Assembly: GCA_965227295.1 (NCBI GenBank) | Contig: OZ245742.1 | Span: 2,368,001 to 2,432,000, forward strand | From: Leptonemataceae bacterium | Lineage (GTDB): Bacteria > Spirochaetota > Leptospiria > Leptospirales > Leptonemataceae | Direction of reading: 5' to 3' | Length of the DNA: 64,000 nt | In this document: in pieces, positions 1 through 64,000 of the stretch | How the letters are laid out: every line of letters starts with the position of its first letter | Numbering within the stretch: the stretch's first letter is position 1 | Program-made: the position numbers and the translations under genes | The notes under the pieces: generated by a model | The model's database searches: none | The model's input: only the letters and a program-made list of their open reading frames with translations | What the model was told of the DNA's origin: nothing

Positions 1-274
1 GGGCAAGTCTGCCGTACAAGACGAAGCCCGCTGACCGAATGGGGGCACGAGTAGATCAGGCGGGTGCGGAAGGAAAGCCATCGTTCTTACCCGGGGAGGT
101 CTGCGTGCACGGCGTCTTAAATGGCGCGGAAGATCGGGCGACCGATATTCCAGGGTGCGCGCAGAAGTCAGCAGAGGCCATAGTAAGCCGTGCGATGCAG
201 TTTCCAGAGCGATAGGCATCAAACGGACGAAGGGCCGAACGATATTTCAGAGGGGAAAGCGGTAATCCTGAATC

Positions 275-1690
275 ATGCAGTATGAGCTGGACTTCGTGTT
301 GGCGGTATCATGCCCGGCGATTACCGGTGGAAACCTCGCGGATGAATCGAGGATGAGTGATAAGAATCACGCAACGACGAATCTGATGGATCGGATTCTT
401 GAGCGCGAGAACATGGAACGTGCGTTGCGCCGGGTCATTTCCAATAAAGGGAAGCCCGGCGTGGACGGTGTAACGGTGGAGGCGCTCAAGCCGTATCTTA
501 AGGTACATTGGGAACGTATTAAGCAAGAGCTTCGTGACGGTCGCTACCGACCGCAGCCGGTGCGCCGGGTGGAAATCCCGAAGCCGGACGGCGGCGTGCG
601 TCTGCTGGGTATCCCATGTGCCGTGGATCGTTTGATCCAGCAGGCCGTGTTACAGGTTCTGAATCCGATCTTCGATGCGAAATTCTCGGAATCCAGCTAC
701 GGTTTCCGGCCGGGGCGCAGTGCTCACGATGCGGTGCGCGCGGCCCGGGATCACGTACGCGCCGGATTCACGATCGTCGTGGACATCGACATCGAAAAGT
801 TTTTCGACAACGTAAACCACGACATCTTGATGGCCCGGGTTGCACGCACGCTCAAAGACAAAGCGGTGCTGAAGCTGCTGCGTCGCTATCTCCAGGCGGG
901 CGTGCTGATTAACGGCGTGCGTCTGGTGGGCGAAGAGGGTGTGCCGCAGGGTGGGCCGATCAGCCCGCTGCTGGCGAACATCATGCTGGACGACCTGGAC
1001 CGGGAACTGGAAAAACGCGGCCATCGCTTCTGTCGTTACGCCGATGATTGCAACATCTATGTGCGATCCATGGGCGCGGGACGCAGGGTGAAGGCGAGCA
1101 TTACTAAGTTCCTGGAAAAGAAACTTAAGCTGCGGGTGAACCCGGCGAAGAGTGCGGTGGATTATCCCCGGAAACGTAAGTTCCTGGGGTTTCGCATCCT
1201 GCGCCGCAAGAAGGGCGGGGTGCAAATCTTTATCGCGGAGCGTTCCATCGAACGACTGAAGGACGGCATCCGGCGGCTCACCAGAGCCCGGACGCCGATC
1301 TCATTCGAGGAACGCATCCGCCGACTGGTCGTGTATCTGCGCGGCTGGGCGGCATATTTCGCGCCGGGCGAAAACACCGCGGCCTTGAGCAAGATCTCCC
1401 AGTGGATGCGCCATCGGCTGCGCATGTGTCTGTGGCGACAGTGGCGACTCCCGCGAACTCAGATTCGGGAACTCACCAACAGAGGGCTCTCCTTGCGAGA
1501 TGCATTCCGGCTCGTCACCATGGCACGCAGCAAAGGCCCCTGGCGCATCTCCGGCACTCACCTGATGGGAATCGCCTTCTCTCCCGGCTACTTTCGCCGG
1601 CTCGGCCTCCTGAACATCGAAGAATTTTGCTTACGTAGCCGTCAAGGATATCGAACCGCCGTATACGGACCCGTACGTACGGTGGTGTGA
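275..1690 (+). CDS. ltrA: Group II intron reverse transcriptase/maturase without an HNH endonuclease domain; true start may be ~80-110 nt downstream
   Basis: Motifs NKGKPGVDG, RLLGIP, SYGFRPGRSAHDA, DIEKFFD, PQGGPISPLLANI, RYADD, FLGF and maturase RGWAAYF. The ORF reads through domain V. Confidence 0.95.
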   Translation: MQYELDFVLAVSCPAITGGNLADESRMSDKNHATTNLMDRILERENMERALRRVISNKGKPGVDGVTVEALKPYLKVHWERIKQELRDGRYRPQPVRRVEIPKPDGGVRLLGIPCAVDRLIQQAVLQVLNPIFDAKFSESSYGFRPGRSAHDAVRAARDHVRAGFTIVVDIDIEKFFDNVNHDILMARVARTLKDKAVLKLLRRYLQAGVLINGVRLVGEEGVPQGGPISPLLANIMLDDLDRELEKRGHRFCRYADDCNIYVRSMGAGRRVKASITKFLEKKLKLRVNPAKSAVDYPRKRKFLGFRILRRKKGGVQIFIAERSIERLKDGIRRLTRARTPISFEERIRRLVVYLRGWAAYFAPGENTAALSKISQWMRHRLRMCLWRQWRLPRTQIRELTNRGLSLRDAFRLVTMARSKGPWRISGTHLMGIAFSPGYFRRLGLLNIEEFCLRSRQGYRTAVYGPVRTVV

Positions 1691-1723
1691 GGGGCGGCGG
1701 GGAGAACCCGCCGCCTACTCGAT
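1653..1723 (+). ncRNA. Group II intron catalytic domain V and branch-site domain VI
   Basis: Short IIC-type DV followed by ggggcggcgg-ggagaa-cccgccgcctactc with a bulged A and a terminal AT. Confidence 0.92.
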
Positions 1724-4700
1724 CCCACATGCTTCTCGCGCGTAAACGCAAACGGCGAGGCCTGGGCCTATGCGCGCGCAACGACGGACGCGGCGAGTTT
1801 CAACAACGGCATGACGGCGTTGTACAACGCCGACGTTGCGGGACAGGCGGTGATCTACGCGGCGGGGCTGGGATTTCTGTTTCAGTTGTATGCGAAGGAC
1901 ACGGCGTTCAAGGATCAACTGGATCGTGCGATGGATCGGCTGTACGGATTGCCGACGACGAACCTGGTGCAACAGGGCAACGAACTGAAGAACCTGTACG
2001 CGGAACTGCACCGGCTCACGGACATAGACAGCGTGGAGAAACTGCGGGATGTGCTGGACGATCCGGAGTACGGCTTAACCGCGGATGATGTGGCATTAAT
2101 CCAGGGCAGCGGAACGTTAGATCAACTGATCTGGAAGGGCGGCAAAGAGGACTTAAGCCTGGATGATGTGGTGGGCGCGAACGGCCTGCCGATTGCGCAG
2201 GATAAGGCGATTCATGATGAGTTTGGATTTTATGTGCGAGACGGGGAATTTTCGGCCGGCAATATCACTGCGAATCCGACAGGGACGGACAAATACGGCC
2301 GCAGAATCGCACTGATGGTGAGCGCCGATGAATTCACGGACGCACTCGCGGCGATGTCACAGACGCAGTACGAGATCGAACGCGAAGAGTACTTCCGGGC
2401 AGCAGAGACAATGACGGAAGACCGTGTACAGGCGGACATGGTGACGATCCTGGATGAACGCGAAGAGTTCTATGGCACGTTGATGCAACAGGCCGCCAGC
2501 GTGGGCGTGCAGTTTGAAATGTACCGCAAACTCGCGGAAGACTATCACGGCGAAGGCGGCGTGGTAGACCAGGTGGCGGAGCTGGAGATCCAACAGCGAG
2601 TCGCATCCCAGAGACACGAATGGGACCTGCGCATGGAACAGTTCCGCAAGAAACGCCAGGAGTGGGGTGAAAACATTGCGCAGCTTACGAACGTGGGCGA
2701 GCAGAAGTGGAGCGACATGACCACCGAGATGGCCACGGCATGGAACGAGTGGCGGAAAGACTTCGACGCCGAAGCTAAGGCAGCGGAAGATCTGTACCTC
2801 GAACGTATTTCGGAAGCGATTGTAGACGAGCAGGAGTGGACGCAGGAATTCACAACGCTGGCGGCGCAAGGGGCGGACGAGCAGACGTTAAGAGAGCTGT
2901 ACGACGAAATCAATGAGATGGTGACGAATCTCAGAAGCGGCCTAGCGGCGGATATGCAGGTGGAGATCAACGCGAATGAGATCCTGAACCGCGTGCTGGC
3001 GAATAAACCGGACACACTGAACGAAAGCGTGGTGATGGCGGGGGAGTATGCCAACACGCAGATTTTCCTGGATGAGCTGAAGGACCAGAACTTCGACAAC
3101 AGCATTCAGGATCGTTATGATGATCTCAATGAACGTTACGGAGAAATGGCGCAGCGGCTCGTTAGACTGCAAAGCCTGGATAGTCTGTACGGATTGATTG
3201 ACCTGTTCGATGAAACGATCGCAGAAGCGAACGCCAGATTACAGTTGCAGATGGACCAGAAGATGGGCCAGACGAACTGGGTGAAGATGGGCGACTTGTA
3301 TACGAAGCAGATCAAAACGGCACAGGCAGTGCTTACGGGACAGCCGAGCATTCCCGTGTTTGCGCCTTCGTTCCACGATTACTTTTACTTGAAGCCGGAC
3401 CTCCGCAGTGAAGCGGTGGTGAAAGACTCGGAAGGCAAAGAGTGGAACCTAACAGACACTGAGTCCATATTAGCAGACGGCGGACCGAGCAGCGCGGAAC
3501 TGGAGAGCATGGTGCGCCTGGTGCGCAACAAACTGGAGAAGGAGTTCGAGCAAACCTACGATCCGGATGAGGAGGTGGACTACGAGGGCACCAGTGGATT
3601 GGTGTTCATTAACTGGCAACAGGCGCTGGCCGATGCGAGTGCGGCGGCGATTAACCCCTCCACGTGTAACTTAGCGGAAAGCATGGATGAATGCGCCCGG
3701 AACATTATGCAGTCCGGGTATACCGTGGGCCTTGTGGAAGGCGGAACGTTTGGACGCCACCACTTCGAGGAATACTACCGCGCACTGACAATCCGCAACT
3801 TCTTCGACCAGATGGAAGCAGACGGTAGAGCTATGCGCGAGAGTACCGGTGGACGCATGGGCCGGGACTTCGGGACGAACTTAACGGCCTTGCACCGTGG
3901 TGCGGTGCGGAACATGAGTTCCGCTCTCGATGTGCTGGAACGTAATTCGAAGTACGTCCAGATGCTTCAGGTTGCGAACAGGCAGTTACCGATTGCTCAG
4001 GCGCAAATCGGCGCGGCGCGGCGCGGACTGGATCAATACGAAGACATGAACCAGCGTGTGCGGGTGGGACTGAGCAAGGGCTGGCAGCGGAACGACGATG
4101 AGATCGACGCCGTGATTAAAGTCGGCGGCACGATTGTGGCGGGTGTGCTGTATGCCGTCTCGTTCGTCTTTCCTCCGGCGGCAGCCATCGCTTCCGGTGT
4201 TCTTGCAGCAGTAGGTTCGTACTCCGGAGTGCGGGGTAGCTACGAAGGCGGCACGAAAGGCGCGCTGGCGGGAGCGGCGAGTGTGGTGCCGGCGATCGTT
4301 AGTAAAGGTGCGGTGAATACAAACTTAAGCTACACGTTTCAGGAGGGCTGGAGTGTCGGCGTGGGCGCGGAGGTTTCGAAAGGCGTCGGCCTTGGTGTGA
4401 GCTATTCGGAACAAGCGGGTTGGGGTGGTAGCATCTCTCTCAGCGGCTCTCAGGGTGTCGGTCTTGATTTCAGCATTGGTGAGCAGGGTCGTTACGGTGT
4501 GGGCTTGAGTGTCGGCGGCTTATGGCAGACAGGGGATGCGAGTGGCGGTGCAGACCTGGGCTGGCGCGTTGGTTACAACACGGGGCCGGAAGGCGAAACC
4601 TATAGTGTCGGTCTGACGGGGTATGGCGGAGAGAAATACGGTCCGAATGGCAACGTCGGTATCGGTGTAACCTACAATCAGAATTTAGGTAACGGCTATT

Positions 4701-6217
4701 ACATTAGTGGCGGAGCGAACGGCGGCGCCGGGTCCGGTTACTTCGGTGGAACGGCAAGCTGGAACTGGACGCGTTTCGGCGGCAGTTCGGCCACGTTCGG
4801 TCTGACGTATAAGCCGCCGCGGCCTGATGATGACGGCAGTCCGATCGATACGCCGGAGGAGAAAACGGCGTTGGATATGTTTCTCGCCGCCGCACGGCGT
4901 GAGGCCGGTGAGGTCTGGGATGATGTCGGCGGCGGGCTTGGATGGCTGGGCGAGCAGGTGGCCGGCGGGTTTGGATGGTTGGGTGGTGCCGTTACTGGCG
5001 GTCTCGCGAGTGTGGCCGGAGCGCTGGGTTGGGAGAGTGGTGCGAATTGGTTGGCAGGGAATGGGTATGTCGACAACGCCACGGCGGAAGCGAATCAGCT
5101 GGCGGAGTTTCGGGCTTATGCCGCGAGAAAAGCGGAATTGGAACAATTAAAGCTAGGGCTAAGAGAAGGGAAAGTCCTAGTTAGAGAAACGGAAGATGGC
5201 CGTTGGATCTTTGTGGATGTCGAAACAGGAGAGTTCTATACTGACGATCCATTCGTTGGAGGACTCGTTCGTTCCGATGAAGAAGGTGTCTTCTATCTAG
5301 CTGGTCCGGTGGTTCCCCCGGCTTTGGCGGAAGCTATCGCGAAAGTGGAACAAACTATCGAAGATAGTGAACCCTTCCCGGATGCTGGAGATGCTGGCGA
5401 CGTTCTCGAGACAAGCGAAAAAATTCTTGAACAAGCAGAGCGACTGAAGAATTTCCGTAAGGCGTTGGGTGCACTCGGCAAGCTTCTTTCCGCGTATGAT
5501 ACTATTAATGATTCGGTGACAAGCATTAAGACACTGTCTGAGCGAGCAGAGGTGCAGGAGGAAATTGAGAGACTTGCCTTGAAGGAAATAGTTCATGACG
5601 AATGGGCCCGGAATACTGAAGCACGATACCGAGTGTCCCAGCGACTAAAAGAGCTAAACTCGGAACTGGGGAAAGTTACGACTACGGAGCAGCGGGAAAC
5701 TCTGACTCGGAGAATCCAACGGTTAGAGAGATTCCGTGATGAGGTACTATTACCTGCTAAACAGGAGCTTCTAATCCTAGAACGATTGAATCAATCTGTC
5801 GATAGAAGGCATAGCGGAGTCGGGGCGGCATTCAACGACTACTTAGAAATCGCCTATCCTTCAAAGGGAGCAGATCCATTCTACGATCCCCATTCAACAT
5901 TCGATTATGATGGGAACCCTCATGAACTGAATCTGACTGATCAAAGGAAGTTGAGGCTTCGGAGTGAGTATTACTCTGCTGTCGCATTGGGAGAGCAATA
6001 CTTCAATGAGACAGGTGCGAATGTGCGTTCACGGAGCATCTTTGGATGGCTTCCTTTTGGGGAATGGGGAAGCAAGGCTGGGAGAAAGCTCGATCAGCGC
6101 GGGTACGCGAGTCTCGATACGACTTTAAAGGGCTACTTGTGGCAAATGGCTTATCGGGCAGAAACTCTTCCAAACTGGCATGTGCGATATATCGATTTCG
6201 TTTCTGATAACTACTAA
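1724..6217 (+). CDS. 3' exon of a giant Leptospira 'longest protein' (TIGR04388-like) polymorphic toxin-like protein
   Basis: Frame is open from the first base after the intron (PTCFSRVNANGEAWAY...) into ORF 1811-6217, with no RBS before ATG 1811. Architecture: coiled-coil stalk, hydrophobic segment, Gly-rich beta-strand region, AT-richer unique C-terminus. Family assignment is from recalled similarity. Confidence 0.7.
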   Translation, partial: PTCFSRVNANGEAWAYARATTDAASFNNGMTALYNADVAGQAVIYAAGLGFLFQLYAKDTAFKDQLDRAMDRLYGLPTTNLVQQGNELKNLYAELHRLTDIDSVEKLRDVLDDPEYGLTADDVALIQGSGTLDQLIWKGGKEDLSLDDVVGANGLPIAQDKAIHDEFGFYVRDGEFSAGNITANPTGTDKYGRRIALMVSADEFTDALAAMSQTQYEIEREEYFRAAETMTEDRVQADMVTILDEREEFYGTLMQQAASVGVQFEMYRKLAEDYHGEGGVVDQVAELEIQQRVASQRHEWDLRMEQFRKKRQEWGENIAQLTNVGEQKWSDMTTEMATAWNEWRKDFDAEAKAAEDLYLERISEAIVDEQEWTQEFTTLAAQGADEQTLRELYDEINEMVTNLRSGLAADMQVEINANEILNRVLANKPDTLNESVVMAGEYANTQIFLDELKDQNFDNSIQDRYDDLNERYGEMAQRLVRLQSLDSLYGLIDLFDETIAEANARLQLQMDQKMGQTNWVKMGDLYTKQIKTAQAVLTGQPSIPVFAPSFHDYFYLKPDLRSEAVVKDSEGKEWNLTDTESILADGGPSSAELESMVRLVRNKLEKEFEQTYDPDEEVDYEGTSGLVFINWQQALADASAAAINPSTCNLAESMDECARNIMQSGYTVGLVEGGTFGRHHFEEYYRALTIRNFFDQMEADGRAMRESTGGRMGRDFGTNLTALHRGAVRNMSSALDVLERNSKYVQMLQVANRQLPIAQAQIGAARRGLDQYEDMNQRVRVGLSKGWQRNDDEIDAVIKVGGTIVAGVLYAVSFVFPPAAAIASGVLAAVGSYSGVRGSYEGGTKGALAGAASVVPAIVSKGAVNTNLSYTFQEGWSVGVGAEVSKGVGLGVSYSEQAGWGGSISLSGSQGVGLDFSIGEQGRYGVGLSVGGLWQTGDASGGADLGWRVGYNTGPEGETYSVGLTGYGGEKYGPNGNVGIGVTYNQNLGNGYYISGGANGGAGSGYFGGTASWNWTRFGGSSATFGLTYKPPRPDDDGSPIDTPEEKTALDMFLAAARREAGEVWDDVGGGLGWLGEQVAGGFGWLGGAVTGGLASVAGALGWESGANWLAGNGYVDNATAEANQLAEFRAYAARKAELEQLKLGLREGKVLVRETEDGRWIFVDVETGEFYTDDPFVGGLVRSDEEGVFYLAGPVVPPALAEAIAKVEQTIEDSEPFPDAGDAGDVLETSEKILEQAERLKNFRKALGALGKLLSAYDTINDSVTSIKTLSERAEVQEEIERLALKEIVHDEWARNTEARYRVSQRLKELNSELGKVTTTEQRETLTRRIQRLERFRDEVLLPAKQELLILERLNQSVDRRHSGVGAAFNDYLEIAYPSKGADPFYDPHSTFDYDGNPHELNLTDQRKLRLRSEYYSAVALGEQYFNETGANVRSRSIFGWLPFGEWGSKAGRKLDQRGYASLDTTLKGYLWQMAYRAETLPNWHVRYIDFVSDNY

Positions 6218-7197
6218 TGAAGATCTATATAGTCGGTTTCAGTAGTCTATGCTTTGCTATTCTTGGGGGCATCCATTTCATTCTAGCTGATAGTTTGCTA
6301 GAAGTTGATTCTGGACGACCCGTTCGAAGCATCTTGGTGAATCGGGATCCATCTTTTGTGGCCATAGGTTCCGATTCAGTAGGCTTTCGTAGCAATATCG
6401 CAGTATTCTGGCCTGGTAAGACAAGACCGACTCGGCTTTCTGGAGAGCGGGCTGTATATGCGATGGTTTTTCATCAAGGCTCTAGAACTCTTTATGCTGC
6501 AGGTGAATTCGGATATATTGAGAGCTTTCGATTGCCGACTGGCAATAGGCTTAGGCCGATTAGTTTTCCCGATGTCGAAATTCTGGCCTTAACCAAGGCA
6601 GGAACTGACAAACTGATAATTGCCGGGCACAATACGCACAGTAATCAGCCGTACTTGGGCCTGTACAGTATTCGACAGAAAAAGGTGAGCAACTCTGTCT
6701 TGTTCGCTGAAACGCGTGGGCAGGCGTTCGTATCTGACGTACATTATCATGAGAAATCAAAGTTACTTTTGGTTATGTTGCAAAGGCGAATGTACGTCTA
6801 CGAACTACCGGATTTTGATAGAAAATATGACAGACAGTTGCGAGGTACAGTGATTAGGCAGGCCGTTTTTTCCAAAGATGGTGGAACAATCATCTGGGGC
6901 GGTCTGTTTGGCGAGCTTGGCGCAATCCAGATTGCAGCAAGCGGTTCGAGCTTGGTTAAAGCAGCTCATGAAGGAGAAATCTTGGGGTTGGCTGAGAGCG
7001 ATGACGGTCTACTCGTCACATCTGGAGATGATAAACAAGTCAAGGTGTGGTCTTCTTATTCTGGCGGTCTTGCGTTGGTCGGGACCTGGCAGAGCCCTAC
7101 GGTTGTTACAGAAATAGTCGCGGAAGCTGGGCGTTTGTATCTAGGTATGGCGGATGGAAACCTTGAAGTGCTAGCGATGGAAGATTTTATGAAGTGA
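6217..7197 (+). CDS. Exported WD40/beta-propeller protein, putative cognate immunity or partner protein; last 5 codons displaced by IS481
   Basis: TAATG overlap with the upstream gene, N-terminal signal peptide, WD-like repeat (AHEGEILGL...LVTSGDDKQVKVW), AT-rich like the adjacent variable C-terminus. Confidence 0.7.
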   Translation: MKIYIVGFSSLCFAILGGIHFILADSLLEVDSGRPVRSILVNRDPSFVAIGSDSVGFRSNIAVFWPGKTRPTRLSGERAVYAMVFHQGSRTLYAAGEFGYIESFRLPTGNRLRPISFPDVEILALTKAGTDKLIIAGHNTHSNQPYLGLYSIRQKKVSNSVLFAETRGQAFVSDVHYHEKSKLLLVMLQRRMYVYELPDFDRKYDRQLRGTVIRQAVFSKDGGTIIWGGLFGELGAIQIAASGSSLVKAAHEGEILGLAESDDGLLVTSGDDKQVKVWSSYSGGLALVGTWQSPTVVTEIVAEAGRLYLGMADGNLEVLAMEDFMK

Positions 7198-8349
7198 AAT
7201 AGTCAAGATTCCATCTGACACTCCGATATAATTTGTATCGGAGGAAAGAGATGACAGCAGAACAAAAAATCGTAAAGCACCGGGTGGGCATCTTGAGGCT
7301 GGCCCGTACTCTGAATAACGTTGCAGAGGCTTGCCGGGTGATGGGCGTATCACGCGATACGTTCTACCGGTATCAGCGGTTGTACGAGACCGGAGGCGAA
7401 GAGGCCCTGAAGGATCTCACGCGGCGCAAGCCGAACAAGAAGAACCGGATTCCGGCGGATGTGGAAGACGCGGTGATCGAGTTCACGTTCGAGAAGCCGG
7501 CGCACGGTCAATTGCGCGTGTCGAATGAGCTGCGCAAGCGCGGCGTTTCGATCTCACCGGGCGGCGTGCGTCAGGTCTGGTTGCGGCACGACATGGAGAC
7601 GTTCAAGAAGCGTCTGAAGGCCCTGGAAGCCCGCGTCGCGCAAGAGGGGATCATTCTCACCGAGGCACAGGTCGCGGCGCTTGAGAAAGGCCGCCAGGAC
7701 AAAGAAGCGCACGGCGAGGTCGAATCGCACCACCCCGGCTATCTGGGCTCGCAGGACACGTATTACGTGGGCAATATCAAGGGCGTGGGGCGGATCTACC
7801 AGCAGACCTTCATCGACACGTACGCTAAGGTCGGCTTTGCAAAACTTTACGATCGCAAGAACGCACTGACGGCGGCCGACTTGCTGAACGATCGTGTGTT
7901 GCCGTTCTACGCGGACTACAACATCCCGCTGCTGCGCGTGCTCACCGATCGCGGCACGGAGTACTGCGGCAAGCCGGAGAATCACGAGTACGAGTTGTAC
8001 CTCGCGATGGAGGACATCGATCACACCAAAACCAAAGCGCGGCATCCGCAAACGAACGGCGTCTGCGAACGCTTTCACAAGACGATTCAGGAAGAATTCT
8101 ACGCCGTCGCGTTTCGCAAGAAACTTTACTCAAGCATCGAGGAGCTGCAAGCCGATCTGGATGAATGGATGCTCGAGTATAACCAGGAACGGACGCACAG
8201 CGGCAAGTACTGCTTCGGCAAGACGCCGGCGCAAACGTTCGCTGAATCCATCGCCGTGGCGCGTGAAAAGATGCTGCATAAACAGCATCAGGTATCGACC
8301 TGATCATATCTGACAGGCAGGAGTGTCAGATCGGGTGTTGGCTAGTACA
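7195..8349 (+). mobile_element. IS481-family insertion sequence
   Basis: 26-bp imperfect terminal inverted repeats (TGAAATAGTCAAGATTCCATCTGACA / rc TGTACTAGCCAACACCCGATCTGACA) and direct repeat TATGAAG at 7188-7194 and 8350-8356. Confidence 0.95.
7251..8303 (+). CDS. IS481-family DDE transposase
   Basis: N-terminal HTH (NVAEACRVMGVSRDTFYR) and integrase core (QDTYYVG, LTDRGTEYCG, PQTNGVCERFHKT, YNQERTH). RBS GGAGG precedes ATG 7251. Confidence 0.95.
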   Translation: MTAEQKIVKHRVGILRLARTLNNVAEACRVMGVSRDTFYRYQRLYETGGEEALKDLTRRKPNKKNRIPADVEDAVIEFTFEKPAHGQLRVSNELRKRGVSISPGGVRQVWLRHDMETFKKRLKALEARVAQEGIILTEAQVAALEKGRQDKEAHGEVESHHPGYLGSQDTYYVGNIKGVGRIYQQTFIDTYAKVGFAKLYDRKNALTAADLLNDRVLPFYADYNIPLLRVLTDRGTEYCGKPENHEYELYLAMEDIDHTKTKARHPQTNGVCERFHKTIQEEFYAVAFRKKLYSSIEELQADLDEWMLEYNQERTHSGKYCFGKTPAQTFAESIAVAREKMLHKQHQVST

Positions 8350-8370
8350 TATGAAGCGAGTACATTCGCA

Positions 8371-8550
8371 ATGAGATTACTTCAGCGTTCCGCTATTGCT
8401 CAGGCAATTCTTACAGTAGTATGTTTCATTTTCTTTTCTCTCTTTGGGCCGGACATATGGCATGGTGATCTTAAAGCAGGATTATTCGTAGCCGGTGTGA
8501 TCATTTTTTTCGTTGTGCTTTTCTTGCTTGGGAAAGTCGGCCAAAACTAA
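8371..8550 (+). CDS. Small two-TM membrane protein (59 aa), possible accessory or orphan immunity protein
   Basis: Two hydrophobic segments. Its ATG overlaps the original stop (ATGA) of the WD40 gene once IS481 is removed. Confidence 0.6.
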   Translation: MRLLQRSAIAQAILTVVCFIFFSLFGPDIWHGDLKAGLFVAGVIIFFVVLFLLGKVGQN

Positions 8551-8574
8551 ATTCGAAATCCGTCCCCGATTACC

Positions 8575-8901
8575 ATGGCGATCGAAACGCAACCTAGTCG
8601 TAGCCGAATCCTGGCGATTTTCCTTATAGGAATTGCCGTAGTTAGCTTTGCCGGCATGACCTGGAATCTTTCCGGGAAGAGATCCGTTCTCGAAGAAGTA
8701 GGTGTATTTGAGTTATTGATAGCTGCTGCTCTTTTTGGGCTTCCCTTTATTTCTGCATGGGGTCTTTGGTTTCATCGGCCATGGAGCTACTTTTCTGCCC
8801 TACTTGTAGCTATCGGTTATGTATTCAATTTCCCAGTCGGAACAGTCGTTGCCGCAATTGTTTTTTGCCTTCTGATACTGTCCTGGTCCGAAAGGGATTA
8901 G
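8575..8901 (+). CDS. Small multi-TM membrane protein, possible orphan immunity protein
   Basis: 108 aa with 3-4 hydrophobic segments, AT-rich, same strand as the island genes. Confidence 0.65.
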   Translation: MAIETQPSRSRILAIFLIGIAVVSFAGMTWNLSGKRSVLEEVGVFELLIAAALFGLPFISAWGLWFHRPWSYFSALLVAIGYVFNFPVGTVVAAIVFCLLILSWSERD

Positions 8902-9034
8902 TTGTCTCTTCCGGTCGATGTGTAAAGGAGCAGTTAAATGCTTGCAAGTCGGCGCGAGCCAATCGAGTCCTTCAGCCAGACTGGCACCAGCAATACATAT
9001 TCGAAATCATTCAGAGGACGTCTTATGATTAGGT

Positions 9035-9210
9035 TGTAAGCTTGAAATACTCATCCACGCCTTCAAGCGGCTTCCCAATGATAAGTAGAATGCAGCCCGC
9101 CGAGCACAGGTCTTCGCAAGACCCGTACGTTATTTTTTTGGTGGCGGTTCTGTCTGACGGCCCTCCGGCGAACCGAGGTCCACAGACGCGTGCGTGCGGT
9201 GCCGATTGTA
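9035..9210 (-). pseudogene. Remnant of the 3' end of the integrase-core element at 13667+
   Basis: Aligns with 13667-13841, shares the end TGTAAGCTTGAAATAC and encodes ...PVLGGLHSTYHWEAA*. Confidence 0.85.
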
Positions 9211-9607
9211 GTTGCAAACGTAGATTGCTCGTCGCATACTTGCTGAAATGTGCCCAACAGGCACGCCGAAATGGCCACTGTAACGGAGACGTTTCGGATG
9301 AGATCAGAGGATCTTTAACAGGCAAGCAGTGATAGTCTGAACGGACTGACTGCGGCGAGAAGAAACAGCAGAGGTTCGCCTCTGCCGAAGCGATATGTTG
9401 AATTCCGCACACGTGTGCGGAATTCGCCCTTCGAGAGTCGGGGCCGCTGAGTTCTTTGCGGCTAATATCTGATTCACAAGCGTTAGCGATGCGGAGGGTG
9501 GCGCGCAGCGCCAGTCTCGCGTCTTCGCGAGACCGCAGCGAAGCGGAGCCCGTAGCAGCGCGACGGCCCGCCGCCTCCGCGGCGCGGCGGGCCGGAACGC
9601 CCAGAGC
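9203..9607 (+). repeat. Cassette-leader module, copy 1 (~400 bp direct repeat of 13108-13513)
   Basis: Near-identical to 13108-13513; the last 140 bp (9468-9607) are identical to 13374-13513. Contains a perfect palindrome at 9400-9425. Confidence 0.92.
9479..9602 (+). repeat. GC-rich multi-hairpin structured repeat (REP-like, possibly Flavo-1-like), copy 1
   Basis: Hairpins ggcgc/gcgcc, gtctcgcg/cgcgagac and cggcccgccgc/gcggcgggccg; ends GAACGCCC. Related copies at 13385 and 52089. Confidence 0.75.
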
Positions 9608-9611
9608 AGCA

Positions 9612-12410
9612 GAAACAATCGCAGAAGCGAACGCCAGATTACAGTTGCAGATGGACCAGAAGATGGGCCAGACGCACTGGGTGAAGATGGGCGATGTGTA
9701 TACGAAGCAGATCAAAACGGCACATGCGGTGCTCACGGGACAGCCGAGCATTCCTGTATTTGCGCCGTCGTTCCACGACTACTTTTACTTAAAGCCGGAC
9801 CTGCGCAGCGAGGCGGTGGTGAAAGACTCGGAAGGTAAGGAGTGGAACCTAACAGACACCGAGTCTATATTAGCAGACGGCGGACCGAACAGCGCGGAAC
9901 TGGAAAGCATGGTGCGGCTGGTGCGTAACAAGCTGGAGAAAGAGTTCGAACAAACCTACGATCCGGATGAGGAAGTGGACTATGAAGGAACGAGTGGGCT
10001 GGTGTTTATTAACTGGCAACAGGCCCTTGCGGACGCGAGTGCGGCCGCGATTAACCCATCCACGTGTAACTTAGCAGAATCCATGGATGAATGTGCGCGG
10101 AACATTATGCAGTCCGGGTATACCGTGGGCCTCGTGGAAGGCGGGACGTTTGGACGGCACCACTTCGAGGAGTACTACCGCGCACTGACAATCCGCAATT
10201 TCTTCGACCAGATGGAAGCAGACGGTAGAGCTATGCGTGAGTCTACGGGTGGTCGCATGGGCCGGGACTTCGGGACGAATTTGACGGCCTTGCACCGTGG
10301 TGCGGTGCGAAACATTGACTGGGCGTTGAATACTCTGGAACGTAATTCGAAGTACGTCCAGATGTTACAGATTTCTCAAGGCCAGCCCCCGATGTTCCGG
10401 TCGCAAGTCGGAGCAGCAAGACGCGGGCTGAGTGAGTTTGACGACTTCAACCAGCGTGTGCGGGTGGGACTGAGCAAGGGCTGGCAGCGGAACGACGATG
10501 AGATCGACGCCGTGATTAAAGTGGGCGGGACCGTTGTTGCCGGGGCACTGTATGCACTTTCGGCTGTATTGCCATTCCTGGCACCCGCGTTAGTGCCCGT
10601 GGCCAGCGGAATTATGGCCGGGGTGGGTGCGTACTCCGGAGTGCGTGGTAGTTATGAAGGCGGCACGAAAGGCGCGCTGGCGGGAGCGGCGAGCGTGGTG
10701 CCGATGATAATCTCCAAAGGTGCCATCAACACGAACTTAAGCTACACGTTTCAGGGTGGCTGGAGCGCCGGTATAGGCGCGCAGGTTACCGAAGGTGTGG
10801 GTGTCGGTGCGAATTACTCGGAGCAGGGCGGCTGGGGCGGCAATGTTAGCATTGGCCTCGGCGATTCACCGCTCGCTCTTGATTTGAGCGTGGGCGAGTA
10901 CGGGCGTTACGGCGCGGGGCTGACGTACAGCTTTGTGAAGTCACCGGAAACTGCGAAGATTCAGAAACATCTGGGCCTGCGTTTTGGGTATGATCGTGGA
11001 CCGGAAGGCGTAACGTACAGCGCCGGTCTCGTGGGCAGCGTGGGTAACAAGGCCAACGGCTACGCCGGCGGCGGGAACATCGGTCTGACTCACAATCATT
11101 TGAACGGGACCGGCTTTTACCTCGGTGCGAGCGGCAGCGGCGGCGATTATTCGCAGGGCCTCGGCGGGCAGGCGAGCTACAACTGGAGTCGCTTCGGTGG
11201 CAGCTCTACGACCTTCGGCATTACGTATACCCGTCCGCCGGAGGAACACGGGAGTCCGCTGGACAGCCCGTATGAAAAAAATATGTTCGACACGTTCATG
11301 GCGGCGACACGCCGGAATGTAGATGAGTTCTGGGGTGATGTCGGCGGTGGGCTTAGCTGGTTCGGAGAGCAAGTTACGGGCGGTCTCGCAAGCGTGGCCG
11401 GGGCTCTGGGCTGGGAGAGTGGCGCGAACTGGTTGGCGGGTAGAGGATATGTCGACAACGCCACGGCAGAAGCGAATCAGCTTGCGGAGTTTCAGGCGTA
11501 TGCGCTGGAACGTGATACAGAGGAATTTATTCGGCTCGGTGTCCAGGACCGTGCCGTTCCAGTGGGGGAAACACCTGAAGGTAAATGGCTGTTCTATGAT
11601 CCGGTTACAGGAGATTTCTGGTCAGAGAACGGGGATGGTGGACTGAAGCTGGTAACCGAAGATGGTGAGGAAGTTCAGTACGTTCGGGGCAAGAAAAGTC
11701 GCAAGGGAAATAGGTTCCGGTCGGGCAAAAGCTCTGGGGTCAAGAACTCGAAGCGACAATATGCCAAGGCCAAAGAATTCTTTGCGAATCAGCTCAAGAA
11801 TGATTCAAATGCAAAAAGACATCAGGAAAAACAATATAACAATGCGAATATGACAGCGGAGGATAAATTGAATCTTTCTCGGTCACTGGCTGAAAAGCAC
11901 TTGCGAGAAAACTCATCGCAACCAGGAACTCGACCGACTTTACTGGGCGAAGTCATTGCGGAGGGATTAGTATGGTCAGAGGAAATCTTGGCTCAGAAAA
12001 CTATGGATGCTCTTGATAGCGAGTATGAAGATTTAGTTGAATTGCATAGAGAATCGTACACGTCAGGATCGGTAACGACGGATGCGCCAGGACTGGGGGA
12101 CTTAGTAAGGACTCAACTATCAAATAATCGCAGAAAGATCCTTGATCGCGAAGTAGCTAGAGTGGTTGAGAGTACGGAAGTCGCATGGAGCCTCGAAAAT
12201 GGACTCGATCCGGCTACAGCTATTGATCGAGCTATCGACAGTAGCGTGCGATCCTTTGAGTCGAGTATCAGACCGGCTCCTCTGCCGGGTGAGAATACCT
12301 ATTGGAAAGACATCTGGTATGATTCGTTAACTACGGTTGAAGTTAAAATGATCAAGAATCGCGCGTTAAAAGAGTTGATGATTCGAAACCGAAAGAGGAT
12401 GGACCGATGA
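9612..12410 (+). CDS. Orphan 5'-truncated cassette of the giant polymorphic protein with an alternative C-terminal domain
   Basis: Homologous to 3212 onward of the main gene (ETIAEANARLQLQMDQKMG...), almost identical protein for ~230 aa, mosaic afterwards and unrelated after ~11690. No clear RBS or start of its own. Confidence 0.85.
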   Translation, partial: ETIAEANARLQLQMDQKMGQTHWVKMGDVYTKQIKTAHAVLTGQPSIPVFAPSFHDYFYLKPDLRSEAVVKDSEGKEWNLTDTESILADGGPNSAELESMVRLVRNKLEKEFEQTYDPDEEVDYEGTSGLVFINWQQALADASAAAINPSTCNLAESMDECARNIMQSGYTVGLVEGGTFGRHHFEEYYRALTIRNFFDQMEADGRAMRESTGGRMGRDFGTNLTALHRGAVRNIDWALNTLERNSKYVQMLQISQGQPPMFRSQVGAARRGLSEFDDFNQRVRVGLSKGWQRNDDEIDAVIKVGGTVVAGALYALSAVLPFLAPALVPVASGIMAGVGAYSGVRGSYEGGTKGALAGAASVVPMIISKGAINTNLSYTFQGGWSAGIGAQVTEGVGVGANYSEQGGWGGNVSIGLGDSPLALDLSVGEYGRYGAGLTYSFVKSPETAKIQKHLGLRFGYDRGPEGVTYSAGLVGSVGNKANGYAGGGNIGLTHNHLNGTGFYLGASGSGGDYSQGLGGQASYNWSRFGGSSTTFGITYTRPPEEHGSPLDSPYEKNMFDTFMAATRRNVDEFWGDVGGGLSWFGEQVTGGLASVAGALGWESGANWLAGRGYVDNATAEANQLAEFQAYALERDTEEFIRLGVQDRAVPVGETPEGKWLFYDPVTGDFWSENGDGGLKLVTEDGEEVQYVRGKKSRKGNRFRSGKSSGVKNSKRQYAKAKEFFANQLKNDSNAKRHQEKQYNNANMTAEDKLNLSRSLAEKHLRENSSQPGTRPTLLGEVIAEGLVWSEEILAQKTMDALDSEYEDLVELHRESYTSGSVTTDAPGLGDLVRTQLSNNRRKILDREVARVVESTEVAWSLENGLDPATAIDRAIDSSVRSFESSIRPAPLPGENTYWKDIWYDSLTTVEVKMIKNRALKELMIRNRKRMDR

Positions 12411-12940
12411 AGTCTATACCGTTAAGAACTACAATATTGATATTACTCTTGCTGATGCCGTGGACAGTCGACTGTCGGCCGCAAAGTGAAAACCACTCTA
12501 ATACAAGCTGTGAGATAAACATTGACTTCGAAAAGGGTACGAAGGAGTTCCCAATAGGTCAAAAGTTCACGCCTGAGTCAATACGAGCCTATGGATTTAC
12601 GAAGCTAGAAATGGGCGATGATTTTCTGGAAGGCTCAGGATTGCGAAATTTCTATCACAACGGCACCAAGACAATTCTGATTGCTTATTCCGATGAGGAT
12701 GTACTGGTTCATGTCTCTATCGAGGCAAAGGAAGACGTTTGCTTTCGGGGGCAACTGATTCGAGATCATAATCCGTACGCCTTTTACGAGGCCTTACAAC
12801 AGGCTGGAGCTTCCATTCCGATACAGGATGCAGATGAAATTCGAGACGGCTTTCGGGTTCCCGGGCCTCGGGTTGAAATTCGGGTGGTAACAGAAAACGA
12901 TTCGATACAGAGAATTTTAGTTAGTGAGTATGTCGAATAA
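12407..12940 (+). CDS. Exported protein or putative lipoprotein, candidate immunity protein for cassette 2
   Basis: ATGA overlap with cassette 2, signal peptide MKSIPLRTTILILLLLMPWTVDC, AT-rich, unrelated to the WD40 protein. Confidence 0.7.
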   Translation: MKSIPLRTTILILLLLMPWTVDCRPQSENHSNTSCEINIDFEKGTKEFPIGQKFTPESIRAYGFTKLEMGDDFLEGSGLRNFYHNGTKTILIAYSDEDVLVHVSIEAKEDVCFRGQLIRDHNPYAFYEALQQAGASIPIQDADEIRDGFRVPGPRVEIRVVTENDSIQRILVSEYVE

Positions 12941-12996
12941 GTCAGATTGGGCTGCTGAATGCGACTCTGACTTTGTGTAAATAGATTCTTGCACTC

Positions 12997-13107
12997 TGTA
13001 AGCTTGAAATACACATCAAAGCCTCCAGGCGGCCCCACGCCGGGTTATCCCTTGCGAGTCTTTGAATGAGCCGGATTTCTTCGACTGGAATTCGCGGCCG
13101 GCGCGGT
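12997..13107 (-). pseudogene. Internally deleted remnant of the integrase-core element
   Basis: Same end TGTAAGCTTGAAATAC fused to a segment encoding RPRIPVEEIRLIQRLARDNPAWG, homologous to RPCIPEHVKEFIGRLARDNPSWQ of the 13695-14612 protein. Confidence 0.8.
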
Positions 13108-13513
13108 CGATTGTAGTTGCAAACGTAGATTGCTCGTCGCATACTTGCTGAAATGTGCCCAACAGGCACGCCGAAATGTCTGACGTAATGGAGACGTTTC
13201 GGATGAGATCAGAGGATCTTTAACAGGCAAGCAGTGATAGTCTGAACGGACTGACTGCGGCGAGAAAAGGCAGCAGAGCTTCGCCTCTGCCGAAGCGATA
13301 TGCTGAATTCCGCACACGTGTGCGGAATTCGCGTCTCGGTTCCCGGAGGATGTTCAGCTCTTTGCGGCTAATGTCTGATTCACAAGCGTTAGCGATGCGG
13401 AGGGTGGCGCGCAGCGCCAGTCTCGCGTCTTCGCGAGACCGCAGCGAAGCGGAGCCCGTAGCAGCGCGACGGCCCGCCGCCTCCGCGGCGCGGCGGGCCG
13501 GAACGCCCAGAGC
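13108..13513 (+). repeat. Cassette-leader module, copy 2
   Basis: Direct repeat of 9203-9607, with the palindrome at 13305-13330. Confidence 0.92.
13385..13508 (+). repeat. GC-rich multi-hairpin structured repeat, copy 2
   Basis: Identical to 9479-9602. Confidence 0.75.
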
Positions 13514-13514
13514 C

Positions 13515-13666
13515 GCAGAAGCGAACGCACGCCTGCAACTCCAGATGGACCAGAAGATGGGCCAGACGAACTGGGTGAAGATGGGCGACTTGTACACGAA
13601 GCAGATCAAAACGGCACAGGCAGTGCTTACGGGACAGCCGAGCATTCCCGTGTTTGCGCCTTCGTT
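13515..13666 (+). pseudogene. Third cassette of the polymorphic gene, truncated after ~50 codons by the integrase element
   Basis: Encodes AEANARLQLQMDQKMGQTNWVKMGDLYTKQIKTAQAVLTGQPSIPVFAPSF and is then joined directly to TGTAAGCTTGAAATAC. Confidence 0.88.
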
Positions 13667-14680
13667 TGTAAGCTTGAAATACTCATCCACGCCTTCAAGC
13701 GGCCTCCCAATGATACGTAGAATGCAGCCCGCCGAGCACAGGTTTTCGCAAGAGCCGCACGTTATTACCGGGTGGCGGTCCTGTCTCACGGCCCTCCGGT
13801 GAATCGAGGTCCACAGACGCGTGCGTGCGGTGCTGATTGTAATACGCCATGTATTCCAGCAGGCGTTGGCGCACCACGGTCTCGCTCAACGGCAGCATGA
13901 ACTGCAGCAGTTCTTCCCGCACGGTCCGGACGAACCGTTCGGCAATCCCATTCTGCCAGGGGCTTGCGATCTGCGTGCACAGAGAAACAAGGTCGAGCGT
14001 GCCTTCGATAAACTCCCGAACAGGCTGAAACAGAACGTCGTTATCCGAGATCAAGAACCGCAATATATGCGGTTGGCCGACGAATGCCTGAATCAATTGC
14101 TCGCGAATCCAGTCGGCAGTGGGACGTTCGGTAACATTCAAACAGAGCAACTTACGACGTTCGTGCTGGATGACGAAGAAACCAAACAAAGGGTTTTTCC
14201 CGATCCGCGGAATTGCAAAGAAATCCATGGCCGAAATACTCGGACAGTGCAATTTAAGAAATGTCGCCCAACTGAGAACGCGCCGCGGGTCCGGGTTGCG
14301 CTTCGGCCTGTATTTGCGAACGGTGTCTATATGAAGCCGTTCACCCAGGACGCGGAAGACTTCGCCCTGGATTCTGCGTGGCTGCCACGATGGATTGTCG
14401 CGGGCAAGGCGGCCGATGAATTCTTTAACATGTTCAGGAATGCACGGGCGACCGCCGCGCTTACGGAAACTGGTGACGAACGTCCAGAAGTCTTTGTATC
14501 TTCGCCTGTGCCAGTCGAGGACGGTGGCGGGGGTTACGAACAATGTCACGCTCCGCCAGGCGTCGGGAAACAGGCGCACGGTGCACATACAGAAAACGCT
14601 GATGATAAACAAGCGTAAGGATTACGCAGACGAGGAAGATTGTCACGAACCAGAGTCTGTCGCTAACGAGAAGATGCAAT
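13667..14680 (-). mobile_element. Integrase-core (rve/DDE) IS-like element; far end not resolved
   Basis: Sharp end TGTAAGCTTGAAATAC at 13667, also present at 9035 and 12997. No matching inverted end recognised. Confidence 0.7.
13695..14612 (-). CDS. Integrase core domain transposase; N-terminus probably degenerate
   Basis: TPATVLDWHR, LARDNPSW, AMDFF, LISDND, SPWQNGIAERFVRTVREE, YYNQHRTH, GGLHSTY. Upstream sequence appears frameshifted. Confidence 0.85.
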   Translation of the reverse strand: MFIISVFCMCTVRLFPDAWRSVTLFVTPATVLDWHRRRYKDFWTFVTSFRKRGGRPCIPEHVKEFIGRLARDNPSWQPRRIQGEVFRVLGERLHIDTVRKYRPKRNPDPRRVLSWATFLKLHCPSISAMDFFAIPRIGKNPLFGFFVIQHERRKLLCLNVTERPTADWIREQLIQAFVGQPHILRFLISDNDVLFQPVREFIEGTLDLVSLCTQIASPWQNGIAERFVRTVREELLQFMLPLSETVVRQRLLEYMAYYNQHRTHASVDLDSPEGRETGPPPGNNVRLLRKPVLGGLHSTYHWEAA

Positions 14681-14894
14681 ACATTCCCGGCAGGGGCGCT
14701 GAGAACAACCAGTCCGGCCCGGAGCGCGAAGCGCGGAGGGTGTACATCAGGCTGGCATCGTTGCTACGGCTGTCGCATGATCACGGACATGATTCGATGT
14801 CTGTCACTCGACAGATGATGCTCAGGAAAGGCGCTCAGGCTAATTCGTCCAGTACTGAGCGCGTTTTTTGGCTGAGGTTCGAAGCTGTCCGGAC

Positions 14895-15269
14895 TCAGCC
14901 GGGCATTCCTATAAAGACCCGCTCGCCGTCGATGCGAACGCCGTAGGTCGCGATGCGAAACTCCGGATCGCTGAGGCATTCCCCGCTTTCGAGGGCGAAG
15001 GTCTTTTTGTGCATGGGGCACGCGACTTTGGGGACACCGCCGGCGTCTCCCAGCAGGCCGCGGGCGAGCACGTTTTCTTTCTTATGCGGACACGTGTTAT
15101 CGCAGGCGAACCAACGCCCCTGCGCTCGAAAGTTATACACGGCGATCTGCCGCCCTTCGATCTTAACGGCGAGGCCGCCGTCCTCGGGGAAGTCGTCGAC
15201 CGTGCCCGCTTCCATCCACACCAGATTCTGTTGTTCCTGTTTCATTGCCACCGGCATATCGTGCTCCAT
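14895..15269 (-). CDS. nirD: Nitrite reductase (NADH) small subunit, Rieske-like
   Basis: DNTCPHKKENVLARGLLGD...VACPMHKKTFALESGECL; directly downstream of nirB. Confidence 0.93.
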   Translation of the reverse strand: MEHDMPVAMKQEQQNLVWMEAGTVDDFPEDGGLAVKIEGRQIAVYNFRAQGRWFACDNTCPHKKENVLARGLLGDAGGVPKVACPMHKKTFALESGECLSDPEFRIATYGVRIDGERVFIGMPG

Positions 15270-15299
15270 TTACTAGAATAATCTACCCGAATGTTAGTA

Positions 15300-17801
15300 T
15301 CACTCGGGCCACGCCACGGGGACCTTCTGCCCGCGCTGGCGTTCAAATTGAATGTTATCGTCGGTATCGTTGCTGTTCGCGAAATGGCGGAAACGCATGC
15401 GCAGCTCCGGATCCTGGACGACCTTCGTCCATTCGCAGTGATACGTCGCCACGTGGCGCTCCATATCCGCCTCCAGTTCCGCGCAGATGCCGAGTTTGTC
15501 TTCGATGATCACGTCGCGCAGATGATCGATGCCGCCTTCCAGGCGATTGAACCACCACGCCGTGCGTTCGAGTTTGTCGGCCGTGCGCACGTAGTACATC
15601 AAGAAGCGGTCGATGTAACGAATGAGCGTTTCGTCGTCCAGGTCGCCGGCCAATAGCAGGGCGTGCTGCGGTTTCGCACCCCCGTTGCCGCAGACGTAGA
15701 GATTCCAGCCCTTCTCCGTGGCGATGACGCCGAAGTCTTTGCTCTGGGCCTCCGCGCATTCGCGAATGCAACCCGAGACGGCCGACTTGATCTTATGCGG
15801 CGAACGCAGACCGCGATAGCGCTGTTCAATGAGAATGGCCATGGACGTGGAATCCTGCACGCCGTAGCGACACCAGGTGGAACCCACGCAGCTCTTCACG
15901 GTACGTAACGCCTTGCCGTAGGCGTGACCGCTTTCCAGGCCGACCTCGACGAGTTCTTCCCATATGTCCGGTAACTGGTCGACCCGCGCCCCGAACAAAT
16001 CAATGCGCTGGCCGCCGGTAATCTTCGTGTAGAGATCGTACTTCTTCGCCACCTCGCCGATGCGAATCAATTGGTCCGGTGTGATCTCACCCCCCGGCAC
16101 CCGCGGCACCACCGAGTAAGTACCACCTCGCTGAATGTTAGCGAGAAAACGATCGTTGGTATCCTGAACAACGGCATGTTCCGGCTTCGCGATGAGATCG
16201 TTCCACACCGACGCGAGAATGGAAGCGACGGCCGGCTTGCAGACCTCACAACCGCTGCCGCTGCCGGCCTCGGCCAGCACCGCGGCGTAAGTTTTCAGTT
16301 CTTTTACCTTAATGATGGCGAAGAGATCCTGGCGGCTGTAGTCGAAGTGTTCGCAGAGGCGCGGGTTCACTGCCACGCCCAGGTTCTTCATCTCCGCGTT
16401 CAGAATGTCCTTCACCTGCGGGACACAGCCGCCGCAACCGGAGCCGGCCGACGTGCAGGACTTGAGCTCGCCCATGTCGTGGGCGCCGCCCCGAATGGCC
16501 TCGACGATCATGCCCTTCGAGACGTTGTTGCACTTGCAGATCTGCGTATCGTTGGAGACCTCGACCTCGAAAGAACCGCCGCCGCTGAACAACAACGCGT
16601 CGATCTCCTTCGGCAGTACGATCTCGTTTTCGTAGATCTGCACCAGTTTCGGATAATCCCCGACGTCGCCGACCAGAATGCCGCCCAGGAGATGTTTGCC
16701 CTCGGAATCCAGGACTAACTTTTTGTACACAGAACCTTGCGGATTGATGAAACGCACCACCTCGGCACCTTCGCTTTCCGCGAAGGCGTCGCCGAAGCTC
16801 GCGACGTCGATGCCGATCAACTTCAACTGCGTCGCCAGATCGGCGCCCTCGAAGTAGCTGTCCTCGCCCATGAGATTGCGCGCGACGACGTCGGCCATGT
16901 CGTAACCGGGCGCCACGAGACCGTAGCAGCGACCGTCAAAAACGGCGGCATCCCCGATGGCGTAGACGTGCGGGTCCGTGGTCTGCAACTTCTCGTTCAC
17001 GACGATTCCGCCGCGCGGCCCCGTTTCCAGGCCGGAGTCCGCGGCCAGCTCGTCCCGCGGACGAATGCCCGCCGAGATGATGACCATGTCCACGTCGAGG
17101 GTCTCCCCGACGTCGAAGTCCCGGCGATCGATGCGCACACCGGAGACGGCCTCGTCGCCGACGACGGCCTTCGTGTTCACCGAGGTGTGCACCTTAACAC
17201 CCATCGATTCGATCTTATCGCGCAGGAAGCGCGCGCCCTGTTCGTCGAGCTGGCGCGGCATGAGGCGCGGCGCCATCTCGATGACGTGGGTCTCCAGGCC
17301 CATGTCCAGCGAGGCCTTCGCCGCTTCCAGGCCCAGGAGGCCGCCGCCGATGATCGCCGCCGACGAAGCACTCTGCGCGTAGTCGATGATCGCTTCCAGG
17401 TCGTCGATGGTGCGATAGACGAAAACGCCGGGTAGATCGCTGCCGGGAATCGGCGGCACGAACGGCGACGCCCCCGTGGCAATGATCAGTTCGTCGTAAT
17501 CGAAACGTTCGCCCTGGTCGTCGACGACGTACTTTTCGATGTGTTCGATTTCCTTAATGCGACTGCTGGTATGCAAACGCAGGCCGCGTTCGGCATACCA
17601 CTCCGCGCTGGTGAGCATGAGCGGATCGGCGCTGAGCTTCTCGAAGTACTCCGAGAGCTTGACGCGATTGTAGGCCGGGCGGGCTTCCTCGCCGAACACC
17701 GCAACATCATAACGTTCCACGGCACCCAGATCGACGAGCTTCTCGCAGAAACGATGCCCGACCATGCCGTTACCGATGACAATAATCTTCTTTTTATCCA
17801 T
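15300..17801 (-). CDS. nirB: Nitrite reductase (NADH) large subunit
   Basis: IGNGMVG and IGGGLLGLEAA nucleotide-binding motifs, BFD CKCNNV...CGGC, RTVKSCVGSTWCRYG and VSGCIRECAE siroheme/4Fe-4S motifs. Confidence 0.97.
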   Translation of the reverse strand: MDKKKIIVIGNGMVGHRFCEKLVDLGAVERYDVAVFGEEARPAYNRVKLSEYFEKLSADPLMLTSAEWYAERGLRLHTSSRIKEIEHIEKYVVDDQGERFDYDELIIATGASPFVPPIPGSDLPGVFVYRTIDDLEAIIDYAQSASSAAIIGGGLLGLEAAKASLDMGLETHVIEMAPRLMPRQLDEQGARFLRDKIESMGVKVHTSVNTKAVVGDEAVSGVRIDRRDFDVGETLDVDMVIISAGIRPRDELAADSGLETGPRGGIVVNEKLQTTDPHVYAIGDAAVFDGRCYGLVAPGYDMADVVARNLMGEDSYFEGADLATQLKLIGIDVASFGDAFAESEGAEVVRFINPQGSVYKKLVLDSEGKHLLGGILVGDVGDYPKLVQIYENEIVLPKEIDALLFSGGGSFEVEVSNDTQICKCNNVSKGMIVEAIRGGAHDMGELKSCTSAGSGCGGCVPQVKDILNAEMKNLGVAVNPRLCEHFDYSRQDLFAIIKVKELKTYAAVLAEAGSGSGCEVCKPAVASILASVWNDLIAKPEHAVVQDTNDRFLANIQRGGTYSVVPRVPGGEITPDQLIRIGEVAKKYDLYTKITGGQRIDLFGARVDQLPDIWEELVEVGLESGHAYGKALRTVKSCVGSTWCRYGVQDSTSMAILIEQRYRGLRSPHKIKSAVSGCIRECAEAQSKDFGVIATEKGWNLYVCGNGGAKPQHALLLAGDLDDETLIRYIDRFLMYYVRTADKLERTAWWFNRLEGGIDHLRDVIIEDKLGICAELEADMERHVATYHCEWTKVVQDPELRMRFRHFANSNDTDDNIQFERQRGQKVPVAWPE

Positions 17802-18594
17802 GAGTGGTTCCTTCCAGAATAGAATGATTTACTAACATAACTTCCGCGCAACCTTGTCCCGCCTGACGCAAGACCTGCACGACCTTACCGATGTAGATGA
17901 TGCCGGGTCCGGCGCATAACGCCGTCGGCGGCGCGGACTGCGCATCACCCAGCACACCGAAGTGCGTACGTTGTTCCACCGAAGACGCGCTCTCAACGAG
18001 AGCGAACGGCAGCGACGGCGCGGCGCCGTGCCGTAACAATTCCCCGGCAATCTCTACGAAACGATGCTTGCCCATAAAGATCACCACGGTGCCCGCGAAA
18101 CTTGCGACCGCCGCCCAGTCCTGCTCGCGATCGTGACCGTTGAGGACCATGACGGCCCCGGCCACCCCGCGATGCGTCAGCGGAATGCCGGCCAGGGCCC
18201 CGGCCGCGTTCAACGCGGACATGCCCGGCACGACCTCGCAATGAATGCCGCGCTCTCGAAGATACAGCAGCTCTTCGCCGCCGCGACCGAAGACAAACGG
18301 ATCCCCGCCCTTCAGGCGGACCACGCGCAAGCCTGCCGCCGCGTGTTCGTAGAGGATCGCCTGGATCTCTTCCTGCGAACAGGCGTGGGCACCGCAGCGC
18401 TTGCCGACGTACATCAGCTTCGCGTGCGCCGGAAAGACTTCGTGAAACGAAGCGTCGATCAGTGCGTCGTAGAGAATGACCTCGGCCTGTTGTAAGATGC
18501 GCAGGCCCTTCACGCTCAGATAATCCACGTGTCCCGGCCCGGCGCCGACTAACGTTACCGAACCGGAAGTTTGTAGCGTTTGCGTCGTCATCAT
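17794..18594 (-). CDS. cobA: Uroporphyrinogen-III C-methyltransferase
   Basis: VTLVGAGPG and RLKGGDPFVFGRGGEE; ATGA overlap with the upstream gene at 18591-18594. Confidence 0.93.
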   Translation of the reverse strand: MMTTQTLQTSGSVTLVGAGPGHVDYLSVKGLRILQQAEVILYDALIDASFHEVFPAHAKLMYVGKRCGAHACSQEEIQAILYEHAAAGLRVVRLKGGDPFVFGRGGEELLYLRERGIHCEVVPGMSALNAAGALAGIPLTHRGVAGAVMVLNGHDREQDWAAVASFAGTVVIFMGKHRFVEIAGELLRHGAAPSLPFALVESASSVEQRTHFGVLGDAQSAPPTALCAGPGIIYIGKVVQVLRQAGQGCAEVMLVNHSILEGTTHG

Positions 18595-20036
18595 ACCAGG
18601 GCCTCCGTGGGCTTCCAGGGCTGGAACGCGTTCGCCGGGGCGTTGCATACGGGGCACCGATAGTCCTCGCCCAGTTCTCCGAACGCGATGCCGGGCGCCA
18701 CGTCGCTCAGGTCGTCACCGTAACGCGGGTCGTAGACGTTCCAGCAGCGCACGCACTGGAACGCGCCCGCGTCGGGTAAATTCGCCGGCGCCCGGTTCCC
18801 TTGCGAAGCACCGCGTTCTTCGACGACGGCCGGCGGTTCGAGCGAAAAGTGATTGCGATAGCGCTCGCACAATCTTGCAAAACGGCGGCCCAGTTCCCGC
18901 ACACCGCAGTGCGCGGCCTCCGCAATCCAGCCGCTGCCCGGGTGAAAATCGCGCCGCTGATAGAGCGAATAGCGAGGGCGTCCGAAGAGCCCGCTCCGGT
19001 GCACGACGACGGCCACGATGGTGTCGGCCGCATCCAGAGAGGTGCAGATGGAAAACGAGAGGCCCTCCACGGCGGCGTCTTGCTGCCGCAGCAACCGCAG
19101 CAGGCGGCGGCGTAGCGTTTCGAAACGCCGCACGTTGTCTAATGTGTACTGATCTTCGATTAAGCGCCATACCAGGGAAGCCGAGTTGTGGCGCAGATTC
19201 ACACCGTGCCGGGCGACGAAGCGCCGCCACTCCGGCAGGTTCTCCGGAGAAATTCCCTTAAGCATGAGAGCGTGACAGGCCGTGAAATAGATGCGCCCCA
19301 GGTTATGCTTGCGCGCCAGATACGCGAGTTCATCGAGAAACAGCACCGGATAACGCAGGGATTCCCGGGCAATGCCCAGACGAAAACGCCCGCCGTTCAT
19401 CTCGTGAAAGCCTTCGAACTTTCCGGGCTCGGCCGTGAACGCTTCGGCGGACGGCGCCTCGGAGAGCGGGAGCAGGGAATCGCTGTGCTCGGTGGCGATC
19501 GTTTCCACGCTACGGCCGGCCGCCACCTCCGCGAGTAAGAACGAGGGCACGAGAAACGGAGCCGGCGTGTGCGCGTCCCAATGCAAGAACCAATGATGGC
19601 GGATGGGCGAAGCCGTAAAGTTCACATCCTGTACACTTAGCGGCAGGAGCGTGCCGGGCGAGTCGAGCAGGCGCACCCGGCGCTCCGCCCGGCGCAGGGC
19701 GAAGGCGTCGAAGATATCGAAGAACACGCTCTCACTCAGCCAGGGCGCGGTATCGAGCACACCCACCGCGGCGACGGACGACATGAGGTTCGGCGCACCC
19801 ATTACTCGCGAAAGCTCGCGTCCCACCGGGGTTTCCACGAAGCTGCGCGCGCGCACGGCATCGGGAAAGTCGATCCACAAACTCTGTCGCGCACCGATGC
19901 GCAGTTCTTCCACGCCGCACTGATGGGCGGAGCGCGCAATCTCTCCCAGCATTCCCGGCGCAATCACGCCGCCCGGACAGGGGATTTCGAGGGAACGTTG
20001 TTTGCCGCGAAACAACTTGCGAAAACGAAGACTCAT
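18591..20036 (-). CDS. Nitrite/sulfite reductase half-domain-like protein with C-terminal rubredoxin
   Basis: N-terminal PGGVI...IGARQ ferredoxin-like half domain, C-terminal CVRCWNVYDPRYGD...CPVC; coupled to both neighbours. Confidence 0.75.
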   Translation of the reverse strand: MSLRFRKLFRGKQRSLEIPCPGGVIAPGMLGEIARSAHQCGVEELRIGARQSLWIDFPDAVRARSFVETPVGRELSRVMGAPNLMSSVAAVGVLDTAPWLSESVFFDIFDAFALRRAERRVRLLDSPGTLLPLSVQDVNFTASPIRHHWFLHWDAHTPAPFLVPSFLLAEVAAGRSVETIATEHSDSLLPLSEAPSAEAFTAEPGKFEGFHEMNGGRFRLGIARESLRYPVLFLDELAYLARKHNLGRIYFTACHALMLKGISPENLPEWRRFVARHGVNLRHNSASLVWRLIEDQYTLDNVRRFETLRRRLLRLLRQQDAAVEGLSFSICTSLDAADTIVAVVVHRSGLFGRPRYSLYQRRDFHPGSGWIAEAAHCGVRELGRRFARLCERYRNHFSLEPPAVVEERGASQGNRAPANLPDAGAFQCVRCWNVYDPRYGDDLSDVAPGIAFGELGEDYRCPVCNAPANAFQPWKPTEALV

Positions 20037-23000
20037 CGATGCACCGCCTCCGCCGAAATTTCACGCGCTGCCTGCGCTTCGAATTGCTGCAGCAGGCGAC
20101 GCACCTCGGGTTTGCAGCTCCCGCAACCGGTACCGGCGCCGGTTTTGCGCACCACCGCTTCGAAGTCGATGCCGCCGTCCGCGGAACGCGCCTCGGCCGC
20201 CGCCGCGGCGATATTGCCGGTGCCGACCTGATTGCACGAGCACACCAGTTCGCCCGCGACGGCCGGTGCCGTACTGCCGCCGTGCAACAAGCGCCCGCGC
20301 TGATCCCCCAACTCCACGCCGCTTTCAAGAAGATCGCGCAGGCGCGCCAGGTCCGCCGTATCGCCGGCCAAAATCGCGCCGACCAGGCGCTCGTTACGAA
20401 CGATGCACTTTTTGTAAATGCCGCTCGCCGGATCACTGAGTACGACACAATCATCGCCGTCCTGCGCGACGACCGTACCCATGCTCACCAGGGGAAAACC
20501 TTCGAGCTTAAGTACGTTTAAATCAATGCTACCGTCGTAAAACTCGGCGGGGTCACCGGCGAGCACGCCCGCCAGGACGCGCGCCTGGTCCGAGGCGGCC
20601 AGCGTGGTACCGAACGTCTGGTGCCGAAACTCCACACACTCACCGATGGCATACACATCCGGCACGCTCGTGCGCAGATACTCGTCGACGACGATGCCGA
20701 AGTTCGTTCGCAGCCCGCACGCCGTCGCGAGATCGATGCGCGGCTCCGTGCCGAGCGCGCAGATCACCGAAGAACACGACACGCGTTTGCCGCTCGAAAG
20801 ATAAGCCGTGAACGCATTGCCGGCCGGAAACACGCCGATGACCTCATCGTTCAAAAACAGTTCGATGCCGCGCTCATTCACGGCCCGGCCGAGCAAATCA
20901 CCGGCGCTGGCATCCAACTGGCGGCTCATCAAGCGCGCGGAACGATGGACCAGGCTCACGCGCCGACCGGTGGCCGCGAGCGCGCCGGCCAGCTCCACGC
21001 CTAACAGACCGCCGCCGACGATTAGCGCGTCGGTGCCCGCGTTTTGTAAGATGCGATCCGCGTCGCGCCGATCGCGCAGGTACATCACGCCGCTGCTGTT
21101 CAAACGCGCGTGGCGCCGCGGGCGACTGCCCGTGGCGAAGACCAGCACGTCGAAGTCGTGCTCGACACCGGCCTCCGTGCGCAGCGACCGCGCGGCCAGG
21201 TCCACGGACTCCACCGCGCAGCCGGTGTGCACCTGCAACCGGGGGACGCCTTCGTCCGCAAAACGCAGACTCTCGAACGAGCGCGATCCCTGAATGTAAT
21301 CGGGCAGCAGGATGCGATTGTAGAACGGATCCGCTTCTTTCGAAAATATGTGGATCTCGTCTCGATCGTTTTCCCGGCGATGGGCCTCCACAAACGCAAA
21401 GGCCGCGGCCCCCGCGCCGATGACGGCGATCTTGCGCCGCGGCGCCTCGAACCTCGTAACTTCTACCGCGGAAAACTTAAAGTCCGGCTCTTTCGACACC
21501 GGGTCGAACAGCGGATTGGTGACGTTGTTGGCCCGGGCCTGGGTGTTTTGTAAGATCTTCCCCCAGTGCATCGGGGCGAACACCACGCCGCGCTTGATCG
21601 AATCGCGCAGCCGCACGCGCAGTTGAATTTCACCGCGCCGGCTCGTAATGCGCGCCACGTCGCCGTCACCCAGGCACCGCAACTCCGCATCGTCGGGATG
21701 CATTTCCAGGAACGGCCGCGGGATGTGCCGGCCGAGCTTGCGAACCTTGCCGCTGCGCGTCATCGTATGCCACTGATCCCGGATGCGCCCCGTGGTCAGG
21801 ACGAGCGGGAAGTCCGGGGCCGTGGGTTCCGAGGCCAGGGCGTCGTCGCAGCCGAAGAGCTTCGCGCGCTGGTTGTCCGTGAAGAAGCGCCCGTCGGCAA
21901 ACAGCCGCGGCGTCCCTCTGTGATTTTGTGATAGAACAGGCCATTGCATGCTGCCTTCGGCCCGGAGACGATCGTAGCTCAGCCCCGAGACGTCCAGGTT
22001 CGTACCGCGGGTGAGGCCGCAGTGCTCGTCGTAAATCTCCGCGGCGGAAGCGTACTCGAAGGCCCGGCCGAAACCCATGGCCCGGCCGAAGCGGGCGAGG
22101 ATCTCGGCGTCCGGCAACGCTTCCCCCGGCGCCTCCACGAACTTCGGCAGATACGCCACGCGGCGCTCCGAGTTCGTCATCGTACCTTCTTTTTCGAGCC
22201 AGCCCGCGGCCGGTAAGATCAAATCAGCGTACTCTAAGCTGTCCGAGCGCCGGGAGATGTCCTGCACAATGACGAAGCGCGCGCGCCGCATGGCCTGGGC
22301 GACCTTCGTGGAATTCGGCAGGCTCACCAGCGGGTTCGTGCAGATGATCCAGACGGCCTTGAGCGAGCCGTCGTGCAGGGCGTCGAACATCTCCACGGCG
22401 CTGAGGCCCTGCTGCGCCGGAATATTCTCCGGCGGCACGTCCCAGTACGCCGCTACTTCACGGCGATGATCGGCATTGCCGAGATCCCGGTGCGCGGCAA
22501 GCATCGAAGAGAGGCCGCCGACCTCCCGGCCGCCCATGGCGTTCGGCTGACCCGTCAGCGAAAAGGGACCGCTGCCCGGCCTGCCGATCTGCCCGGTGAT
22601 GAGGTTCAGGTTGATCAGCGCGAGGTTCTTATTGACGCCGGCCGCGCTCTGGTTGAGCCCCATGGCCCACAGCGTTAAAAAAGTCCGCGCCTCACCGATC
22701 CAGCGCGCCGCGAGCTCCAGGTCCGTAACCGCAACTCCACAAATGTTAGCGGCCTCGTCGATACTGCGCGCGAACGCCGCCGCGCACAGTTCTTCGAAGC
22801 CGTCGGTATGATTTTCAATAAAAGTGCGATCGATCCGGCCGTATTCGATCAGCAGCCGCGCAATCGCATTGTAAAGCGTAACGTCGGTGCCCGGGGCGAT
22901 CTGCAAATGCAGGTCCGCGGACTCGCAGGAGTCGGTGCGCCGCGGGTCCACGACGATGATCTTCGCCTCCGGACGCTCCGCTTTACGCGCCTCAATGCGC

Positions 23001-23554
23001 CGAAACAGAATCGGGTGACACCAGGCCGGGTTCGCTCCCGCGATCAAAAAACAGTCGCAGTGGTCGATGTCCTCGTAAGCGATCGGAACGGAATCTTCGC
23101 CGAGCGCCTGCTTGTAACCGACCACCGCGGACGACATGCACAGTCTGGAGTTAGTATCAATGTTCGCCGTGCCCAGAAAGCCTTTCGTGAGCTTGTTGGC
23201 GAGGTAGTATTCTTCCGTAAGTAACTGGCCCGAGACATAGAAACCGACGGCGTCCGGGCCGTGTTCGTCGATAATGCCGCGGAAGACCGCGGCGGCGCGA
23301 CCGATGGCCGTATCCCAGTCCACGCGTTGCAACGGAGCGTTGCGGCTCCAGCGCATCTCCGGATACAGCAAACGATCGCTTTGATCCGTCACCGTGTGAT
23401 GCAGGTTCATGCCCTTCGAACAAAGCAGGCCGCGATTCGAGGGATGCTGCTCATCCCCGCGCAGGCTCAGGCGCCCGTCCGCGGCGCGCTCCACCACCAC
23501 GCCGCAACCGACGCCGCAGTAAGAGCACGTGCTTTTGATTTGTTCGGTGGACAT
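20033..23554 (-). CDS. nasA: Assimilatory nitrate reductase catalytic subunit fused to FAD/NADH oxidoreductase and BFD 2Fe-2S domains
   Basis: CSYCGVGC, LCSKG, DTNSRLCMSS, LTGQPNAMGGRE and LTTGRIRDQWHTMTR, followed by VIGAGAA, IVGGGLLGVE and VCSCNQV...CGSC. Confidence 0.92.
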   Translation of the reverse strand: MSTEQIKSTCSYCGVGCGVVVERAADGRLSLRGDEQHPSNRGLLCSKGMNLHHTVTDQSDRLLYPEMRWSRNAPLQRVDWDTAIGRAAAVFRGIIDEHGPDAVGFYVSGQLLTEEYYLANKLTKGFLGTANIDTNSRLCMSSAVVGYKQALGEDSVPIAYEDIDHCDCFLIAGANPAWCHPILFRRIEARKAERPEAKIIVVDPRRTDSCESADLHLQIAPGTDVTLYNAIARLLIEYGRIDRTFIENHTDGFEELCAAAFARSIDEAANICGVAVTDLELAARWIGEARTFLTLWAMGLNQSAAGVNKNLALINLNLITGQIGRPGSGPFSLTGQPNAMGGREVGGLSSMLAAHRDLGNADHRREVAAYWDVPPENIPAQQGLSAVEMFDALHDGSLKAVWIICTNPLVSLPNSTKVAQAMRRARFVIVQDISRRSDSLEYADLILPAAGWLEKEGTMTNSERRVAYLPKFVEAPGEALPDAEILARFGRAMGFGRAFEYASAAEIYDEHCGLTRGTNLDVSGLSYDRLRAEGSMQWPVLSQNHRGTPRLFADGRFFTDNQRAKLFGCDDALASEPTAPDFPLVLTTGRIRDQWHTMTRSGKVRKLGRHIPRPFLEMHPDDAELRCLGDGDVARITSRRGEIQLRVRLRDSIKRGVVFAPMHWGKILQNTQARANNVTNPLFDPVSKEPDFKFSAVEVTRFEAPRRKIAVIGAGAAAFAFVEAHRRENDRDEIHIFSKEADPFYNRILLPDYIQGSRSFESLRFADEGVPRLQVHTGCAVESVDLAARSLRTEAGVEHDFDVLVFATGSRPRRHARLNSSGVMYLRDRRDADRILQNAGTDALIVGGGLLGVELAGALAATGRRVSLVHRSARLMSRQLDASAGDLLGRAVNERGIELFLNDEVIGVFPAGNAFTAYLSSGKRVSCSSVICALGTEPRIDLATACGLRTNFGIVVDEYLRTSVPDVYAIGECVEFRHQTFGTTLAASDQARVLAGVLAGDPAEFYDGSIDLNVLKLEGFPLVSMGTVVAQDGDDCVVLSDPASGIYKKCIVRNERLVGAILAGDTADLARLRDLLESGVELGDQRGRLLHGGSTAPAVAGELVCSCNQVGTGNIAAAAAEARSADGGIDFEAVVRKTGAGTGCGSCKPEVRRLLQQFEAQAAREISAEAVHR

Positions 23555-23581
23555 GATTGCTTCCAGGATCGGGCGGCGGAC

Positions 23582-24922
23582 TCAGGCCGCGTGCGAGGCG
23601 GCCTCCGGCATGAGTTCGTCCAATTCGTCCTGAACGGCATTTTCTTCGGCCTGGGAGAAACGCACGACCAGGGACAGGCCCGCCGCGACTAAGACGACGA
23701 TACCGATCACTAACAACGCTTCCTGGTAACTTAGCGATCCACGAAAGAGGAAGCCGGCCGCCACGGCGCCCGCGTTGCCGCCGGCGCCGACGATGCCGGA
23801 AACGGCGCCCACGGCTTTGCGGTTCACGAACGGCACCACTGAAAACGTCGCGCCCTCGGACATCTGCACGAAGAGGCTGAAGAGCACCATGGTGCCCACG
23901 GCCAGGTACAGGACGTTCATCTGCGAAAAGAGGATGAGCAGCAGGCCTTCGCCGCACAGGACAATGGCCAGCCAGCGCACACGACCCTTGAGACCGCCGG
24001 CGTTGCCGAAGCGGTCACCGAAGAAACCGCCCAGGGTCCGGGCGAAGATGTTCATGAGACCGAAGAGGCCGGCAATGAAACCCGCCGTCGCCGGCTCTAA
24101 CTGAAACTCGTCTACATAGTAGAGGGCCGCAATGTTGTTGATCGTCAGTTCTACGCCGAAGCACGCGCCGTAGATCACGAAGAGGGCCCACACCCGCGGA
24201 TCGGCGGCGACAGCCATGAAGTTCTTAAGCGAGTTTTTTGAAGCGCCCTGAAACTTCGGGTGCGACTCGCGGATATCCTTAAAGTTGCCCCCGGGGGTAT
24301 CCTGCGTGCCGAAGTAGTAGATCAAGCCCATCAGCAACAGGGCGATGCCGGGCACGATCATCGCGTACCGCCAGCTCAGCGCCGCCGTAAAACCGAACGC
24401 CGCGAAGAAACCGAAAATAGACGGCATCACCATCTGGGTGACGCCGCCGCCCATGTTTCCCCAGCCGGCCGTGGTGGCGTTCGCGGTGCCGACGACGTTC
24501 GGCGCGAACATCACCGAGGTATGGTACTGAGTAATGACAAACGAAGCGCCGATGACGCCGATCGCCAGGCGAAACAGCAGAAAGCTCAAATAGCTGTCCG
24601 CCAGGCCGATGCCCATCACCGGCAGCGAACCGAACAACAGCACCCCGCTGTAGGTCAGTCGCGGGCCGATCTTGTCGCACAGCCAGCCGACGAACAGGCG
24701 GGCAAACACCGTGATGGCGACCGAGGCGATGATGATGTTGCCGACCTGGGCCTTCGAGAGGCCGAGCTCGTCCCGCACGTAGACCATGAGCGGGGCGATG
24801 CCGAACCAGCCGAAGAAACACAGAAAGAATGCGATCCAGGTGAGGTGAAACGTCCGCATCTGCGGGGTGGCGAGGCTGAATAAATGAATGCGTGTGGCTT
24901 TCGAGCCGGGTTGCGTGGTCAT
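23582..24922 (-). CDS. narK: NarK/NRT2-family nitrate/nitrite MFS transporter
   Basis: MRTFHLTWIAFFLCFFGWFG and nitrate signatures ATTAGWGNMGGG and GIVGAGGNAG. Confidence 0.95.
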   Translation of the reverse strand: MTTQPGSKATRIHLFSLATPQMRTFHLTWIAFFLCFFGWFGIAPLMVYVRDELGLSKAQVGNIIIASVAITVFARLFVGWLCDKIGPRLTYSGVLLFGSLPVMGIGLADSYLSFLLFRLAIGVIGASFVITQYHTSVMFAPNVVGTANATTAGWGNMGGGVTQMVMPSIFGFFAAFGFTAALSWRYAMIVPGIALLLMGLIYYFGTQDTPGGNFKDIRESHPKFQGASKNSLKNFMAVAADPRVWALFVIYGACFGVELTINNIAALYYVDEFQLEPATAGFIAGLFGLMNIFARTLGGFFGDRFGNAGGLKGRVRWLAIVLCGEGLLLILFSQMNVLYLAVGTMVLFSLFVQMSEGATFSVVPFVNRKAVGAVSGIVGAGGNAGAVAAGFLFRGSLSYQEALLVIGIVVLVAAGLSLVVRFSQAEENAVQDELDELMPEAASHAA

Positions 24923-24949
24923 TGCAAATCTCCTTTTCGAGACCTACAG

Positions 24950-24965
24950 TGCAACCGCCGTGCCA
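24950..24965 (-). promoter_or_regulatory. Sigma54 -24/-12 promoter of the nitrate assimilation operon
   Basis: Minus strand reads TGGCACGGCGGTTGCA, matching TGGCAC-N5-TTGCA, 27 nt upstream of the start codon. Confidence 0.88.
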
Positions 24966-25075
24966 CTGAGCACATGCCTTGAAATTCAGCAGTACGACCA
25001 CTCCAGGGGCATGCGGTCCGGAGGACCCTCCGATGCCAGCTTTCAAATGCTGAAAATCATTTTTTGATATGTATA

Positions 25076-25125
25076 TGCTTGCACCGTACGCAGAATCAAC
25101 AAAAATTGTGCGCGATATTGCAGCA
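25076..25125. promoter_or_regulatory. Two candidate NtrC-type upstream activator sites
   Basis: TGC-N11-GCA at 25076-25092 and 25109-25125, 33 bp apart; degenerate relative to consensus. Confidence 0.35.
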
Positions 25126-25387
25126 CTTTGCCGTTAGATTGTTTTGCCCGGCACCAGGGGCCGATTTTCTTGTCCGCTCCGGGATCGAAAAAAATAATTT
25201 TTTCGAAATTCAAGAGAATCCTGGCATAAAAGCGCAAAAAGTACGCGCTTTCCCGGATTTCCGCCCGGCCCGCGCGTGTGCTACGGGCGACCTTCGGCGG
25301 CGCGCGGGTGCGGAAAGTTGCCTGGATTCGCCCGCGCCACGGCGACCTGTTAGAAATTGTTGGAATCTTTCAGTATGTGTCCGTGAT

Positions 25388-26320
25388 TCAGCGTCTGCCG
25401 GAGTCCGCCGGAAGATTCGCATGAATCTGCTGATTCAACGCCGCAAAAGAATCCCCGGCGAAGTAGGAACTCCGCACCAGCGGCCCGGCTTCCACGTGCA
25501 GGAAACCCTGATCGAGGGCATACTCTTTCAATTCCTGAAAGACCTCCACGGGGATGTAGGCCTTGAGCGGGGCGTGCTTCGCAGACGGCTGGAGATACTG
25601 GCCGATCGTGAGCATGTGACAGCCGTTCGCCGCCAGATCGCGGATGACCGCGCGGACCTCTTCAAGCTCCTCGCCCAGGCCCAGGATCAGGCCGCTCTTC
25701 GTAAGAAAGCCGGCCTGAGCCGAGGTGCGCAGCACGTCCAGGGAGACCTGGTAGTTCGACTGCGGGCAAATGCTTCGAAACAGAGACGGCACCGTCTCGA
25801 CGTTGTGATTGATGATGTCCGGTTTCTCGGCGCGGATGCGCGCGAGATTCTCTTCGCGACCCTTGAAATCCGGGATGAGCACTTCGATCGTGGTCTGCGG
25901 ATTCACCGCGCGCACCCGTTCGATGACCCGCGCAAAGTGCGTGGACCCGCAGTCTTTCAGATCGTCGCGGTCCACGCTGGTGATGACGGCGTGCTTCAGA
26001 CCCAGCTCGCGGATGGTCTCCGCGATGCGCTGCGGTTCCCGGGGATCGAGCAGGCTCGGGCGCGCGGTGTGTACGTCGCAGAAGCCGCAACTGCGCGTGC
26101 AGTTCTTGCCCATGATCATGAACGTGGCGCTACCCTGGGACCAACAGTGACCCAGGTTCGGACAGGACGCTTCTTCGCACACGGTGTTCAGCCGGGCGCC
26201 GTGGACTGTCTCCCGCACGCGATCCGCCGTCTCGGGCCGGCCCTCGGTCATGCGCAGTCGCACCTTCATCCATTCGGGCGGCGGGGGAGGCGTGGTCTCG
26301 GGGTACTTGATGCTCACCAT
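25388..26320 (-). CDS. lipA: Lipoyl synthase
   Basis: TVCEEASCPNLGHCW, CTRSCGFC radical-SAM motif, and GPLVRSSY. Confidence 0.97.
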   Translation of the reverse strand: MVSIKYPETTPPPPPEWMKVRLRMTEGRPETADRVRETVHGARLNTVCEEASCPNLGHCWSQGSATFMIMGKNCTRSCGFCDVHTARPSLLDPREPQRIAETIRELGLKHAVITSVDRDDLKDCGSTHFARVIERVRAVNPQTTIEVLIPDFKGREENLARIRAEKPDIINHNVETVPSLFRSICPQSNYQVSLDVLRTSAQAGFLTKSGLILGLGEELEEVRAVIRDLAANGCHMLTIGQYLQPSAKHAPLKAYIPVEVFQELKEYALDQGFLHVEAGPLVRSSYFAGDSFAALNQQIHANLPADSGRR

Positions 26321-26444
26321 CGAAACGTACTGCGATCCACCCCGGCACTCAAGCCTTTTTCTTGCTTTTCAATCGCGACGAAGGTTTCATATTTGCCGTC
26401 CTGTCTCAGGACGTCGGTCGTCGCGCTTTACATCAGGGGGAATT

Positions 26445-27884
26445 ATGTCGGGACCGGAAAAGCTGCCGTTCAGCAAACAAGTCGCATACGCGGTGGGCCA
26501 GTTCGGCTGGTCCACGCTCATGAATCTCGTCAACCTGACGCTCGTTTACTTTTACATTCCGCCGGACACCGCCTGCCTGCCGTTCTTTGTAACGCAGGAA
26601 CAGTTCTTCGTAGTTCTGAACATCATCACGCTGATCCTGGCCAGCGGCCGGCTCTTCGATGCCGTCACCGATCCGCTCATCGCCGGTTTCAGCGATCATT
26701 CCAAACACCGCAAGGGCCGACGCATCCCGTTCATGTTCTGGAGCACGGTACCGGCGGCGTTGTTCTGCGCGCTGTTGTTCTTTCCGCCCACGGCGAGCGA
26801 GTCGGTCACTAACATCTTCTGGCTGGTTGTTATCCAGTTCCTGTTCTTTTTGTTCATCACCGTCTACGTTACGCCGTACTTCGCGCTCATCGCCGAGCTG
26901 GGTCAGACCCCCAAAGAGCGTCTTAATCTTTCCACGTACATCTCGATCACCTACGCCCTGGGCATCGTTCTGGCCGCCCAGACGCCGCAGATCGGCAACG
27001 CCCTGAGCGCCGGCATGGAGCTGGACAAAGTCACCGGCCTGCAATTCGCCGTGGCCCTGGTCTGTGTCATCGCGGTGATCATGATGATCGTGCCCACGTT
27101 GTTCATCGACGAGCGGCGCTACTGCCGACCGGTGGAATCCAACGTGCCGATCATGGAGTCGCTGAAGACGTGCCTTAAGAATCCGAACTTTGTACCGTAC
27201 GTCGTCGCCGACCTCGCGTACTTCATGGGCCTCACGGTCATCATGACCGGTATGCGCTATTACATCGAGGTGTTGCTCGGAATCGGTGTCCTGCCCGCGG
27301 AGGGCGCCACGGCCGGGTCCGACGGCTGCGCCCAGGAGGCCGGCGCGGCGGAGCAACTGCTCGGCGGCGTAATGACGGCCATCGTGGTGGTCTCGTTCTT
27401 GTTTTATCCGGTGGTGAATTTGCTCGCAACGCGCATTGGAAAGAAGCCGCTGGTATTGTTCGCCTTTCTATGGTTCGGCGGGGTCTTCTTTCTCGTGTAT
27501 TTCCTGGGGCAGTTGCCGCTGGCGAAGGAACTTCAGATCTACGTCGTCGCCATGCTCGCTTCGATTCCCATGGCCTTTCTCGGTGTGCTGCCCAACGCGA
27601 TCCTCGCGGACATCGCGGAGCACGACGCGCTCAAAACCGGCGTGCGTCAGGAGGGCATGTACTTCGGCGCCCGGACGTTATTGCAAAAAGTCGGCGTCAC
27701 CGGCGGCGTGGTGGTCTTCGCGGGGCTCACGAACTTCGGCAAGGACATCGGCGACGACCTGGGCATTCGCCTTTCGGGCATGGCCGGGATGGCGCTCTGT
27801 GTTCTGGCATTCATGGCGTTCTCGCGTTATCGTGAACGGGAAGTTCTGGCCGAGATCAAACAAATGGAAGAGAAGGCCGAATGA
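26445..27884 (+). CDS. MFS transporter, GPH (MelB-like) family
   Basis: GRLFDAVTDPLIAGFSD...GRRIPF and ADIAEHDALKTGVRQEGMYFG; ATG 26445 follows AGGGGG. Confidence 0.9.
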   Translation: MSGPEKLPFSKQVAYAVGQFGWSTLMNLVNLTLVYFYIPPDTACLPFFVTQEQFFVVLNIITLILASGRLFDAVTDPLIAGFSDHSKHRKGRRIPFMFWSTVPAALFCALLFFPPTASESVTNIFWLVVIQFLFFLFITVYVTPYFALIAELGQTPKERLNLSTYISITYALGIVLAAQTPQIGNALSAGMELDKVTGLQFAVALVCVIAVIMMIVPTLFIDERRYCRPVESNVPIMESLKTCLKNPNFVPYVVADLAYFMGLTVIMTGMRYYIEVLLGIGVLPAEGATAGSDGCAQEAGAAEQLLGGVMTAIVVVSFLFYPVVNLLATRIGKKPLVLFAFLWFGGVFFLVYFLGQLPLAKELQIYVVAMLASIPMAFLGVLPNAILADIAEHDALKTGVRQEGMYFGARTLLQKVGVTGGVVVFAGLTNFGKDIGDDLGIRLSGMAGMALCVLAFMAFSRYREREVLAEIKQMEEKAE

Positions 27885-28372
27885 AACTCGCCATCTATCC
27901 CGGTTCCTTCGATCCCATCACCAACGGCCATCTCGACATCATCGAGCGGGCCGCGCGCATCTTCGATCGCCTGGTCGTCGCCGTGGCCTTCAACTCCGCG
28001 AAGCAGGGCCTGTTCTCCATCGAAGAGCGAGTGGACTTCATTCGGGAGACGGTCAAGGACATGCCCGGCGTGGAAGTGGCGACGTTCTCCGGACTGCTGA
28101 TCGACTACGCCCAGGAACGCGGCGCCGCGGCCATCATTCGCGGACTGCGGGCCGTCACGGACTTCGACTACGAGTACGCCATGCATCAAATGAACCAGGA
28201 AATGTCGCCGGACATTGAGACGCTGTTCCTCGTAGCCTCGAAGGAGTTCTCGTATCTTTCCAGCACCATCATCAAGGAATTCGCGCGCTACGGTCGCCCC
28301 GTGGCGAACTTCGCGCCGCGCGTCGTGAGCGAGGCCCTGCTGCTGCGCTTCGGACACAAGGACGGCGATTAA
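27881..28372 (+). CDS. coaD: Pantetheine-phosphate adenylyltransferase
   Basis: AIYPGSFDPITNGHLDII, IIRGLRAVTDFDYE, YLSSTIIKE. Confidence 0.97.
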   Translation: MKLAIYPGSFDPITNGHLDIIERAARIFDRLVVAVAFNSAKQGLFSIEERVDFIRETVKDMPGVEVATFSGLLIDYAQERGAAAIIRGLRAVTDFDYEYAMHQMNQEMSPDIETLFLVASKEFSYLSSTIIKEFARYGRPVANFAPRVVSEALLLRFGHKDGD

Positions 28373-28417
28373 GTTTTGCTGATGTGATCTTACGCAGCCG
28401 CACAACGCCCCATACGA

Positions 28418-29257
28418 ATGAAAGCGAGTTCCAGCACGACATACTTCGACACGAACTTCGAGATCCCGGCCCCGGAGTACATCCTCTTTCGGTACAGCCT
28501 GGCCGGTCCGTGCACCCGGCTCTTCGCGGTGCTGCTGGATCACGCGATTCTCTTCGGATTGCTCCTGGTTTCGTTTTTGATTTTGCAGATATTGTTCGGC
28601 ATCAGTCTGTTCTCCGGTCTCGAAGCGGCGGCCGGGCTCTTTCAGTTTCTCACGTTCATGGCGCTCTTCTTCTTGAACTGGTTTTACTTTCTGTCCTTCG
28701 AGTGGGCCAACCGCGGACGCACCCCGGGTAAGATGGCCCTGGGAATCCGCGTCGTCTCGGTGGACGGTACGTCCCTCGACCCCGTGCAGGTCATGATTCG
28801 CAACCTGGTGCGCGTGGCGGACATGTTCCCCATGACGATTACGCTCTTTCCTTCGTACGTCGCCGGCGGCCTGTCTGCCTTTCTGAGCGGCTCGTCGTTC
28901 CAGCGCCTGGGCGATCTCGCCGCGGGCACCATCGTAGTACGCGAACAACGTCCGGTGATGGACGACATTCCCGTGGAAGACGTTCCGAAGATTCGCCGCA
29001 TCGTGAGCGAACTGCACATGCGCGTGTTTCCCTCGGCGTCGTTGACCCAGGGACTCAACGACTTCGTGGCCCGGCGTGCGAAGTTGAACCCGGCCCGGGC
29101 CCAGGAGATCGCGGAGCAGGTCGAGCCCCAGGTGCGGCGTTTCTTCGGCGCCGGGGAAATCGATTGCAACGCCGTGGAGCTGCTGCTCGCGGCCCATCAC
29201 TATCTCTACAGCATGTCCCGCGAAGAATTTACCGGCTTTGCCCTGGGGCGACGCTGA
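28418..29257 (+). CDS. RDD family membrane protein
   Basis: RLFAVLLD, GRTPGKMALGIRVV, QRLGDLAAGTIVV. Confidence 0.9.
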   Translation: MKASSSTTYFDTNFEIPAPEYILFRYSLAGPCTRLFAVLLDHAILFGLLLVSFLILQILFGISLFSGLEAAAGLFQFLTFMALFFLNWFYFLSFEWANRGRTPGKMALGIRVVSVDGTSLDPVQVMIRNLVRVADMFPMTITLFPSYVAGGLSAFLSGSSFQRLGDLAAGTIVVREQRPVMDDIPVEDVPKIRRIVSELHMRVFPSASLTQGLNDFVARRAKLNPARAQEIAEQVEPQVRRFFGAGEIDCNAVELLLAAHHYLYSMSREEFTGFALGRR

Positions 29258-29297
29258 GTTTCTCCTGTAAGATTCTACCGAATAAAAGTTATTCAGC

Positions 29298-30359
29298 ATG
29301 ACGCCCGCAAAATTCATCGAACGCCGCCGCAGCGACTGGCAGGAACTTCACGGCCTCCTGGATCGTCTGGAGAACCGCGCGGATCACGCCTTGAGCCCGG
29401 ACGACTATCTGCGCTTCGGCCGATTGTACCGTTCGGCGTGCACGGACCTCAGTCTCAGCAATACCTGGCGCCTGCCCCGGGACGTGCAGCTCTACCTGGA
29501 AGACCTGGTGTCCCGCTCGCATTCGCATCTCTACTCGTTTCACCGCGACCACTGGCTGCGCGTGAAGGAATTCTTTACGAAGCTCATGCCCCGGGCGGTC
29601 TTCGCCGACGTCTACGTGCGCATATGCGTTCTGGCGTTTTACGTGCCGCTCCTCTTCAGCGCTTACCTGGCCTACGAGTCCCGGGCCTTTGCCGTGGCCG
29701 TCATCGGCGAGGCGGAGATGGAGATGTATCAGGACATGCACGCCATGCGGGAGGACGAGAATCCCGCGGCCGCGGACATGATGGCCGGCACGGGCTTCTA
29801 CGTCTGGAACAACGTCAGCATCGCTCTCTTAACATTCGGTGTCGGAATCTTAGGCGGGGTGTTGTCCCTGGTGCTGGTATTGTTCAACGCGGTCTACCTG
29901 GGGGCGGTGCTGGGCTTTCTTTTGACCGGGCCGGCCGCGGAGAACATCCTGTCCTGGATTCCCGGTCACGGCCCGTTCGAACTTACCGCCATCGCCATTG
30001 CCGGCGGCGCGGGCTTGCGCATGGGCTTTTCGTTTATTGCGCCCGGCGGACGGCGTCGCTTGCGGGCGCTGCGCGAAGAAGCCGAGGGGGCCGTTCCGAT
30101 CATTGCGGCGGCGGTGGTCTTGCTGTTCCTGGCGGCTTTTCTGGAAGCGACGGTGGCGCCGTCGGCTCTGCCGCTCTACGTAAAATTTGCCGTGGGCGGC
30201 GCGTCTTTTCTTTCGATGATCGCTTACTTCGGAATCTACGGCGGTTATCTGCACTACCGCGAACAGCGGGAAGAAGCCGTGCGTTTGCAACGACTGCGGG
30301 CCCGGCCCACGGCCGGCCGCGGCGGCGATGCCCGGAGGTGGGAACCTGGACATTCGTAA
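29298..30359 (+). CDS. Stage II sporulation protein M (SpoIIM) family membrane protein
   Basis: FIERRRSDWQEL, LYRSACTDLS, NNVSIA, HGPFELTAIAIAGGAGL, AAFLEA. Confidence 0.9.
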   Translation: MTPAKFIERRRSDWQELHGLLDRLENRADHALSPDDYLRFGRLYRSACTDLSLSNTWRLPRDVQLYLEDLVSRSHSHLYSFHRDHWLRVKEFFTKLMPRAVFADVYVRICVLAFYVPLLFSAYLAYESRAFAVAVIGEAEMEMYQDMHAMREDENPAAADMMAGTGFYVWNNVSIALLTFGVGILGGVLSLVLVLFNAVYLGAVLGFLLTGPAAENILSWIPGHGPFELTAIAIAGGAGLRMGFSFIAPGGRRRLRALREEAEGAVPIIAAAVVLLFLAAFLEATVAPSALPLYVKFAVGGASFLSMIAYFGIYGGYLHYREQREEAVRLQRLRARPTAGRGGDARRWEPGHS

Positions 30360-31167
30360 CATCCAGTACCAGTTGCGCCCGCGGCGGCTGGACGAGGTCT
30401 TCGACTTCGCCCTGCTGGTCATTCGTCGGCACCTGGGCCTGTTCTTGCTCGTGGGCCTGCCGCCGGTGATTCTGTTTACCGCGCTGAACACGGTGCTGAT
30501 CTTCTACCTGAACGGCGGCTGGCTCGATGAGCCCGAGTCTTCCTCCTGGTTGCATCTGTTCGTATTGGTTTTGCTTTTTTTCGAACGCAGCGTCTTAGCT
30601 TTACCTGTGTTGTTGTTAAACGGCACGCTCCTCTTCGACGATCGTCCGCGGTTGCGGCAAATCTTGCGCACGTCCCTCTCCGTCTATCCGCGCTATCTCA
30701 TGCACCAGGCTGTGCTGCGCAGCGTACTCTGCGTGGGGCTCGGCTGGACGATCATCGCGCCGTGGTGGGCCGTCGTAACGCATTTCTTCAAGAGCGAGGT
30801 CATTGCCCTGGAACGATTGCAGGGCGCACAAATCGGCCGGCGCCTGTCCGCGATGACCGCCGGGCAGAACGAGCGTACGTTCGGATTCTTGATCATTGAC
30901 GCCGCCTTTTTCGTACTCGTGGTGCTCGCGGCGTCGTACGGTTGGAACTATCTCCTCGATACCCTCAAGCTTGCGGAACGCTACTGGTGGCTGGACGCGC
31001 AGCCCATGCTGCTCGCCCCGATCATGCACGTCTTTATCTTGAGCTACGCGATCTTTCACACGACGGCGAAGTTCTTGTTTTACATCGATTCACGTTCGTT
31101 GCGCGAGGGCTGGGACGTGGAACTCAGCCTGGTGAAAGGCATCCGCGAAACCGAGGAGGTCGCGTGA
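30328..31167 (+). CDS. Conserved membrane protein of RDD/SpoIIM/MoxR clusters
   Basis: LRPRRLDEVFD N-terminus, YIDSRSLREGWDVEL C-terminus, several TM segments. Confidence 0.75.
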   Translation: MPGGGNLDIRNIQYQLRPRRLDEVFDFALLVIRRHLGLFLLVGLPPVILFTALNTVLIFYLNGGWLDEPESSSWLHLFVLVLLFFERSVLALPVLLLNGTLLFDDRPRLRQILRTSLSVYPRYLMHQAVLRSVLCVGLGWTIIAPWWAVVTHFFKSEVIALERLQGAQIGRRLSAMTAGQNERTFGFLIIDAAFFVLVVLAASYGWNYLLDTLKLAERYWWLDAQPMLLAPIMHVFILSYAIFHTTAKFLFYIDSRSLREGWDVELSLVKGIRETEEVA

Positions 31168-31991
31168 AATATTCACCGCTCTCTTTGAGTCGCGCAATGT
31201 TCGTGCGTGTGCTGGCCGTGCTGGTACTTACGGCGCCGCCCGTCGCCGTGAACACCATCGATCTTTTCGCGCAGGGGAACGAAGCCGGGCGTGAAGCGGT
31301 CCGCGAGTCCCTGGGCGAAAGCGAATGGTACGATTCCCAACGCGACGATTACCGACGCTATGCGCCGGAGGACATCGAACTGCCCGAGGAAAGCGACGGC
31401 CCGCGCTGCAACCGTGCGCCGAACATGGCGCCGACCTCGGGGCTTTCTCCGGTGATCCTCAATTTCCTGGCCTACGGTTTGATCGCCGGCCTGTGCGCTT
31501 TGATTCTGTACTTAATCGCGCGGATCGTAATGGAACGTCGGAACGAGGAGCGTATTTCGCTCGAAGACCTGGAGGCCGCCGAAGTCGTGCACGAGGAACT
31601 GCCGGACGAGATTGCCGGCCAGGCCGGAATTGATCTGGCGAGCAAAGAACCGCTGAACCTGAAACGCCTGAGAGACATGATCGAGGGTGCATTGCGCGAC
31701 GGTGAACTCGGCCGGGCCTGCGTGTACATGTTCCTGTTCGCCTTGCTCGGGTTTCATCATCTCGGCCACCTGGAGTTGCATCGGGATCGGACCGCCCGGG
31801 AGTACGTCCGTTCATTGCAGGGAGGCGGTCCCGCGGGCGGCCTGGTGGACTTGTTTGCGGATCTCGCCCGGCTCTTTGAATATGCCCTGTACCGCGGTCA
31901 TTTGCCGGAAACCGTGGACTCCACGGACGTGCGGGACCGCTGGTCGCGATTGCGGGCGGCCATCGACGGCGAGGCGGCGGCGCCTCGCTGA
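31164..31991 (+). CDS. DUF4129-like membrane-anchored protein
   Basis: GTG start after GAGGAGG; TM segment followed by DRTAREY...LFEYALY. Confidence 0.75.
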   Translation: MKYSPLSLSRAMFVRVLAVLVLTAPPVAVNTIDLFAQGNEAGREAVRESLGESEWYDSQRDDYRRYAPEDIELPEESDGPRCNRAPNMAPTSGLSPVILNFLAYGLIAGLCALILYLIARIVMERRNEERISLEDLEAAEVVHEELPDEIAGQAGIDLASKEPLNLKRLRDMIEGALRDGELGRACVYMFLFALLGFHHLGHLELHRDRTAREYVRSLQGGGPAGGLVDLFADLARLFEYALYRGHLPETVDSTDVRDRWSRLRAAIDGEAAAPR

Positions 31992-32000
31992 GTAAGTGTA

Positions 32001-33434
32001 ATGCGCAAGAAGTTAATAAACAATACTTTGCGAATTGTCGGGCGCGGGGTCGGTCTGGGGTTGCTTATGCTCTTCCTGCACGCCTGCGGCGGCGGGGCCT
32101 GCCGCGAGCCGTTGGTGGACGACAGTTACGGCACCGTGGACACCGAGAGCATCAACGGCCTCGACGCCTTTTACGAATTGCTGGCCGTGAAGAACGGCGA
32201 TGAAAAGCATGAACTGGAACGCTCTTCGTATCTTACGCATCGCATTCGTCGCGAAGCGGACGTCGTCGTTTTTTTTGAAAGCAATCACATCTACGGTGAA
32301 GACTACTATCGTCGCCTGGAAGGCTGGTTGTACGGGCTCAGCACGGCCGAGATCGAGGAACTCGAACAGGTGGTTCCGGACGAGGAAGACTTCGAAAGCA
32401 TTGAGGGCGTGTGGAATGCGCAACGCCGCCTGGCCCTGCAGGGAGAGGAAGATCGGGAACCCGACGAAGCGAACGAAGGCAACGAGGGCGATAAGTACAA
32501 GACCATCCTCTATTTCTTAAAAGACACCGACGCGAGCATTGCGTTCTGGGAGTACGTGGCCGGTCAGGTCCGAGAATCCCCGGACCACGTGGCTTACTGC
32601 GAGAGCATGATCGGTCGGGAGCGTTTCGCCCGTAACTTTAACAAACCGCCGGTTTACGCGCCGTTCGCCACGCGTTCGGAAAAGTATCCCGGCGGCGCGC
32701 CCCAGGCGAATCTGTTGCGGGATCGCAGCGTGTTTCGTTCGGCGATCCCGCGTTATCCCGTGCGCACGGTGCCGGGTGCGGCGCGTTCGCTCTTCGGCCT
32801 CGACGGCTGGGACGGCGTACCGGCCCGGACCCTGCTTGCCACCAGCGACGGTGACGACATCATCCGCCAGGTGGAGCTGCCGAACGCGCGCCTTATCGTC
32901 GTCTTCAATTCGGAACCGTTCCTGAACTTTTCGCTGGTGCGTCCCGAGTATCGCCGCATGGCCCGGGATCTCATTCGCCATGCGTTGAACCAGGTGCCCG
33001 CGGGCCAGGAACCGAACATTGCCATCGTGCGCCGGCAGTTACTGCCGTCCGCGGACGCTGCCGAGAACGAGTTCGACTTCCTGCGTTTTCTGTTCGTGTT
33101 CCCGATCAATCTCATTGTCCTGCACTTCCTGTTGATCCTGGTGCTCTTTCTGCTTTCGCGCTGGCCGCACTGGCGCCCGCCGCTGGAAACGGCCCCGGCC
33201 GGCAACCGGGAGTTCCTGGAACACATTCGGGCCCTGGGCGTACGCTTAAGTCGCACTCGTCCGCGGTTAAAGGCCCTCGGGCCGCTGTTGCAGTACAAAC
33301 AAAAGACGACCGGCAAAGACTACAGCGAGGTCATTCGGCGATTGGAAGGCCAGACCGCGCGCAAAGCCGATGCACCGCCGGGGAACGCGAGCAATCATAC
33401 AAACGACGCTCTTGAATCCAGAAAGGAATACTGA
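32001..33434 (+). CDS. DUF4350-like lipoprotein/membrane protein
   Basis: Lipobox-like FLHAC, SINGLDAFYELL, EPFLNFSLV, C-terminal TM and EFLEHIRALG; cluster context. Confidence 0.65.
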   Translation: MRKKLINNTLRIVGRGVGLGLLMLFLHACGGGACREPLVDDSYGTVDTESINGLDAFYELLAVKNGDEKHELERSSYLTHRIRREADVVVFFESNHIYGEDYYRRLEGWLYGLSTAEIEELEQVVPDEEDFESIEGVWNAQRRLALQGEEDREPDEANEGNEGDKYKTILYFLKDTDASIAFWEYVAGQVRESPDHVAYCESMIGRERFARNFNKPPVYAPFATRSEKYPGGAPQANLLRDRSVFRSAIPRYPVRTVPGAARSLFGLDGWDGVPARTLLATSDGDDIIRQVELPNARLIVVFNSEPFLNFSLVRPEYRRMARDLIRHALNQVPAGQEPNIAIVRRQLLPSADAAENEFDFLRFLFVFPINLIVLHFLLILVLFLLSRWPHWRPPLETAPAGNREFLEHIRALGVRLSRTRPRLKALGPLLQYKQKTTGKDYSEVIRRLEGQTARKADAPPGNASNHTNDALESRKEY

Positions 33435-33439
33435 GAATT

Positions 33440-34405
33440 ATGGCAGATACAAAAATTGTTCAAATGGCGGAGCGCATCGCAAAGTTGCGCGCGGAAATAT
33501 CCAAAGTCTACGTGGGCCAGCAGGAACTGGTTACCGGCGTCCTGGCCGCCCTCTTCGCCGGCGGTCACGTAATGATCGAGGGCGTGCCGGGTCTCGGCAA
33601 GACGCTCCTGGTGCGAGTCCTGGGCGTGGCCCTGGGATGCAACTTCTCGCGCATTCAGTTCACGCCGGACCTCATGCCGTCGGACATCACCGGCTCGCAC
33701 ATCTTCAATCAAAAAGAGGGCAAGTTCGTTTTCGTGCGCGGCCCGATCTTCACGAATCTGCTGCTGGCGGACGAGATCAACCGCTCACCGGCGAAGACGC
33801 ACTCGGCGTTGCTGGAGATCATGCAGGAACGTCAGGTGACCATCGACAATCGTCGGTATCCCATCGAACCGCCGTTCTTCGCGCTGGCCACTCAGAACCC
33901 GGTGGAGTCCGAAGGAACCTACGCCCTGCCGGAAGCGCAGTTAGATCGCTTTTTGTTGAAGTTACTGATCGAATACCCGAGCAAAGAGGAAGAACTGAAC
34001 ATCCTGCGTCTGCATTCCGAGGGCATGACCTTCGATACCCTCAACGAAACCGAGGTCCTCTTCAACGCGAAGAGCGTACTCGAGGTCATCGCCGCGGCGG
34101 AGAGCGTAAAAGTTTCGGAGGCCATCCTCGATTACATCGGCCGGTTGGTACGCTCCACCCGGGAACGGCGGGACATTTATTTGGGCTGTTCGCCGCGCGC
34201 GGGCATCGCGCTCCTGCGCACGTCGCGGGTCATGGCGTTGATGGAAGGTCGGGACTTCGTCATCCCGGACGACGTCAAACGATTGGTGGCGCCGGCGTTC
34301 CGGCATCGCCTGGTGCTCACGCCGGAGGCCGAGGTGGAAGGCCGCACCGCCGACGACATCATCCAGGAAGTCACGGCGTCGGTGGAAGTCCCGCGGGGAG
34401 AGTAA
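33440..34405 (+). CDS. moxR: MoxR-family AAA+ ATPase
   Basis: EGVPGLGKT, RIQFTPDLMPSDITG, LLADEINR, ATQNPVE, LPEAQLDRF. Confidence 0.95.
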   Translation: MADTKIVQMAERIAKLRAEISKVYVGQQELVTGVLAALFAGGHVMIEGVPGLGKTLLVRVLGVALGCNFSRIQFTPDLMPSDITGSHIFNQKEGKFVFVRGPIFTNLLLADEINRSPAKTHSALLEIMQERQVTIDNRRYPIEPPFFALATQNPVESEGTYALPEAQLDRFLLKLLIEYPSKEEELNILRLHSEGMTFDTLNETEVLFNAKSVLEVIAAAESVKVSEAILDYIGRLVRSTRERRDIYLGCSPRAGIALLRTSRVMALMEGRDFVIPDDVKRLVAPAFRHRLVLTPEAEVEGRTADDIIQEVTASVEVPRGE

Positions 34406-34416
34406 GCACCACCGCC

Positions 34417-35775
34417 GTGTTTTATCCTACGAACAAATTTCTTTTGCTGATGTTGCTCCCGCTGGGGACGGCGCTGGCCTTGCCGTTGCTGGAGTTCACG
34501 GCGGAGCTGGAGTTCTTAAAGGGGAACCAGGCCTTCATCATCGAAACCCTGGTTACGATCGATCTGTTGTTACTGGCCGTTTTCGCCATCGATGCGCTGA
34601 CGGTGCCGCGCCGTCGCCGCTTTCGCGCGGAGCGCAGCACGGATCCGGTCTTCTCGGCGAACTTTCCGCATCGGGTGAATCTGGACATCAACGTGGGCCG
34701 CGGTCGCGTGCGCAGTCGATTTCACGCCCGGGTCTACGACGACGCCCGGGAAGGCATGCACGTCCTCGGTTTTCCGCATCATACGACTCTGCAAACCGGG
34801 CGCAATCGCATCGAGTACCGCCTCCAGATCCCGCAGCGCGGTAACTATCCTTTAAAGAAAGTTTACATCACCTGCTACTCGCTGCTGGGATTCGTCCGCC
34901 GGGTCTATCACGTGCGTTGCGAGAGTCGCCTGCGCGTGTATCCGGACCTCAAGCGAGTGAGCCGCTACGCCCTGCTGGCGCGCAAGTCACACCTGGGCTT
35001 GATCGGCATTCGTCGGGCGCGCCGGGCCGGCGGCGACAACGAATTCGAGCGCCTGCGAGACTACGAGAACGACGACGAGTTTCGCCACATCGACTGGAAG
35101 GCCACGGCGAAGCAGTCCCGCCTCATTGTGCGCACCTACCAGATGCAGCAAAACCAGACCGTCATTTTCCTGGCGGACTGCGGCCGCATGATGACGGCGG
35201 AGTTCTTCGGCCGCTCGCTTTTGGACTACGCCCTGGACTCGATCTTAATGTTATCTCACGTAGCCTTAAAGCAGGGTGACCGCGTGGGCCTGATTGCCTT
35301 CGCCGGCAGCGTCATTCGTTACGTGAAACCGGCGCCCGGACCGGTGCAACACCGGCGCCTGGTGCAGGCCTGTTATGATTTGTTTCCCCGTCACGAGGAG
35401 AGCAACTACGACCACGTCTTTCAGTACCTCAACTCCGTGTCCCGGAAGCGCAGCCTGGTGACGCTCCTGACGAACGTGATCGACGACATGAACGCCGAGA
35501 TGATGCTTTCGTACCTCGGCGCCCTGGCCGGCCGGCATTTGCCGTTCGCCGTGTTGCTCAAGCAGCGGGAGATTCACGATCTCGTGGAGCGCGCGCCGTC
35601 GAACATGGACGATCTCTTTGAGCAGGCGGCCGCGGCGGACTTTCTGTTGTGGAAGGAGACCGTGGTCCAGAAACTCAAGAACCGCAACGTCCTGGCCTTA
35701 GAAGCGTTTCCGGATAACTTAGACGCCGCGCTGATCAACGAGTATTTGAAGATCAAAGCGCGTAAACTGCTCTGA
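34417..35775 (+). CDS. DUF58 (vWA-like) protein
   Basis: EFERLRDYENDDEFRHIDWKATAK, DCGRMM, GDRVGLIAF; start approximate (GTG 34417). Confidence 0.9.
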   Translation: MFYPTNKFLLLMLLPLGTALALPLLEFTAELEFLKGNQAFIIETLVTIDLLLLAVFAIDALTVPRRRRFRAERSTDPVFSANFPHRVNLDINVGRGRVRSRFHARVYDDAREGMHVLGFPHHTTLQTGRNRIEYRLQIPQRGNYPLKKVYITCYSLLGFVRRVYHVRCESRLRVYPDLKRVSRYALLARKSHLGLIGIRRARRAGGDNEFERLRDYENDDEFRHIDWKATAKQSRLIVRTYQMQQNQTVIFLADCGRMMTAEFFGRSLLDYALDSILMLSHVALKQGDRVGLIAFAGSVIRYVKPAPGPVQHRRLVQACYDLFPRHEESNYDHVFQYLNSVSRKRSLVTLLTNVIDDMNAEMMLSYLGALAGRHLPFAVLLKQREIHDLVERAPSNMDDLFEQAAAADFLLWKETVVQKLKNRNVLALEAFPDNLDAALINEYLKIKARKLL

Positions 35776-35794
35776 CACCGGCCGCTCCTTTGCT

Positions 35795-36061
35795 TTACAG
35801 TTCGCCGGCGAGACGGCGATAGAAGGCGTAGCCGAGATTGCGCCGCAGGCAGTACTCCGCCAGCGACAGGCGCTGGGAGAGATAGTCGATGACCGTGAGG
35901 TTGTAGCGCAGCGGTTCGTGGGAGTGAATGGTGCGCGCGTGGTCGACGGCTTCTCGTACCAACAGGTCCGCGCGGTTTGCGAGGCGGTCGATGAGCCGAT
36001 CCTTGTTCTGGTGATGGAGTCGTTCCCGTAACTGTGCCATGGTATCCTCGGACCCCATCAT
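35795..36061 (-). CDS. Hypothetical protein (~80-88 aa)
   Basis: Open frame with host-like codon usage, downstream of the PA14 gene. Confidence 0.55.
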   Translation of the reverse strand: MMGSEDTMAQLRERLHHQNKDRLIDRLANRADLLVREAVDHARTIHSHEPLRYNLTVIDYLSQRLSLAEYCLRRNLGYAFYRRLAGEL

Positions 36062-36082
36062 TTGTTTACATGCCTCGTTTCT

Positions 36083-37612
36083 TCAAGTCTTTTTCCCCCA
36101 CCGCACTATTTTGGCCGGCTCCCCGCCTGCCTGGTGCAACGTAACCGGTTCCATCCTGCCATCGCCGTCGAAGTCTCCGGAGGTAATCGCCCGCAGGCCG
36201 TCGGGAATCGGGATCGTGGTTTGTCGGCGAAAAGAGGGACCGCCGTTGCGATAGACCCAGAGTTGATCGACGGAATCGCTGCCCGTGAGGACATCCGGTC
36301 GGCCGTCGCGGTCGAGGTCCATCACCGCCACGGCATTGGGCGCGCCCGGGAGTTCGATCTGCTGCGCGATTTTCTTGCCGGCATCGATCTCTACGACAAG
36401 CAATACGCCGGTTTTTTCCCCGGCGAGGGCGAGGATGATCTGCCCGTTTGCTTCGGCCAGGCGGCCGGTCTCAAAATCATTCGGAAGCGGGATTTGCTGT
36501 TTCTGATACTCACCGCCGTCCGATCTTGCAAACACAACCAGGCCTGGCCCGCCTGCGCCCTTCACCAGCACGACCAGGCGATCGCCGGTCTTGCGTTGCG
36601 TGGCGACCAGGTCGATGCCCATTCCGTCCAGTTGGATCGAGTGCGGAGTGTCGTTTTCGTAGATGCGCAGTTCCGGGCTGTTTTTATGCAGCACGGCCAG
36701 GTCCGCGGTGCCGTCGGCGTTCCAGTCACCGGCGGCGATGCGAAAGGGATCGTGACCGGCAGGCAAAGCCTTCGCGCGACCGGGCAGACCGTCTGCGCGT
36801 CCGTAGAGCAGGGTGATGGTGCCGCCGTAGTTGTAGTTGCAGGCGGCGAGATCGATGCGCCCGTCCCCGTTAAAGTCTCCCGCCGCCAGGGCGATGGGAC
36901 CGAGGCCCGCGTCCGCACGGCCGAGCCTGGAAAAACCACCGGCCACGGGCAACACGCTCAGTTTGCCGCCGGGTGGTTGCCAGAACAAACGCGCCACGGC
37001 CCCGCCGCCGTTTTCGTAGTAGTCCATTTGCAGTTCGTACTCCCGGCCCGCGCTGAGCCGGACTTCGCCGGAATAACGGGCGGGAGACTGGTCCTGCCAG
37101 CGATCGATGATCTTACGGCCGTCGATGAACAGGCGCACTCCGTCATCGCTTTCCGTTGTGAATTCATATGTTCCGCTGACGGCCGGGCGCAGCTTCGCCG
37201 TCCAGCGAACGCTAAATGAATCTGCGCCAAAGTTAGTGGGGAAGGGGGCGTCGTTGCCCCAGTCGAAGTCGATGCTTGCGTCCGTACGACTGCGGCGTTT
37301 GCCGCTGAACTTGCGTGCCGCGTTTGCATCGTCGTAGTAGCGGCCGCGGGGCGGTTCCGTAAAACCGGCCGTGTTGCGCCCGGCGAACCGCACGGCGTCC
37401 GCACCGTAGTCCGCCAGGGCCAGCAGCGGGTTTCCGTCGCTGAGGAAATCCGCTGTAACAATATCGTGAGCGCCGTCGGCTGCATCCGTAAGGACGTAGG
37501 GTTCGTACGCGGCGCGGCTTTGCGGATGCAACGTGGATGCAGCGACCCAGGCCAGGGCAGTCGCCACGATCAACCGTCGGTAGTTCAAGAATGAACAAGG
37601 AAAACCGGTCAT
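36083..37612 (-). CDS. Exported FG-GAP repeat protein with an inserted PA14 domain
   Basis: Signal peptide; PA14 motifs IDFDWG, FSVRW, SDDGVRLFIDG, YYENGGGA; repeats GDFNGDGRIDL and DLDRDGRPD. Confidence 0.85.
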   Translation of the reverse strand: MTGFPCSFLNYRRLIVATALAWVAASTLHPQSRAAYEPYVLTDAADGAHDIVTADFLSDGNPLLALADYGADAVRFAGRNTAGFTEPPRGRYYDDANAARKFSGKRRSRTDASIDFDWGNDAPFPTNFGADSFSVRWTAKLRPAVSGTYEFTTESDDGVRLFIDGRKIIDRWQDQSPARYSGEVRLSAGREYELQMDYYENGGGAVARLFWQPPGGKLSVLPVAGGFSRLGRADAGLGPIALAAGDFNGDGRIDLAACNYNYGGTITLLYGRADGLPGRAKALPAGHDPFRIAAGDWNADGTADLAVLHKNSPELRIYENDTPHSIQLDGMGIDLVATQRKTGDRLVVLVKGAGGPGLVVFARSDGGEYQKQQIPLPNDFETGRLAEANGQIILALAGEKTGVLLVVEIDAGKKIAQQIELPGAPNAVAVMDLDRDGRPDVLTGSDSVDQLWVYRNGGPSFRRQTTIPIPDGLRAITSGDFDGDGRMEPVTLHQAGGEPAKIVRWGKKT

Positions 37613-37652
37613 GCGGTTTAGTCCGGAGCGCCGAACATCGAGTTCGCCTTTT

Positions 37653-38594
37653 TCAGCGGAATTGCGGCACGTATTTTTGAAGAAACGTGTGCAGGTTCTC
37701 ACGATAGCCGGCGGGATTGACGAAGATGTCCTGGCCGTGTCTGGCGCCCCATTCGTTGATGTGCAGAGTTTTGCGTTCGTGCGGGACGGCCTCGTAGATG
37801 ACTTCGGAGTGATACGGCTTCGTTCCGGCGTCGGCCAGTGAGTGCGAAAGAAAGACCGGCGCCTGGATGGCCGCGGCGGCGGCGCGCGGCGAAACTTCTG
37901 CCGGCTGAAAGTTACAGCGCAATCCGGCCAGGAACATGGCCGGCGGCAGAATCGGTCCGACCACGGCCGCGCCGAAGTCCGCGCTCCCGCGTTCGTAGAA
38001 GATCGGCTGTAGATCGCTGTAGGGTGCATCGGCGCCGACGAAGGCCAGCTCCGGTTCCCGGCCTGCCGTAATCAACACAATGGCCGCGCCCATGGACTCG
38101 CCCATGAGGCCGATCTGCGACTTCGGCAATTGCGTCTTCGCCTGGAGCCAGTCGATCCAGTGTTTCATGTCCCGGCTCTCATGATATCCGTAGGTACCGC
38201 AACTGCCCTCGGACTCGCCGTGATAGCGGGCGTCCACCGTGAGCACGGAGCAACGGTACGGCGCTTCGGCGAACAAGCGGACGTACTTCAGCCCGCCCCA
38301 GCGCGTTCCGGTATGACCGTGGTGCAGGATCACCGCGCACTTGCCGGAGTTCGCGAAGTACCAGCCGTTCAGGGTGATCGTCTCGTCCGTGCCGGGATGT
38401 TCGGGAACCGTAACGCTCGCCTCTTCCGGAGGGCCGAGGCCGAACTCAGCGGCCACCGGTTGAAACTTGAGGTTCGTGCGATCTTCCTCTAACGTACGCT
38501 TGTGAAAGTGAATGATGACGTCCGAGAAGTAAAAGGCCGCGCCCCCGTAAATGAAGGCGATGAGGAGGATCAGTACGACGGCGATTCGTTTCAT
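37653..38594 (-). CDS. Membrane-anchored alpha/beta hydrolase
   Basis: N-terminal TM, HHGHTG, DARYHGESEG, GESMG nucleophile elbow. Confidence 0.88.
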   Translation of the reverse strand: MKRIAVVLILLIAFIYGGAAFYFSDVIIHFHKRTLEEDRTNLKFQPVAAEFGLGPPEEASVTVPEHPGTDETITLNGWYFANSGKCAVILHHGHTGTRWGGLKYVRLFAEAPYRCSVLTVDARYHGESEGSCGTYGYHESRDMKHWIDWLQAKTQLPKSQIGLMGESMGAAIVLITAGREPELAFVGADAPYSDLQPIFYERGSADFGAAVVGPILPPAMFLAGLRCNFQPAEVSPRAAAAAIQAPVFLSHSLADAGTKPYHSEVIYEAVPHERKTLHINEWGARHGQDIFVNPAGYRENLHTFLQKYVPQFR

Positions 38595-38690
38595 CGCGTT
38601 GATTCGAACCTGGTGCGCTGCATCGGTCAAGCGAAATGAAAAAAGTGGTTGCGATCCGCGCGGATGGTTTGCATTTCATGCGTCCCCGTT

Positions 38691-40289
38691 ATGGTCGTGC
38701 TCAGTCTCGTCATCGAATTTCAGAGCATCCTGGGCGACATTCGCATCCATCTTTTCGATCTGTTGCTGATCATCCTCTATCTCACGGGCATGGTCGCCTT
38801 CGGCATCTATTACAGCAAACACGTCGGCGGGGCCGCGGACTACTTTCTGGCCGGTAGAAGTTTGCCCTGGTGGATCGTGGGCATGTCCATCGTCGGTTCC
38901 AACGTCGGTTCCAACGATTACGTCGGCGCCGCGGGCGGAGGTTACGCCATCGGCATCGCCCAGGCGAACTTCGAATGGATCGGCGCCATCCCGGCCATGA
39001 TCCTCTGCGCCTTTTTGTTTATCCCGTACTTCTGGCGGGCCGGAGTCTACTCCATCCCCGAATACCTCGGCCTGCGCTACAACCAGGCCGTGCGGGCCAT
39101 CGCCGCGTTGATCCTCAGTTTCTTTTCGCTGTTTATCGTGGGCATCTATCTCTGGGCCGCGGCGCTGATGCTGCAAACTTACGTCGGCCTCGATCTAAGC
39201 GTGGCCATTGCAATTACGGCGGTCGTGGTCGGCATCTATACCATCACCGGCGGCATGGCGGCGGTGGCCATCAGCGATACGGTGCAGTTCTTGATCATGG
39301 TCGGCGGCGGCCTGGCGCTCACCGTACTCGGCATCGCCCGGGCCGGCGGTTTCGCAAGCTTCGCCGAAAAACTCAGCACGGAGTACCCGGAAAAACTGCA
39401 GGCCTTCCTGCCGGCCGATCATCCGGAGTTTCCCTGGCCGGGCGTGTTGCTCGGTCTCGCGCTGGTGATGTCGCCGTCGTACTGGTGCGCGAATCAGGTC
39501 ATATTACAACGCACGTTCGCGGCGAAGTCGCAATGGGACGGCCAGGCCTCCATGATCCTTGCCGCCTTCGCGAAAAGCATCATGCCGTTCTTGATCATCC
39601 TGCCCGGTTTTCTCGTGCTCGTTCTGAACTCGGAGCCGTTGGAACAACAGGACCAGGCGTTGCCCTGGCTCATCCGGGAAGTTCTGCCGCCCGGGCTCTC
39701 CGGTTTGCTCTTCGTGGCGTTCATCGCGGCGCTGCAATCTTCGGTGGACTCCACGCTCAACAGTACGGCCGTCATGATTACCCGGGACATTTACGGAGTC
39801 CTGCGTGGTGCCGATGCGCACGATCAAAACATTCGCGACGCGCACGATCTTGCGCTGGGCAAGTGGGTTACGTTTTCGGTCCTGGCGGCGGGAGTGGTCT
39901 TCGCGCTGAACATCCAGCTGTTCAAAGAAGAGTTCCGCGGCATCTATTCGTTCGTGCAACTCGGCCTGTCGTATTTTCAGGGGCCGATGTTTGCGTTACT
40001 CTTGCTGGGCATCCTGAGTCGCCGCATCAGTCCGGCGGCCGGCGTCTGGGGCCTCGTCCTCGGCGTGCTTTCGGCGATTCTTATGGGCAGTTCCGTGCTG
40101 CCCGGAATGACGGAGCCGCTAAACATGCTCTACATAGCTTTTTACAGCTTCGTGTTTACGGTCCTGGTGCTCTTCGTCGTGAGCGCCTTCACGACGCGCA
40201 AGAGCGATGCGGAACTGAGTAACCTGACCATCGGCACCACGCGCACCGTGGACGGCGTTCCGCTTTCCGGAGGCAAGCCGCGTGGCTGA
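38691..40289 (+). CDS. Sodium:solute symporter (SSS) family transporter; start approximate
   Basis: DYFLAGRSLPWW, SIPEYLGLRY, YTITGGMAAV, YWCANQVILQR, AALQSSVDSTLNS. Confidence 0.93.
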   Translation: MVVLSLVIEFQSILGDIRIHLFDLLLIILYLTGMVAFGIYYSKHVGGAADYFLAGRSLPWWIVGMSIVGSNVGSNDYVGAAGGGYAIGIAQANFEWIGAIPAMILCAFLFIPYFWRAGVYSIPEYLGLRYNQAVRAIAALILSFFSLFIVGIYLWAAALMLQTYVGLDLSVAIAITAVVVGIYTITGGMAAVAISDTVQFLIMVGGGLALTVLGIARAGGFASFAEKLSTEYPEKLQAFLPADHPEFPWPGVLLGLALVMSPSYWCANQVILQRTFAAKSQWDGQASMILAAFAKSIMPFLIILPGFLVLVLNSEPLEQQDQALPWLIREVLPPGLSGLLFVAFIAALQSSVDSTLNSTAVMITRDIYGVLRGADAHDQNIRDAHDLALGKWVTFSVLAAGVVFALNIQLFKEEFRGIYSFVQLGLSYFQGPMFALLLLGILSRRISPAAGVWGLVLGVLSAILMGSSVLPGMTEPLNMLYIAFYSFVFTVLVLFVVSAFTTRKSDAELSNLTIGTTRTVDGVPLSGGKPRG

Positions 40290-40509
40290 GTCCCTGGTGC
40301 AATCGATCTTCACGTTCGTGCACGGACTGCCGCTGTGGTCCGCGAAGCTGTTCGCGCTGGCGATCTTCGCCGCGGCGATTGCGCTGGTATGGTTGCTGCC
40401 GAAGGCCTACGTCTACGCGGAGGGGGAGGTTCTTCCGTGGCAGAAGGACCTGCGCATCTGGGCGAGTCTGCTGTTGTTGGTCCAGCTCGGACTGTACTGG
40501 ATCTTCTGA
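40282..40509 (+). CDS. Small two-TM protein coupled to the SSS transporter
   Basis: GTG start overlapping the SSS stop, RBS GGAGG, motif WQKDLRIWA. Confidence 0.7.
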   Translation: MAESLVQSIFTFVHGLPLWSAKLFALAIFAAAIALVWLLPKAYVYAEGEVLPWQKDLRIWASLLLLVQLGLYWIF

Positions 40510-40515
40510 GGATGG

Positions 40516-40549
40516 AGGCCCTCGCTACCTCTCACGGAAAAAGGGCCTC
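40516..40549. terminator. Hairpin between convergent genes
   Basis: gaggccct ... agggcctc inverted repeat with a large loop. Confidence 0.35.
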
Positions 40550-40561
40550 CCGGGCATCTAC

Positions 40562-40876
40562 TCAATTAAAGCCGATGAGCGTTTGCAGCTCTTCCATGGC
40601 CTTGTCTTTTTCGGCCACGCCGGTCTTCTTGATCGCCTTCTTTAAGACGTCGTTCCACTTCTTTTCCGGAACGTCTTCTTTCATTTCTTCGAGGAGTTCC
40701 AGGATGTCCACGTCCTCGGCCGTGTTGAAGATCTCTCTTTGATCGTAACGAAACAGAGAGAAGAGGCGTTCGATGTAAGAACCGACGTTCCCCCGATTGC
40801 CTCCGCCAACCCGGGCTTCTTTTTTTTCGGAGCGGCGGAGTTCCCGCTCGATTCGTTCCATTTCTGTGCGTTTCAT
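40562..40876 (-). CDS. Charged hypothetical protein
   Basis: 104-aa ORF with RBS GAGGA and strong coding bias. Confidence 0.75.
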   Translation of the reverse strand: MKRTEMERIERELRRSEKKEARVGGGNRGNVGSYIERLFSLFRYDQREIFNTAEDVDILELLEEMKEDVPEKKWNDVLKKAIKKTGVAEKDKAMEELQTLIGFN

Positions 40877-40944
40877 AGCGTTCTTCCTCGTTATCTGTGT
40901 TCTTGAAGGACTGATTACATAATATCAGATTGCCGGCGTTCTAT

Positions 40945-41982
40945 TTAGAAGAATACCTTGGCCAGGCGCAGGATGCCCTGCTTCCAGGGAACCCGGTGCG
41001 AGACACCGCTGGCGTTTTCGAAATTGTCCTTGTTTGCCAGGTACCAGCGGTAGTTACGAACGAGGGCGTCCTTGTTCGAGAACTGCGGCTGCCAGCCCAG
41101 TTGTTCTTTCGCGCGGTCGATGGAAACGAAGCTATCCTTCGAAGCCGTTTCGTAAACCCACTTGTACAGCGGCGAAAGTTTCATGGCTTCGAGGATGCGC
41201 AGGGTCCAGATCATGGGCGCGGCCGGAAAACCGCTGATCTTTTTTCCGAAGCCGGCCTCGTCGAGTACGGCCTGGTAGTCTTCGCGCATGGTGGTGAATT
41301 CTTCCGCGCCGATGTTGAAGGTATCGTTGGCTTTGGTCTTCGGTTTCGTCGCGCTGAGATAGATGGCGTCGCAGAGGTCTTCCACGTCCAGGAGCTGGTA
41401 GCGGTTCTTGCCGTTGCCGATCATCGGGAAACCGTGGCCAGTGGCCGCCCAATCATACAACAGCGCGAACACGCCCAGGCGCTCCGGACCGATGAAGGAC
41501 TTCGGTCGAATGATGGGCACGATCATGCCCTGCTCGCGGTACTTCAGGCATTCCTCTTCGGCGAGGATCTTGGCCTTTCCGTACGGGCCGACGCCGTCCA
41601 GTTTGTCGTCTTCCACCAGGGGATGGTGATCGGGGATACCGTACACGGCGGTAGAGGATACATGCACGACGCGCTTGACCTTATTGGCCTTTGCGGCCTC
41701 CAGGACGTTGCGGGTGCCGTCCACGTCGGTGGTCATAATGTCTTCTTCGGTATACAGCGGCAATGCCGCCGCGGTATGGATGACAACGTCCGCCCCTTTC
41801 ATGGCGGCCTTGAGTTTTTCAAAGTCCCGGATATCGCCGGTGACCACTTTGATTTTGTCTTTTTCGGGATAATCGAATTCAGCAATGTCGTACGAGACAC
41901 ACTTGTGTTTCTTCGCCATCAGGTAGCGGACCAGGTTGATGCCGAGAAAGCCTGCCCCACCCGTGATAAAGTAGTTCGCCAT
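40945..41982 (-). CDS. NAD-dependent epimerase/dehydratase (extended SDR)
   Basis: ITGGAGFLG, HVSSTAVYG, YGKAK. Confidence 0.93.
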   Translation of the reverse strand: MANYFITGGAGFLGINLVRYLMAKKHKCVSYDIAEFDYPEKDKIKVVTGDIRDFEKLKAAMKGADVVIHTAAALPLYTEEDIMTTDVDGTRNVLEAAKANKVKRVVHVSSTAVYGIPDHHPLVEDDKLDGVGPYGKAKILAEEECLKYREQGMIVPIIRPKSFIGPERLGVFALLYDWAATGHGFPMIGNGKNRYQLLDVEDLCDAIYLSATKPKTKANDTFNIGAEEFTTMREDYQAVLDEAGFGKKISGFPAAPMIWTLRILEAMKLSPLYKWVYETASKDSFVSIDRAKEQLGWQPQFSNKDALVRNYRWYLANKDNFENASGVSHRVPWKQGILRLAKVFF

Positions 41983-42182
41983 AGAGATGTTCCTGCCGCC
42001 GCTCCGATTGCTCCGGTGCGGCCTTCATCGTGTATATTATTATGTCGGTCGAAATTGCCGGCGAGGGCGTACCGATCGACCGATACACCACTTAACGGGT
42101 TTTAAGAGCATTTATTTCAAGTCTTTCTCGCCCTCCGATGGGTATTCGGGGGCGATGCGAGTGCGGTGGGCGGAAGCCCGGC

Positions 42183-42623
42183 TCACGGGGCCGGGCAATC
42201 GGTGCGGGTGTAGGCAAAGGCGCCGGCGATGAGCCGATCACCCTGCCGTTGCCAGGTTTCGGAGGTGGTGCGGTCGGTATTGCCGGCGACGGTGGTGATG
42301 GAAAGCTGGAGGCTGTCCCCGGAAAGCTCGCCTTCCAGGGTACGGCGGTACTCCGCCACGTATCCGGCCCCGGGGTTCGAGACGGAGCCCTGGAGCTCGC
42401 CCTGGATTGTTGCCTTGCCCGAGGAACCCGGCGTTACGACGAGTCGCACCGTTTCTTTGACCGAGGTGGCTTCGCGTACGTAGCAAAGATGCACCGGTTC
42501 CTGGTCGGCGGAAGAACCCCGGGGCGGCGGCGGGACGGAGTCGTTGCAGGCCGGTACGAACATCGTAACGAAGAGCAACAGACTAAGTTTCGATAAAAAG
42601 GAGTTAGCATTCGGACAGGGCAT
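42183..42623 (-). CDS. Putative lipoprotein
   Basis: Hydrophobic leader ending VPAC. Confidence 0.6.
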   Translation of the reverse strand: MPCPNANSFLSKLSLLLFVTMFVPACNDSVPPPPRGSSADQEPVHLCYVREATSVKETVRLVVTPGSSGKATIQGELQGSVSNPGAGYVAEYRRTLEGELSGDSLQLSITTVAGNTDRTTSETWQRQGDRLIAGAFAYTRTDCPAP

Positions 42624-42683
42624 GACGAACCTCACGGTTCGAACATACACCCGGGCCCGGCGACGGTCCATAGGAATCCGTCG

Positions 42684-42715
42684 TCCCGCGGCTTCCCGGA
42701 GAGAAAGCCGCGGGA
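42684..42715. terminator. Stem-loop downstream of the 42732-43145 gene
   Basis: tcccgcggctt ... aagccgcggga, 11-bp stem. Confidence 0.5.
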
Positions 42716-42731
42716 ATCGGTAAGATTGTGC

Positions 42732-43145
42732 TCAGTAGGCGTAGCCGTAGGTATCACTGATCATCGGTGTGAGGATGAACGAGAACGGCGGGAAGATCCA
42801 CCACAGATTGGTGGCGGTCATGTTCGTGATTTCGCTTTTCGAAGAACCGCGCTCCCGCGTTTCCCGGGTGAACTCCGATACGCTGCCTTCCACGCTGGCA
42901 TCGCCTACCAGCGGTCGGTAGCCGAACAGAACATGCAGGGCGTAGTTGGTTGTGTTCACATAGGCCTTCGGGCGACCTTCCGGTGTTACGTTGCCGCTAA
43001 AATTCGTGGCCACGCTGGAGGTGCTGCAGGCCCCGAGAAAAACGACGACGCAGACCAGAGCGGCAAGAATGCGCAACCGGTGCAAGAAGCCGGAGGATCG
43101 GAATTGCGAGGTTGTGTCGGAAAAAGGGAAAGATTTGCGAGTCAT
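42732..43145 (-). CDS. Putative lipoprotein
   Basis: Leader ending FLGAC, RBS AGGAG. Confidence 0.7.
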   Translation of the reverse strand: MTRKSFPFSDTTSQFRSSGFLHRLRILAALVCVVVFLGACSTSSVATNFSGNVTPEGRPKAYVNTTNYALHVLFGYRPLVGDASVEGSVSEFTRETRERGSSKSEITNMTATNLWWIFPPFSFILTPMISDTYGYAY

Positions 43146-43227
43146 AACTTGCTCCTGAAGAGATACTCCAGGATCGGGGCGGGAGCGTCCGGACGCATCA
43201 AAAAAAGCGCAGGATTCATGGAAAGCC

Positions 43228-43803
43228 TCAGTTCGTGCCGCTGAGGTACTTCATGCGACTTTCAATGATCAGCTTGGAGAGCAGGATCGCCGCGTTGCGG
43301 GCGCGGTCCGCGGCGCGATGGCGGTCGCCTTCCAGCGGCAGATTCAGCGTGCGCAGGATTTCTACGAGTCCGACTTCCTGGCCCAGCGCGCGAAAGACCG
43401 CGGCCATGGTTTTGATGTTGATGTGAGACGCGCCGAAAGGATAGGCGGCGGCGTCGCGTCGGCACTGCTTCTTAATCACGCGGCGAATCTGGTTTCCATA
43501 GCTCGTCCACGGACGATGGCGGCAGAGATAATCCTGTTCCAGGGCGGCGCAGGCAGCGCCGAATTCCAGGCCGCGTTCGGCATCTTCCGGTGTAATGCCG
43601 GTAAGACTGGTGCACAGCGGACTCACGCTGGACCGCCGCGGCTTTACAATGATGCTGCGTTTATCGAGGATGCGTCCGCTGCGAACCTCCAGGGGGCAGA
43701 CCCCGATCTCGATGATTTCCGAAACCTGGCCGGGCGGCGGATCACCGGGCCAGCAGGTCATGGAAAGATCTATCGCAATCACCTGATCCAGAATCTTGTA
43801 CAT
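43228..43803 (-). CDS. DEDDh 3'-5' exonuclease-fold protein (ERI-1/KapD-like), catalytic residues degenerate
   Basis: IAIDLSMTCW, EIIEIG, CTSLTGIT, HINIK, EGDRHRAADRARNAA. Confidence 0.8.
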   Translation of the reverse strand: MYKILDQVIAIDLSMTCWPGDPPPGQVSEIIEIGVCPLEVRSGRILDKRSIIVKPRRSSVSPLCTSLTGITPEDAERGLEFGAACAALEQDYLCRHRPWTSYGNQIRRVIKKQCRRDAAAYPFGASHINIKTMAAVFRALGQEVGLVEILRTLNLPLEGDRHRAADRARNAAILLSKLIIESRMKYLSGTN

Positions 43804-44155
43804 AGTCGCGCGGAGATTCGACCGGCGCCGGCGGCCTCCACTTTCAGTTTCCGCTTTGAGTGCGAGTTTCACAACCACTTTCCAGGCTGTCGGGGCGCTA
43901 CATTCCACCGACCGGAGTCTGTCCAAAATGAAAGAACGCCTCGCAAATATCGTCTCAGCGGGCTTTGAGTTACCGAAGCCGGGGCTTCCGCTGATCGAAC
44001 AGCTGCAGTACCTGATCGATCAGTGTCTGCCGGGCACCCTCGGCGTGCTCCCCATTACGATTTGATTTGTGATATTCTCAATGAAGCGGGCAAACGCGTT
44101 GCGCAGGGACGCTACAAATATACGCTGTCCAGAAGTTAAGAGCGCGATTGTGACT

Positions 44156-45340
44156 TCAGATGTACTCGTCTTTGTCTTTCTTGATGACGAGTGCGCCTTC
44201 TTCGTCGAGGCGGCGCGCGGAGTTCAGAATATAGGCGCGGGCGTCGTTGATCTCGCGGATGGATAACGGGCCGCGGCGATCGATCTCTTCCAGAATGTCC
44301 GCCGCACGATTCTGAGACATGGAGTTGAAGAAGTGCCGGCGAATGTCGTCGCCGGCGCCGCGCAGGGCCGCGGCCATGATTTCGTCGTCGCCCACCCGGG
44401 CGATCAGGAGACGCATCTCTTTGTGGTCCAGGGCTGTAAGTTCTTCGAAGGTGTAGAGACGGTCGCGGACGTTGTCGACCAGGTTCGGAGCGGCCTTGCC
44501 CAGGACATCCAGGATCTCGTCCTCGTCCCGGCGTTCCATCTGGTTGAGGATGTTCGCCAGGGTATCCGCGCCGCCGACCTCGGAATAGATTTCGGACGTG
44601 CGTTTTTCGAACTTTTCGCGCAGCACCCGGGCCACGCGTTGCACCGCCTCCGGATGAATGCGCGCGGTCTTCGCGATGCGCAGGGCCGTCTCCGAACGAA
44701 AGTCCGCGGGTAGATGGCGCATGACCGCCGCCGCGATCTTCGGCTTGAGGAACGACAGCGCCACCGCGGCGATCTGGTGGTGTTCCTGGGACAGGGTCGA
44801 CGCCAGGACCGGCGCATCGATGCGTTCCAGGAATTCGAAGTCGCGGTAGAGATCGTGCTGAGAAATGCGTCCGATGATTTCATTCGCCACGTCTTCGCCG
44901 TGGCTTAACTGTAGAATTTTCTTCGCGGCCTCGGTGCCGCCGCGCACCGGCTCGTCGAAGTCTTTGACGACGGTATCAAAATGTGCGAGGATTGCTTTTT
45001 TTTCGTCAGCGCTGATGCGGTCAATGCCGGCCATCTCGCCGACCAGGCGCTCGATCTCCGCGGGCTCAAGCTCTTTGAGAATGCCGGCGGCCTGGTCCGG
45101 TCCCAGGGCCAGCAGCAATCGCGCCGCCCGGCCGATGCCGGGGAGGCGTTCCATGTCTTCGATGTTCGGCCGGCCCGCGAGACCCGACGGACCACTGCCG
45201 CGGACCTGGGCGCGCAGGGCATTCAGTAAGCCGCCTTCGCCGACCGTGAGGTCCACGTTGGAACCAGTTTGCTTGCCGGATTTGGCGGACTGGCCCGCGC
45301 CGGCCTTGCCGCCCTGGGATTTCTTGCGCGCCGCTGCCAT
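44156..45340 (-). CDS. fliG: Flagellar motor switch protein FliG paralog, outside a flagellar operon
   Basis: AARLLLALG, EHHQIAAVAL, GGADTLANILN, YTFEEL, AALRGA, FFNSMSQNRA. Confidence 0.85.
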   Translation of the reverse strand: MAAARKKSQGGKAGAGQSAKSGKQTGSNVDLTVGEGGLLNALRAQVRGSGPSGLAGRPNIEDMERLPGIGRAARLLLALGPDQAAGILKELEPAEIERLVGEMAGIDRISADEKKAILAHFDTVVKDFDEPVRGGTEAAKKILQLSHGEDVANEIIGRISQHDLYRDFEFLERIDAPVLASTLSQEHHQIAAVALSFLKPKIAAAVMRHLPADFRSETALRIAKTARIHPEAVQRVARVLREKFEKRTSEIYSEVGGADTLANILNQMERRDEDEILDVLGKAAPNLVDNVRDRLYTFEELTALDHKEMRLLIARVGDDEIMAAALRGAGDDIRRHFFNSMSQNRAADILEEIDRRGPLSIREINDARAYILNSARRLDEEGALVIKKDKDEYI

Positions 45341-45427
45341 CGGTCAGTAATGTGACATAATCCCACTCCTGGCAAGCAGAATTGTACGCTTTCACAGGAG
45401 GCAGAGAGGATGCGAGATAGTTCCTCA

Positions 45428-46156
45428 CTACTTCTCATCTTTCCGTATATTCTTCCCCGTCTCACAGTACGCTTGCAACGGGCACTCCCCACACTTCGGA
45501 TTTCGCGGCCGGCAAACCAACGCGGACAGATCGATGATGGCCAGGTTCAAGGCCTGGCAGTGTTTCGAGTCCACGAACCGATCGGCCAGATGAAGGATGT
45601 CCCTGTCGCGGCGCGACTCGGCGTGATGAGGCAGGCCGTGCACGCGCGCGATGAAGCGCGCCACGTTCGCGTCCACGGCCGCCACACGCTCGTTCCACAG
45701 GCGAGTGCGAATCATGGCCCCGGAGTACGGTCCGACGCCTGGAATCGCTTCGAGATCGTCGCCGCGCCGCGGTCCGCCGGGTCCGTAGTGATCGCGGAGG
45801 TAGTGCAGGGTTTCGCGCATTTGTTTGCCGCGCCAGTGGAGGCCCAGGGGTTTCAGCATGCGTTCCACGCGCGACCAGGGAATCTCCAGGGCCTCGCCTG
45901 GCGTGCGAAACGATTCGGTGAAGTCCGCGTAGACCCGTGCGGCCTGATCGGCCCGGGTACGTCGGAGCATCATTTCGGCCATCAATAAATGAAACCAGTT
46001 GCCGGTCTTGCGCCAGGGATAGTCGCGTCCGGCCTCGCGAAACCATTGCAGCAATCGTCGGCGCAGCTCCCGCAGATGCGGGGTGATGTCTCGTTTTACG
46101 GCCGCCGTCGCGTTGCGGGGTGACGTTTTTTTGTTTCCATCTTCGCGGCGTCCCAT
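45428..46156 (-). CDS. HhH-GPD DNA glycosylase with 4Fe-4S cluster, MIG (G:T mismatch)/MutY-like
   Basis: WFREAGRDYPWR, EMMLRRT, LKPLGL, IPGVGPY, VDANVAR, CRPRNPKCGECPLQAYC; no MutT-like C-terminal domain. Confidence 0.8.
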   Translation of the reverse strand: MGRREDGNKKTSPRNATAAVKRDITPHLRELRRRLLQWFREAGRDYPWRKTGNWFHLLMAEMMLRRTRADQAARVYADFTESFRTPGEALEIPWSRVERMLKPLGLHWRGKQMRETLHYLRDHYGPGGPRRGDDLEAIPGVGPYSGAMIRTRLWNERVAAVDANVARFIARVHGLPHHAESRRDRDILHLADRFVDSKHCQALNLAIIDLSALVCRPRNPKCGECPLQAYCETGKNIRKDEK

Positions 46157-46234
46157 AAGTATCTCAGAAGCCCTGCACTCGCTAACAAGAATCTAACTGA
46201 ATCTTCGCGAATGTGAAATCCGGCTCCGCCATCC

Positions 46235-48025
46235 ATGACCGATCATCCTTTCACCAGTATGGACTCCGCTTCGTACCATTCCGATCGCTCCGGTCGCATT
46301 CTGGTCGTGGACGATAATCCTGCGGGGCGTCAGCTTTTGGTACGGCGGCTCACTTCTCTGGGCTACGAGGTCGACAGCGCCGAAAGCGGTCAGGAGGCCA
46401 TCGACGCCGTCGACCGCAAGGGTTATGATCTGGTGCTGCTGGACATCATCATGCCGGACATGTCCGGCATGGACGTCCTCCAGGTCCTCCGCGCCACTTA
46501 TTCGGAGATCGAGTTGCCGGTCATTATGGTTTCGGCCCTCGACGAAAGTTCGAATATTGCGGAGGCGCTGAACCACGGCGCCAACGATTACATTACCAAG
46601 CCCATCGACGTCATCATCGCCCGCGCACGCATTCGTACGCACCTGCGCCTCAAGCGTGCCGAAGAAGCCGTGCGCCGCGTGGACGCTTCCACCGGTCTCG
46701 CCAACAAGCTCCTGTTCACCGAACGTTGCAACCAGGCCTTTGCGTCCGCGCGGGAATTCGAAGGCGAGTTTACCGTGATGGTCTTCGGGGTGGATCGTTT
46801 CGAGCAATTCATGGAGTCCCTGGGCCTGGGCTCCGAAGAAGAGTTCGCCATGCTCGTGGCCGAACGTCTGCGCAAGGTCGTCCGTCAGGCGGATACCATC
46901 GCCCGGTTGTCGCGCCAGGACTTTGCCGTGTTGTTTCAGGACGGCCCGCAATCGCCGTCGGTACTGCGCGCCGTCGAAGAAATTCAAAACGGGCTGCGGG
47001 AACCCTTCGTCGTGGCCGGCAAAGAAATCACCAGCGGCGTGAGCGCCGGCGTGGCCTTCTACGCACCGAACAAACACTACGAGCGCGCCGAAGACGTGGC
47101 CCGGGACGCCACCATCGCCCGCAATCGCGCCCGGGACCTGGGCGGAGATCGTTCCGTCATTTTCGACGGCGAGATGCACGCCGCCGCCAGTCGTTTGTTG
47201 CAAACGGAGATCGATTTGCGCGCGGCCTTACAAAAGAACGAGCTCGTTGTATTTTATCAGCCCATCGTTTCGGCCGCCGACGGATCCGTGAACGGTTTTG
47301 AAGCGTTGATTCGCTGGAAGCATCCGCATCGCGGTCTGGTCTCGCCGGGAGATTTCATACCCCTGGCCGAGGAGACCGGGTTGATCATTCCCCTGGGCGA
47401 GTACGTGCTCACCGAGGTCTGTCGCCGGTTGAGGCAATGGCAGGGTTCACCGCTGGAGCGGCTCTTCGTGGCGGTGAACGTCTCCGCCCGGCAGTTCATG
47501 GACGCGGCCCCGCTTCGACGCATCAAAGACATTCTTCGCGAACACAAGGACGTGCTGCCGCACCTTAAAATGGAAGTGACCGAAAGCACGGCCATGCACG
47601 ACCTCGACTACAGTCGCCGCACTCTGAACGACTTCCGGGAGATGGGCGTGAGCCTGAGCATTGACGACTTCGGCACCGGCTACTCATCGCTTACGATGCT
47701 CAAGCAACTGCCGATCCAGACCGTTAAGATCGATCGATCTTTCGTTAAGGATTTACGCGGCCGTGGCGACGACCGCGCCATCATCCAGGCGATTCTGGAA
47801 CTTTCGAAGACCCTGGGACTGAACGTCATTGCCGAGGGCGTTGAGGATGAGTGGCAGGTGCGTTTCCTGGGCGGCATTCGCTGCGACGAGTTCCAGGGAT
47901 TTCTGTTTTCGCCGCCGCTGCCCTTCGATGAGGCCGAGGTTTACGTGCAAAACGGCCGCCGGCTGCCCACGAGCGCCGCCGGAGACGGCGGCGCGGATGG
48001 TTCAGGCGATCTTGCGTCGGCGTGA
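46235..48025 (+). CDS. Response regulator REC + degenerate GGDEF + EAL c-di-GMP phosphodiesterase
   Basis: ILVVDD...LLDIIMP...YITKP; ARLSRQDF in place of GGDEF; FEALIRW, DDFGTGYSSL, AEGVE. Confidence 0.92.
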   Translation: MTDHPFTSMDSASYHSDRSGRILVVDDNPAGRQLLVRRLTSLGYEVDSAESGQEAIDAVDRKGYDLVLLDIIMPDMSGMDVLQVLRATYSEIELPVIMVSALDESSNIAEALNHGANDYITKPIDVIIARARIRTHLRLKRAEEAVRRVDASTGLANKLLFTERCNQAFASAREFEGEFTVMVFGVDRFEQFMESLGLGSEEEFAMLVAERLRKVVRQADTIARLSRQDFAVLFQDGPQSPSVLRAVEEIQNGLREPFVVAGKEITSGVSAGVAFYAPNKHYERAEDVARDATIARNRARDLGGDRSVIFDGEMHAAASRLLQTEIDLRAALQKNELVVFYQPIVSAADGSVNGFEALIRWKHPHRGLVSPGDFIPLAEETGLIIPLGEYVLTEVCRRLRQWQGSPLERLFVAVNVSARQFMDAAPLRRIKDILREHKDVLPHLKMEVTESTAMHDLDYSRRTLNDFREMGVSLSIDDFGTGYSSLTMLKQLPIQTVKIDRSFVKDLRGRGDDRAIIQAILELSKTLGLNVIAEGVEDEWQVRFLGGIRCDEFQGFLFSPPLPFDEAEVYVQNGRRLPTSAAGDGGADGSGDLASA

Positions 48026-49096
48026 GCCGCTGCTCTTCGCTTTGCCCTTCGAGCCCTTTGCGGATTTTTCACTAACGTTACGCGAAGATGACTTAACCTG
48101 GCCGCGGGTTTGCAACGGGGTCTTTTGCACGTTTTCGCGACCGATGAGGGCTTCCATGACGCCGAAGGCCACGGCCTGGGCCACGGGCACCGCCACGGCG
48201 TTGCCGAACTGTTTGTAGGCCTGGGTGTCCGAGACGACGATGTCGTAGTCCTCGGGAAAACCCATGAGCCGCGCGCATTCTCGCGGCGTGAGCCGACGGG
48301 GGTTGCTGTTCTTCACGGGGACGAGAATCTCGGAGCCGTCTTTGTAATACCGTGCGGAAAGCGTGCGGGCGATGCCGTCCGGTTCCACCATGCCGAAGCC
48401 GAAACCGTGGCCGGCCTTGCGGTGTTTTTCTTTGTAGGCCTGCAAGTAATTCCAGAGCCGGTCGCTGAGGACGTAGCGCTCGTCGAACTTTTCTTCGAGG
48501 ATGTCGGCGATGCGCGGTTCACGTTCCCGGGCGAGTTCCGGAAAACGAAACGTGCGGGCCGCGGCCTTGTCGCGAAAACCGACCAGGAAGATGCGCTCAC
48601 GATTCTGAGGCAGAACCTTCGCCGCATTCAGGATACGGTAGTCCATGTAGTAGCCGAGTTCGTCGGCCAGGGTCCGCCGGATGATTTCAAAGGTGCGTCC
48701 GCCGTCATGATAGACGAGGTTCTTGACGTTCTCCAGAACGAACGCCTTCGGTCGCCGGTCGCGTAAAATGCGCGCGACTTCAAAGAAGAGCGTGCCCTGG
48801 GTTTTGTCGAGGAAGCCGTGGGCCCGGCCGAGGGCGTTCTTCTTGCTCACGCCCGCAATCGAAAAGGCCTGGCAGGGGAAACCCGCCGTAAGCACGTCGA
48901 AGTTCGGGATGTCCGTCGAGGCGACCTCCCGGATGTCCCCGGTGGGTTCGTCCCCGAAGTTGGCCGAGTAGGTCTTCCGGGCGAACCGGTCCCACTCGCT
49001 GGAAAATACGCACTGGAGTCCCAGGGATTCGAAGGCTAACCGGAAGCCGCCGATCCCGGCAAAAAGGTCTATAAAACGCATACCGCCGTTCCGCAT
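48002..49096 (-). CDS. dcm: DNA cytosine-5 methyltransferase, Dcm/M.EcoRII-like; start approximate
   Basis: FIDLFAGIGG, AGFPCQAFSIAGVSKKNALGRAHGF, LENVKNL, QNRER, ARTLSARYYKDGSEIL, YKQFGNAV. Confidence 0.9.
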   Translation of the reverse strand: MRNGGMRFIDLFAGIGGFRLAFESLGLQCVFSSEWDRFARKTYSANFGDEPTGDIREVASTDIPNFDVLTAGFPCQAFSIAGVSKKNALGRAHGFLDKTQGTLFFEVARILRDRRPKAFVLENVKNLVYHDGGRTFEIIRRTLADELGYYMDYRILNAAKVLPQNRERIFLVGFRDKAAARTFRFPELAREREPRIADILEEKFDERYVLSDRLWNYLQAYKEKHRKAGHGFGFGMVEPDGIARTLSARYYKDGSEILVPVKNSNPRRLTPRECARLMGFPEDYDIVVSDTQAYKQFGNAVAVPVAQAVAFGVMEALIGRENVQKTPLQTRGQVKSSSRNVSEKSAKGSKGKAKSSGSRRRKIA

Positions 49097-49249
49097 CGTC
49101 ACTGTAGTATTAGAATCGGCCGGTTTCGCGATTTGCCCGCGCAAATTCCTGCGACCGCCGCCGCCGATTAAGATAGAGTCGTCCGTCATTCGGTTCATGT
49201 CATCCTCCCAACGCGCACACTATAGCACGGGGGTGTGACATTATTTGTT

Positions 49250-49421
49250 ACTCCGAGGACCGAGAGGCCGAGGAAGACAAAAAAATTTACCACCGAGACG
49301 CCGGGGATACCGAGTTGAAGACGGGAGCAATCATCTTGTAAACATTCGGCGCTCATTGCCCGCCAGCCTTCGTACTCCACCAGATCTCCACATCTTCCCT
49401 CGAAGCCTCGGACCTCGGAGT
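49250..49421. repeat. ~170-bp segment bounded by imperfect inverted repeats (MITE-like)
   Basis: actccgaggaccgagaggccgaggaaga ... tcttccctcgaagcctcggacctcggagt. Confidence 0.45.
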
Positions 49422-49435
49422 CGCTCTTTCTTCTA

Positions 49436-51976
49436 TTAAAGTCCCAGCTCGTTCATCTGGTATCTCAGCCGGTTGCGCTTCATGCCCAGCATTTCCGCGG
49501 CCTTCGTTTTGTTGCCGTTCGTCCGCCGCAGCGCGTCCTCGATCAGCGCCCGGGAGTAGGATTGCAGGGCCTCGTCGAAGTTCGGTGGTGTCGCGTTCAT
49601 GTCAGGGGCGGCCGCGGTGAATACCGCGGGCCGGCCGGAACTCAGGGCTGCGACGGGCGCCACGGCGGAGCGGGATGCCTCGCGGACGGACGCCGGCAGA
49701 TGCTCCACGCCGATGTGAGCCGGGTCCGCGCGGTCGGCGGCCAGGGCCTGCATCAACACGTTTTCGAGTTCACGGATGTTGCCCGGCCAGCGGTAGGTCA
49801 GCAGCGCGGCGAGGGCTCGATCGTCGGGTTCCACGGGAGCGAGCCCCGTTTCTTCGCAGAAGTTCTTCAGAATAAAATCCACGAGCACGGGAATGTCCCG
49901 GCTCCGTTCCCGGAGGGGTGGTACATGGACGTGCAGGACGTTGATGCGGTACAGCAAATCCTCGCGGAACGTGCCCGCCTGGACCATGGTCGGCAGGTCG
50001 CGGTTGGTGGCGAAGATGAAACGACAGTCCGCCGGGCGCATCTCGGTCCCGCCGACGGGATGATACTGTCGCTCCTGTAAGAGGCGCAGGAGCTTCGCCT
50101 GCATTTCCAGCGGCAGCTCGCCGACCTCGTCGAAGAAGAGCGATCCGCCCGCGGCCTCGGCGACGCGGCCGGCCCGGGCGTTGCGCGCGTCGGTGAAAGC
50201 GCCCTTCACGTGGCCGAAGATCTCATCTTCCCAGAGCGTCGCCGGCACGGCGGCGCAGTTCACCGCGACGAACGGTCCGGCATCCCGGGGCTGTGTTTGC
50301 GCTTCCTGATCATCGTCGTTCGCCGTGTTGTCGTTGGAAAAGTGGATGAGCCGGGCGACCAGTTCCTTGCCGGTTCCGGTTTCTCCGGTAATGAGGATGG
50401 GCCGCTCGAACTCAGCGTAACGATGGGTGCGGCGAATCACTTCGCGCATGGCCGGGCTGGCCGTTACCAGGTTGCGGTCGCCGACGGAATGGATGATGGT
50501 TTGAGACTCGTCGTCTCCTGCGATGATGCGTTCGATCTCGTCGATGTGCTCGCTGTACTCGGTGTAGCGGTCCCGGGCGTTCTTCAGTACCCGCAACATG
50601 CCGGCGAAGGATTTCGAGAGGGCTACGAGCTCATCCCCTTCGATGTGCGTTGTCTCGTCCGCGACGTCCGGCTGATTGCGGCGTAGTTGGCCGAGGAGGC
50701 GCCGCAGGGGACGCGTCACCGTTTCCCGAAAGAGCAACGGGAATACCACTAACATGAACACGGTTGATGCCAGTACGGCCAGGCAGTACTCCAGGGCGAC
50801 GGCGTGGATCCGCGCGCGATAGTTGTCGTAGCTGAAGCCGTACTCCCGGCTGTCGTCGCGAAAAAAGACGAACGGCCGGCCGGCGATCCAGCGATACGAG
50901 CGTTGGAGTTTTTGAATGGGCGGTGCGCCCACGGCCGGCGGCAGAGTGGATGCCGTTTCCGATAGGCCGGCGTCCGCGGTCCAGAGTTCGGCCAGGGACT
51001 CCCCGGCCTGAACGGCATCGCTCCGTTCGAAGACGACGCGCCCGCGGTCGGTGTTGTTGCCGGGAAGTTCGATGACATATTCCAGGATCGACGGGGCCAG
51101 ACGTTCCAGGGGAACGGCCGCTTCCAGCAACTGCCCGGCGACGTGCACGTCTTCCAGGCGTTCGCGGTTGTACTGCTGTTCTTCACGCTGAATGGCCCGC
51201 ATGCCCAGGATCGAGAGCAGGGACATGATGGCCACGAGGGAGATGCCCACCAGCTTTACAATGAACGAAGACGGTTCGCTGGAAGTGTTTAAGTAGAACA
51301 AAACGTAGAGCGAAAAGATCAGCAGGAAGCCGGAGTTCTCCAGGAGGTTCACCGTTTGTCGGGAGCCGAAGCCCAGGGTCAGCAATACAAACAAGATCGG
51401 GATGGCGAGTTCGAGCAACGTCAGTACAAAGAAGGCGAGCGCCGGGCGATTGAAGCGCGAGTTCCCCGAACCGCGCAGGGCCTGGCGGCCGAGTACGATC
51501 AGCCCCCAGACAAAAGTGATCGCAACCAACGCCGGAATGTACGCGGAGTAGTAGGTACTCTCGTAGTTGTGATTCTGAAAGTTGTAGCGTACTTCCGCGA
51601 GACTTGCGCGCACGGCGTAGTCGCCGAAGGCCAGCACCGCGGCCGCGGCGGTGACGAAGAGGACGATGCGCGCCTCCCGCGGCCAGGCCGGCGACGGCAA
51701 GCGGTAGGCGAACTGGATTTTGAAGATCATGCCGAACAGGACGGCGGCCGCGGCATACCAGCCGGCGGTGCCCCAGGGAGCGTTGATGGAAAAACCAAAG
51801 AGCGAGCCCAGGTTGTAGACGCTGAAGATCAAAAAGAACCCGGCGAGCCAGTAGGTGCGCGTGGTCTTCTTCGGCAGGGACAGCAGATAGAATGCGCTCA
51901 GCAGGGTGAACAGCGTCGGCGTTAACCGGCCGAACGAGCTGGCAGTGAGTGAGATCGCGTCGACAATGAGGAACAT
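49436..51976 (-). CDS. Membrane-bound sigma54-dependent activator (multi-TM sensor, HAMP-like linker, AAA+, Fis HTH)
   Basis: Many N-terminal TM segments; ITGETGTGKELVAR, VNCAA, GAFTDA, FFDEVGEL, FREDLLYR, WPGNIREL, GNKTKAAEMLG. Confidence 0.92.
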   Translation of the reverse strand: MFLIVDAISLTASSFGRLTPTLFTLLSAFYLLSLPKKTTRTYWLAGFFLIFSVYNLGSLFGFSINAPWGTAGWYAAAAVLFGMIFKIQFAYRLPSPAWPREARIVLFVTAAAAVLAFGDYAVRASLAEVRYNFQNHNYESTYYSAYIPALVAITFVWGLIVLGRQALRGSGNSRFNRPALAFFVLTLLELAIPILFVLLTLGFGSRQTVNLLENSGFLLIFSLYVLFYLNTSSEPSSFIVKLVGISLVAIMSLLSILGMRAIQREEQQYNRERLEDVHVAGQLLEAAVPLERLAPSILEYVIELPGNNTDRGRVVFERSDAVQAGESLAELWTADAGLSETASTLPPAVGAPPIQKLQRSYRWIAGRPFVFFRDDSREYGFSYDNYRARIHAVALEYCLAVLASTVFMLVVFPLLFRETVTRPLRRLLGQLRRNQPDVADETTHIEGDELVALSKSFAGMLRVLKNARDRYTEYSEHIDEIERIIAGDDESQTIIHSVGDRNLVTASPAMREVIRRTHRYAEFERPILITGETGTGKELVARLIHFSNDNTANDDDQEAQTQPRDAGPFVAVNCAAVPATLWEDEIFGHVKGAFTDARNARAGRVAEAAGGSLFFDEVGELPLEMQAKLLRLLQERQYHPVGGTEMRPADCRFIFATNRDLPTMVQAGTFREDLLYRINVLHVHVPPLRERSRDIPVLVDFILKNFCEETGLAPVEPDDRALAALLTYRWPGNIRELENVLMQALAADRADPAHIGVEHLPASVREASRSAVAPVAALSSGRPAVFTAAAPDMNATPPNFDEALQSYSRALIEDALRRTNGNKTKAAEMLGMKRNRLRYQMNELGL

Positions 51977-51977
51977 A

Positions 51978-52030
51978 TGCCGCCAGTTTTTTGCCGGTGC
52001 CCGAATCTCTGCCGCCAAAAATTCGTCGGT
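51978..52030. promoter_or_regulatory. Tandem candidate activator-binding sites (UAS)
   Basis: TGCCGCCA-N7-GYCGGT at 51978-51998 and 52010-52030, 32 bp apart. Confidence 0.5.
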
Positions 52031-52088
52031 CAGTCTTTTTCTACATACAGGTGCGTCGCGTTGATGCGGTGCGTGTCTGTTTTTGCGC

Positions 52089-52216
52089 CAGGGATTGGAA
52101 GGGTTGCGCCGGGAGGCGCAAGTCCGGAGCGCGCAGCGCGCAGGACCGGAGCGATAGCGGAGCCCTGGAAAGCCCGCCGGGCCGCCGCCTCCGCGGCGCG
52201 GCGGCCCGGGGCGCCC
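52089..52216 (+). repeat. Diverged member of the GC-rich multi-hairpin repeat family
   Basis: Shares gcggagccc, ccgccgcctccgcggcgcggcgg and terminal CGCCC with 9479-9602; stems are kept with different sequence. Confidence 0.72.
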
Positions 52217-52260
52217 AAATGCTCGTGTTCCAGGTCCTTGATTCTATTTGGTTTTTTGGA

Positions 52261-52276
52261 TGGCACACCTCTTGCA
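52261..52276 (+). promoter_or_regulatory. Sigma54 -24/-12 promoter
   Basis: TGGCACACCTCTTGCA matches TGGCAC-N5-TTGCA; divergent from a sigma54 activator gene. Confidence 0.88.
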
Positions 52277-52338
52277 AATGTCCCGCGTACGGCAGTCGTG
52301 AACCGCCGTGAAAATAACAAATACCAGGAAGGGAATTC

Positions 52339-53172
52339 ATGAATTTGAAGAAACTCAGTTTGATGCTTGCGGCGTTCTTAATAGCCGGAAGCGCCGTGAG
52401 CCTCAGCGCCGCGGATTATACCATCTTCGTACACGGCCGCTCGGGCCAGAACCACTGCGGTACCGGGACGAGTGACAACAACAACTACTGGGGCTCCGCG
52501 AAGAACATCAATACTTCGACCACCAAATACTTCGTCGGTTACGACGGATCCTCGGACCCGCGGACGTGGGGGAATTGCCGCGCACAATCCAACATCAACA
52601 CGGTCTTCAATCAACGTTGCCGCGGTTCGAACAACTGCAAAGTGATCTGCCACAGCGCCGGTTGCTACGCCGTCGAGTACTTCCTCGATAAGACCTCCAC
52701 AAACTTCAACATCGACTTCGTGATGGCCTCGTCCAGCGCTGCCGGCGGATCGGAGCTGGCCAACCTGGCGTTCTGGGCCTGGGGCGGAATGGACAACGCC
52801 CTCAAGACCGGCAACGCCCGCGGTTCCTACAATCACAACGACATGAAAGGCGTCGGCATCTGGGCCATTGCCGGTTATCGTTCCCAGTGGTACGTGGACT
52901 GGATGCTGCCGGGTAAAGACGACGGCGCCGTGGCCCTGCACAGCACCTGCGGTCATCGTACCACCGGCTCGCACAGCAAGTGCAACCAGTCCCGCTACAG
53001 CTCGCACTTCATCTGGAGCGGCGGTTACAACAACAACAACGGCTGGAGCGGCGATCGCAAGGCTTACAACAAGACCCACACGGGCGACGGCAGTAACTCC
53101 ATCAACACGGCCATGAAGAAAGAATGGAACGACTGTAAGTCGACGACCATCAACGGCTTCCGCTGCAAATAA
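52339..53172 (+). CDS. Secreted Cys/Asn-rich alpha/beta hydrolase (lipase/esterase-like)
   Basis: Signal peptide, IFVHGRS, ICHSAG elbow, AAGGSELAN, DDGAV, C-terminal His; 7 Cys. Confidence 0.8.
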   Translation: MNLKKLSLMLAAFLIAGSAVSLSAADYTIFVHGRSGQNHCGTGTSDNNNYWGSAKNINTSTTKYFVGYDGSSDPRTWGNCRAQSNINTVFNQRCRGSNNCKVICHSAGCYAVEYFLDKTSTNFNIDFVMASSSAAGGSELANLAFWAWGGMDNALKTGNARGSYNHNDMKGVGIWAIAGYRSQWYVDWMLPGKDDGAVALHSTCGHRTTGSHSKCNQSRYSSHFIWSGGYNNNNGWSGDRKAYNKTHTGDGSNSINTAMKKEWNDCKSTTINGFRCK

Positions 53173-53224
53173 GCGCGAGCCCGACGCCGCCTCCGGCGCC
53201 GCCCTCATTATGAACCACTCACCG

Positions 53225-53257
53225 GCCGCGGCTCACCGGAGTCGCGGCTTTTTCTTT
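53225..53257 (+). terminator. Rho-independent terminator
   Basis: gccgcggctc-accg-gagtcgcggc followed by tttttcttt. Confidence 0.8.
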
Positions 53258-53608
53258 GCCGGCCGCCCGGTCGTTTGTGCGCGTTCTGCAAGAATTGTAC
53301 TTGATTGTCACAAATTGCAAGCTTGTTTGTCGCAGCTTTCGGACTGGCCCGGAATAATCCTTCATCCTGGTCAGATGTTGTTAGCGGATCTCACTACATC
53401 GAATTCGGGGACGATATCTATTCCTGCCCGTAGAATTTTCGTTGTAATTTTCGTTGCCGAATAGTCCGATACAAAACAGATTACTTGATGTTTTTTAGTA
53501 AAGGTCGCTCCGCCGGAACTAAAAAATACGGCAATCTGCTTTAAGGAAATAGTGATTAAAGACTAGAACGGGTAGATCACAGGTCAAATCACAACAGAGG
53601 TAACCACC

Positions 53609-54025
53609 ATGAACGCAACGGCCTCCCGACACATCAAGTTAAACACCCCCGCTATGGAATCCGCAAAATCCATTTTGATCATCGACGACTCCGCCTCCAT
53701 CCGCAAACTCGTTAGCATCGCTCTCGGCGGGCGGGGCTACGAACTCATTGAAAGCGTGGACGGTGCCGAAGGTCTCGACCTCGTGCGCAGTCGGAGCGTG
53801 GACCTGATCATCTGCGACGTCAACATGCCGAACCTGGACGGTATCTCGTTCCTGCAGAAAATTCGCGAAATCGACGCGCACCGTTTTACGCCGGTCATCA
53901 TGCTGACTACGGAATCCCAGGAAGCGCTGAAAGAGCAGGGCCATGCGGCCGGCGCCCGCGCCTGGATCGTCAAACCGTTTCAGGCGGAGCAGCTCGTGGC
54001 TGCAGTCGAACGTCTTCTGGTGTGA
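53609..54025 (+). CDS. cheY: Chemotaxis response regulator
   Basis: ILIIDDS, CDVNMPNLDG, HRFTPVIMLTTE, AWIVKPF; RBS AGAGG. Confidence 0.92.
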   Translation: MNATASRHIKLNTPAMESAKSILIIDDSASIRKLVSIALGGRGYELIESVDGAEGLDLVRSRSVDLIICDVNMPNLDGISFLQKIREIDAHRFTPVIMLTTESQEALKEQGHAAGARAWIVKPFQAEQLVAAVERLLV

Positions 54026-54138
54026 GCTGACTGCTGTAGTCAACTCTCACTGAATTTTCACATAAATCGAACGCTGAGATTCGGAATTCCGGTTGGCGAA
54101 ATAGCGGGCCGGGATGTATTATTGTAGACGCGTCCCAA

Positions 54139-54540
54139 ATGAGTTTCCTGGAGATAGAAGATCGGAGCACGGGCGAGCGTTTTGTTCGTGTTCGCGGTGC
54201 CATGGTCATACGCCATGCTGCAAATCTGGCGGAAGAGTGGAAGACTGCCCGGGTCGGAGTCGATAATCTAATCGTCGATCTTTCCGGTGTCAGCGAGCTC
54301 GATAGCTCGGGTGTGCAGTTGCTCGTCGCTTTGAAAAAAGAATCGCTGGCTTCGGGAACATCGTTCAAACTCGTGCAGCACTCTCCGGCGGTTCTTTCCG
54401 TTTTCGCGCTCTACGGACTCGCCGCGTTTTTCGGCGACCGCATTCGACTCAAGTCGGGTGAGCGTGATGCCTACGGTTTTCTCTACGGGCTGCGACGTGG
54501 CAATTATGGATCTATCCGAAGCGAGAGACGTTTTTCTTGA
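54139..54540 (+). CDS. STAS domain protein
   Basis: VDLSGVSELDSSGVQLL; located between cheY and cheA. Confidence 0.85.
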   Translation: MSFLEIEDRSTGERFVRVRGAMVIRHAANLAEEWKTARVGVDNLIVDLSGVSELDSSGVQLLVALKKESLASGTSFKLVQHSPAVLSVFALYGLAAFFGDRIRLKSGERDAYGFLYGLRRGNYGSIRSERRFS

Positions 54541-56593
54541 TGAATGTGCCGAGTTGTTGGAGCGCATGGAGCAATGCCTGCTCGCCCTGGACGAAGATCC
54601 TGGTGACGACGAGGCCGGCCGCGCGCTCTTTCGGGCCGTGCATACCATCAAAGGTTCAGCCGGCGTCTTCGGCTTCAGCCACATCGAAGACTTCACCCAC
54701 GACCTGGAAAACCTCCTCGATCTTGTGCGCTCCGGCTCCGTTCCCGTGGAACCGGAACTGGTGCGCCTCTTTCTGGATTGCCGCGATCACATCGGCGTGC
54801 TGCTCGGTCTCATAGATGCTTCCGGTGTCGTGCATGCGGCGGGCACCGAGACCGCGGCCCGGGGCACCGTACTCATGCAACGCGTACGCGAGCGGCTCCC
54901 CGCTACGAAAGAAGATTCTTCTATAGAAGAGAGCGCAGGAAAGACCGCGGACAGCGCCGCGCATGCCGCCGCCGAAACGCACTGGCGCCTGAGCCTGGAA
55001 TTTCAACCGGACGTGTTTCGCCACGGCCTGGATCCGTTGCCGTTCGTTCGTTATCTGCGTGAAATCGGCACCATCCGCGACGTCATTACACACACTGATC
55101 GTGTGCCGACCCTGGAGCAGCTCGATCCCGAAAGCTGCGTGCTGGACTTCGAGATCCTGTTTACCGGCGCCGTCACCGAAGCACAGCTCCGGGAGGCCTT
55201 TGAGTTCGTTGAGCACGATTGCAAGATTCGCATTGAACGTGTTACGGAAGACGCGGTGAAGGATGAGGCCGCCGCCCCGAAGTCAGCCGGCGCAAGCCGC
55301 GTGCCGATCAGCGGCGACTCGTTCAGCGCCCTCGCGGCGGCCGGGCATCGGGAGAGTCGTTCCTTTCGCGTGGACGCGCGCAAGCTGGATCACCTGGTCA
55401 ACCTGGTCGGGGAGTTGGTCATCTCCACGGCGCACCTGGCCCAGGTCGCGGACTTCGACGAGAACTCCGGCGCGGCAAGCATTACGGATCAAGTATTGAA
55501 GCTCGTCGGCGAAATTCGTGACGGCGCCTTCGGCCTGCGCATGGTGCCCATCGGCGGCATCTTCAGTCGCTTTCGCCGTGCCGTGCACGATCTCTCCGCG
55601 GAGTTGCAGAAATCCGTCCGCCTGGAGACTCACGGCGGCGACACCGAACTGGATCGCAACATCGTCGAACGCCTCACCGATCCGCTCATGCACATCGTTC
55701 GTAATGCCGCGGACCACGGCCTGGAATCTCCCGCCGAACGCGCGCAGGCCGGCAAGGACCCCGAGGGTCGCATCACCCTGCACGCCTTCGGTGAGACCGG
55801 TGAGATTGTGATCGAAGTCAAGGACGACGGCCGCGGTCTCGACGCCGCCGCCATTCGACGCAAAGCCGAGAGCCAGGGGCTGGTCGCTCCGGAGCAGGAA
55901 CTCACGCGTGAAGAAGTGCTGCGTCTGATCTTTCATCCCGGCATGTCCACGGCGGCCAACGTTACGAACATTTCCGGCCGCGGCGTGGGCATGGACGTGG
56001 TGTTGCGGAACATCGAAGCGTTGCGCGGTCGGGTGGAGCTGGACTCCGAACCCGGCAAAGGGACCACTGTGCGTATCATCCTGCCGCTGACCCTGGCCAT
56101 CATCGACGGTTTTCTGGTGCGTGCCGGCGAAAGTCACTTCGTGATTCCCCTGGACATGGTGATGGAGTGCGTGGAGTTCGAAGAGGCCGGTACGGCCGCA
56201 CGCGGCGTGGTGAACCTGCGCGAAGAGGTGCTGCCCTTCGTTCGATTGACTTCGTTCTTCGAACTCACACCGCCGCCGCCGGGGGCGCGGACAAGCCTGG
56301 TCGTGGTCCGCCACGGCGCGCGCCGGGCCGGCCTGGTCGTCGAAGACCTGCTCGGCGAGTTTCAATCCGTCATTAAATCTCTGGGACCGCTCTTCGAGAA
56401 CGTGCGCGGCCTGAGCGGTTCTACGATCCTGGGCAACGGTGCCATCGCCCTTGTCCTCGACGTACCGACGTTGCTGGATCTGCTCGAAAACGAAGACGCG
56501 TCTTCGATGCGCGGCGGCGTGGATCTCTACAGTGTGCGCGAGGGATTGCTACGGGAACTGGAAGCGCCGGATGATTCGACACGGGGAGACTGA
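54506..56593 (+). CDS. cheA: Chemotaxis histidine kinase
   Basis: [59 protein letters not shown]-terminal CheW domain. Confidence 0.97.
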
Positions 56594-56597
56594 GGCC

Positions 56598-59500
56598 ATG
56601 CGACGACTGAGTGTTACGCAACGAAAGTTAGTGATGAGCGCGCTGTGTGCGGCGGTGCTGGTCTGCGCTTTTACCGTGTCGGCCGACGTCACGGCGAACT
56701 GGGGCTACACCGGCGCGAATGGACCGCGGCACTGGGCGAAACTGAGCGACGAGTTCTCCGTATGCGCGAACGGACGGCGCCAGTCACCGATCGATTTACC
56801 GGAAGCGTCCGCGGGCACGTCCGCGGGTTCCGCGCCCATGCTTGCATTTACGTACGAAGCAAGCGATCTGGAAATCATCAACACCGGCCACACCATCCAG
56901 GCGAACGTGCCGCCGGGCAACAGCCTGCGCGTCGGTGATGATGTGTACGAACTCGTGCAGTTTCATTTTCACAGTCCGTCCGAGAACCAGGTCGACGGCC
57001 GCTCGTATCCCCTGGAGATGCACCTCGTCCATCGTAACGAGGACGGGGACCTGGCCGTGGTCGGCGTGCTGTTCGAAGACGGCCCGGCCAATGCGGAACT
57101 CGCCGGGATCTGGGAGGACCTGCCGGAGGATGCCGGGGCTACCGTCGAAGTATCGCTGAACCCGGAGCAGCTTCTGCCGGCGGAGCGTTCGTTCTACCGG
57201 TTCGGCGGTTCGCTGACCACGCCGCCGTGCAGCGAAGGCGTAGACTGGTTTGTCCTGGCGGAACCGCGGACGATTTCCACCGGGCAAGCCCGGGCCTTCG
57301 TCGATTTGATCGGCGAAAACGCACGTCCGCCGCAGCCGCTCTTCGGCCGCACGATCACTTTCGTGAGCGACGGCACGGCCCGCCGTCTCGGTGAGGCGGA
57401 GCTGACACCGCAGGCCCCCGGACAGGATGCTCCGCATGAGCCCGCGGACGGCGAGGGCGATTGGGGCCTGTACGCCTTTATCGCCGGCGTCCTTATTTTT
57501 GTTGCAATCTTTCTTTTTTTGATGATGCGTAAATCTGGAGACTCTATGAACTTTCTTGATCGTTTTACTCTACGTACGAAGATTCTCGGCCTCGTAATGC
57601 TGCTCATATTGATGAACGCCGCGGTAGCCGCTTACGTCATGCTGACGCTGAACAGCCTGGGCCGAGAACTCGTGGAAATCGCTGAGCGGGACCTGCCGCT
57701 GAGTGATGCCGTCGCCGCGGTGACGGAGAAGCAGCTGGAACAGGCTGTGACCTTTGAACGTACCCTGCGTTTTACGGATCGTCCGGCGCAGTTTCGCGAA
57801 AACGAACAGGCGTTCCTCAAACTCAACCGCCAGGTGGAAAAGGGCCTCGCTGAGACGCGCCAGTCCGTGGATGGTTTTTTGAACGGGCGATTGTCCTCCC
57901 GGGCCCGAACAGTTTTTGAAGATGCGTCCGTGCGCCTGGCGGAGATTGCCGAACTGCACGAGGACTACGGCGATCTCGGCACGGCGATGCTCGCGGCCGG
58001 CGGGGAGGCAGGTACGGCGGACGACCGACGTGTGGAAGAACTACAAACTACTGTTGACAAAATGTTAACGTCCCTCCAGCGCGATCTGGCGAAGTTTACC
58101 GAGGCCACCGCCCGGGACGCCGAGGAACACGAGCGAACCGCCTTTATCGTGGTGAGCGTTCTCTCCGTGGCGGTCTTGGTCCTCGGGCTGCTGCTGGGCC
58201 TGGGCATTGCACGGAACGTACTGCGCCAGCTCGGTGGAGATCCGGCGCTGCTGGCGACCATCGCGGAGCGAGTCGCCGGGGGCGAGTACGACGCCGCCGC
58301 GGAAGTAGTCGCTCAGGATAGTAGCGATGACGGAGACAACGAGGCCCGGGGGCTCATGGGATCCATGGTAACCATGGCCGCCAATCTCAAGGCGAACGTC
58401 GGTGAGATGCTGCGCGTCCAGGTGGCCCTCGATAACTCTTCGACGAACGTAATGATCTGCGATCCCGAGTTCACCATCATGTACATTAACAACGCCATGC
58501 GCAGTTTGTTCCAGCGGGCCGAGGCGGACATTCGCAAAGACCTGCCGCAGTTTTCGGCGGACTCCGTGCTCGGTTCGTCCATAGATCGATTCCACAAGAA
58601 CGTGGCGCACCAGCGCGGGGTCCTGAACAATCTGGCCGGCACGCATCGCACGACCATTCAGCTCGGCGGGCTCACTGTCGATTTTACTGTCAACGCGATC
58701 GTGGACTCCGACGGCAAGAAGTACGGCTTTGTCATGGAATGGAGGGACCGCACGGACGAGGTCGCCGTGGAACGCGAAGTGGAAGCCATTGTTACCTCCG
58801 CTTCGCGCGGGGATTTCACCGGTCGCATCGACATGCAGGGCAAACACGGATTCTTTGAGCGTCTCAGTGAAGGCATCAACGCGCTCATGGAAACCAGCGA
58901 TACCGGCCTAAGTGAAGTTGTGCGCGTGTTAACAGCCATGGAGGCCGGCAATCTTACGGATCGCATCGACAACGAGTACGACGGGACCTTCGGTCGTCTC
59001 AAGGACGCCTCCAATAATACCCAGGAGCGTCTCTCCGACGTAATCGTCAACGTGCGTTCGAATGCCGAGGCCCTGGCCGGCGCCTCGGAGGAAGTGAGCG
59101 CGACGGCGCAGTCCATGAGCCAGGGGGCCTCCGAGCAGGCGGCCAGCGTGGAAGAGACCGGCGCGTCCCTCGAAGAGATGACGGCCAGCATCACGCAAAA
59201 CGCGCAGAACGCGAAGGCGACGGAGGACATTGCCCTCAAGACCGCCACGTCCAGCGAGGAGGGCGGCAAGGCCGTCGCCGAAACCGTGGAAGCCATGCGC
59301 CGCATTGCGGAGAAGATCTCCATTATTGAAGAAATCGCGTATCAAACGAATCTCCTGGCGCTGAACGCCGCCATTGAAGCGGCCCGGGCCGGGGAACACG
59401 GCAAGGGTTTTGCGGTCGTAGCTACCGAAGTTCGTAAGTTAGCCGAGCGTTCCCAGGTGGCGGCGCAGGAAATCGGCGGCCTGGCTTCGAACAGCGTGGA

Positions 59501-59891
59501 CATTGCCGAACGCGCGGGCACGTTGTTGGATGAGATCGTGCCGAGCATTCGCAAGACCGCGGACCTGGTGCAGGAGATTACCGCGGCGTCCCAGGAACAG
59601 AACACGAACGTCGAACAGATCAATGCGGCGGTAGGCCAACTCGACAAGCTGGCCCAGAGCAACGCCTCTTCCGCCGAAGAACTGGCAAGTACCGCGGAAG
59701 AACTTTCCGGCCAGGCCCAGCAGTTGCAGCACATGATGGAGTTTTTCAAACTCAAAGCGGAAGCGGCCGGTAACGCCGGCACGATTCCCGGCTCTCCCGC
59801 CACGCCGGCGGCGAAACCGGAACCGAAGCCTGCGCCGCGCCTGGCTCCGACGCCGCCGGAATTTCAGGAGGACGATTTTGAGCGCTTCTGA
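56598..59891 (+). CDS. Alpha-carbonic anhydrase - methyl-accepting chemotaxis protein fusion (signal peptide, CA, TM, TM, helical sensor, TM, HAMP, Aer2-type PAS, HAMP, MA, pentapeptide)
   Basis: One uninterrupted frame: WGYTG...[35 protein letters not shown]; three TMs; [11 protein letters not shown]...[37 protein letters not shown]-terminal DFERF. Confidence 0.93.
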
Positions 59892-60462
59892 GGCCGCGGA
59901 AACCCGGCGCGGCCGGGAAGAACAGTTTCTCACGTTTCACCTGGGCGACGAGGTCTACGGCATTGAAGTCCTGCGCGTGAAAGAGATTCTCCAGTACTCC
60001 GGCATCACGAAGGTGCCGCGGACGCCGCCGTACATCCAGGGTGTCATCAATCTCCGGGGCAGCGTGGTGCCGGTGGTGGATTTGCTGCACTTGTTTGCGG
60101 AAGCGTCCGTGAGCGTGGGACGCAAGACCTGTGTGATCATTGTGGAGGTTCGCTCCCAGGCGCAGGAGGGCGGCATTGAAGCGGGCATCATCGTGGACGC
60201 CGTGGACCAGGTACTGAACGTCAACACGACTTCGATCGAAGCGGCCCCCGGTTTTGGAACGAAGGCGGGTCCGAAGTTTATTCGCGGCATGGCGCCGCGC
60301 AACGCCGCCAGCGACGCCGCCGAATCCTCCGGGGACGAGGCGGGCGGCGACGCCGACCGACACAAGGACGAGGGCTTCGTGATTTTGCTGGACCTGGACA
60401 AAATCCTGGTGCCGGAACATCTGCAGGCCCTGGGCGATGCGAACGCCGTGTCGCAGGACTAA
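59878..60462 (+). CDS. cheW: Chemotaxis coupling protein
   Basis: [39 protein letters not shown] start with AGGAGG 6 nt upstream. Confidence 0.95.
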
Positions 60463-60484
60463 GATACTCTGAGATTATGTTAGC

Positions 60485-61327
60485 ATGATGACGCAGTCCC
60501 CCGCCACGTCTCCCGCGGCCGAGCTCAGCGACGCCGACTTTTCCCTGTTCCGGACGCTCATGGCCGTCGAGGCCGGGGTTCACCTCGGAGACAACAAGAA
60601 GACCCTGGTCGTTTCCCGCCTCGGGCGTCGCGTGCGGGACCTGGCCGGAGGGAACTTCCGTGCGTACCACTCGCTCTTAAAGGATGATCCCGTGGAACTG
60701 CGCTTCGCCGTGGACGTGCTGACCACGAACGAAACGTTTTTCTTTCGTGAGCCGCAGCACTTTCAGTTCCTGGGACGGGAGATCCTGGCGCGGGCCTCCG
60801 GCAAACTGCGCATCTGGTCGGCGGCGTGTTCCACCGGCGAAGAACCCTACAGCATCGCCCTGGTCTGCGCGGACCGCGGTGTGTCGGCGCAGATCCTGGC
60901 CACGGATGTGAACGCCTCGGTCCTGGGCAAGGGCCGAGCGGCCTTGTATCCCCTGGAACGGAGCAGGGAGTTGCCCGCGTACTACTTAAAGAAATTCGGC
61001 CTGCGCGGCGTGCGTTCCATGGGACACTACTTCACGTTCACGCCGGAGGTTCGTCGCATGGTAACCTTTGATCGAATGAACCTTGTGGCCGGTGCGCTGC
61101 CGGGTCAGGAATTTGACTGTATCTTTCTCAGAAACGTAATGATCTACTTCTCCCGGGAGACCAAGGAGCAGGTACTGCGCCGCCTGGCAGGGTGTTTGAA
61201 GATCGGCGGTTACCTGATGATCGGTCACTCGGAGACCCTGCACGGCCTCGGCGCGAACACCGGTAATCGCAAGGCTTTCGGCTTCCAACTGGTGCGGCCG
61301 GCGATCTACCAACGGGTTGTGGAATGA
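60485..61327 (+). CDS. cheR: Chemotaxis methyltransferase
   Basis: LTTNETFFFREPQHF, IWSAACSTGEEPYS, FLRNVMIYF, IGHSE. Confidence 0.96.
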   Translation: MMTQSPATSPAAELSDADFSLFRTLMAVEAGVHLGDNKKTLVVSRLGRRVRDLAGGNFRAYHSLLKDDPVELRFAVDVLTTNETFFFREPQHFQFLGREILARASGKLRIWSAACSTGEEPYSIALVCADRGVSAQILATDVNASVLGKGRAALYPLERSRELPAYYLKKFGLRGVRSMGHYFTFTPEVRRMVTFDRMNLVAGALPGQEFDCIFLRNVMIYFSRETKEQVLRRLAGCLKIGGYLMIGHSETLHGLGANTGNRKAFGFQLVRPAIYQRVVE

Positions 61328-61848
61328 ATCATACGAGGCCGGAGTTCATAGTCGAAATCTTTTTGCAGCCCGGGGAGTTCCTCTGGGGCGACGAGAGCAA
61401 TCGCATTCGGACCCTCCTCGGCTCGTGCGTGAGCCTGACTTTCCATCATCCGAACTTAAACATCGGCGGGATGTGCCATTTTATGCTTCCTTCCCGGGAG
61501 CGAAAGCTGGATGAAGGCCTTTCGGGGCGTTACGCCGACGAGTGTCTGCTTTTGTTTATTGAAGCCATTCAACGCAGCGGGACGCGACCCCGGGACTACG
61601 AGGTCAAGATGTTCGGCGGCGGGAACATGTTCCCGACCCTGGCGGAACAGAAGGCCGGCGTCATCGGTGAGCGCAACGTAAACACGGCGCGCGATCTCAT
61701 TGCCCGGCACGGCCTCAAGCTGGTGGCCGAAGACGTCGGCGGCGTGGTACACCGGCGACTGCTCTTCGACGTATGGAGCGGGGACGTCTGGCTCAAACGC
61801 CTGGATCCGGTGCGCGAATCCCCGGCAGCGGTGGCACGGCCGTCTTAA
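61324..61848 (+). CDS. cheD: Chemoreceptor glutamine deamidase
   Basis: TLLGSCV, GGMCHFMLP, KMFGGGNMF, IGERN, EDVGG. Confidence 0.95.
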   Translation: MNHTRPEFIVEIFLQPGEFLWGDESNRIRTLLGSCVSLTFHHPNLNIGGMCHFMLPSRERKLDEGLSGRYADECLLLFIEAIQRSGTRPRDYEVKMFGGGNMFPTLAEQKAGVIGERNVNTARDLIARHGLKLVAEDVGGVVHRRLLFDVWSGDVWLKRLDPVRESPAAVARPS

Positions 61849-61871
61849 TATGCGCCGGGTAATCCTTAGCA

Positions 61872-62972
61872 ATGGCAGATGAAGGCGGCATACGAGTCCT
61901 GGTGGTGGACGATTCGGCCGTGGTCCGCCGAACCATGACCGAAATTCTCCAGGACGACCCCGGCATTCGCAGCATCGAAACCGCGGCGGATCCCATCTTT
62001 GCCCGACAGAAGATGCAGGTCTTTCGCCCGGACGTCATGATCCTGGACATCGAGATGCCGCGCATGGACGGCCTCACGTTCTTAAAGCAGATCATGTCCG
62101 AGTCGCCGCTACCGGTGCTCATCTGTTCCACGCTCACCCAGGCCGGCGCCCCGGCGACGCTCGAAGCCATGCGCTACGGCGCCCTGGGGGTGATCGCGAA
62201 GCCCGGCCTGGGGTTGAAAGGTTATCTCGAAGATGAGGCCGATCGGCTGCGTCGTTCCGTGCGCCAGGCCGCCGGGGTCCGACTGAAGTCGCGTTCCGGC
62301 ACGGGTTCGCTGAAGGCGGAAGCCACCGCGGCGCGCGCCTTCGAGGCAAGCGCGGCAAAGAAGACGCCGGCAGTGAGCGGGCGCAGCGGATACGATTTGA
62401 TTGCCATGGGTACGTCGGCGGGCGGCACCACGGCCCTGGAGGTGGTGCTGAGCGCCCTACCGGTACAGTGCCCGGGCATCGTGGTGGTGCAGCACATGCC
62501 GGCGAAGTTCACCGCGGCCTTCGCGGACCGCCTGAACGCGCACAGCCCGCTGGATGTCAGCGAAGCGAAGGACGGCGACGAGGTCCGGCCGGGTACGGCG
62601 CTCATTGCTCCCGGGGATCGGCACATGGTACTGCGCTCATCTTCGGCAGGTAAAAGTTACTCGGTGCAAATTAAGGACGGTCCGCCGATCAATCATCATC
62701 GTCCGTCGGTGGACGTGTTGTTTCGTTCCGTCGCGGTTACGGCGGGGCCACGGGCGTTGGGTGTGATCATGACGGGCATGGGCGACGACGGCGCCGCGGG
62801 TCTGGAAGAGATGCGCGACGCCGGCGCGTATACGATCGGTCAGGACGAGGCCTCGTGCACGGTCTACGGCATGCCGCGGGCCGCGTTCGAACGCGGGGCG
62901 GTGATGCAACAGGTGGCGCTGACTTCGATTCCGGCGGCGATTCTGCGCGCGTTGTATGCGGCGAAGGGCTGA
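61872..62972 (+). CDS. cheB: Chemotaxis methylesterase with REC domain
   Basis: VLVVDDS, LDIEMPRMDG, GTSAGG, VQHMP, HRPSVDVLF, TGMGDDG, YGMP. Confidence 0.97.
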   Translation: MADEGGIRVLVVDDSAVVRRTMTEILQDDPGIRSIETAADPIFARQKMQVFRPDVMILDIEMPRMDGLTFLKQIMSESPLPVLICSTLTQAGAPATLEAMRYGALGVIAKPGLGLKGYLEDEADRLRRSVRQAAGVRLKSRSGTGSLKAEATAARAFEASAAKKTPAVSGRSGYDLIAMGTSAGGTTALEVVLSALPVQCPGIVVVQHMPAKFTAAFADRLNAHSPLDVSEAKDGDEVRPGTALIAPGDRHMVLRSSSAGKSYSVQIKDGPPINHHRPSVDVLFRSVAVTAGPRALGVIMTGMGDDGAAGLEEMRDAGAYTIGQDEASCTVYGMPRAAFERGAVMQQVALTSIPAAILRALYAAKG

Positions 62973-62975
62973 GGC

Positions 62976-63075
62976 CGTAACGCAAACTCTGGATAACGTT
63001 ACCGTACGCAACGAATTCCGTTCGAACTACGGCGGCATGTTCGGAATGTTCGGCCTCTTCCTGGCATCGCCCGGG
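62976..63075 (+). pseudogene. Possible fragment of a DUF4345-like membrane protein gene
   Basis: Startless frame encoding LDNVTVRNEFRSNYGGMFGMFGLFL; resemblance from memory only. Confidence 0.25.
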
Positions 63076-63116
63076 CGTACTCAAAATTTCCGTGCACCTG
63101 TAAAAATTTATGCGGT

Positions 63117-64000
63117 CTACGTTCGGGAGTCTCCTCCCTGAATTTCAGCTCTCAAGCGTGACGCATCCCGGGCGGGGGAAGCGCCGAAGAAGCGAGCGTA
63201 TTCCCGGGTAAACTGGGAGGCGCTTTCGTAGCCGACTTCTACGGCAACATGTGTTACCGGAATGCCTCCGAGCACCAACAGGCGCCTGGCCTCCAGCAGC
63301 CGCAGTCGTTTCTGGAATTGAAGGGGGCTCAGGCCGGTGATTTGTTTGAATCGGCGATGAAACGTCGTGACCGCCATGCCCGCCCTGGCTGCCAGACGTT
63401 TGATTTCCAGTGCTTCCGCGTAGTGACCGTGAATCCACTCCAGGGCCCTGTGGAGATTCGTTCCTCCTCCTTCCGCGAGGCAGTGTTGTCGCAGGCGCCA
63501 TCCCTGCGGGCCGGTCAGAACCCGGTACAGGATTTCGCGTTCATACGCCGGCGCAAGGCCGGGGATGTGTTCGGGTGTTTTTGTAAGTCGTAGCAAGCGC
63601 AGCCACGCATCGAGGAAGTCCGCCGTCGGTGTGCAGGCGGAGAAGGTTTCGATGGCAGCGCTGTCATCCCGGGAATCGTTCGAAAGATCTTTTAATAAAT
63701 CCAGAAGCGGAGGCCGTGTCAAGTTGAGGCCCAGCGATACGTACGGGAGGCCCCGCGGTCCCTGATGGACGCGTCCGGTTGCCGGCACCCGGGCGGGGAT
63801 GACGAAGTAGGACGGGGCCTTCAGCAGGACCACATCGGTGCCGATGGAAATCGTTTTCGCTCCCTGAACCACGAGTCCGATCATCGGTTCGTAAACGGCC
63901 GCGAGCTGGTGTTCGGGAACTTCACCGCGGATCATAACCACGCCGGGTAAACCGGTCTCTGTCGGTTCGGTGCCTGCTTCGATCGTTAGCCGGGCAATCT
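63117..64000 (-). CDS. AraC-family transcriptional regulator (YqhC-like); 5' end outside the window
   Basis: VYEPMIGLVVQGAK, REILYRVL, FKQITGLSPLQFQKRLRLLEAR, VGYESASQFTREYARFFG; frame open to the window edge. Confidence 0.93.
   Translation of the reverse strand, partial: IARLTIEAGTEPTETGLPGVVMIRGEVPEHQLAAVYEPMIGLVVQGAKTISIGTDVVLLKAPSYFVIPARVPATGRVHQGPRGLPYVSLGLNLTRPPLLDLLKDLSNDSRDDSAAIETFSACTPTADFLDAWLRLLRLTKTPEHIPGLAPAYEREILYRVLTGPQGWRLRQHCLAEGGGTNLHRALEWIHGHYAEALEIKRLAARAGMAVTTFHRRFKQITGLSPLQFQKRLRLLEARRLLVLGGIPVTHVAVEVGYESASQFTREYARFFGASPARDASRLRAEIQGGDSRT

Follow-up and report, generated by a model that had tools for sequence, protein, structure and literature searches.

The region analysed here, which lies within a 64,000-nucleotide stretch of contig OZ245742.1 from a Leptonemataceae bacterium (the window), is probably a polymorphic toxin locus that keeps silent cassettes in reserve and whose carrier is a giant exported protein. 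The main gene ends in an exchangeable module of ~300 codons (CT1), to which the next gene is tightly coupled. Further 3', a 5'-truncated copy shares ~2 kb of homology and carries a different C-terminal module (CT2) and a coupled gene of its own, and the remnant of a third copy follows. Toxin systems with orphan cassettes, such as CDI, Rhs and MafB, are familiar from Proteobacteria. A counterpart that uses this scaffold, and occurs in the spirochaete order to which Leptospira belongs, appears to be undescribed; full-text searches of the literature yielded no more than a comment on PT-HINT in a single large protein of L. interrogans and one toxin domain specific to Leptospiraceae.

The main gene is interrupted. 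Positions 1-1723 (plus strand) carry an element, with its own 5' end beyond the window, in which all hallmarks of a group II intron are present: domains V/VI at 1654-1723 (Rfam, 48.5 bits, gathering score 40), domains I-IV, matched as D1-D4 at 1-85 and 127-235 (Rfam), and an enclosed, intact reverse transcriptase/maturase ORF at 275-1690 (TIGR04416, 419 bits against a cutoff of 300) with RVT_1 and GIIM domains (Pfam). On these matches the element is a group II intron, its splicing being predicted only. The copy 1 ORF runs from 1811 to 6217 (1468 aa), and its frame is already open at 1724. Read from 1724, the frame matches residues about 2725-3893 of the 4210-aa paralogue P0009, with 1114 of 1191 positions identical (BLASTP), and at the exon junction copy 1 reads 'PT...GEAWAYAR' where P0009 reads 'FPTAWDGEAWAYAR'. 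What had been taken for a full gene ending at 6217 is instead a 3' exon, 1724-6217, and the main gene is, by this alignment, a ~4,200-codon reading frame split here by the intron. Because the frame from 1724 aligns to residues 2729-3893 of P0009, the window holds about the last third of the gene. Its conserved part, the copy 1 scaffold, occupies 1724-5290 on the plus strand (delimited by BLASTP to P0009; GC 0.575). Since the intron, of which splicing is only predicted, interrupts copy 1 and the 5' exon lies beyond the window, copy 1 itself might be silent.

The carrier belongs, by homology, to a family found so far in the genome from which the window comes and in Leptospirales. It is a giant protein of Leptospira type, as the preliminary description had proposed, and its N-terminal and conserved C-terminal parts alike are homologous to Leptospirales giants at 26-35% identity. 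The proposed membership of TIGR04388 was not borne out, as none of seven family proteins (P0001, P0002, P0007 and P0009-P0012) matched at E<=0.01, in a search that used NCBIfam release 20.0, which may no longer contain that model. Comparison of P0001 with the PDB by sequence returned nothing under E 0.17. Judged by eye, the N-terminus of full-length members is a long stretch of basic character followed by a hydrophobic core and a 'FAQ/YAQ' site. In the C-terminal alignment all ten family sequences share a body and each has a different tail, which is the combination of conserved body and variable C-terminal domain that characterizes polymorphic toxins (PMC3482391). The paralogue P0009, encoded on the same 5.94-Mb contig, is 100% identical to copy 1 over copy-1 residues 469-1050 and then diverges, ending in Ntox30 (PF15532, E 1.2e-24, residues 4116-4207), which is counted among polymorphic toxin domains (PMC3482391). 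P0012, a Leptospira-type relative, has a C-terminal Endonuclea_NS_2 domain (3.2e-28), and at a further locus (L002) the ORF overlapping the end of the giant gene carries PT-HINT (1.5e-22) and Peptidase_M91 (1.1e-8).

Comparison of the locus in related genomes, a check that the preliminary description had suggested, revealed the layout of main gene plus orphan again in Leptospira chreensis (L003). There, a coupled ORF of 114 aa and two small ORFs come after a gene encoding 3621 aa. The orphan, which is next in line, has 739 aa, is 76% identical to residues 2924-3350 of the giant, ends in a new ~310-aa tail and is coupled to an exported ORF of 208 aa. Rfam gave no match for the GC-rich leader that precedes this orphan. 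Orphan modules are thus represented by copy 2, by copy 3 as a stump, and by L. chreensis. The relatives amount to three loci, found with two peptide patterns, of which only that of L. chreensis extends far enough downstream to be judged, so the range of the family and the generality of its layout are poorly sampled.

The two variable modules of the window are candidate toxins that resemble neither each other nor any characterized family. CT1 (5291-6217, plus strand, 308 aa) is unlike copy 2 beyond 5291, and its alignment with CT2 (11676-12410, plus strand, 244 aa) gives 13% identity over 190 aligned positions. Neither module yielded a toxin-family match or a catalytic motif in Pfam and PDB sequence searches. 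For CT1 there was no Pfam match and no PDB sequence match, and its structure model, all-helical with a pLDDT of 45.3, was too poor for a fold search. For CT2 there was no Pfam match at E<=10, PDB sequences matched only at E>1, no homologue was found among 3633 candidates of 428-2000 aa, and the Atlas gave no usable match. Among 1,835,955,588 representatives CT1 has a single relative, P0013, whose last 290 aa align with it (E 4.9e-23; 31% identity across 305 aligned positions) and whose N-terminus is eCIS_core/DUF4157 (8e-7, 29.6 bits against a cutoff of 22). Toxins associated with eCIS are described as having DUF4157 at the N-terminus and a toxin at the C-terminus (PMC8213781). By this homology, CT1 is a portable module shared with an eCIS-type cargo protein, although it sits here on a different carrier and no eCIS genes were found among the window ORFs scanned. 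Toxin families on the shared scaffold are accordingly represented in the relatives, and CT1 is linked to a toxin-type architecture through P0013, whereas CT2 has no relative.

Each module is followed by a coupled gene, and these genes are candidate immunity genes by position, by coupling and by being unrelated to each other. P0004 (6217-7197, plus strand, 326 aa, GC 0.469), a candidate immunity or accessory protein for CT1, overlaps the end of the main gene in a TAATG (6215-6219) and contains WD40-like beta-propeller repeats (WD40 7.8e-8, 33 bits against a cutoff of 27). P0005 (12407-12940, plus strand, 177 aa), the candidate immunity protein for CT2, overlaps through an ATGA (12407-12410); it had no family match, and the Atlas returned only unnamed clusters, at 0.91-0.92. 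The earlier view of both as coupled exported proteins holds, as each overlaps the stop codon of its module and has a basic-then-hydrophobic N-terminus that is of export type by eye. Complex prediction for CT1 (two-row alignment A4) with P0004 residues 26-326 gave values of 0.55, 0.00 and 0.67, against 0.43 for a control in which chain 1 was replaced, a result that favours neither a complex nor its absence. PADLOC returned no matches for six proteins. Two small multi-pass membrane ORFs, 8323-8550 (75 aa) and 8575-8901 (108 aa), both on the plus strand and without family match, lie in a low-GC stretch (0.455 over 8331-9034); they may serve as extra immunity genes, either for cassette 1 or for a cassette that has been lost, split off by an IS481 element. 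P0004 is large for an immunity protein and its beta-propeller is generic, and a small membrane ORF could equally be the partner of CT1.

The extent of the copies agrees closely with the preliminary description. Homology of copy 2 to copy 1 begins at 9612, the equivalent of 3212, inside the ORF 9456-12410, and the copy runs, as described, to 12410; the orphan scaffold itself, homologous to 3212-5290, spans 9612-11675 on the plus strand with its reading frame intact. The third copy, a 152-nt scaffold stump at 13515-13666 (plus strand), matches copy 1 at 94% identity and copy 2 at 88%. The sequence motifs quoted for the scaffold are present, and similarity breaks at FYLAGP/QYVRGK, corresponding to 5291 and 11676, beyond which the DNA is AT-richer, as had been noted, with GC falling from 0.58 to 0.46-0.48. 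DNA identity between copies 1 and 2 is ~0.91 over 3270-3900, 0.58-0.84 over 3900-4430 and 0.5-0.76 up to ~5140, and is at background beyond ~5230. Base composition follows the same partition: GC is 0.575 and 0.578 in the two scaffolds, 0.483 in CT1, 0.459 in CT2, 0.469 and 0.446 in the partner genes and 0.61 in the other DNA of the window, so that it is lower by 0.10-0.13 over each module and its partner gene.

The almost identical starting points of copies 2 and 3 reflect a single inherited junction rather than two events. Both are preceded by the same hairpin-rich, non-coding leader of 405 nt (leader Y), which abuts copy 2 on its 5' side at 9207-9611 and recurs at 13107-13514 with 94-97% identity (both plus strand), and the two copies are therefore not independent; a 12-nt indel at the junction of leader and scaffold separates them. 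The leader folds strongly (energy z = -4.9). It was considered as an RNA gene or an intron and rejected as either, having no Rfam match at E<=1 and not being a second intron 3' end. Its GC-rich hairpin is found again at 52156-52217. Promoter-like sites are not in excess, with 4 found against 4.9 +/- 2.6 expected by chance.

Several insertion elements are interleaved with the array. An IS481-family insertion sequence occupies 7213-8330 on the plus strand, with a transposase at 7233-8303 (NF033577, 284.6 bits against a cutoff of 224) and short terminal inverted repeats (ATCTGACACTCC); no target-site duplication was seen at its ends. Copy 3 is cut by a degenerate rve/IS481-like element at 13667-14650 (minus strand, far end not defined), whose transposase ORF, 13695-14612, matches rve_3 at 8.7e-11 and NF033577 at 69.7 bits, under the cutoff of 224. 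Fragment X (9035-9206, minus strand) consists of the 3' end of an rve-type transposase gene and an element end; it is 93% identical to 13661-13841, and its minus-strand translation matches the C-terminus of the ORF 13695-14612. Fragment X' (12997-13106, minus strand) is a distinct, shorter transposase remnant with the same junction to leader Y. A 16-mer, TGTAAGCTTGAAATAC, marks all three, at 9035, 12997 and 13667, the last being the point at which the homology of copy 3 stops (0.2 matches expected); an inverted partner of this element end was not found when up to 3 mismatches were allowed. Because the orphans begin right next to transposase debris and copies 2 and 3 go back to one junction, the array arose through mobile-element rearrangement, a process that can be neutral.

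Substitution patterns bear on whether copy 2 is maintained. Its dN/dS relative to copy 1 is 0.035 in the first 230 codons (dS 0.43) and 0.25-0.40 beyond them (dS 0.77-1.34), and its frame is unbroken across 2.8 kb. By these ratios copy 2 is not decaying and was under purifying selection during its evolution. The three-fold rise of dS along the homology arm is accompanied by changes of affinity among the paralogues. Over residues 730-800, P0007 matches copy 1 at 97% identity, but over residues 860-920 it is closer to copy 2 (74%) than to copy 1 (only 47%); copy 1 in turn tracks P0009 to about residue 1085 and copy 2 thereafter (76% versus 43% at 1085-1110). The paralogues are, on this pattern, mosaics among which recombination has occurred.

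The abundance of mobile elements suggests another origin, in which a large gene was disrupted and duplicated by insertion sequences and the intron, leaving extra copies that are non-functional pseudogene fragments without use to the cell. Three transposase-derived pieces and a group II intron within 14 kb fit this explanation, as do the common junction of copies 2 and 3 with a leader set in transposase remnants, the reduction of copy 3 to a 152-nt stump cut by an element, and the lack of an excess of promoter-like sites. It is nonetheless unlikely, given that copy 2 is no recent duplicate of copy 1 (dS 0.43-1.34), has an intact 2.8-kb frame that evolved under purifying selection, and has both a C-terminus unrelated to that of copy 1 and a coupled gene of its own. 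Moreover, the orphan of L. chreensis follows the same logic without these elements, and CDI orphan arrays are described as holding insertion elements as well (PMC3150448).

Two further alternatives retain the exchangeable C-terminus and assign it a different purpose. The preliminary description had offered interbacterial competition or surface variation as the function of the locus. Competition is favoured by the polymorphic toxin layout with its orphan cassettes and by the toxin and pretoxin modules of relatives, while surface variation is disfavoured because those relatives end in toxin domains. In a surface or antigenic variation system, non-toxic exposed C-termini would be swapped from silent cassettes, altering adhesion or evading phage or host. 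The directional silent cassettes, long homology arms and mosaic paralogues would suit such a system, CT1 and CT2 carry no toxin signature, and a predicted outer-membrane module adjoins the variable part; yet in relatives this scaffold terminates in Ntox30, in a non-specific endonuclease or in PT-HINT plus M91, CT1 is found again on an eCIS-type cargo protein, and each variable module has its own coupled small gene, which pure variation would not need. This makes variation very unlikely. The remaining alternative, that the same carrier delivers modules aimed at eukaryotic hosts, grazers or fungi, is also improbable. It draws on the eCIS cargo-like build of the sole CT1 relative, since eCIS targets include eukaryotes (PMC8213781), on the Pfam annotation of Peptidase_M91 as 'Effector protein', and on a Leptospiraceae-specific toxin domain, PT8, known here by description only, that is reported to be active on fungi (bioRxiv 10.1101/2021.10.19.465003). 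Against it, coupled cassette-specific partners and orphan arrays are the hallmark of self-protection from kin toxins in the systems described (PMC3150448, PMC3967940), and exported partners suit toxins that act in the bacterial envelope.

On the route of delivery, the scaffold offers a suggestion. AlphaFold2 modelling of the part encoded at 3998-5308 (plus strand), from the nine-row alignment A3, predicts a membrane module of two hydrophobic helices, 12 amphipathic beta-strands and a glycine-zipper segment, with a small beta domain directly ahead of the variable end (mean pLDDT 52.7; 55-80 in strands). The best Foldseek matches were all outer-membrane barrels, namely the invasin/intimin beta-domain, FapF, NanC, KdgM and NalP, at E 2e-5 to 3e-4 and TM-scores by target of 0.4-0.59. 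Hydrophobic alternation in the strands is 2.72 versus 1.06 +/- 0.22 in shuffled sequences, a value equalled in 0 of 2000 shuffles. The barrel model has low overall confidence and its TM-scores are modest. No partner transporter and no receptor-binding domain was identified for the carrier. It is conceivable, if on balance doubtful, that the carrier is an undescribed, self-contained delivery machine of Leptospirales type, a single Sec-exported chain of ~4,000 residues with its own barrel and silent-cassette library and no separate transporter. Its four parts would be a long helical stalk, an outer-membrane barrel of 12 strands lying within the chain, a short beta domain of pretoxin type, and a toxin that can be exchanged. 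Contact-dependent toxin delivery of a type V-like kind would thereby gain a new branch.

In the mechanism proposed for the locus, CT1 and CT2 would be toxins against which P0004, P0005 and possibly the two small membrane ORFs protect the producer; because these partners are exported, the toxins of both cassettes would act in the envelope. Recombination in the shared 2-kb arm would fuse an orphan module to the full-length gene and thereby change the toxin displayed, and the orphan immunity genes would afford standing protection. This swap is directly checkable with copy 1 and P0009, a pair with identical bodies and different tails. More speculatively, the protein might be exported by its extended Sec signal and be anchored at, or translocated across, the outer membrane by the long alpha-helical stalk and the internal 12-stranded barrel, and the module past the barrel might be passed to a neighbouring cell in a manner resembling CdiA. 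If the interpretation holds, the locus provides a handle on competition among these bacteria, two toxin candidates without known fold, each with an exported partner, and a new, testable route for moving a protein domain from one diderm cell into another.

CDI loci, too, encode a giant exported protein, conserved in its body and ending in a polymorphic toxin, with an immunity gene directly after it (toxin and immunity gene both being candidates here), and they too have promoterless, 5'-truncated orphans with varying upstream homology that are sometimes cut by insertion sequences (PMC3150448). Homology arms of ~2 kb, which had been called unusually long, are not exceptional, as identity over 3,648 nt has been reported for orphan modules of CDI loci (PMC3150448). 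CdiA is also described as having a beta-rich, membrane-inserting FHA-2 region followed by pretoxin and C-terminal toxin (PMC13625785), to which the predicted barrel may be likened. However, Pfam found no TPS domain or haemagglutinin repeats in four full-length proteins, VENN is absent from all seven proteins examined, and the three ORFs upstream of the L. chreensis gene, none with a Pfam match, include no CdiB-like gene. The carrier body is rich in alanine, glutamate and leucine and probably helical, unlike the CdiA beta-helix, and its junction motif is G.W.F.D..TG.F ... YLAGP. By the features tested, the carrier is not a CdiA/two-partner secretion (type Vb) protein.

Rhs loci, like the window, comprise a main gene and downstream orphan fragments without start or export signals, with a GC shift at the variable tip, and Rhs orphans are reported to be activated through recombination with the main gene (PMC3967940). 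In contrast to Rhs proteins, the carrier proteins contain no RHS/YD repeats (Pfam) and no DPxGL near any C-terminal junction, the motif occurring just once, in P0009 at residue 1345, well away from the tail; as far as these features go, the carrier is not an Rhs/YD-repeat toxin. With autotransporters and inverse autotransporters (intimin/invasin, NalP) the carrier would share a 12-stranded barrel, here predicted, in one Sec-exported chain with the exported part, and the best structural matches, 4e1t and 4e1s, with NalP lower in the list, reflect a likeness of the predicted barrel to type V proteins. It differs from them in having no sequence match to autotransporter or IAT_beta models and in the internal position of its predicted barrel, with ~3,500 residues before and ~450 after, in a model of moderate confidence. 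The eCIS-associated DUF4157 toxins are similar through the C-terminal part of P0013, homologous to CT1. Within Leptospira, LA_3725 of L. interrogans, compared by description only from a paper that describes no cassette array (PMC4751964), is a large protein with an N-terminal TM segment that has been tied to polymorphic toxin systems by the PT-HINT domain near its C-terminus, a domain also found at L002.

On the comparisons set out here, the polymorphic toxin reading of the array is favoured. The observation at its core, that a single coding sequence occurs here in three collinear copies, was accurate in the preliminary description and needs two corrections, one to the completeness of the gene and one to the origin of copies 2 and 3. 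All three copies lie on the forward strand: copy 1 is an ORF of 1468 aa (1811-6217) whose frame is open from 1724; copy 2 lies within an ORF at 9456-12410, with copy-1 homology from 9612 (equivalent to 3212); copy 3 amounts to no more than 152 nt (13515-13666). DNA identity between copies 1 and 2 is ~0.91 over 3270-3900, 0.58-0.84 over 3900-4430 and 0.5-0.76 to ~5140, reaching background beyond ~5230. As described earlier, similarity ends at FYLAGP/QYVRGK, where the protein alignment breaks (5291 and 11676), and the DNA beyond is AT-richer: the GC content of the shared body is 0.575 and 0.578 in copies 1 and 2 (0.61 in the remainder of the window), as against 0.483 and 0.459 in the two unrelated tails, CT1 and CT2, and 0.469 and 0.446 in the genes behind them. 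Both downstream genes are coupled, overlapping the stop codon (TAATG; ATGA), and the N-terminus of both products, read by eye, is basic and then hydrophobic.

Copy 1 had been taken for a full gene and proved incomplete. Rfam detects a group II intron, with domains D1-D4 at 1-235 and V/VI at 1654-1723; these flank an intact reverse transcriptase/maturase (275-1690; TIGR04416, 419 bits, cutoff 300). Because the copy-1 frame opens at 1724, the first base past the intron, and aligns from there to residues 2729-3893 of P0009, a 4210-aa paralogue encoded on the same 5.94-Mb contig (1114 of 1191 positions identical), the window begins within an intron that splits a gene of ~4,200 codons. The two junction residues of copy 1, PT, also agree with P0009. 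The 5' exon is absent from the window, where the N-terminal 2725 aa of P0009 have no tblastn match, and copy 1 may itself be silent should the intron not splice.

The carrier belongs to a small family. Neither copy 1 nor copy 2 is recognised by Pfam or NCBIfam, and the proposed membership of TIGR04388 did not hold, as none of the seven family proteins scanned matches it. Homology searches gave seven relatives in total. A search of proteins of 807-2569 aa (7999 candidates scored) matched only the query, P0008 (copy 2 itself) and P0007, a paralogue of 1018 aa that resembles an orphan and is encoded at another place on the 5.94-Mb contig; a search of proteins of 2570-5000 aa (2869 candidates) yielded P0009 (94%), P0010 (4322 aa, 54%), P0011 (3616 aa, Leptospira sp. 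201903075, 30%) and P0012 (3660 aa, 28%). Of 116 pattern matches in a genome scan, three loci were obtained: one on a MAG contig from Leptospiraceae, one on a MAG contig from Leptonemataceae and one in Leptospira chreensis. The term Leptospira-type giant protein is thus right by homology, which also covers the N-terminal 2,700 residues.

The layout of main gene plus orphan recurs in L. chreensis, the other two loci ending too soon past the gene for layout to be judged. There, the giant gene is followed by a coupled 114-aa ORF, two small ORFs and a 739-aa orphan, whose homology to the main gene begins exactly at its ATG (75.6% identity over 1275 nt; 76% over 430 aa) and which has a new tail of ~310 aa; coupled to the orphan is an exported ORF of 208 aa. 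Upstream of this orphan, positions 15680-15917 of the locus look, by eye, GC-richer than their AT-rich surroundings and seem to contain hairpins, with no Rfam match. At the same locus, a 194-aa ORF with an export-type N-terminus and no Pfam match (2199-2783) overlaps the giant-gene start by 4 nt and is possibly a conserved accessory of the carrier.

Copies 2 and 3 are both present as described, but their starts are not independent: they share one origin, with the same 405-nt leader (9207-9611 and 13107-13514; 94-97% identical), and their junctions differ solely by a 12-nt indel between GCAGAA repeats. The leader is rich in hairpins, its folding is much stronger than that of shuffled sequences (z -4.9), and no Rfam family matches it. 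It holds a perfect 26-nt palindrome, GAATTCCGCACACGTGTGCGGAATTC. A GC-rich hairpin of ~62 nt, identical in both leader copies (9542-9603 and 13448-13509), occurs at 82% identity at 52156-52217, in an unrelated intergenic region, and may be a genome-wide REP-like repeat. On its 5' side, the leader adjoins fragments of rve-type transposase genes, each bounded by the 16-mer TGTAAGCTTGAAATAC (9035, 12997, 13667; three matches against 0.2 expected), the third of which marks the insertion truncating copy 3. Distinct from these fragments is an IS481 element (7213-8330; NF033577, 284.6 bits) that is intact, has terminal inverted repeats of 12 nt and separates the CT1 downstream gene from two small membrane ORFs in a low-GC stretch; no target-site duplication is visible at its ends, which suggests that, instead of simply inserting, it mediated a rearrangement.

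The reading frame of copy 2 is intact across 2.8 kb, with dN/dS of 0.035 (dS 0.43) in the initial 230 codons and 0.25-0.40 (dS 0.77-1.34) beyond them; by this measure the orphan behaves like coding sequence held in reserve, not like decay. P0007 passes from copy-1-like (97%) to copy-2-like (74% vs 47%), and copy 1 from P0009-like to copy-2-like immediately ahead of its own tail, mosaics which show that recombination has occurred inside the shared arm. The features of the array match those of both CDI and Rhs orphan arrays. Such orphans are reported to be without start and export signals, to have variable upstream homology, to be hit at times by insertion elements and to become active when they recombine with the main gene (PMC3150448; PMC3967940). 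The 2-kb homology arms, earlier called unusually long, fall inside the reported range, which includes modules that are identical over 3,648 nt (PMC3150448).

Copy 1 and P0009 are 100% identical across 580 residues and then diverge, P0009 ending in Ntox30 (E 1.2e-24), which is catalogued among polymorphic toxins (PMC3482391). The C-terminus of P0012 is a non-specific endonuclease domain (3.2e-28). At one related locus (L002), an ORF with PT-HINT, a processing domain typical of polymorphic toxin systems, and Peptidase_M91 (13171-14244) overlaps the last 37 nt of a 3783-aa giant gene in another frame; the overlap reflects a MAG frameshift error or else a genuine break, and the toxin may thus be part of the natural protein. 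PT-HINT had already been noted in the large L. interrogans protein LA_3725 (PMC4751964). For CT1, just one relative, P0013, came out of a complete HMMER search of 1.84 billion representatives (E 4.9e-23; 31% identity across 305 aligned positions). Its CT1-like module lies C-terminal to an eCIS_core/DUF4157 domain; eCIS-associated toxins are described as having this arrangement, an N-terminal DUF4157 marker and a C-terminal toxin (PMC8213781). By this comparison, CT1 is a portable module. Several points count against the toxin reading: CT1 and CT2 show no recognisable toxin family or catalytic motif, the structure model of CT1 is unusable, and P0004, the gene behind CT1, encodes a generic WD40-like propeller. 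As partner of CT1, either of the small membrane ORFs (8323-8901) is just as plausible a candidate. Searches with CT2 found no relative.

Mobile elements have clearly shaped the array, a point to be weighed against a functional reading. The array could be neutral rearrangement debris; this account is unlikely because of the selection on copy 2, the mosaic paralogues and the layout conserved in L. chreensis. More unlikely still is an effector system directed at eukaryotes, since the partner genes imply self-protection, and the least probable of these alternatives is a non-toxic system of surface variation, given the relatives with toxin tails and partner genes that are cassette-specific.

Under the favoured polymorphic toxin reading, the carrier would be Sec-exported, and a predicted barrel module would act at the outer membrane, either the cell's own (type V-like) or that of the target. 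The N-terminus of full-length members, read by eye, has an extended basic stretch, then a hydrophobic core and an FAQ/YAQ site, and the next ~3,400 residues are Ala/Glu/Leu-rich and Pro-poor. The segment encoded by 3998-5308, modelled from a 9-row alignment with low overall confidence (pLDDT 52.7), is predicted to contain two hydrophobic helices and after them 12 strands (pLDDT 55-80), a glycine zipper and a small beta domain. Every top Foldseek match is an outer-membrane barrel (E 2e-5 to 3e-4; TM by target 0.4-0.59), led by invasin and intimin beta-domains and including FapF, NanC, KdgM and NalP. Strict hydrophobic/small-polar alternation in the 12 strands across the family scores 2.72 vs 1.06 +/- 0.22 in shuffles, 0 of 2000 of which reach it. 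The target-membrane case would resemble FHA-2 of CdiA, which occupies the same position ahead of pretoxin and toxin (PMC13625785). Both CT1 and CT2 have coupled partners that look exported, in keeping with candidate toxins that would act in the envelope. The partner of the L. chreensis main gene has no such export-type signal. CDI serves both compartments, and the carrier would have to do likewise, because of this signal-less partner and the nuclease carried by P0012.

Systems of this kind are known already; the apparent novelty lies in the carrier family, the possible built-in barrel and the occurrence in Leptospirales-type genomes. Full-text searches on polymorphic toxins, TIGR04388, pretoxin/HINT and Leptospira, covering the main text of freely available papers, found no description of the family or its cassette arrays, and the first 300,000 characters of Zhang et al. 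(2012) do not mention Leptospira.

Elsewhere in the window, a nitrate/nitrite assimilation cluster on the reverse strand (14895-24922) directly adjoins the array, comprising a NirD-like Rieske protein, NirB (1110 bits), a tetrapyrrole methylase, a rubredoxin/NIR_SIR protein, a 1173-aa molybdopterin nitrate reductase-pyridine-nucleotide oxidoreductase fusion and an MFS transporter. The reverse strand also encodes a PA14 and FG-GAP repeat protein (36083-38029) and a stand-alone C-5 cytosine DNA methylase (48002-49198). Within a che operon (CheA/W, 54458-56593; CheR, 60485-61327; CheB, 61872-62972), a 1150-aa chemoreceptor on the forward strand (56439-59891) has a sensor part matching carbonic anhydrase of the eukaryotic type (3.1e-42), then HAMP and MCP signalling domains, and could sense CO2/bicarbonate.

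Follow-up and report, generated by a model that had tools for sequence, protein, structure and literature searches.

A chemoreceptor with an N-terminal alpha-carbonic anhydrase domain in a Leptonemataceae bacterium: a candidate receptor for CO2

The locus and its gene cluster

The window, a 64-kb stretch of DNA from a Leptonemataceae bacterium, contains one carbonic anhydrase (CA) and one methyl-accepting chemotaxis protein (MCP), and both reside in a single fused gene (P0001; Table 1). An initial annotation, made from the letters of this DNA, had placed the gene as the sole receptor in a cheY-STAS-cheA-MCP-cheW-cheR-cheD-cheB cluster; this order is borne out, and no second MCP is present in the 64-kb window. 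The CheB match (NF001965) reaches 422 bits, over its cut-off, the CheD match (NF010020) 189 bits, under the cut-off of 236, and the match of the STAS gene product to TIGR00377 39 bits, under the cut-off of 53.45. The NCBIfam alignment of CheA begins at residue 17, and the true start of this kinase is probably downstream of the listed GTG.

In content the cluster matches the Che2/Aer2-type set, namely CheY, CheA, CheW, CheR, CheD, CheB, an Aer2-like receptor and an anti-sigma-antagonist gene. The same Che genes together with an anti-sigma-antagonist-like gene are found in Vibrio vulnificus che2 and Shewanella oneidensis che1, and Aer2-containing clusters of this kind are discussed as regulators of stress or RpoS, not of motility (PMC9855816, PMC10107281). 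The resemblance had gone unmentioned in the initial annotation.

Table 1. Genes of the chemosensory cluster and segments of the fused receptor, with positions in the window.
Feature	Residues	Position	Strand	Evidence
CheY-like single-domain response regulator		53609..54025	+	Pfam Response_reg; NCBIfam
STAS / anti-sigma-factor-antagonist-like protein		54139..54540	+	Pfam STAS_2, STAS
CheA histidine kinase		54458..56593	+	Hpt, H-kinase_dim, HATPase_c and CheW domains
CA-chemoreceptor gene (P0001)	1097 aa plus stop	56598..59891	+	open frame; Pfam domains
Signal-peptide-like N-terminus	1-29	56598..56684	+	basic start, hydrophobic 11-29, VSA then DV; sequence and hydropathy
Alpha-carbonic anhydrase domain	32-255	56691..57362	+	PF00194; PDB alpha-CAs; 18/18 conservation; model pLDDT 74-93
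Pro/acidic linker (predicted disordered)	256-288	57363..57461	+	composition; pLDDT
Extra transmembrane helix TM-A	289-311	57462..57530	+	hydropathy; model helix 289-310; begins at W289
Short basic loop (putatively cytoplasmic)	312-328	57531..57581	+	DNA and junction alignment; contains GGAG 57537-57540 and ATG 57546
TM1	329-351	57582..57650	+	hydropathy; models
Predicted four-helix-bundle sensor (putatively periplasmic)	352-514	57651..58139	+	AF2 model; homologue Pfam matches; Atlas; conservation
TM2	515-539	58140..58214	+	hydropathy; models
Membrane-proximal HAMP-like region	540-601	58215..58400	+	model helices 549-560 and 564-576; Atlas clusters carry HAMP
Aer2-type PAS domain	602-722	58401..58763	+	3VOL E 2e-58; 4HI4 E 5e-28; Pfam PAS
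Di-HAMP after PAS	~723-815	58764..59042	+	aligned to HAMP part of 3VOL; Pfam HAMP_2 750-809
Kinase-control (MCP signalling) hairpin	~816-1055	59043..59762	+	Pfam MCPsignal 877-1018; Tsr structures; model helices
Disordered C-terminal tether with pentapeptide DFERF		59763..59888; DFERF 59874-59888	+	pLDDT <50 for 1049-1097; xZxxZ rule
CheW		59878..60462	+	Pfam CheW; listed TTG start overlaps receptor gene end
CheR methyltransferase		60485..61327	+	Pfam CheR, CheR_N
CheD deamidase		61324..61848	+	Pfam CheD
CheB methylesterase		61872..62972	+	Pfam; NCBIfam NF001965

Reading frame and architecture

The sole stop in the translated gene is the terminal one, in agreement with the earlier proposal that the frame runs from CA to MCP without interruption. 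The reading frame in the mechanical list begins at GTG 56439, within cheA and upstream of ATG 56598, which lies 4 nt past the stop codon of cheA, behind the sequence GGGGAGA. Pfam assigns Carb_anhydrase to residues 41-254, PAS_8/PAS_4 to 606-722, HAMP_2 to 750-809 and MCPsignal to 877-1018, and the complete order from the N- to the C-terminus is a signal-peptide-like segment, alpha-CA, 34-residue linker, extra transmembrane helix (TM), TM1, four-helix-bundle sensor, TM2, PAS/di-HAMP and MCP.

A hydropathy scan detects hydrophobic segments at 11-29, 291-309, 329-347 and 515-533, i.e. the signal-peptide-like segment and the three TMs that had been claimed; the former is also seen in 17 of 18 aligned relatives, the exception, P0020, being N-terminally cut. 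Five Arg/Lys residues occupy the loop behind the extra TM, and the stretch ahead of this helix is acidic. Such a charge distribution is compatible with the topology put forward in the initial annotation, in which the CA and the helical sensor would be periplasmic and the signalling domains cytoplasmic. The C-terminal part is not the normal two-TM MCP of the initial annotation, since an Aer2-like PAS with a di-HAMP is inserted into it.

The alpha-carbonic anhydrase domain

With PF00194 the domain scores 145.5 bits (cut-off 27), and in the PDB the N-terminal part is best matched by bacterial alpha-CAs (4xz5, 5hpj, 6im0 and 1kop; E 2e-62 to 6e-58), with whose catalytic motifs those of the window CA line up. 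The zinc-binding His, proton-shuttle His, gatekeeper Thr and disulfide Cys named beforehand were all located. They are H123, H125 and H142 (zinc), H98 (shuttle), T207/T208 and the pair C56/C211, and neither these residues nor E129 vary among the 18 aligned fusions; the motifs concerned are NTGHT (95-99), QFHFH (121-125), SPSEN (126-130), EMHLVH (140-145) and [10 protein letters not shown] (204-213, the gatekeeper Thr motif). In terms of numbering, we take the zinc ligands to correspond to His94, His96 and His119 of hCAII, His119 presumably being matched by H142, the first His of EMHLVH, the pair T207/E129 to the gatekeeper pair Thr199/Glu106, and H98 to the proton shuttle His64.

Conservation was tallied over 53 receptor-linked CAs, comprising 48 fusions with a usable CA domain and 5 CAs encoded by split genes (see below); P0080, which retains only 41 CA residues, was excluded. 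H125, H142, T207, T208, C56, C211 and W217 are each kept in 53/53, H123 in 50 and the shuttle His in 49. One zinc ligand and the shuttle His are gone from three proteins (P0029, P0033 and P0057), so catalysis is not universal in the family. The window CA, with its full residue set, is apparently catalytically competent.

Some 220 residues of this domain align with solved secreted bacterial alpha-CAs (4xz5, 5hpj, 6im0, 1kop, 4c3t and 4g7a; E 2e-62 to 7e-50), with which it shares the fold family, the catalytic residues, the Cys pair and, putatively, an N-terminal export signal. Those proteins are stand-alone soluble enzymes, whereas a linker and a TM connect the window CA to a receptor.

Linker, extra helix and junction

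The 34 residues between the end of the CA and W289 include 8 Asp/Glu and 4 Pro, and pLDDT is <50 over residues 264-289 of the full-length model. Among the fusions the linker measures 34-101 residues and varies in composition, the window having the shortest one, which is acidic, versus basic or His/Ser-rich linkers in other fusions. Low model confidence and variability in length and composition fit a tether and not a rigid transmission element. W289 is invariant in all 18 aligned fusions, and the junction as a whole (W289, TM, K/R-G-G, M-x-F-L-x-x-M-K-V-G-T-R) is in frame in each of the 18 proteins. A frameshift between CA and MCP, which the initial annotation had named as a finding that would refute its proposal, is not borne out, and the fusion, as judged from the sequences, is not an artefact.

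Many CA-less relatives start at the profile position of Met317, and the in-frame ATG 57546 that encodes this residue is likely the ancestral MCP start. The N-terminus of a two-TM receptor is cytoplasmic, and the extra helix is the topological cost of fusing an exported protein to it. A run of seven T (57514-57520) lies inside the TM-A coding sequence; this run, the GGAG and the in-frame ATG had been overlooked in the initial annotation.

The sensor domain

The AF2 model of the sensor consists of four helices, modelled in blocks mostly with pLDDT >90. Homologues of the sensor match PF12729/PF02203 and the Atlas gives 0.97-0.98 to TarH/4HB clusters; the window's own sensor has no Pfam match at E <= 0.01. 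Foldseek returned generic helical bundles only, none at E <= 0.001, among them the ligand-binding domains of PcaY_PP and Tar (all E >0.001). The receptor resembles the Tar/Tsr type (TarH, 4HB_MCP_1) in its succession of TM1, predicted four-helix bundle, TM2, HAMP and signalling hairpin, and differs from it by the added putative signal peptide, enzyme domain and third TM, and by the conserved D-x-P kink and membrane-near acidic residues of its sensor.

Conserved sensor residues are G355, E357, I361, D365, P367, E387, R388, H454, E480, F500, T501, E509 and E512. They are equally conserved in CA-less relatives, and a comparison of 40 CA-linked with 119 CA-less receptors revealed no sensor position specific to the CA-linked group; thus nothing marks the sensor as a bicarbonate or proton site. 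Both kinds of receptor are intermixed in the sensor tree, where 26 changes are needed and the starred branches alone force 8-9.

The PAS/di-HAMP module and the signalling part

The PAS domain is flanked by HAMP on both sides, according to model helices before it (residues 540-601, which have no Pfam HAMP match) and to the 3VOL alignment after it. The haem-pocket His and Trp of Pseudomonas aeruginosa Aer2 have aligned equivalents in His666 (58593-58595, in FHKN) and Trp715 (58740-58742), and W-x-D-R-T is kept; we take the two residues to be the counterparts of the haem-ligating His234 and the O2-stabilising Trp283. The module, which the initial annotation had missed, is probably a second gas input for which haem and O2 binding are predicted. 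In the full-length model the PAS region has pLDDT <50 because the underlying alignment holds no homologues there. The 120 best-scoring relatives of the C-terminal half all lack PF00194; the CA-receptor architecture is not unique to the source genome, and the PAS-containing version alone seems to be.

The signalling hairpin scores 126.6 bits with PF00015 (cut-off 34.6), aligns to the Tsr structures 6s1k, 3zx6 and 8c5v (E 4e-48) and forms long helices (800-930 and 932-1055) in the full-length model. The terminal DFERF satisfies the xZxxZ rule (Z = F/W/Y) given for CheR/CheB-tethering pentapeptides in PMC7390727, and 23 of 44 fusions end likewise.

Among known receptors, Aer2/McpB of P. aeruginosa and Vibrio spp. 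is like the window receptor in its PAS and di-HAMP, represented by 3VOL, and the NCBIfam Vibrio Aer2 model is the best whole-protein match; however, NF041847 reaches 364 bits where its cut-off is 1200, and its match is confined to residues 598-1057. Aer2-type receptors are soluble, in contrast to the membrane-bound window protein with its three TMs, putatively periplasmic sensor and CA. VvAer2 has the C-terminal pentapeptide EWEEF, an aromatic ending of the kind that the window receptor also has, and its signalling module is classed as 36H (PMC10107281); the window hairpin shows two 7-residue gaps relative to Tsr, one per arm, which suggest that each of its arms lacks one heptad compared with the 36H module.

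Recurrence of the architecture

Purpose-built HMMs identified 49 CA-receptor fusions, the window protein and 48 others, among 194 retrieved proteins. The fusions come from Desulfobacteraceae, Thermodesulfobacteriota, Ca. Magnetoovum and metagenome proteins, and divide into 37 with CA, sensor and MCP, 8 with CA and MCP but another sensor, and 4 with CA and sensor that lack an MCP match, being either truncated or endowed with another output. By hydropathy nearly all 49 have a TM after the CA and one on either side of the sensor (single segments of P0025 and P0039 are under the threshold). With 17 other aligned fusions the window protein shares all elements of the family, from the signal peptide through to the MCP.

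A genome survey covered 43 loci carrying the same sensor type. Three encode a fused CA-receptor, and five have a separate secreted alpha-CA gene some 25-35 nt upstream of an MCP with this sensor; the prospect that all homologues would be separate genes, raised in the initial annotation, is thereby dispelled. The remaining 35 have no CA in the flank examined, which for one of them (L007) was <1 kb upstream. Two of the three fused loci are in che clusters (L020 with cheY, cheA and cheW; L036 with cheW, cheA, cheR, cheD and cheB). The split loci, four from Ca. Thiodiazotropha and one from Sedimenticolaceae, form one tight clade within a single gammaproteobacterial lineage, and their CAs bear a signal peptide but no C-terminal TM.

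In the CA tree most receptor-linked CAs fall into one group (46 of 48 fused and the 5 split), and constraining the window CA into this group is not rejected and improves the likelihood (p-AU 0.728). The sister genome L037 has retained the signal peptide, linker and extra TM and lost the CA domain, so the CA is dispensable for keeping the receptor. We consider the CA-receptor architecture to be under selection, because there are 48 further fusions, because the catalytic residues are near-invariant and because a split-gene form exists. A literature search found no paper describing a CA-chemoreceptor, in keeping with the earlier statement that no characterized receptor of such architecture was known.

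A candidate receptor for CO2

Uncatalysed hydration of CO2 has a half-time of tens of seconds, and in eukaryotic CO2 sensing a carbonic anhydrase front end turns CO2 into HCO3-/H+ for a downstream detector. The reading that we favour, at a probability of roughly 55%, is that, by the same logic, the tethered enzyme interconverts CO2 and HCO3-/H+ beside the sensor and so lets the receptor follow CO2, an ability combined here with a probable haem gas input. The periplasmic face of the receptor would consist of the four-helix-bundle sensor and the alpha-CA, the latter attached through the extra TM and a linker that is flexible. If the CA keeps CO2, HCO3- and H+ at equilibrium around the sensor, and if the sensor reads either bicarbonate or protons, the receptor would report a rise or fall of ambient CO2 on the sub-second to second time scale at which chemosensory systems make their comparisons. 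The signal would pass from TM2 through HAMP to the Aer2-type PAS/di-HAMP, which probably binds haem and O2, so that a CO2-derived periplasmic input and a cytoplasmic gas input would be integrated ahead of CheA control. CheR, CheB and CheD would provide adaptation, DFERF at the C-terminus serving as the tether for CheR and CheB, and the output would be the single-domain response regulator. The STAS protein of the cluster suggests that this regulator may act on a partner-switch or stress pathway instead of on the flagellar motor.

Bicarbonate has a precedent as a chemoeffector in bacteria: arginine, bicarbonate and acid are given as signals of Helicobacter pylori TlpA (PMC8406319). The latter is thus likewise a chemoreceptor tied to bicarbonate and acid, but has a dCache sensor without an enzyme domain, an input module unrelated to that of the window receptor.

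A more elaborate version, in which an active CA makes CO2 readable, the haem-PAS senses O2 and a dedicated Che pathway ends in a STAS partner switch, is less likely than not. If true, one receptor would weigh CO2 against O2, i.e. the balance of respiration versus carbon fixation; no bacterial chemoreceptor with a working enzyme as its input module would have been described before it, and it would offer a molecular handle on bacterial CO2 sensing.

Alternative explanations

Alpha-CAs bind anions such as sulfide, cyanate and nitrate, and RPTP-gamma carries a CA-like ectodomain, said to lack zinc ligands, on a transmembrane signalling protein. The CA of the window might, in a manner resembling RPTP-gamma, be the ligand-binding input itself: CO2, HCO3- or an inhibitory anion (sulfide, cyanate and nitrate were considered) at the zinc would alter the docking of the CA on the four-helix bundle, and signalling would proceed by contact instead of by a diffusible product. 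The three CAs that remain fused despite the loss of a zinc ligand and the shuttle imply a non-catalytic role in these proteins, RPTP-gamma-type PF00194 proteins (P0054 and P0055) are among the distant matches, and the named hosts are sulfate reducers and sulfur oxidizers, where sulfide is abundant. The signalling parts of RPTP-gamma and of eukaryotic CO2 sensing are not homologous to those of the window receptor, whose CA keeps its zinc ligands. A docking mechanism sits poorly with a disordered linker of such variable length and composition and with a sensor devoid of residues specific to CA-linked receptors, and the full catalytic set, kept in 50/53, would be needless in a pure binding domain. 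We regard contact signalling as unlikely.

Fusion could alternatively serve placement or co-expression, the receptor acting as an anchor that keeps a periplasmic CA near the membrane or the receptor arrays for inorganic-carbon handling or local pH buffering while the bundle senses something unrelated. The sharing of all conserved sensor residues with CA-less relatives, the scattered presence of the CA over the sensor tree, the natural CA-deleted orthologue in L037 and the lack of che genes near the split loci would all agree with this. Yet the association is specific, since 48 fusions with a usable CA join it to a chemoreceptor-type module and their CAs are mostly of one lineage; another lineage keeps the pairing in the form of neighbouring genes; no gene for a transporter or carboxysome was seen beside the window gene or at L003; and a complete signalling receptor would be superfluous for an anchor. 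This makes mere placement quite unlikely, and a receptor that follows CO2 through its tethered enzyme remains the preferred explanation.

A third alternative, that CA and MCP are not translated as a single product across the junction, whether through a sequencing or assembly error in the T7 run that joins a CA gene to an MCP gene or because the MCP is made mainly from ATG 57546, is very improbable. In its favour, a T6 would end the CA frame at TGA TGA and a T8 at a TAA within 10 nt, GGAG stands 5 nt before the ATG, whose product ([12 protein letters not shown]) resembles the N-terminus of CA-less relatives, and GC falls to 0.49 at 57438-57557 (0.616 gene-wide; GC3 0.57 over codons 281-320), but LMMRKSGDS after the T run matches the TM-end and K/R-G-G motif of 18/18 fusions, so the T7 frame is right. 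A C-terminal TM is lacking in the separately encoded CAs of the split loci, and roughly one in three aligned fusions (e.g. P0015 and P0020-P0023) has no internal Met, so an internal start is no family feature. An extra CA-less isoform starting at Met317 would be compatible with the CO2-following receptor.

The fusion gene and its carbonic anhydrase domain

The fusion of an alpha-carbonic anhydrase (CA) to a chemoreceptor (MCP), proposed in the initial annotation, is borne out by translation and by Pfam and PDB matches: the gene is a single open frame with one stop, at its end, the CA motifs are present, and the che gene order is as described, with a receiver, a STAS protein and CheA encoded upstream and CheW, CheR, CheD and CheB downstream. 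The product is also the sole MCP of its operon, since no second CA or MCP was found elsewhere in the 64-kb window. Its ATG lies 4 nt past the cheA stop and is preceded by GGGGAGA; a mechanical ORF list starts at GTG 56439, within cheA, and thereby extends the frame. In a scan of 51900-63300, promoters and terminators showed no excess over shuffled sequence (3 vs 2.1 and 14 vs 12.1, respectively).

Residues 1-321 match solved bacterial alpha-CAs (4xz5, 5hpj, 6im0, 1kop and others) with E values from 2e-62 to 7e-50, and the alignments include the stretches [15 protein letters not shown] and [12 protein letters not shown]. By hCAII numbering, we take H123, H125 and H142 to be the zinc ligands, H98 to be the shuttle His, E129 and T207 the gatekeepers, and C56/C211 the Cys pair. 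A hydropathy scan found hydrophobic segments at 11-29, 291-309, 329-347 and 515-533, in agreement with the N-terminal segment plus three transmembrane segments (TMs) expected earlier. An acidic stretch precedes residue 289, five Arg/Lys lie within 312-328 and an Arg follows 539, charges that fit a topology with the CA and the periplasmic four-helix bundle (residues 352-514, hereafter the sensor) outside and the remainder inside. The C-terminus, DFERF, fits the xZxxZ pentapeptide rule stated in the methods of PMC7390727.

Features of the fusion protein (residues) and of the window (nucleotides)
Feature	Position	Strand	Remarks
Carb_anhydrase	residues 41-254		Pfam, 145.5 bits (cut-off 27)
PAS_8/PAS_4	residues 606-722		Pfam
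HAMP_2	residues 750-809		Pfam
MCPsignal	residues 877-1018		Pfam
Fusion gene	56598-59891	+	1097 residues
Three family-less ORFs	51977-53464	+	upstream of cheY
Terminator-like stem	53224-53249		strong; within third family-less ORF
Sigma-54 activator	49436-52018	-	860 aa
C-5 DNA methylase	48002-49198
FliG homologue	44156-45340	-	TIGR00207, 229 bits
Assimilatory nitrate/nitrite cluster genes	15300-24922	-	NirB, CysG-like methylase, rubredoxin-fused NIR_SIR_ferr protein, MFS transporter
Fusion protein in nitrate/nitrite cluster	within 15300-24922	-	1173 aa; molybdopterin oxidoreductase + pyridine-nucleotide-disulphide reductase + BFD domain
Group II intron reverse transcriptase/maturase and two rve_3 integrase-type transposases	275-1690, 7233-8303, 13695-14612
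Large ORF, no Pfam match	1811-6217		1468 aa
Large ORF, no Pfam match	9456-12410		984 aa

Recurrence and genome context

Residues 1-560, used as the query of a word-index search, matched 55 proteins, many of which carry both PF00194 and PF00015. When the window protein was aligned with 17 of these matches, the catalytic residues were invariant and the three TMs stood at matching positions in all 18 proteins. A profile search over 1.84 billion representatives yielded extra fusions. By our own HMMs, the 194 proteins collected include 49 CA-receptor fusions (the window protein among them). CA, this type of sensor and MCP are combined in 37 of them, CA and MCP with another sensor in eight, and CA and sensor with no MCP match, through truncation or a different output, in four. 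Nearly all have a TM after the CA and one on either side of the sensor, single segments falling under the hydropathy threshold in P0025 and P0039. High profile-search scores were also obtained by proteins of up to 2519 aa with 5-12 tandem alpha-CA domains (P0056, P0060, P0069, P0065, P0152 and others).

GTDB genomes were scanned with a sensor-only alignment of five sequences, which gave 43 loci, all outside the window genome and the best of them 33% identical. Three loci, in Thermodesulfobacteriota, 'Deltaproteobacteria' and Desulfobulbia MAGs, are fused. Five others, four from Ca. Thiodiazotropha and one from Sedimenticolaceae, are split: a separate alpha-CA gene precedes the receptor gene by about 25-35 nt. 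At the remaining 35, no CA was found within the fetched flank. The CA of the split loci has a signal peptide and lacks a C-terminal TM; these loci form one tight clade in the sensor tree and hence represent one lineage. The split form explains the extra TM: the N-terminus of a two-TM receptor is cytoplasmic, and a secreted enzyme cannot be attached there unless the chain crosses the membrane once more. Of the three fused loci, two belong to che clusters, with the gene orders cheY-cheA-MCP-[CA-MCP]-cheW and [CA-MCP]-cheW-cheA-cheR-cheD-cheB; the split loci lie outside such clusters. At the first of these fused loci (L020, 3553-16719), five consecutive MCP genes with near-identical signalling-domain scores follow cheY-cheA, one of them being the CA fusion.

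Our full-text search of the literature found no description of a chemoreceptor linked to a carbonic anhydrase, and public sequence records use the generic names 'carbonic anhydrase family protein', 'methyl-accepting chemotaxis protein' and 'hypothetical protein'. The apparently enzymatic input module is unprecedented for a chemoreceptor; we know of no chemoreceptor that has a working enzyme in this position. The detection of CO2 as a signal by bacteria is poorly understood, and the window locus with its approximately 50 relatives offers a concrete candidate for such sensing. The named source organisms, namely sulfate reducers, a magnetotactic Nitrospirota and sulfur-oxidising symbionts, live in steep gradients of O2, sulfide and inorganic carbon. 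The extra TM also shows cleanly how a membrane receptor whose N-terminus is cytoplasmic can take up a secreted protein at that end with the topology left intact.

Conservation and loss of the carbonic anhydrase

Conservation was assessed in 53 receptor-linked CAs, comprising the five split ones and 48 fusions with a usable CA (P0080, which keeps 41 CA residues, was excluded). H125, H142, T207, T208, C56, C211 and W217 are kept in all 53, H123 in 50 and the shuttle His in 49. H123 is replaced by Asp in P0029 and P0033 and by Gln in P0057, and none of these three retains the shuttle His.

In a quick CA tree, 46 of the 48 fused CAs and all five split ones fall in one group of 57, with the window CA outside. 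An independent origin of the window fusion, suggested by this tree, was not supported: the constrained tree was better by 18.9 lnL and was not rejected by the AU test (p-AU 0.728), so a common origin of the window CA with the group is compatible with the data.

A natural deletion variant occurs in a sister MAG. Within the same cheY-cheA-MCP-[X]-cheW context, the receptor at L037 (7638-9620; compare 6873-9620 at L020) retains signal peptide, linker and extra TM and is devoid of the CA domain of about 225 aa. Receptors with and without a linked CA are interspersed in a quick sensor tree, which requires 26 changes, 8-9 of them forced by the starred branches alone. Together with L037, this mixture indicates that the CA domain has evidently been lost more than once.

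Sensor, linker and structure models

The AlphaFold model of residues 289-545 (mean pLDDT 81.3) contains the extra TM, then TM1, which leads into a helix 1 that is kinked at D365-P367; helices 2 and 3 come next, and helix 4 extends into TM2. Foldseek matched the sensor model to generic helical bundles only, among them the PcaY_PP and Tar ligand-binding domains, with none at E <= 0.001; in the protein atlas, residues 317-600 lie next to TarH/4HB_MCP+HAMP clusters (0.97-0.98). The full-length model has a mean pLDDT of 61.3. Its values are 74-93 for the CA and 71-93 for the sensor, and they fall below 50 in the linker (264-289), in the C-terminal tail (1049-1097) and, solely because the alignment contains no homologues there, in the PAS region. 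In the window protein, an acidic, Pro-rich linker of 34 aa separates the CA from the TM; its counterpart in the remaining 17 aligned fusions measures 58-101 aa and is mostly basic or rich in His, Ser and Gly.

Conserved sensor positions are G355, E357, I361, D365, P367, E387, R388, H454, E480, F500, T501, E509 and E512. No residue specific to CA-linked sensors was found among 40 CA-linked and 119 CA-less receptors, a comparison that omits P0077, P0080, P0170, P0188, P0025, P0194 and the eight other-sensor fusions. Conservation is equal in the two sets, and consequently no CA-specific ligand site is marked.

Possible role of the enzyme

Our preferred reading, to which we assign a probability of roughly 0.55, is that the tethered CA is an enzymatic front end that lets the receptor track CO2 at the pace of chemosensing. 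The enzyme would bring CO2 to equilibrium with HCO3- and H+ beside the sensor, the sensor would detect one of these products, and the receptor would then track CO2 on the chemosensing time scale; in the window receptor, this CA-derived signal would subsequently be merged with the PAS input. Uncatalysed CO2 hydration is slow, and since catalysis takes this step away, the design makes clear physical sense. What speaks most against a strictly catalytic and indispensable CA is that three CAs lack H123 and that the whole domain has repeatedly disappeared.

An unlikely alternative is that the CA itself senses, through contact with the sensor. Slightly less probable again is mere anchoring or co-expression of the enzyme. 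Very improbable is a gene that is mis-joined or internally initiated, although at the DNA level the junction does look suspect. A T7 run (57514-57520) falls within the extra TM, both other frames hit stops immediately, and GC content dips to 0.49 against 0.616 gene-wide. Downstream of the run, GGAG is followed by an in-frame ATG at 57546 (Met317), whose product would start [12 protein letters not shown]; in the profile search, the conserved Met that follows the extra TM is precisely where many CA-less receptors begin, and a CA-less isoform initiated there is conceivable. The continuity of the frame was nevertheless upheld in all 18 aligned proteins, which share W289, the TM, K/R-G-G and M-x-F-L-x-x-M-K-V-G-T-R. 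Since the residues encoded right after the T run fall in this conserved motif, the frame is correct, and protein comparison settles the question of the junction.

An Aer2-like cytoplasmic half

The receptor had been taken for a normal two-TM MCP, a description that has to be revised. Residues ~602-815 match the PAS and di-HAMP domains of Pseudomonas aeruginosa Aer2 (PDB 3VOL, E 2e-58) and the PAS alone matches 4HI4 (E 5e-28); H666 (in FHKN) and W715 (in W-x-D-R-T) align with two Aer2 PAS residues, which we take to be the haem ligand and the O2-stabilising Trp. These matches identify the cytoplasmic half as Aer2-like. The best whole-protein match in NCBIfam is the Vibrio Aer2 model, at 364 bits far under its cut-off of 1200. 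Compared with Tsr, the signalling hairpin has two 7-residue gaps, one in each arm, which suggests that either arm is a heptad shorter than in Vibrio vulnificus Aer2, stated to be 36H in PMC10107281.

The PAS-bearing version seems to be unique to the window protein. PAS was found in none of 22 further fusions scanned, and none appears in the precomputed Pfam annotation of the remaining fusions matched by residues 1-560. Conversely, when the C-terminal half was searched, its best 120 relatives all lacked PF00194; they are 52-62% identical, share PAS, HAMP_2 and MCPsignal, and have further PAS domains, globin or four-helix bundles at their N-termini. The window protein therefore unites a CA/four-helix-bundle input belonging to one family and the PAS/di-HAMP core typical of Aer2 proteins, and by adding an Aer2-type gas sensor it could reveal how one receptor integrates two gas signals. 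Many Aer2-like PAS-HAMP_2-MCP receptors (e.g. P0199, P0249 and P0257) have an N-terminal globin (PF00042), in some of them alongside a four-helix bundle. Many kinds of input module seem compatible with the Aer2 core.

The window che cluster resembles two Aer2-containing clusters with anti-sigma-antagonist genes, Shewanella oneidensis che1, which includes CrsR/CrsA and for which a part in RpoS control has been suggested (PMC9855816), and V. vulnificus che2, with RsbU/RsbV (PMC10107281). By this analogy, the output of the window receptor may be non-flagellar.

Other features of the window

The FliG homologue, barely over its cut-off, lies apart from any other flagellar gene seen in the window and is next to an endonuclease-III-like ORF and the C-5 DNA methylase. 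The first ~500 residues of the sigma-54 activator have no family match, and its gene is divergent from the three family-less ORFs, the third of which may not be a gene, given the stem within it. An assimilatory nitrate/nitrite cluster is present as well, and the large ORFs without a Pfam match lie between the mobile-element genes.
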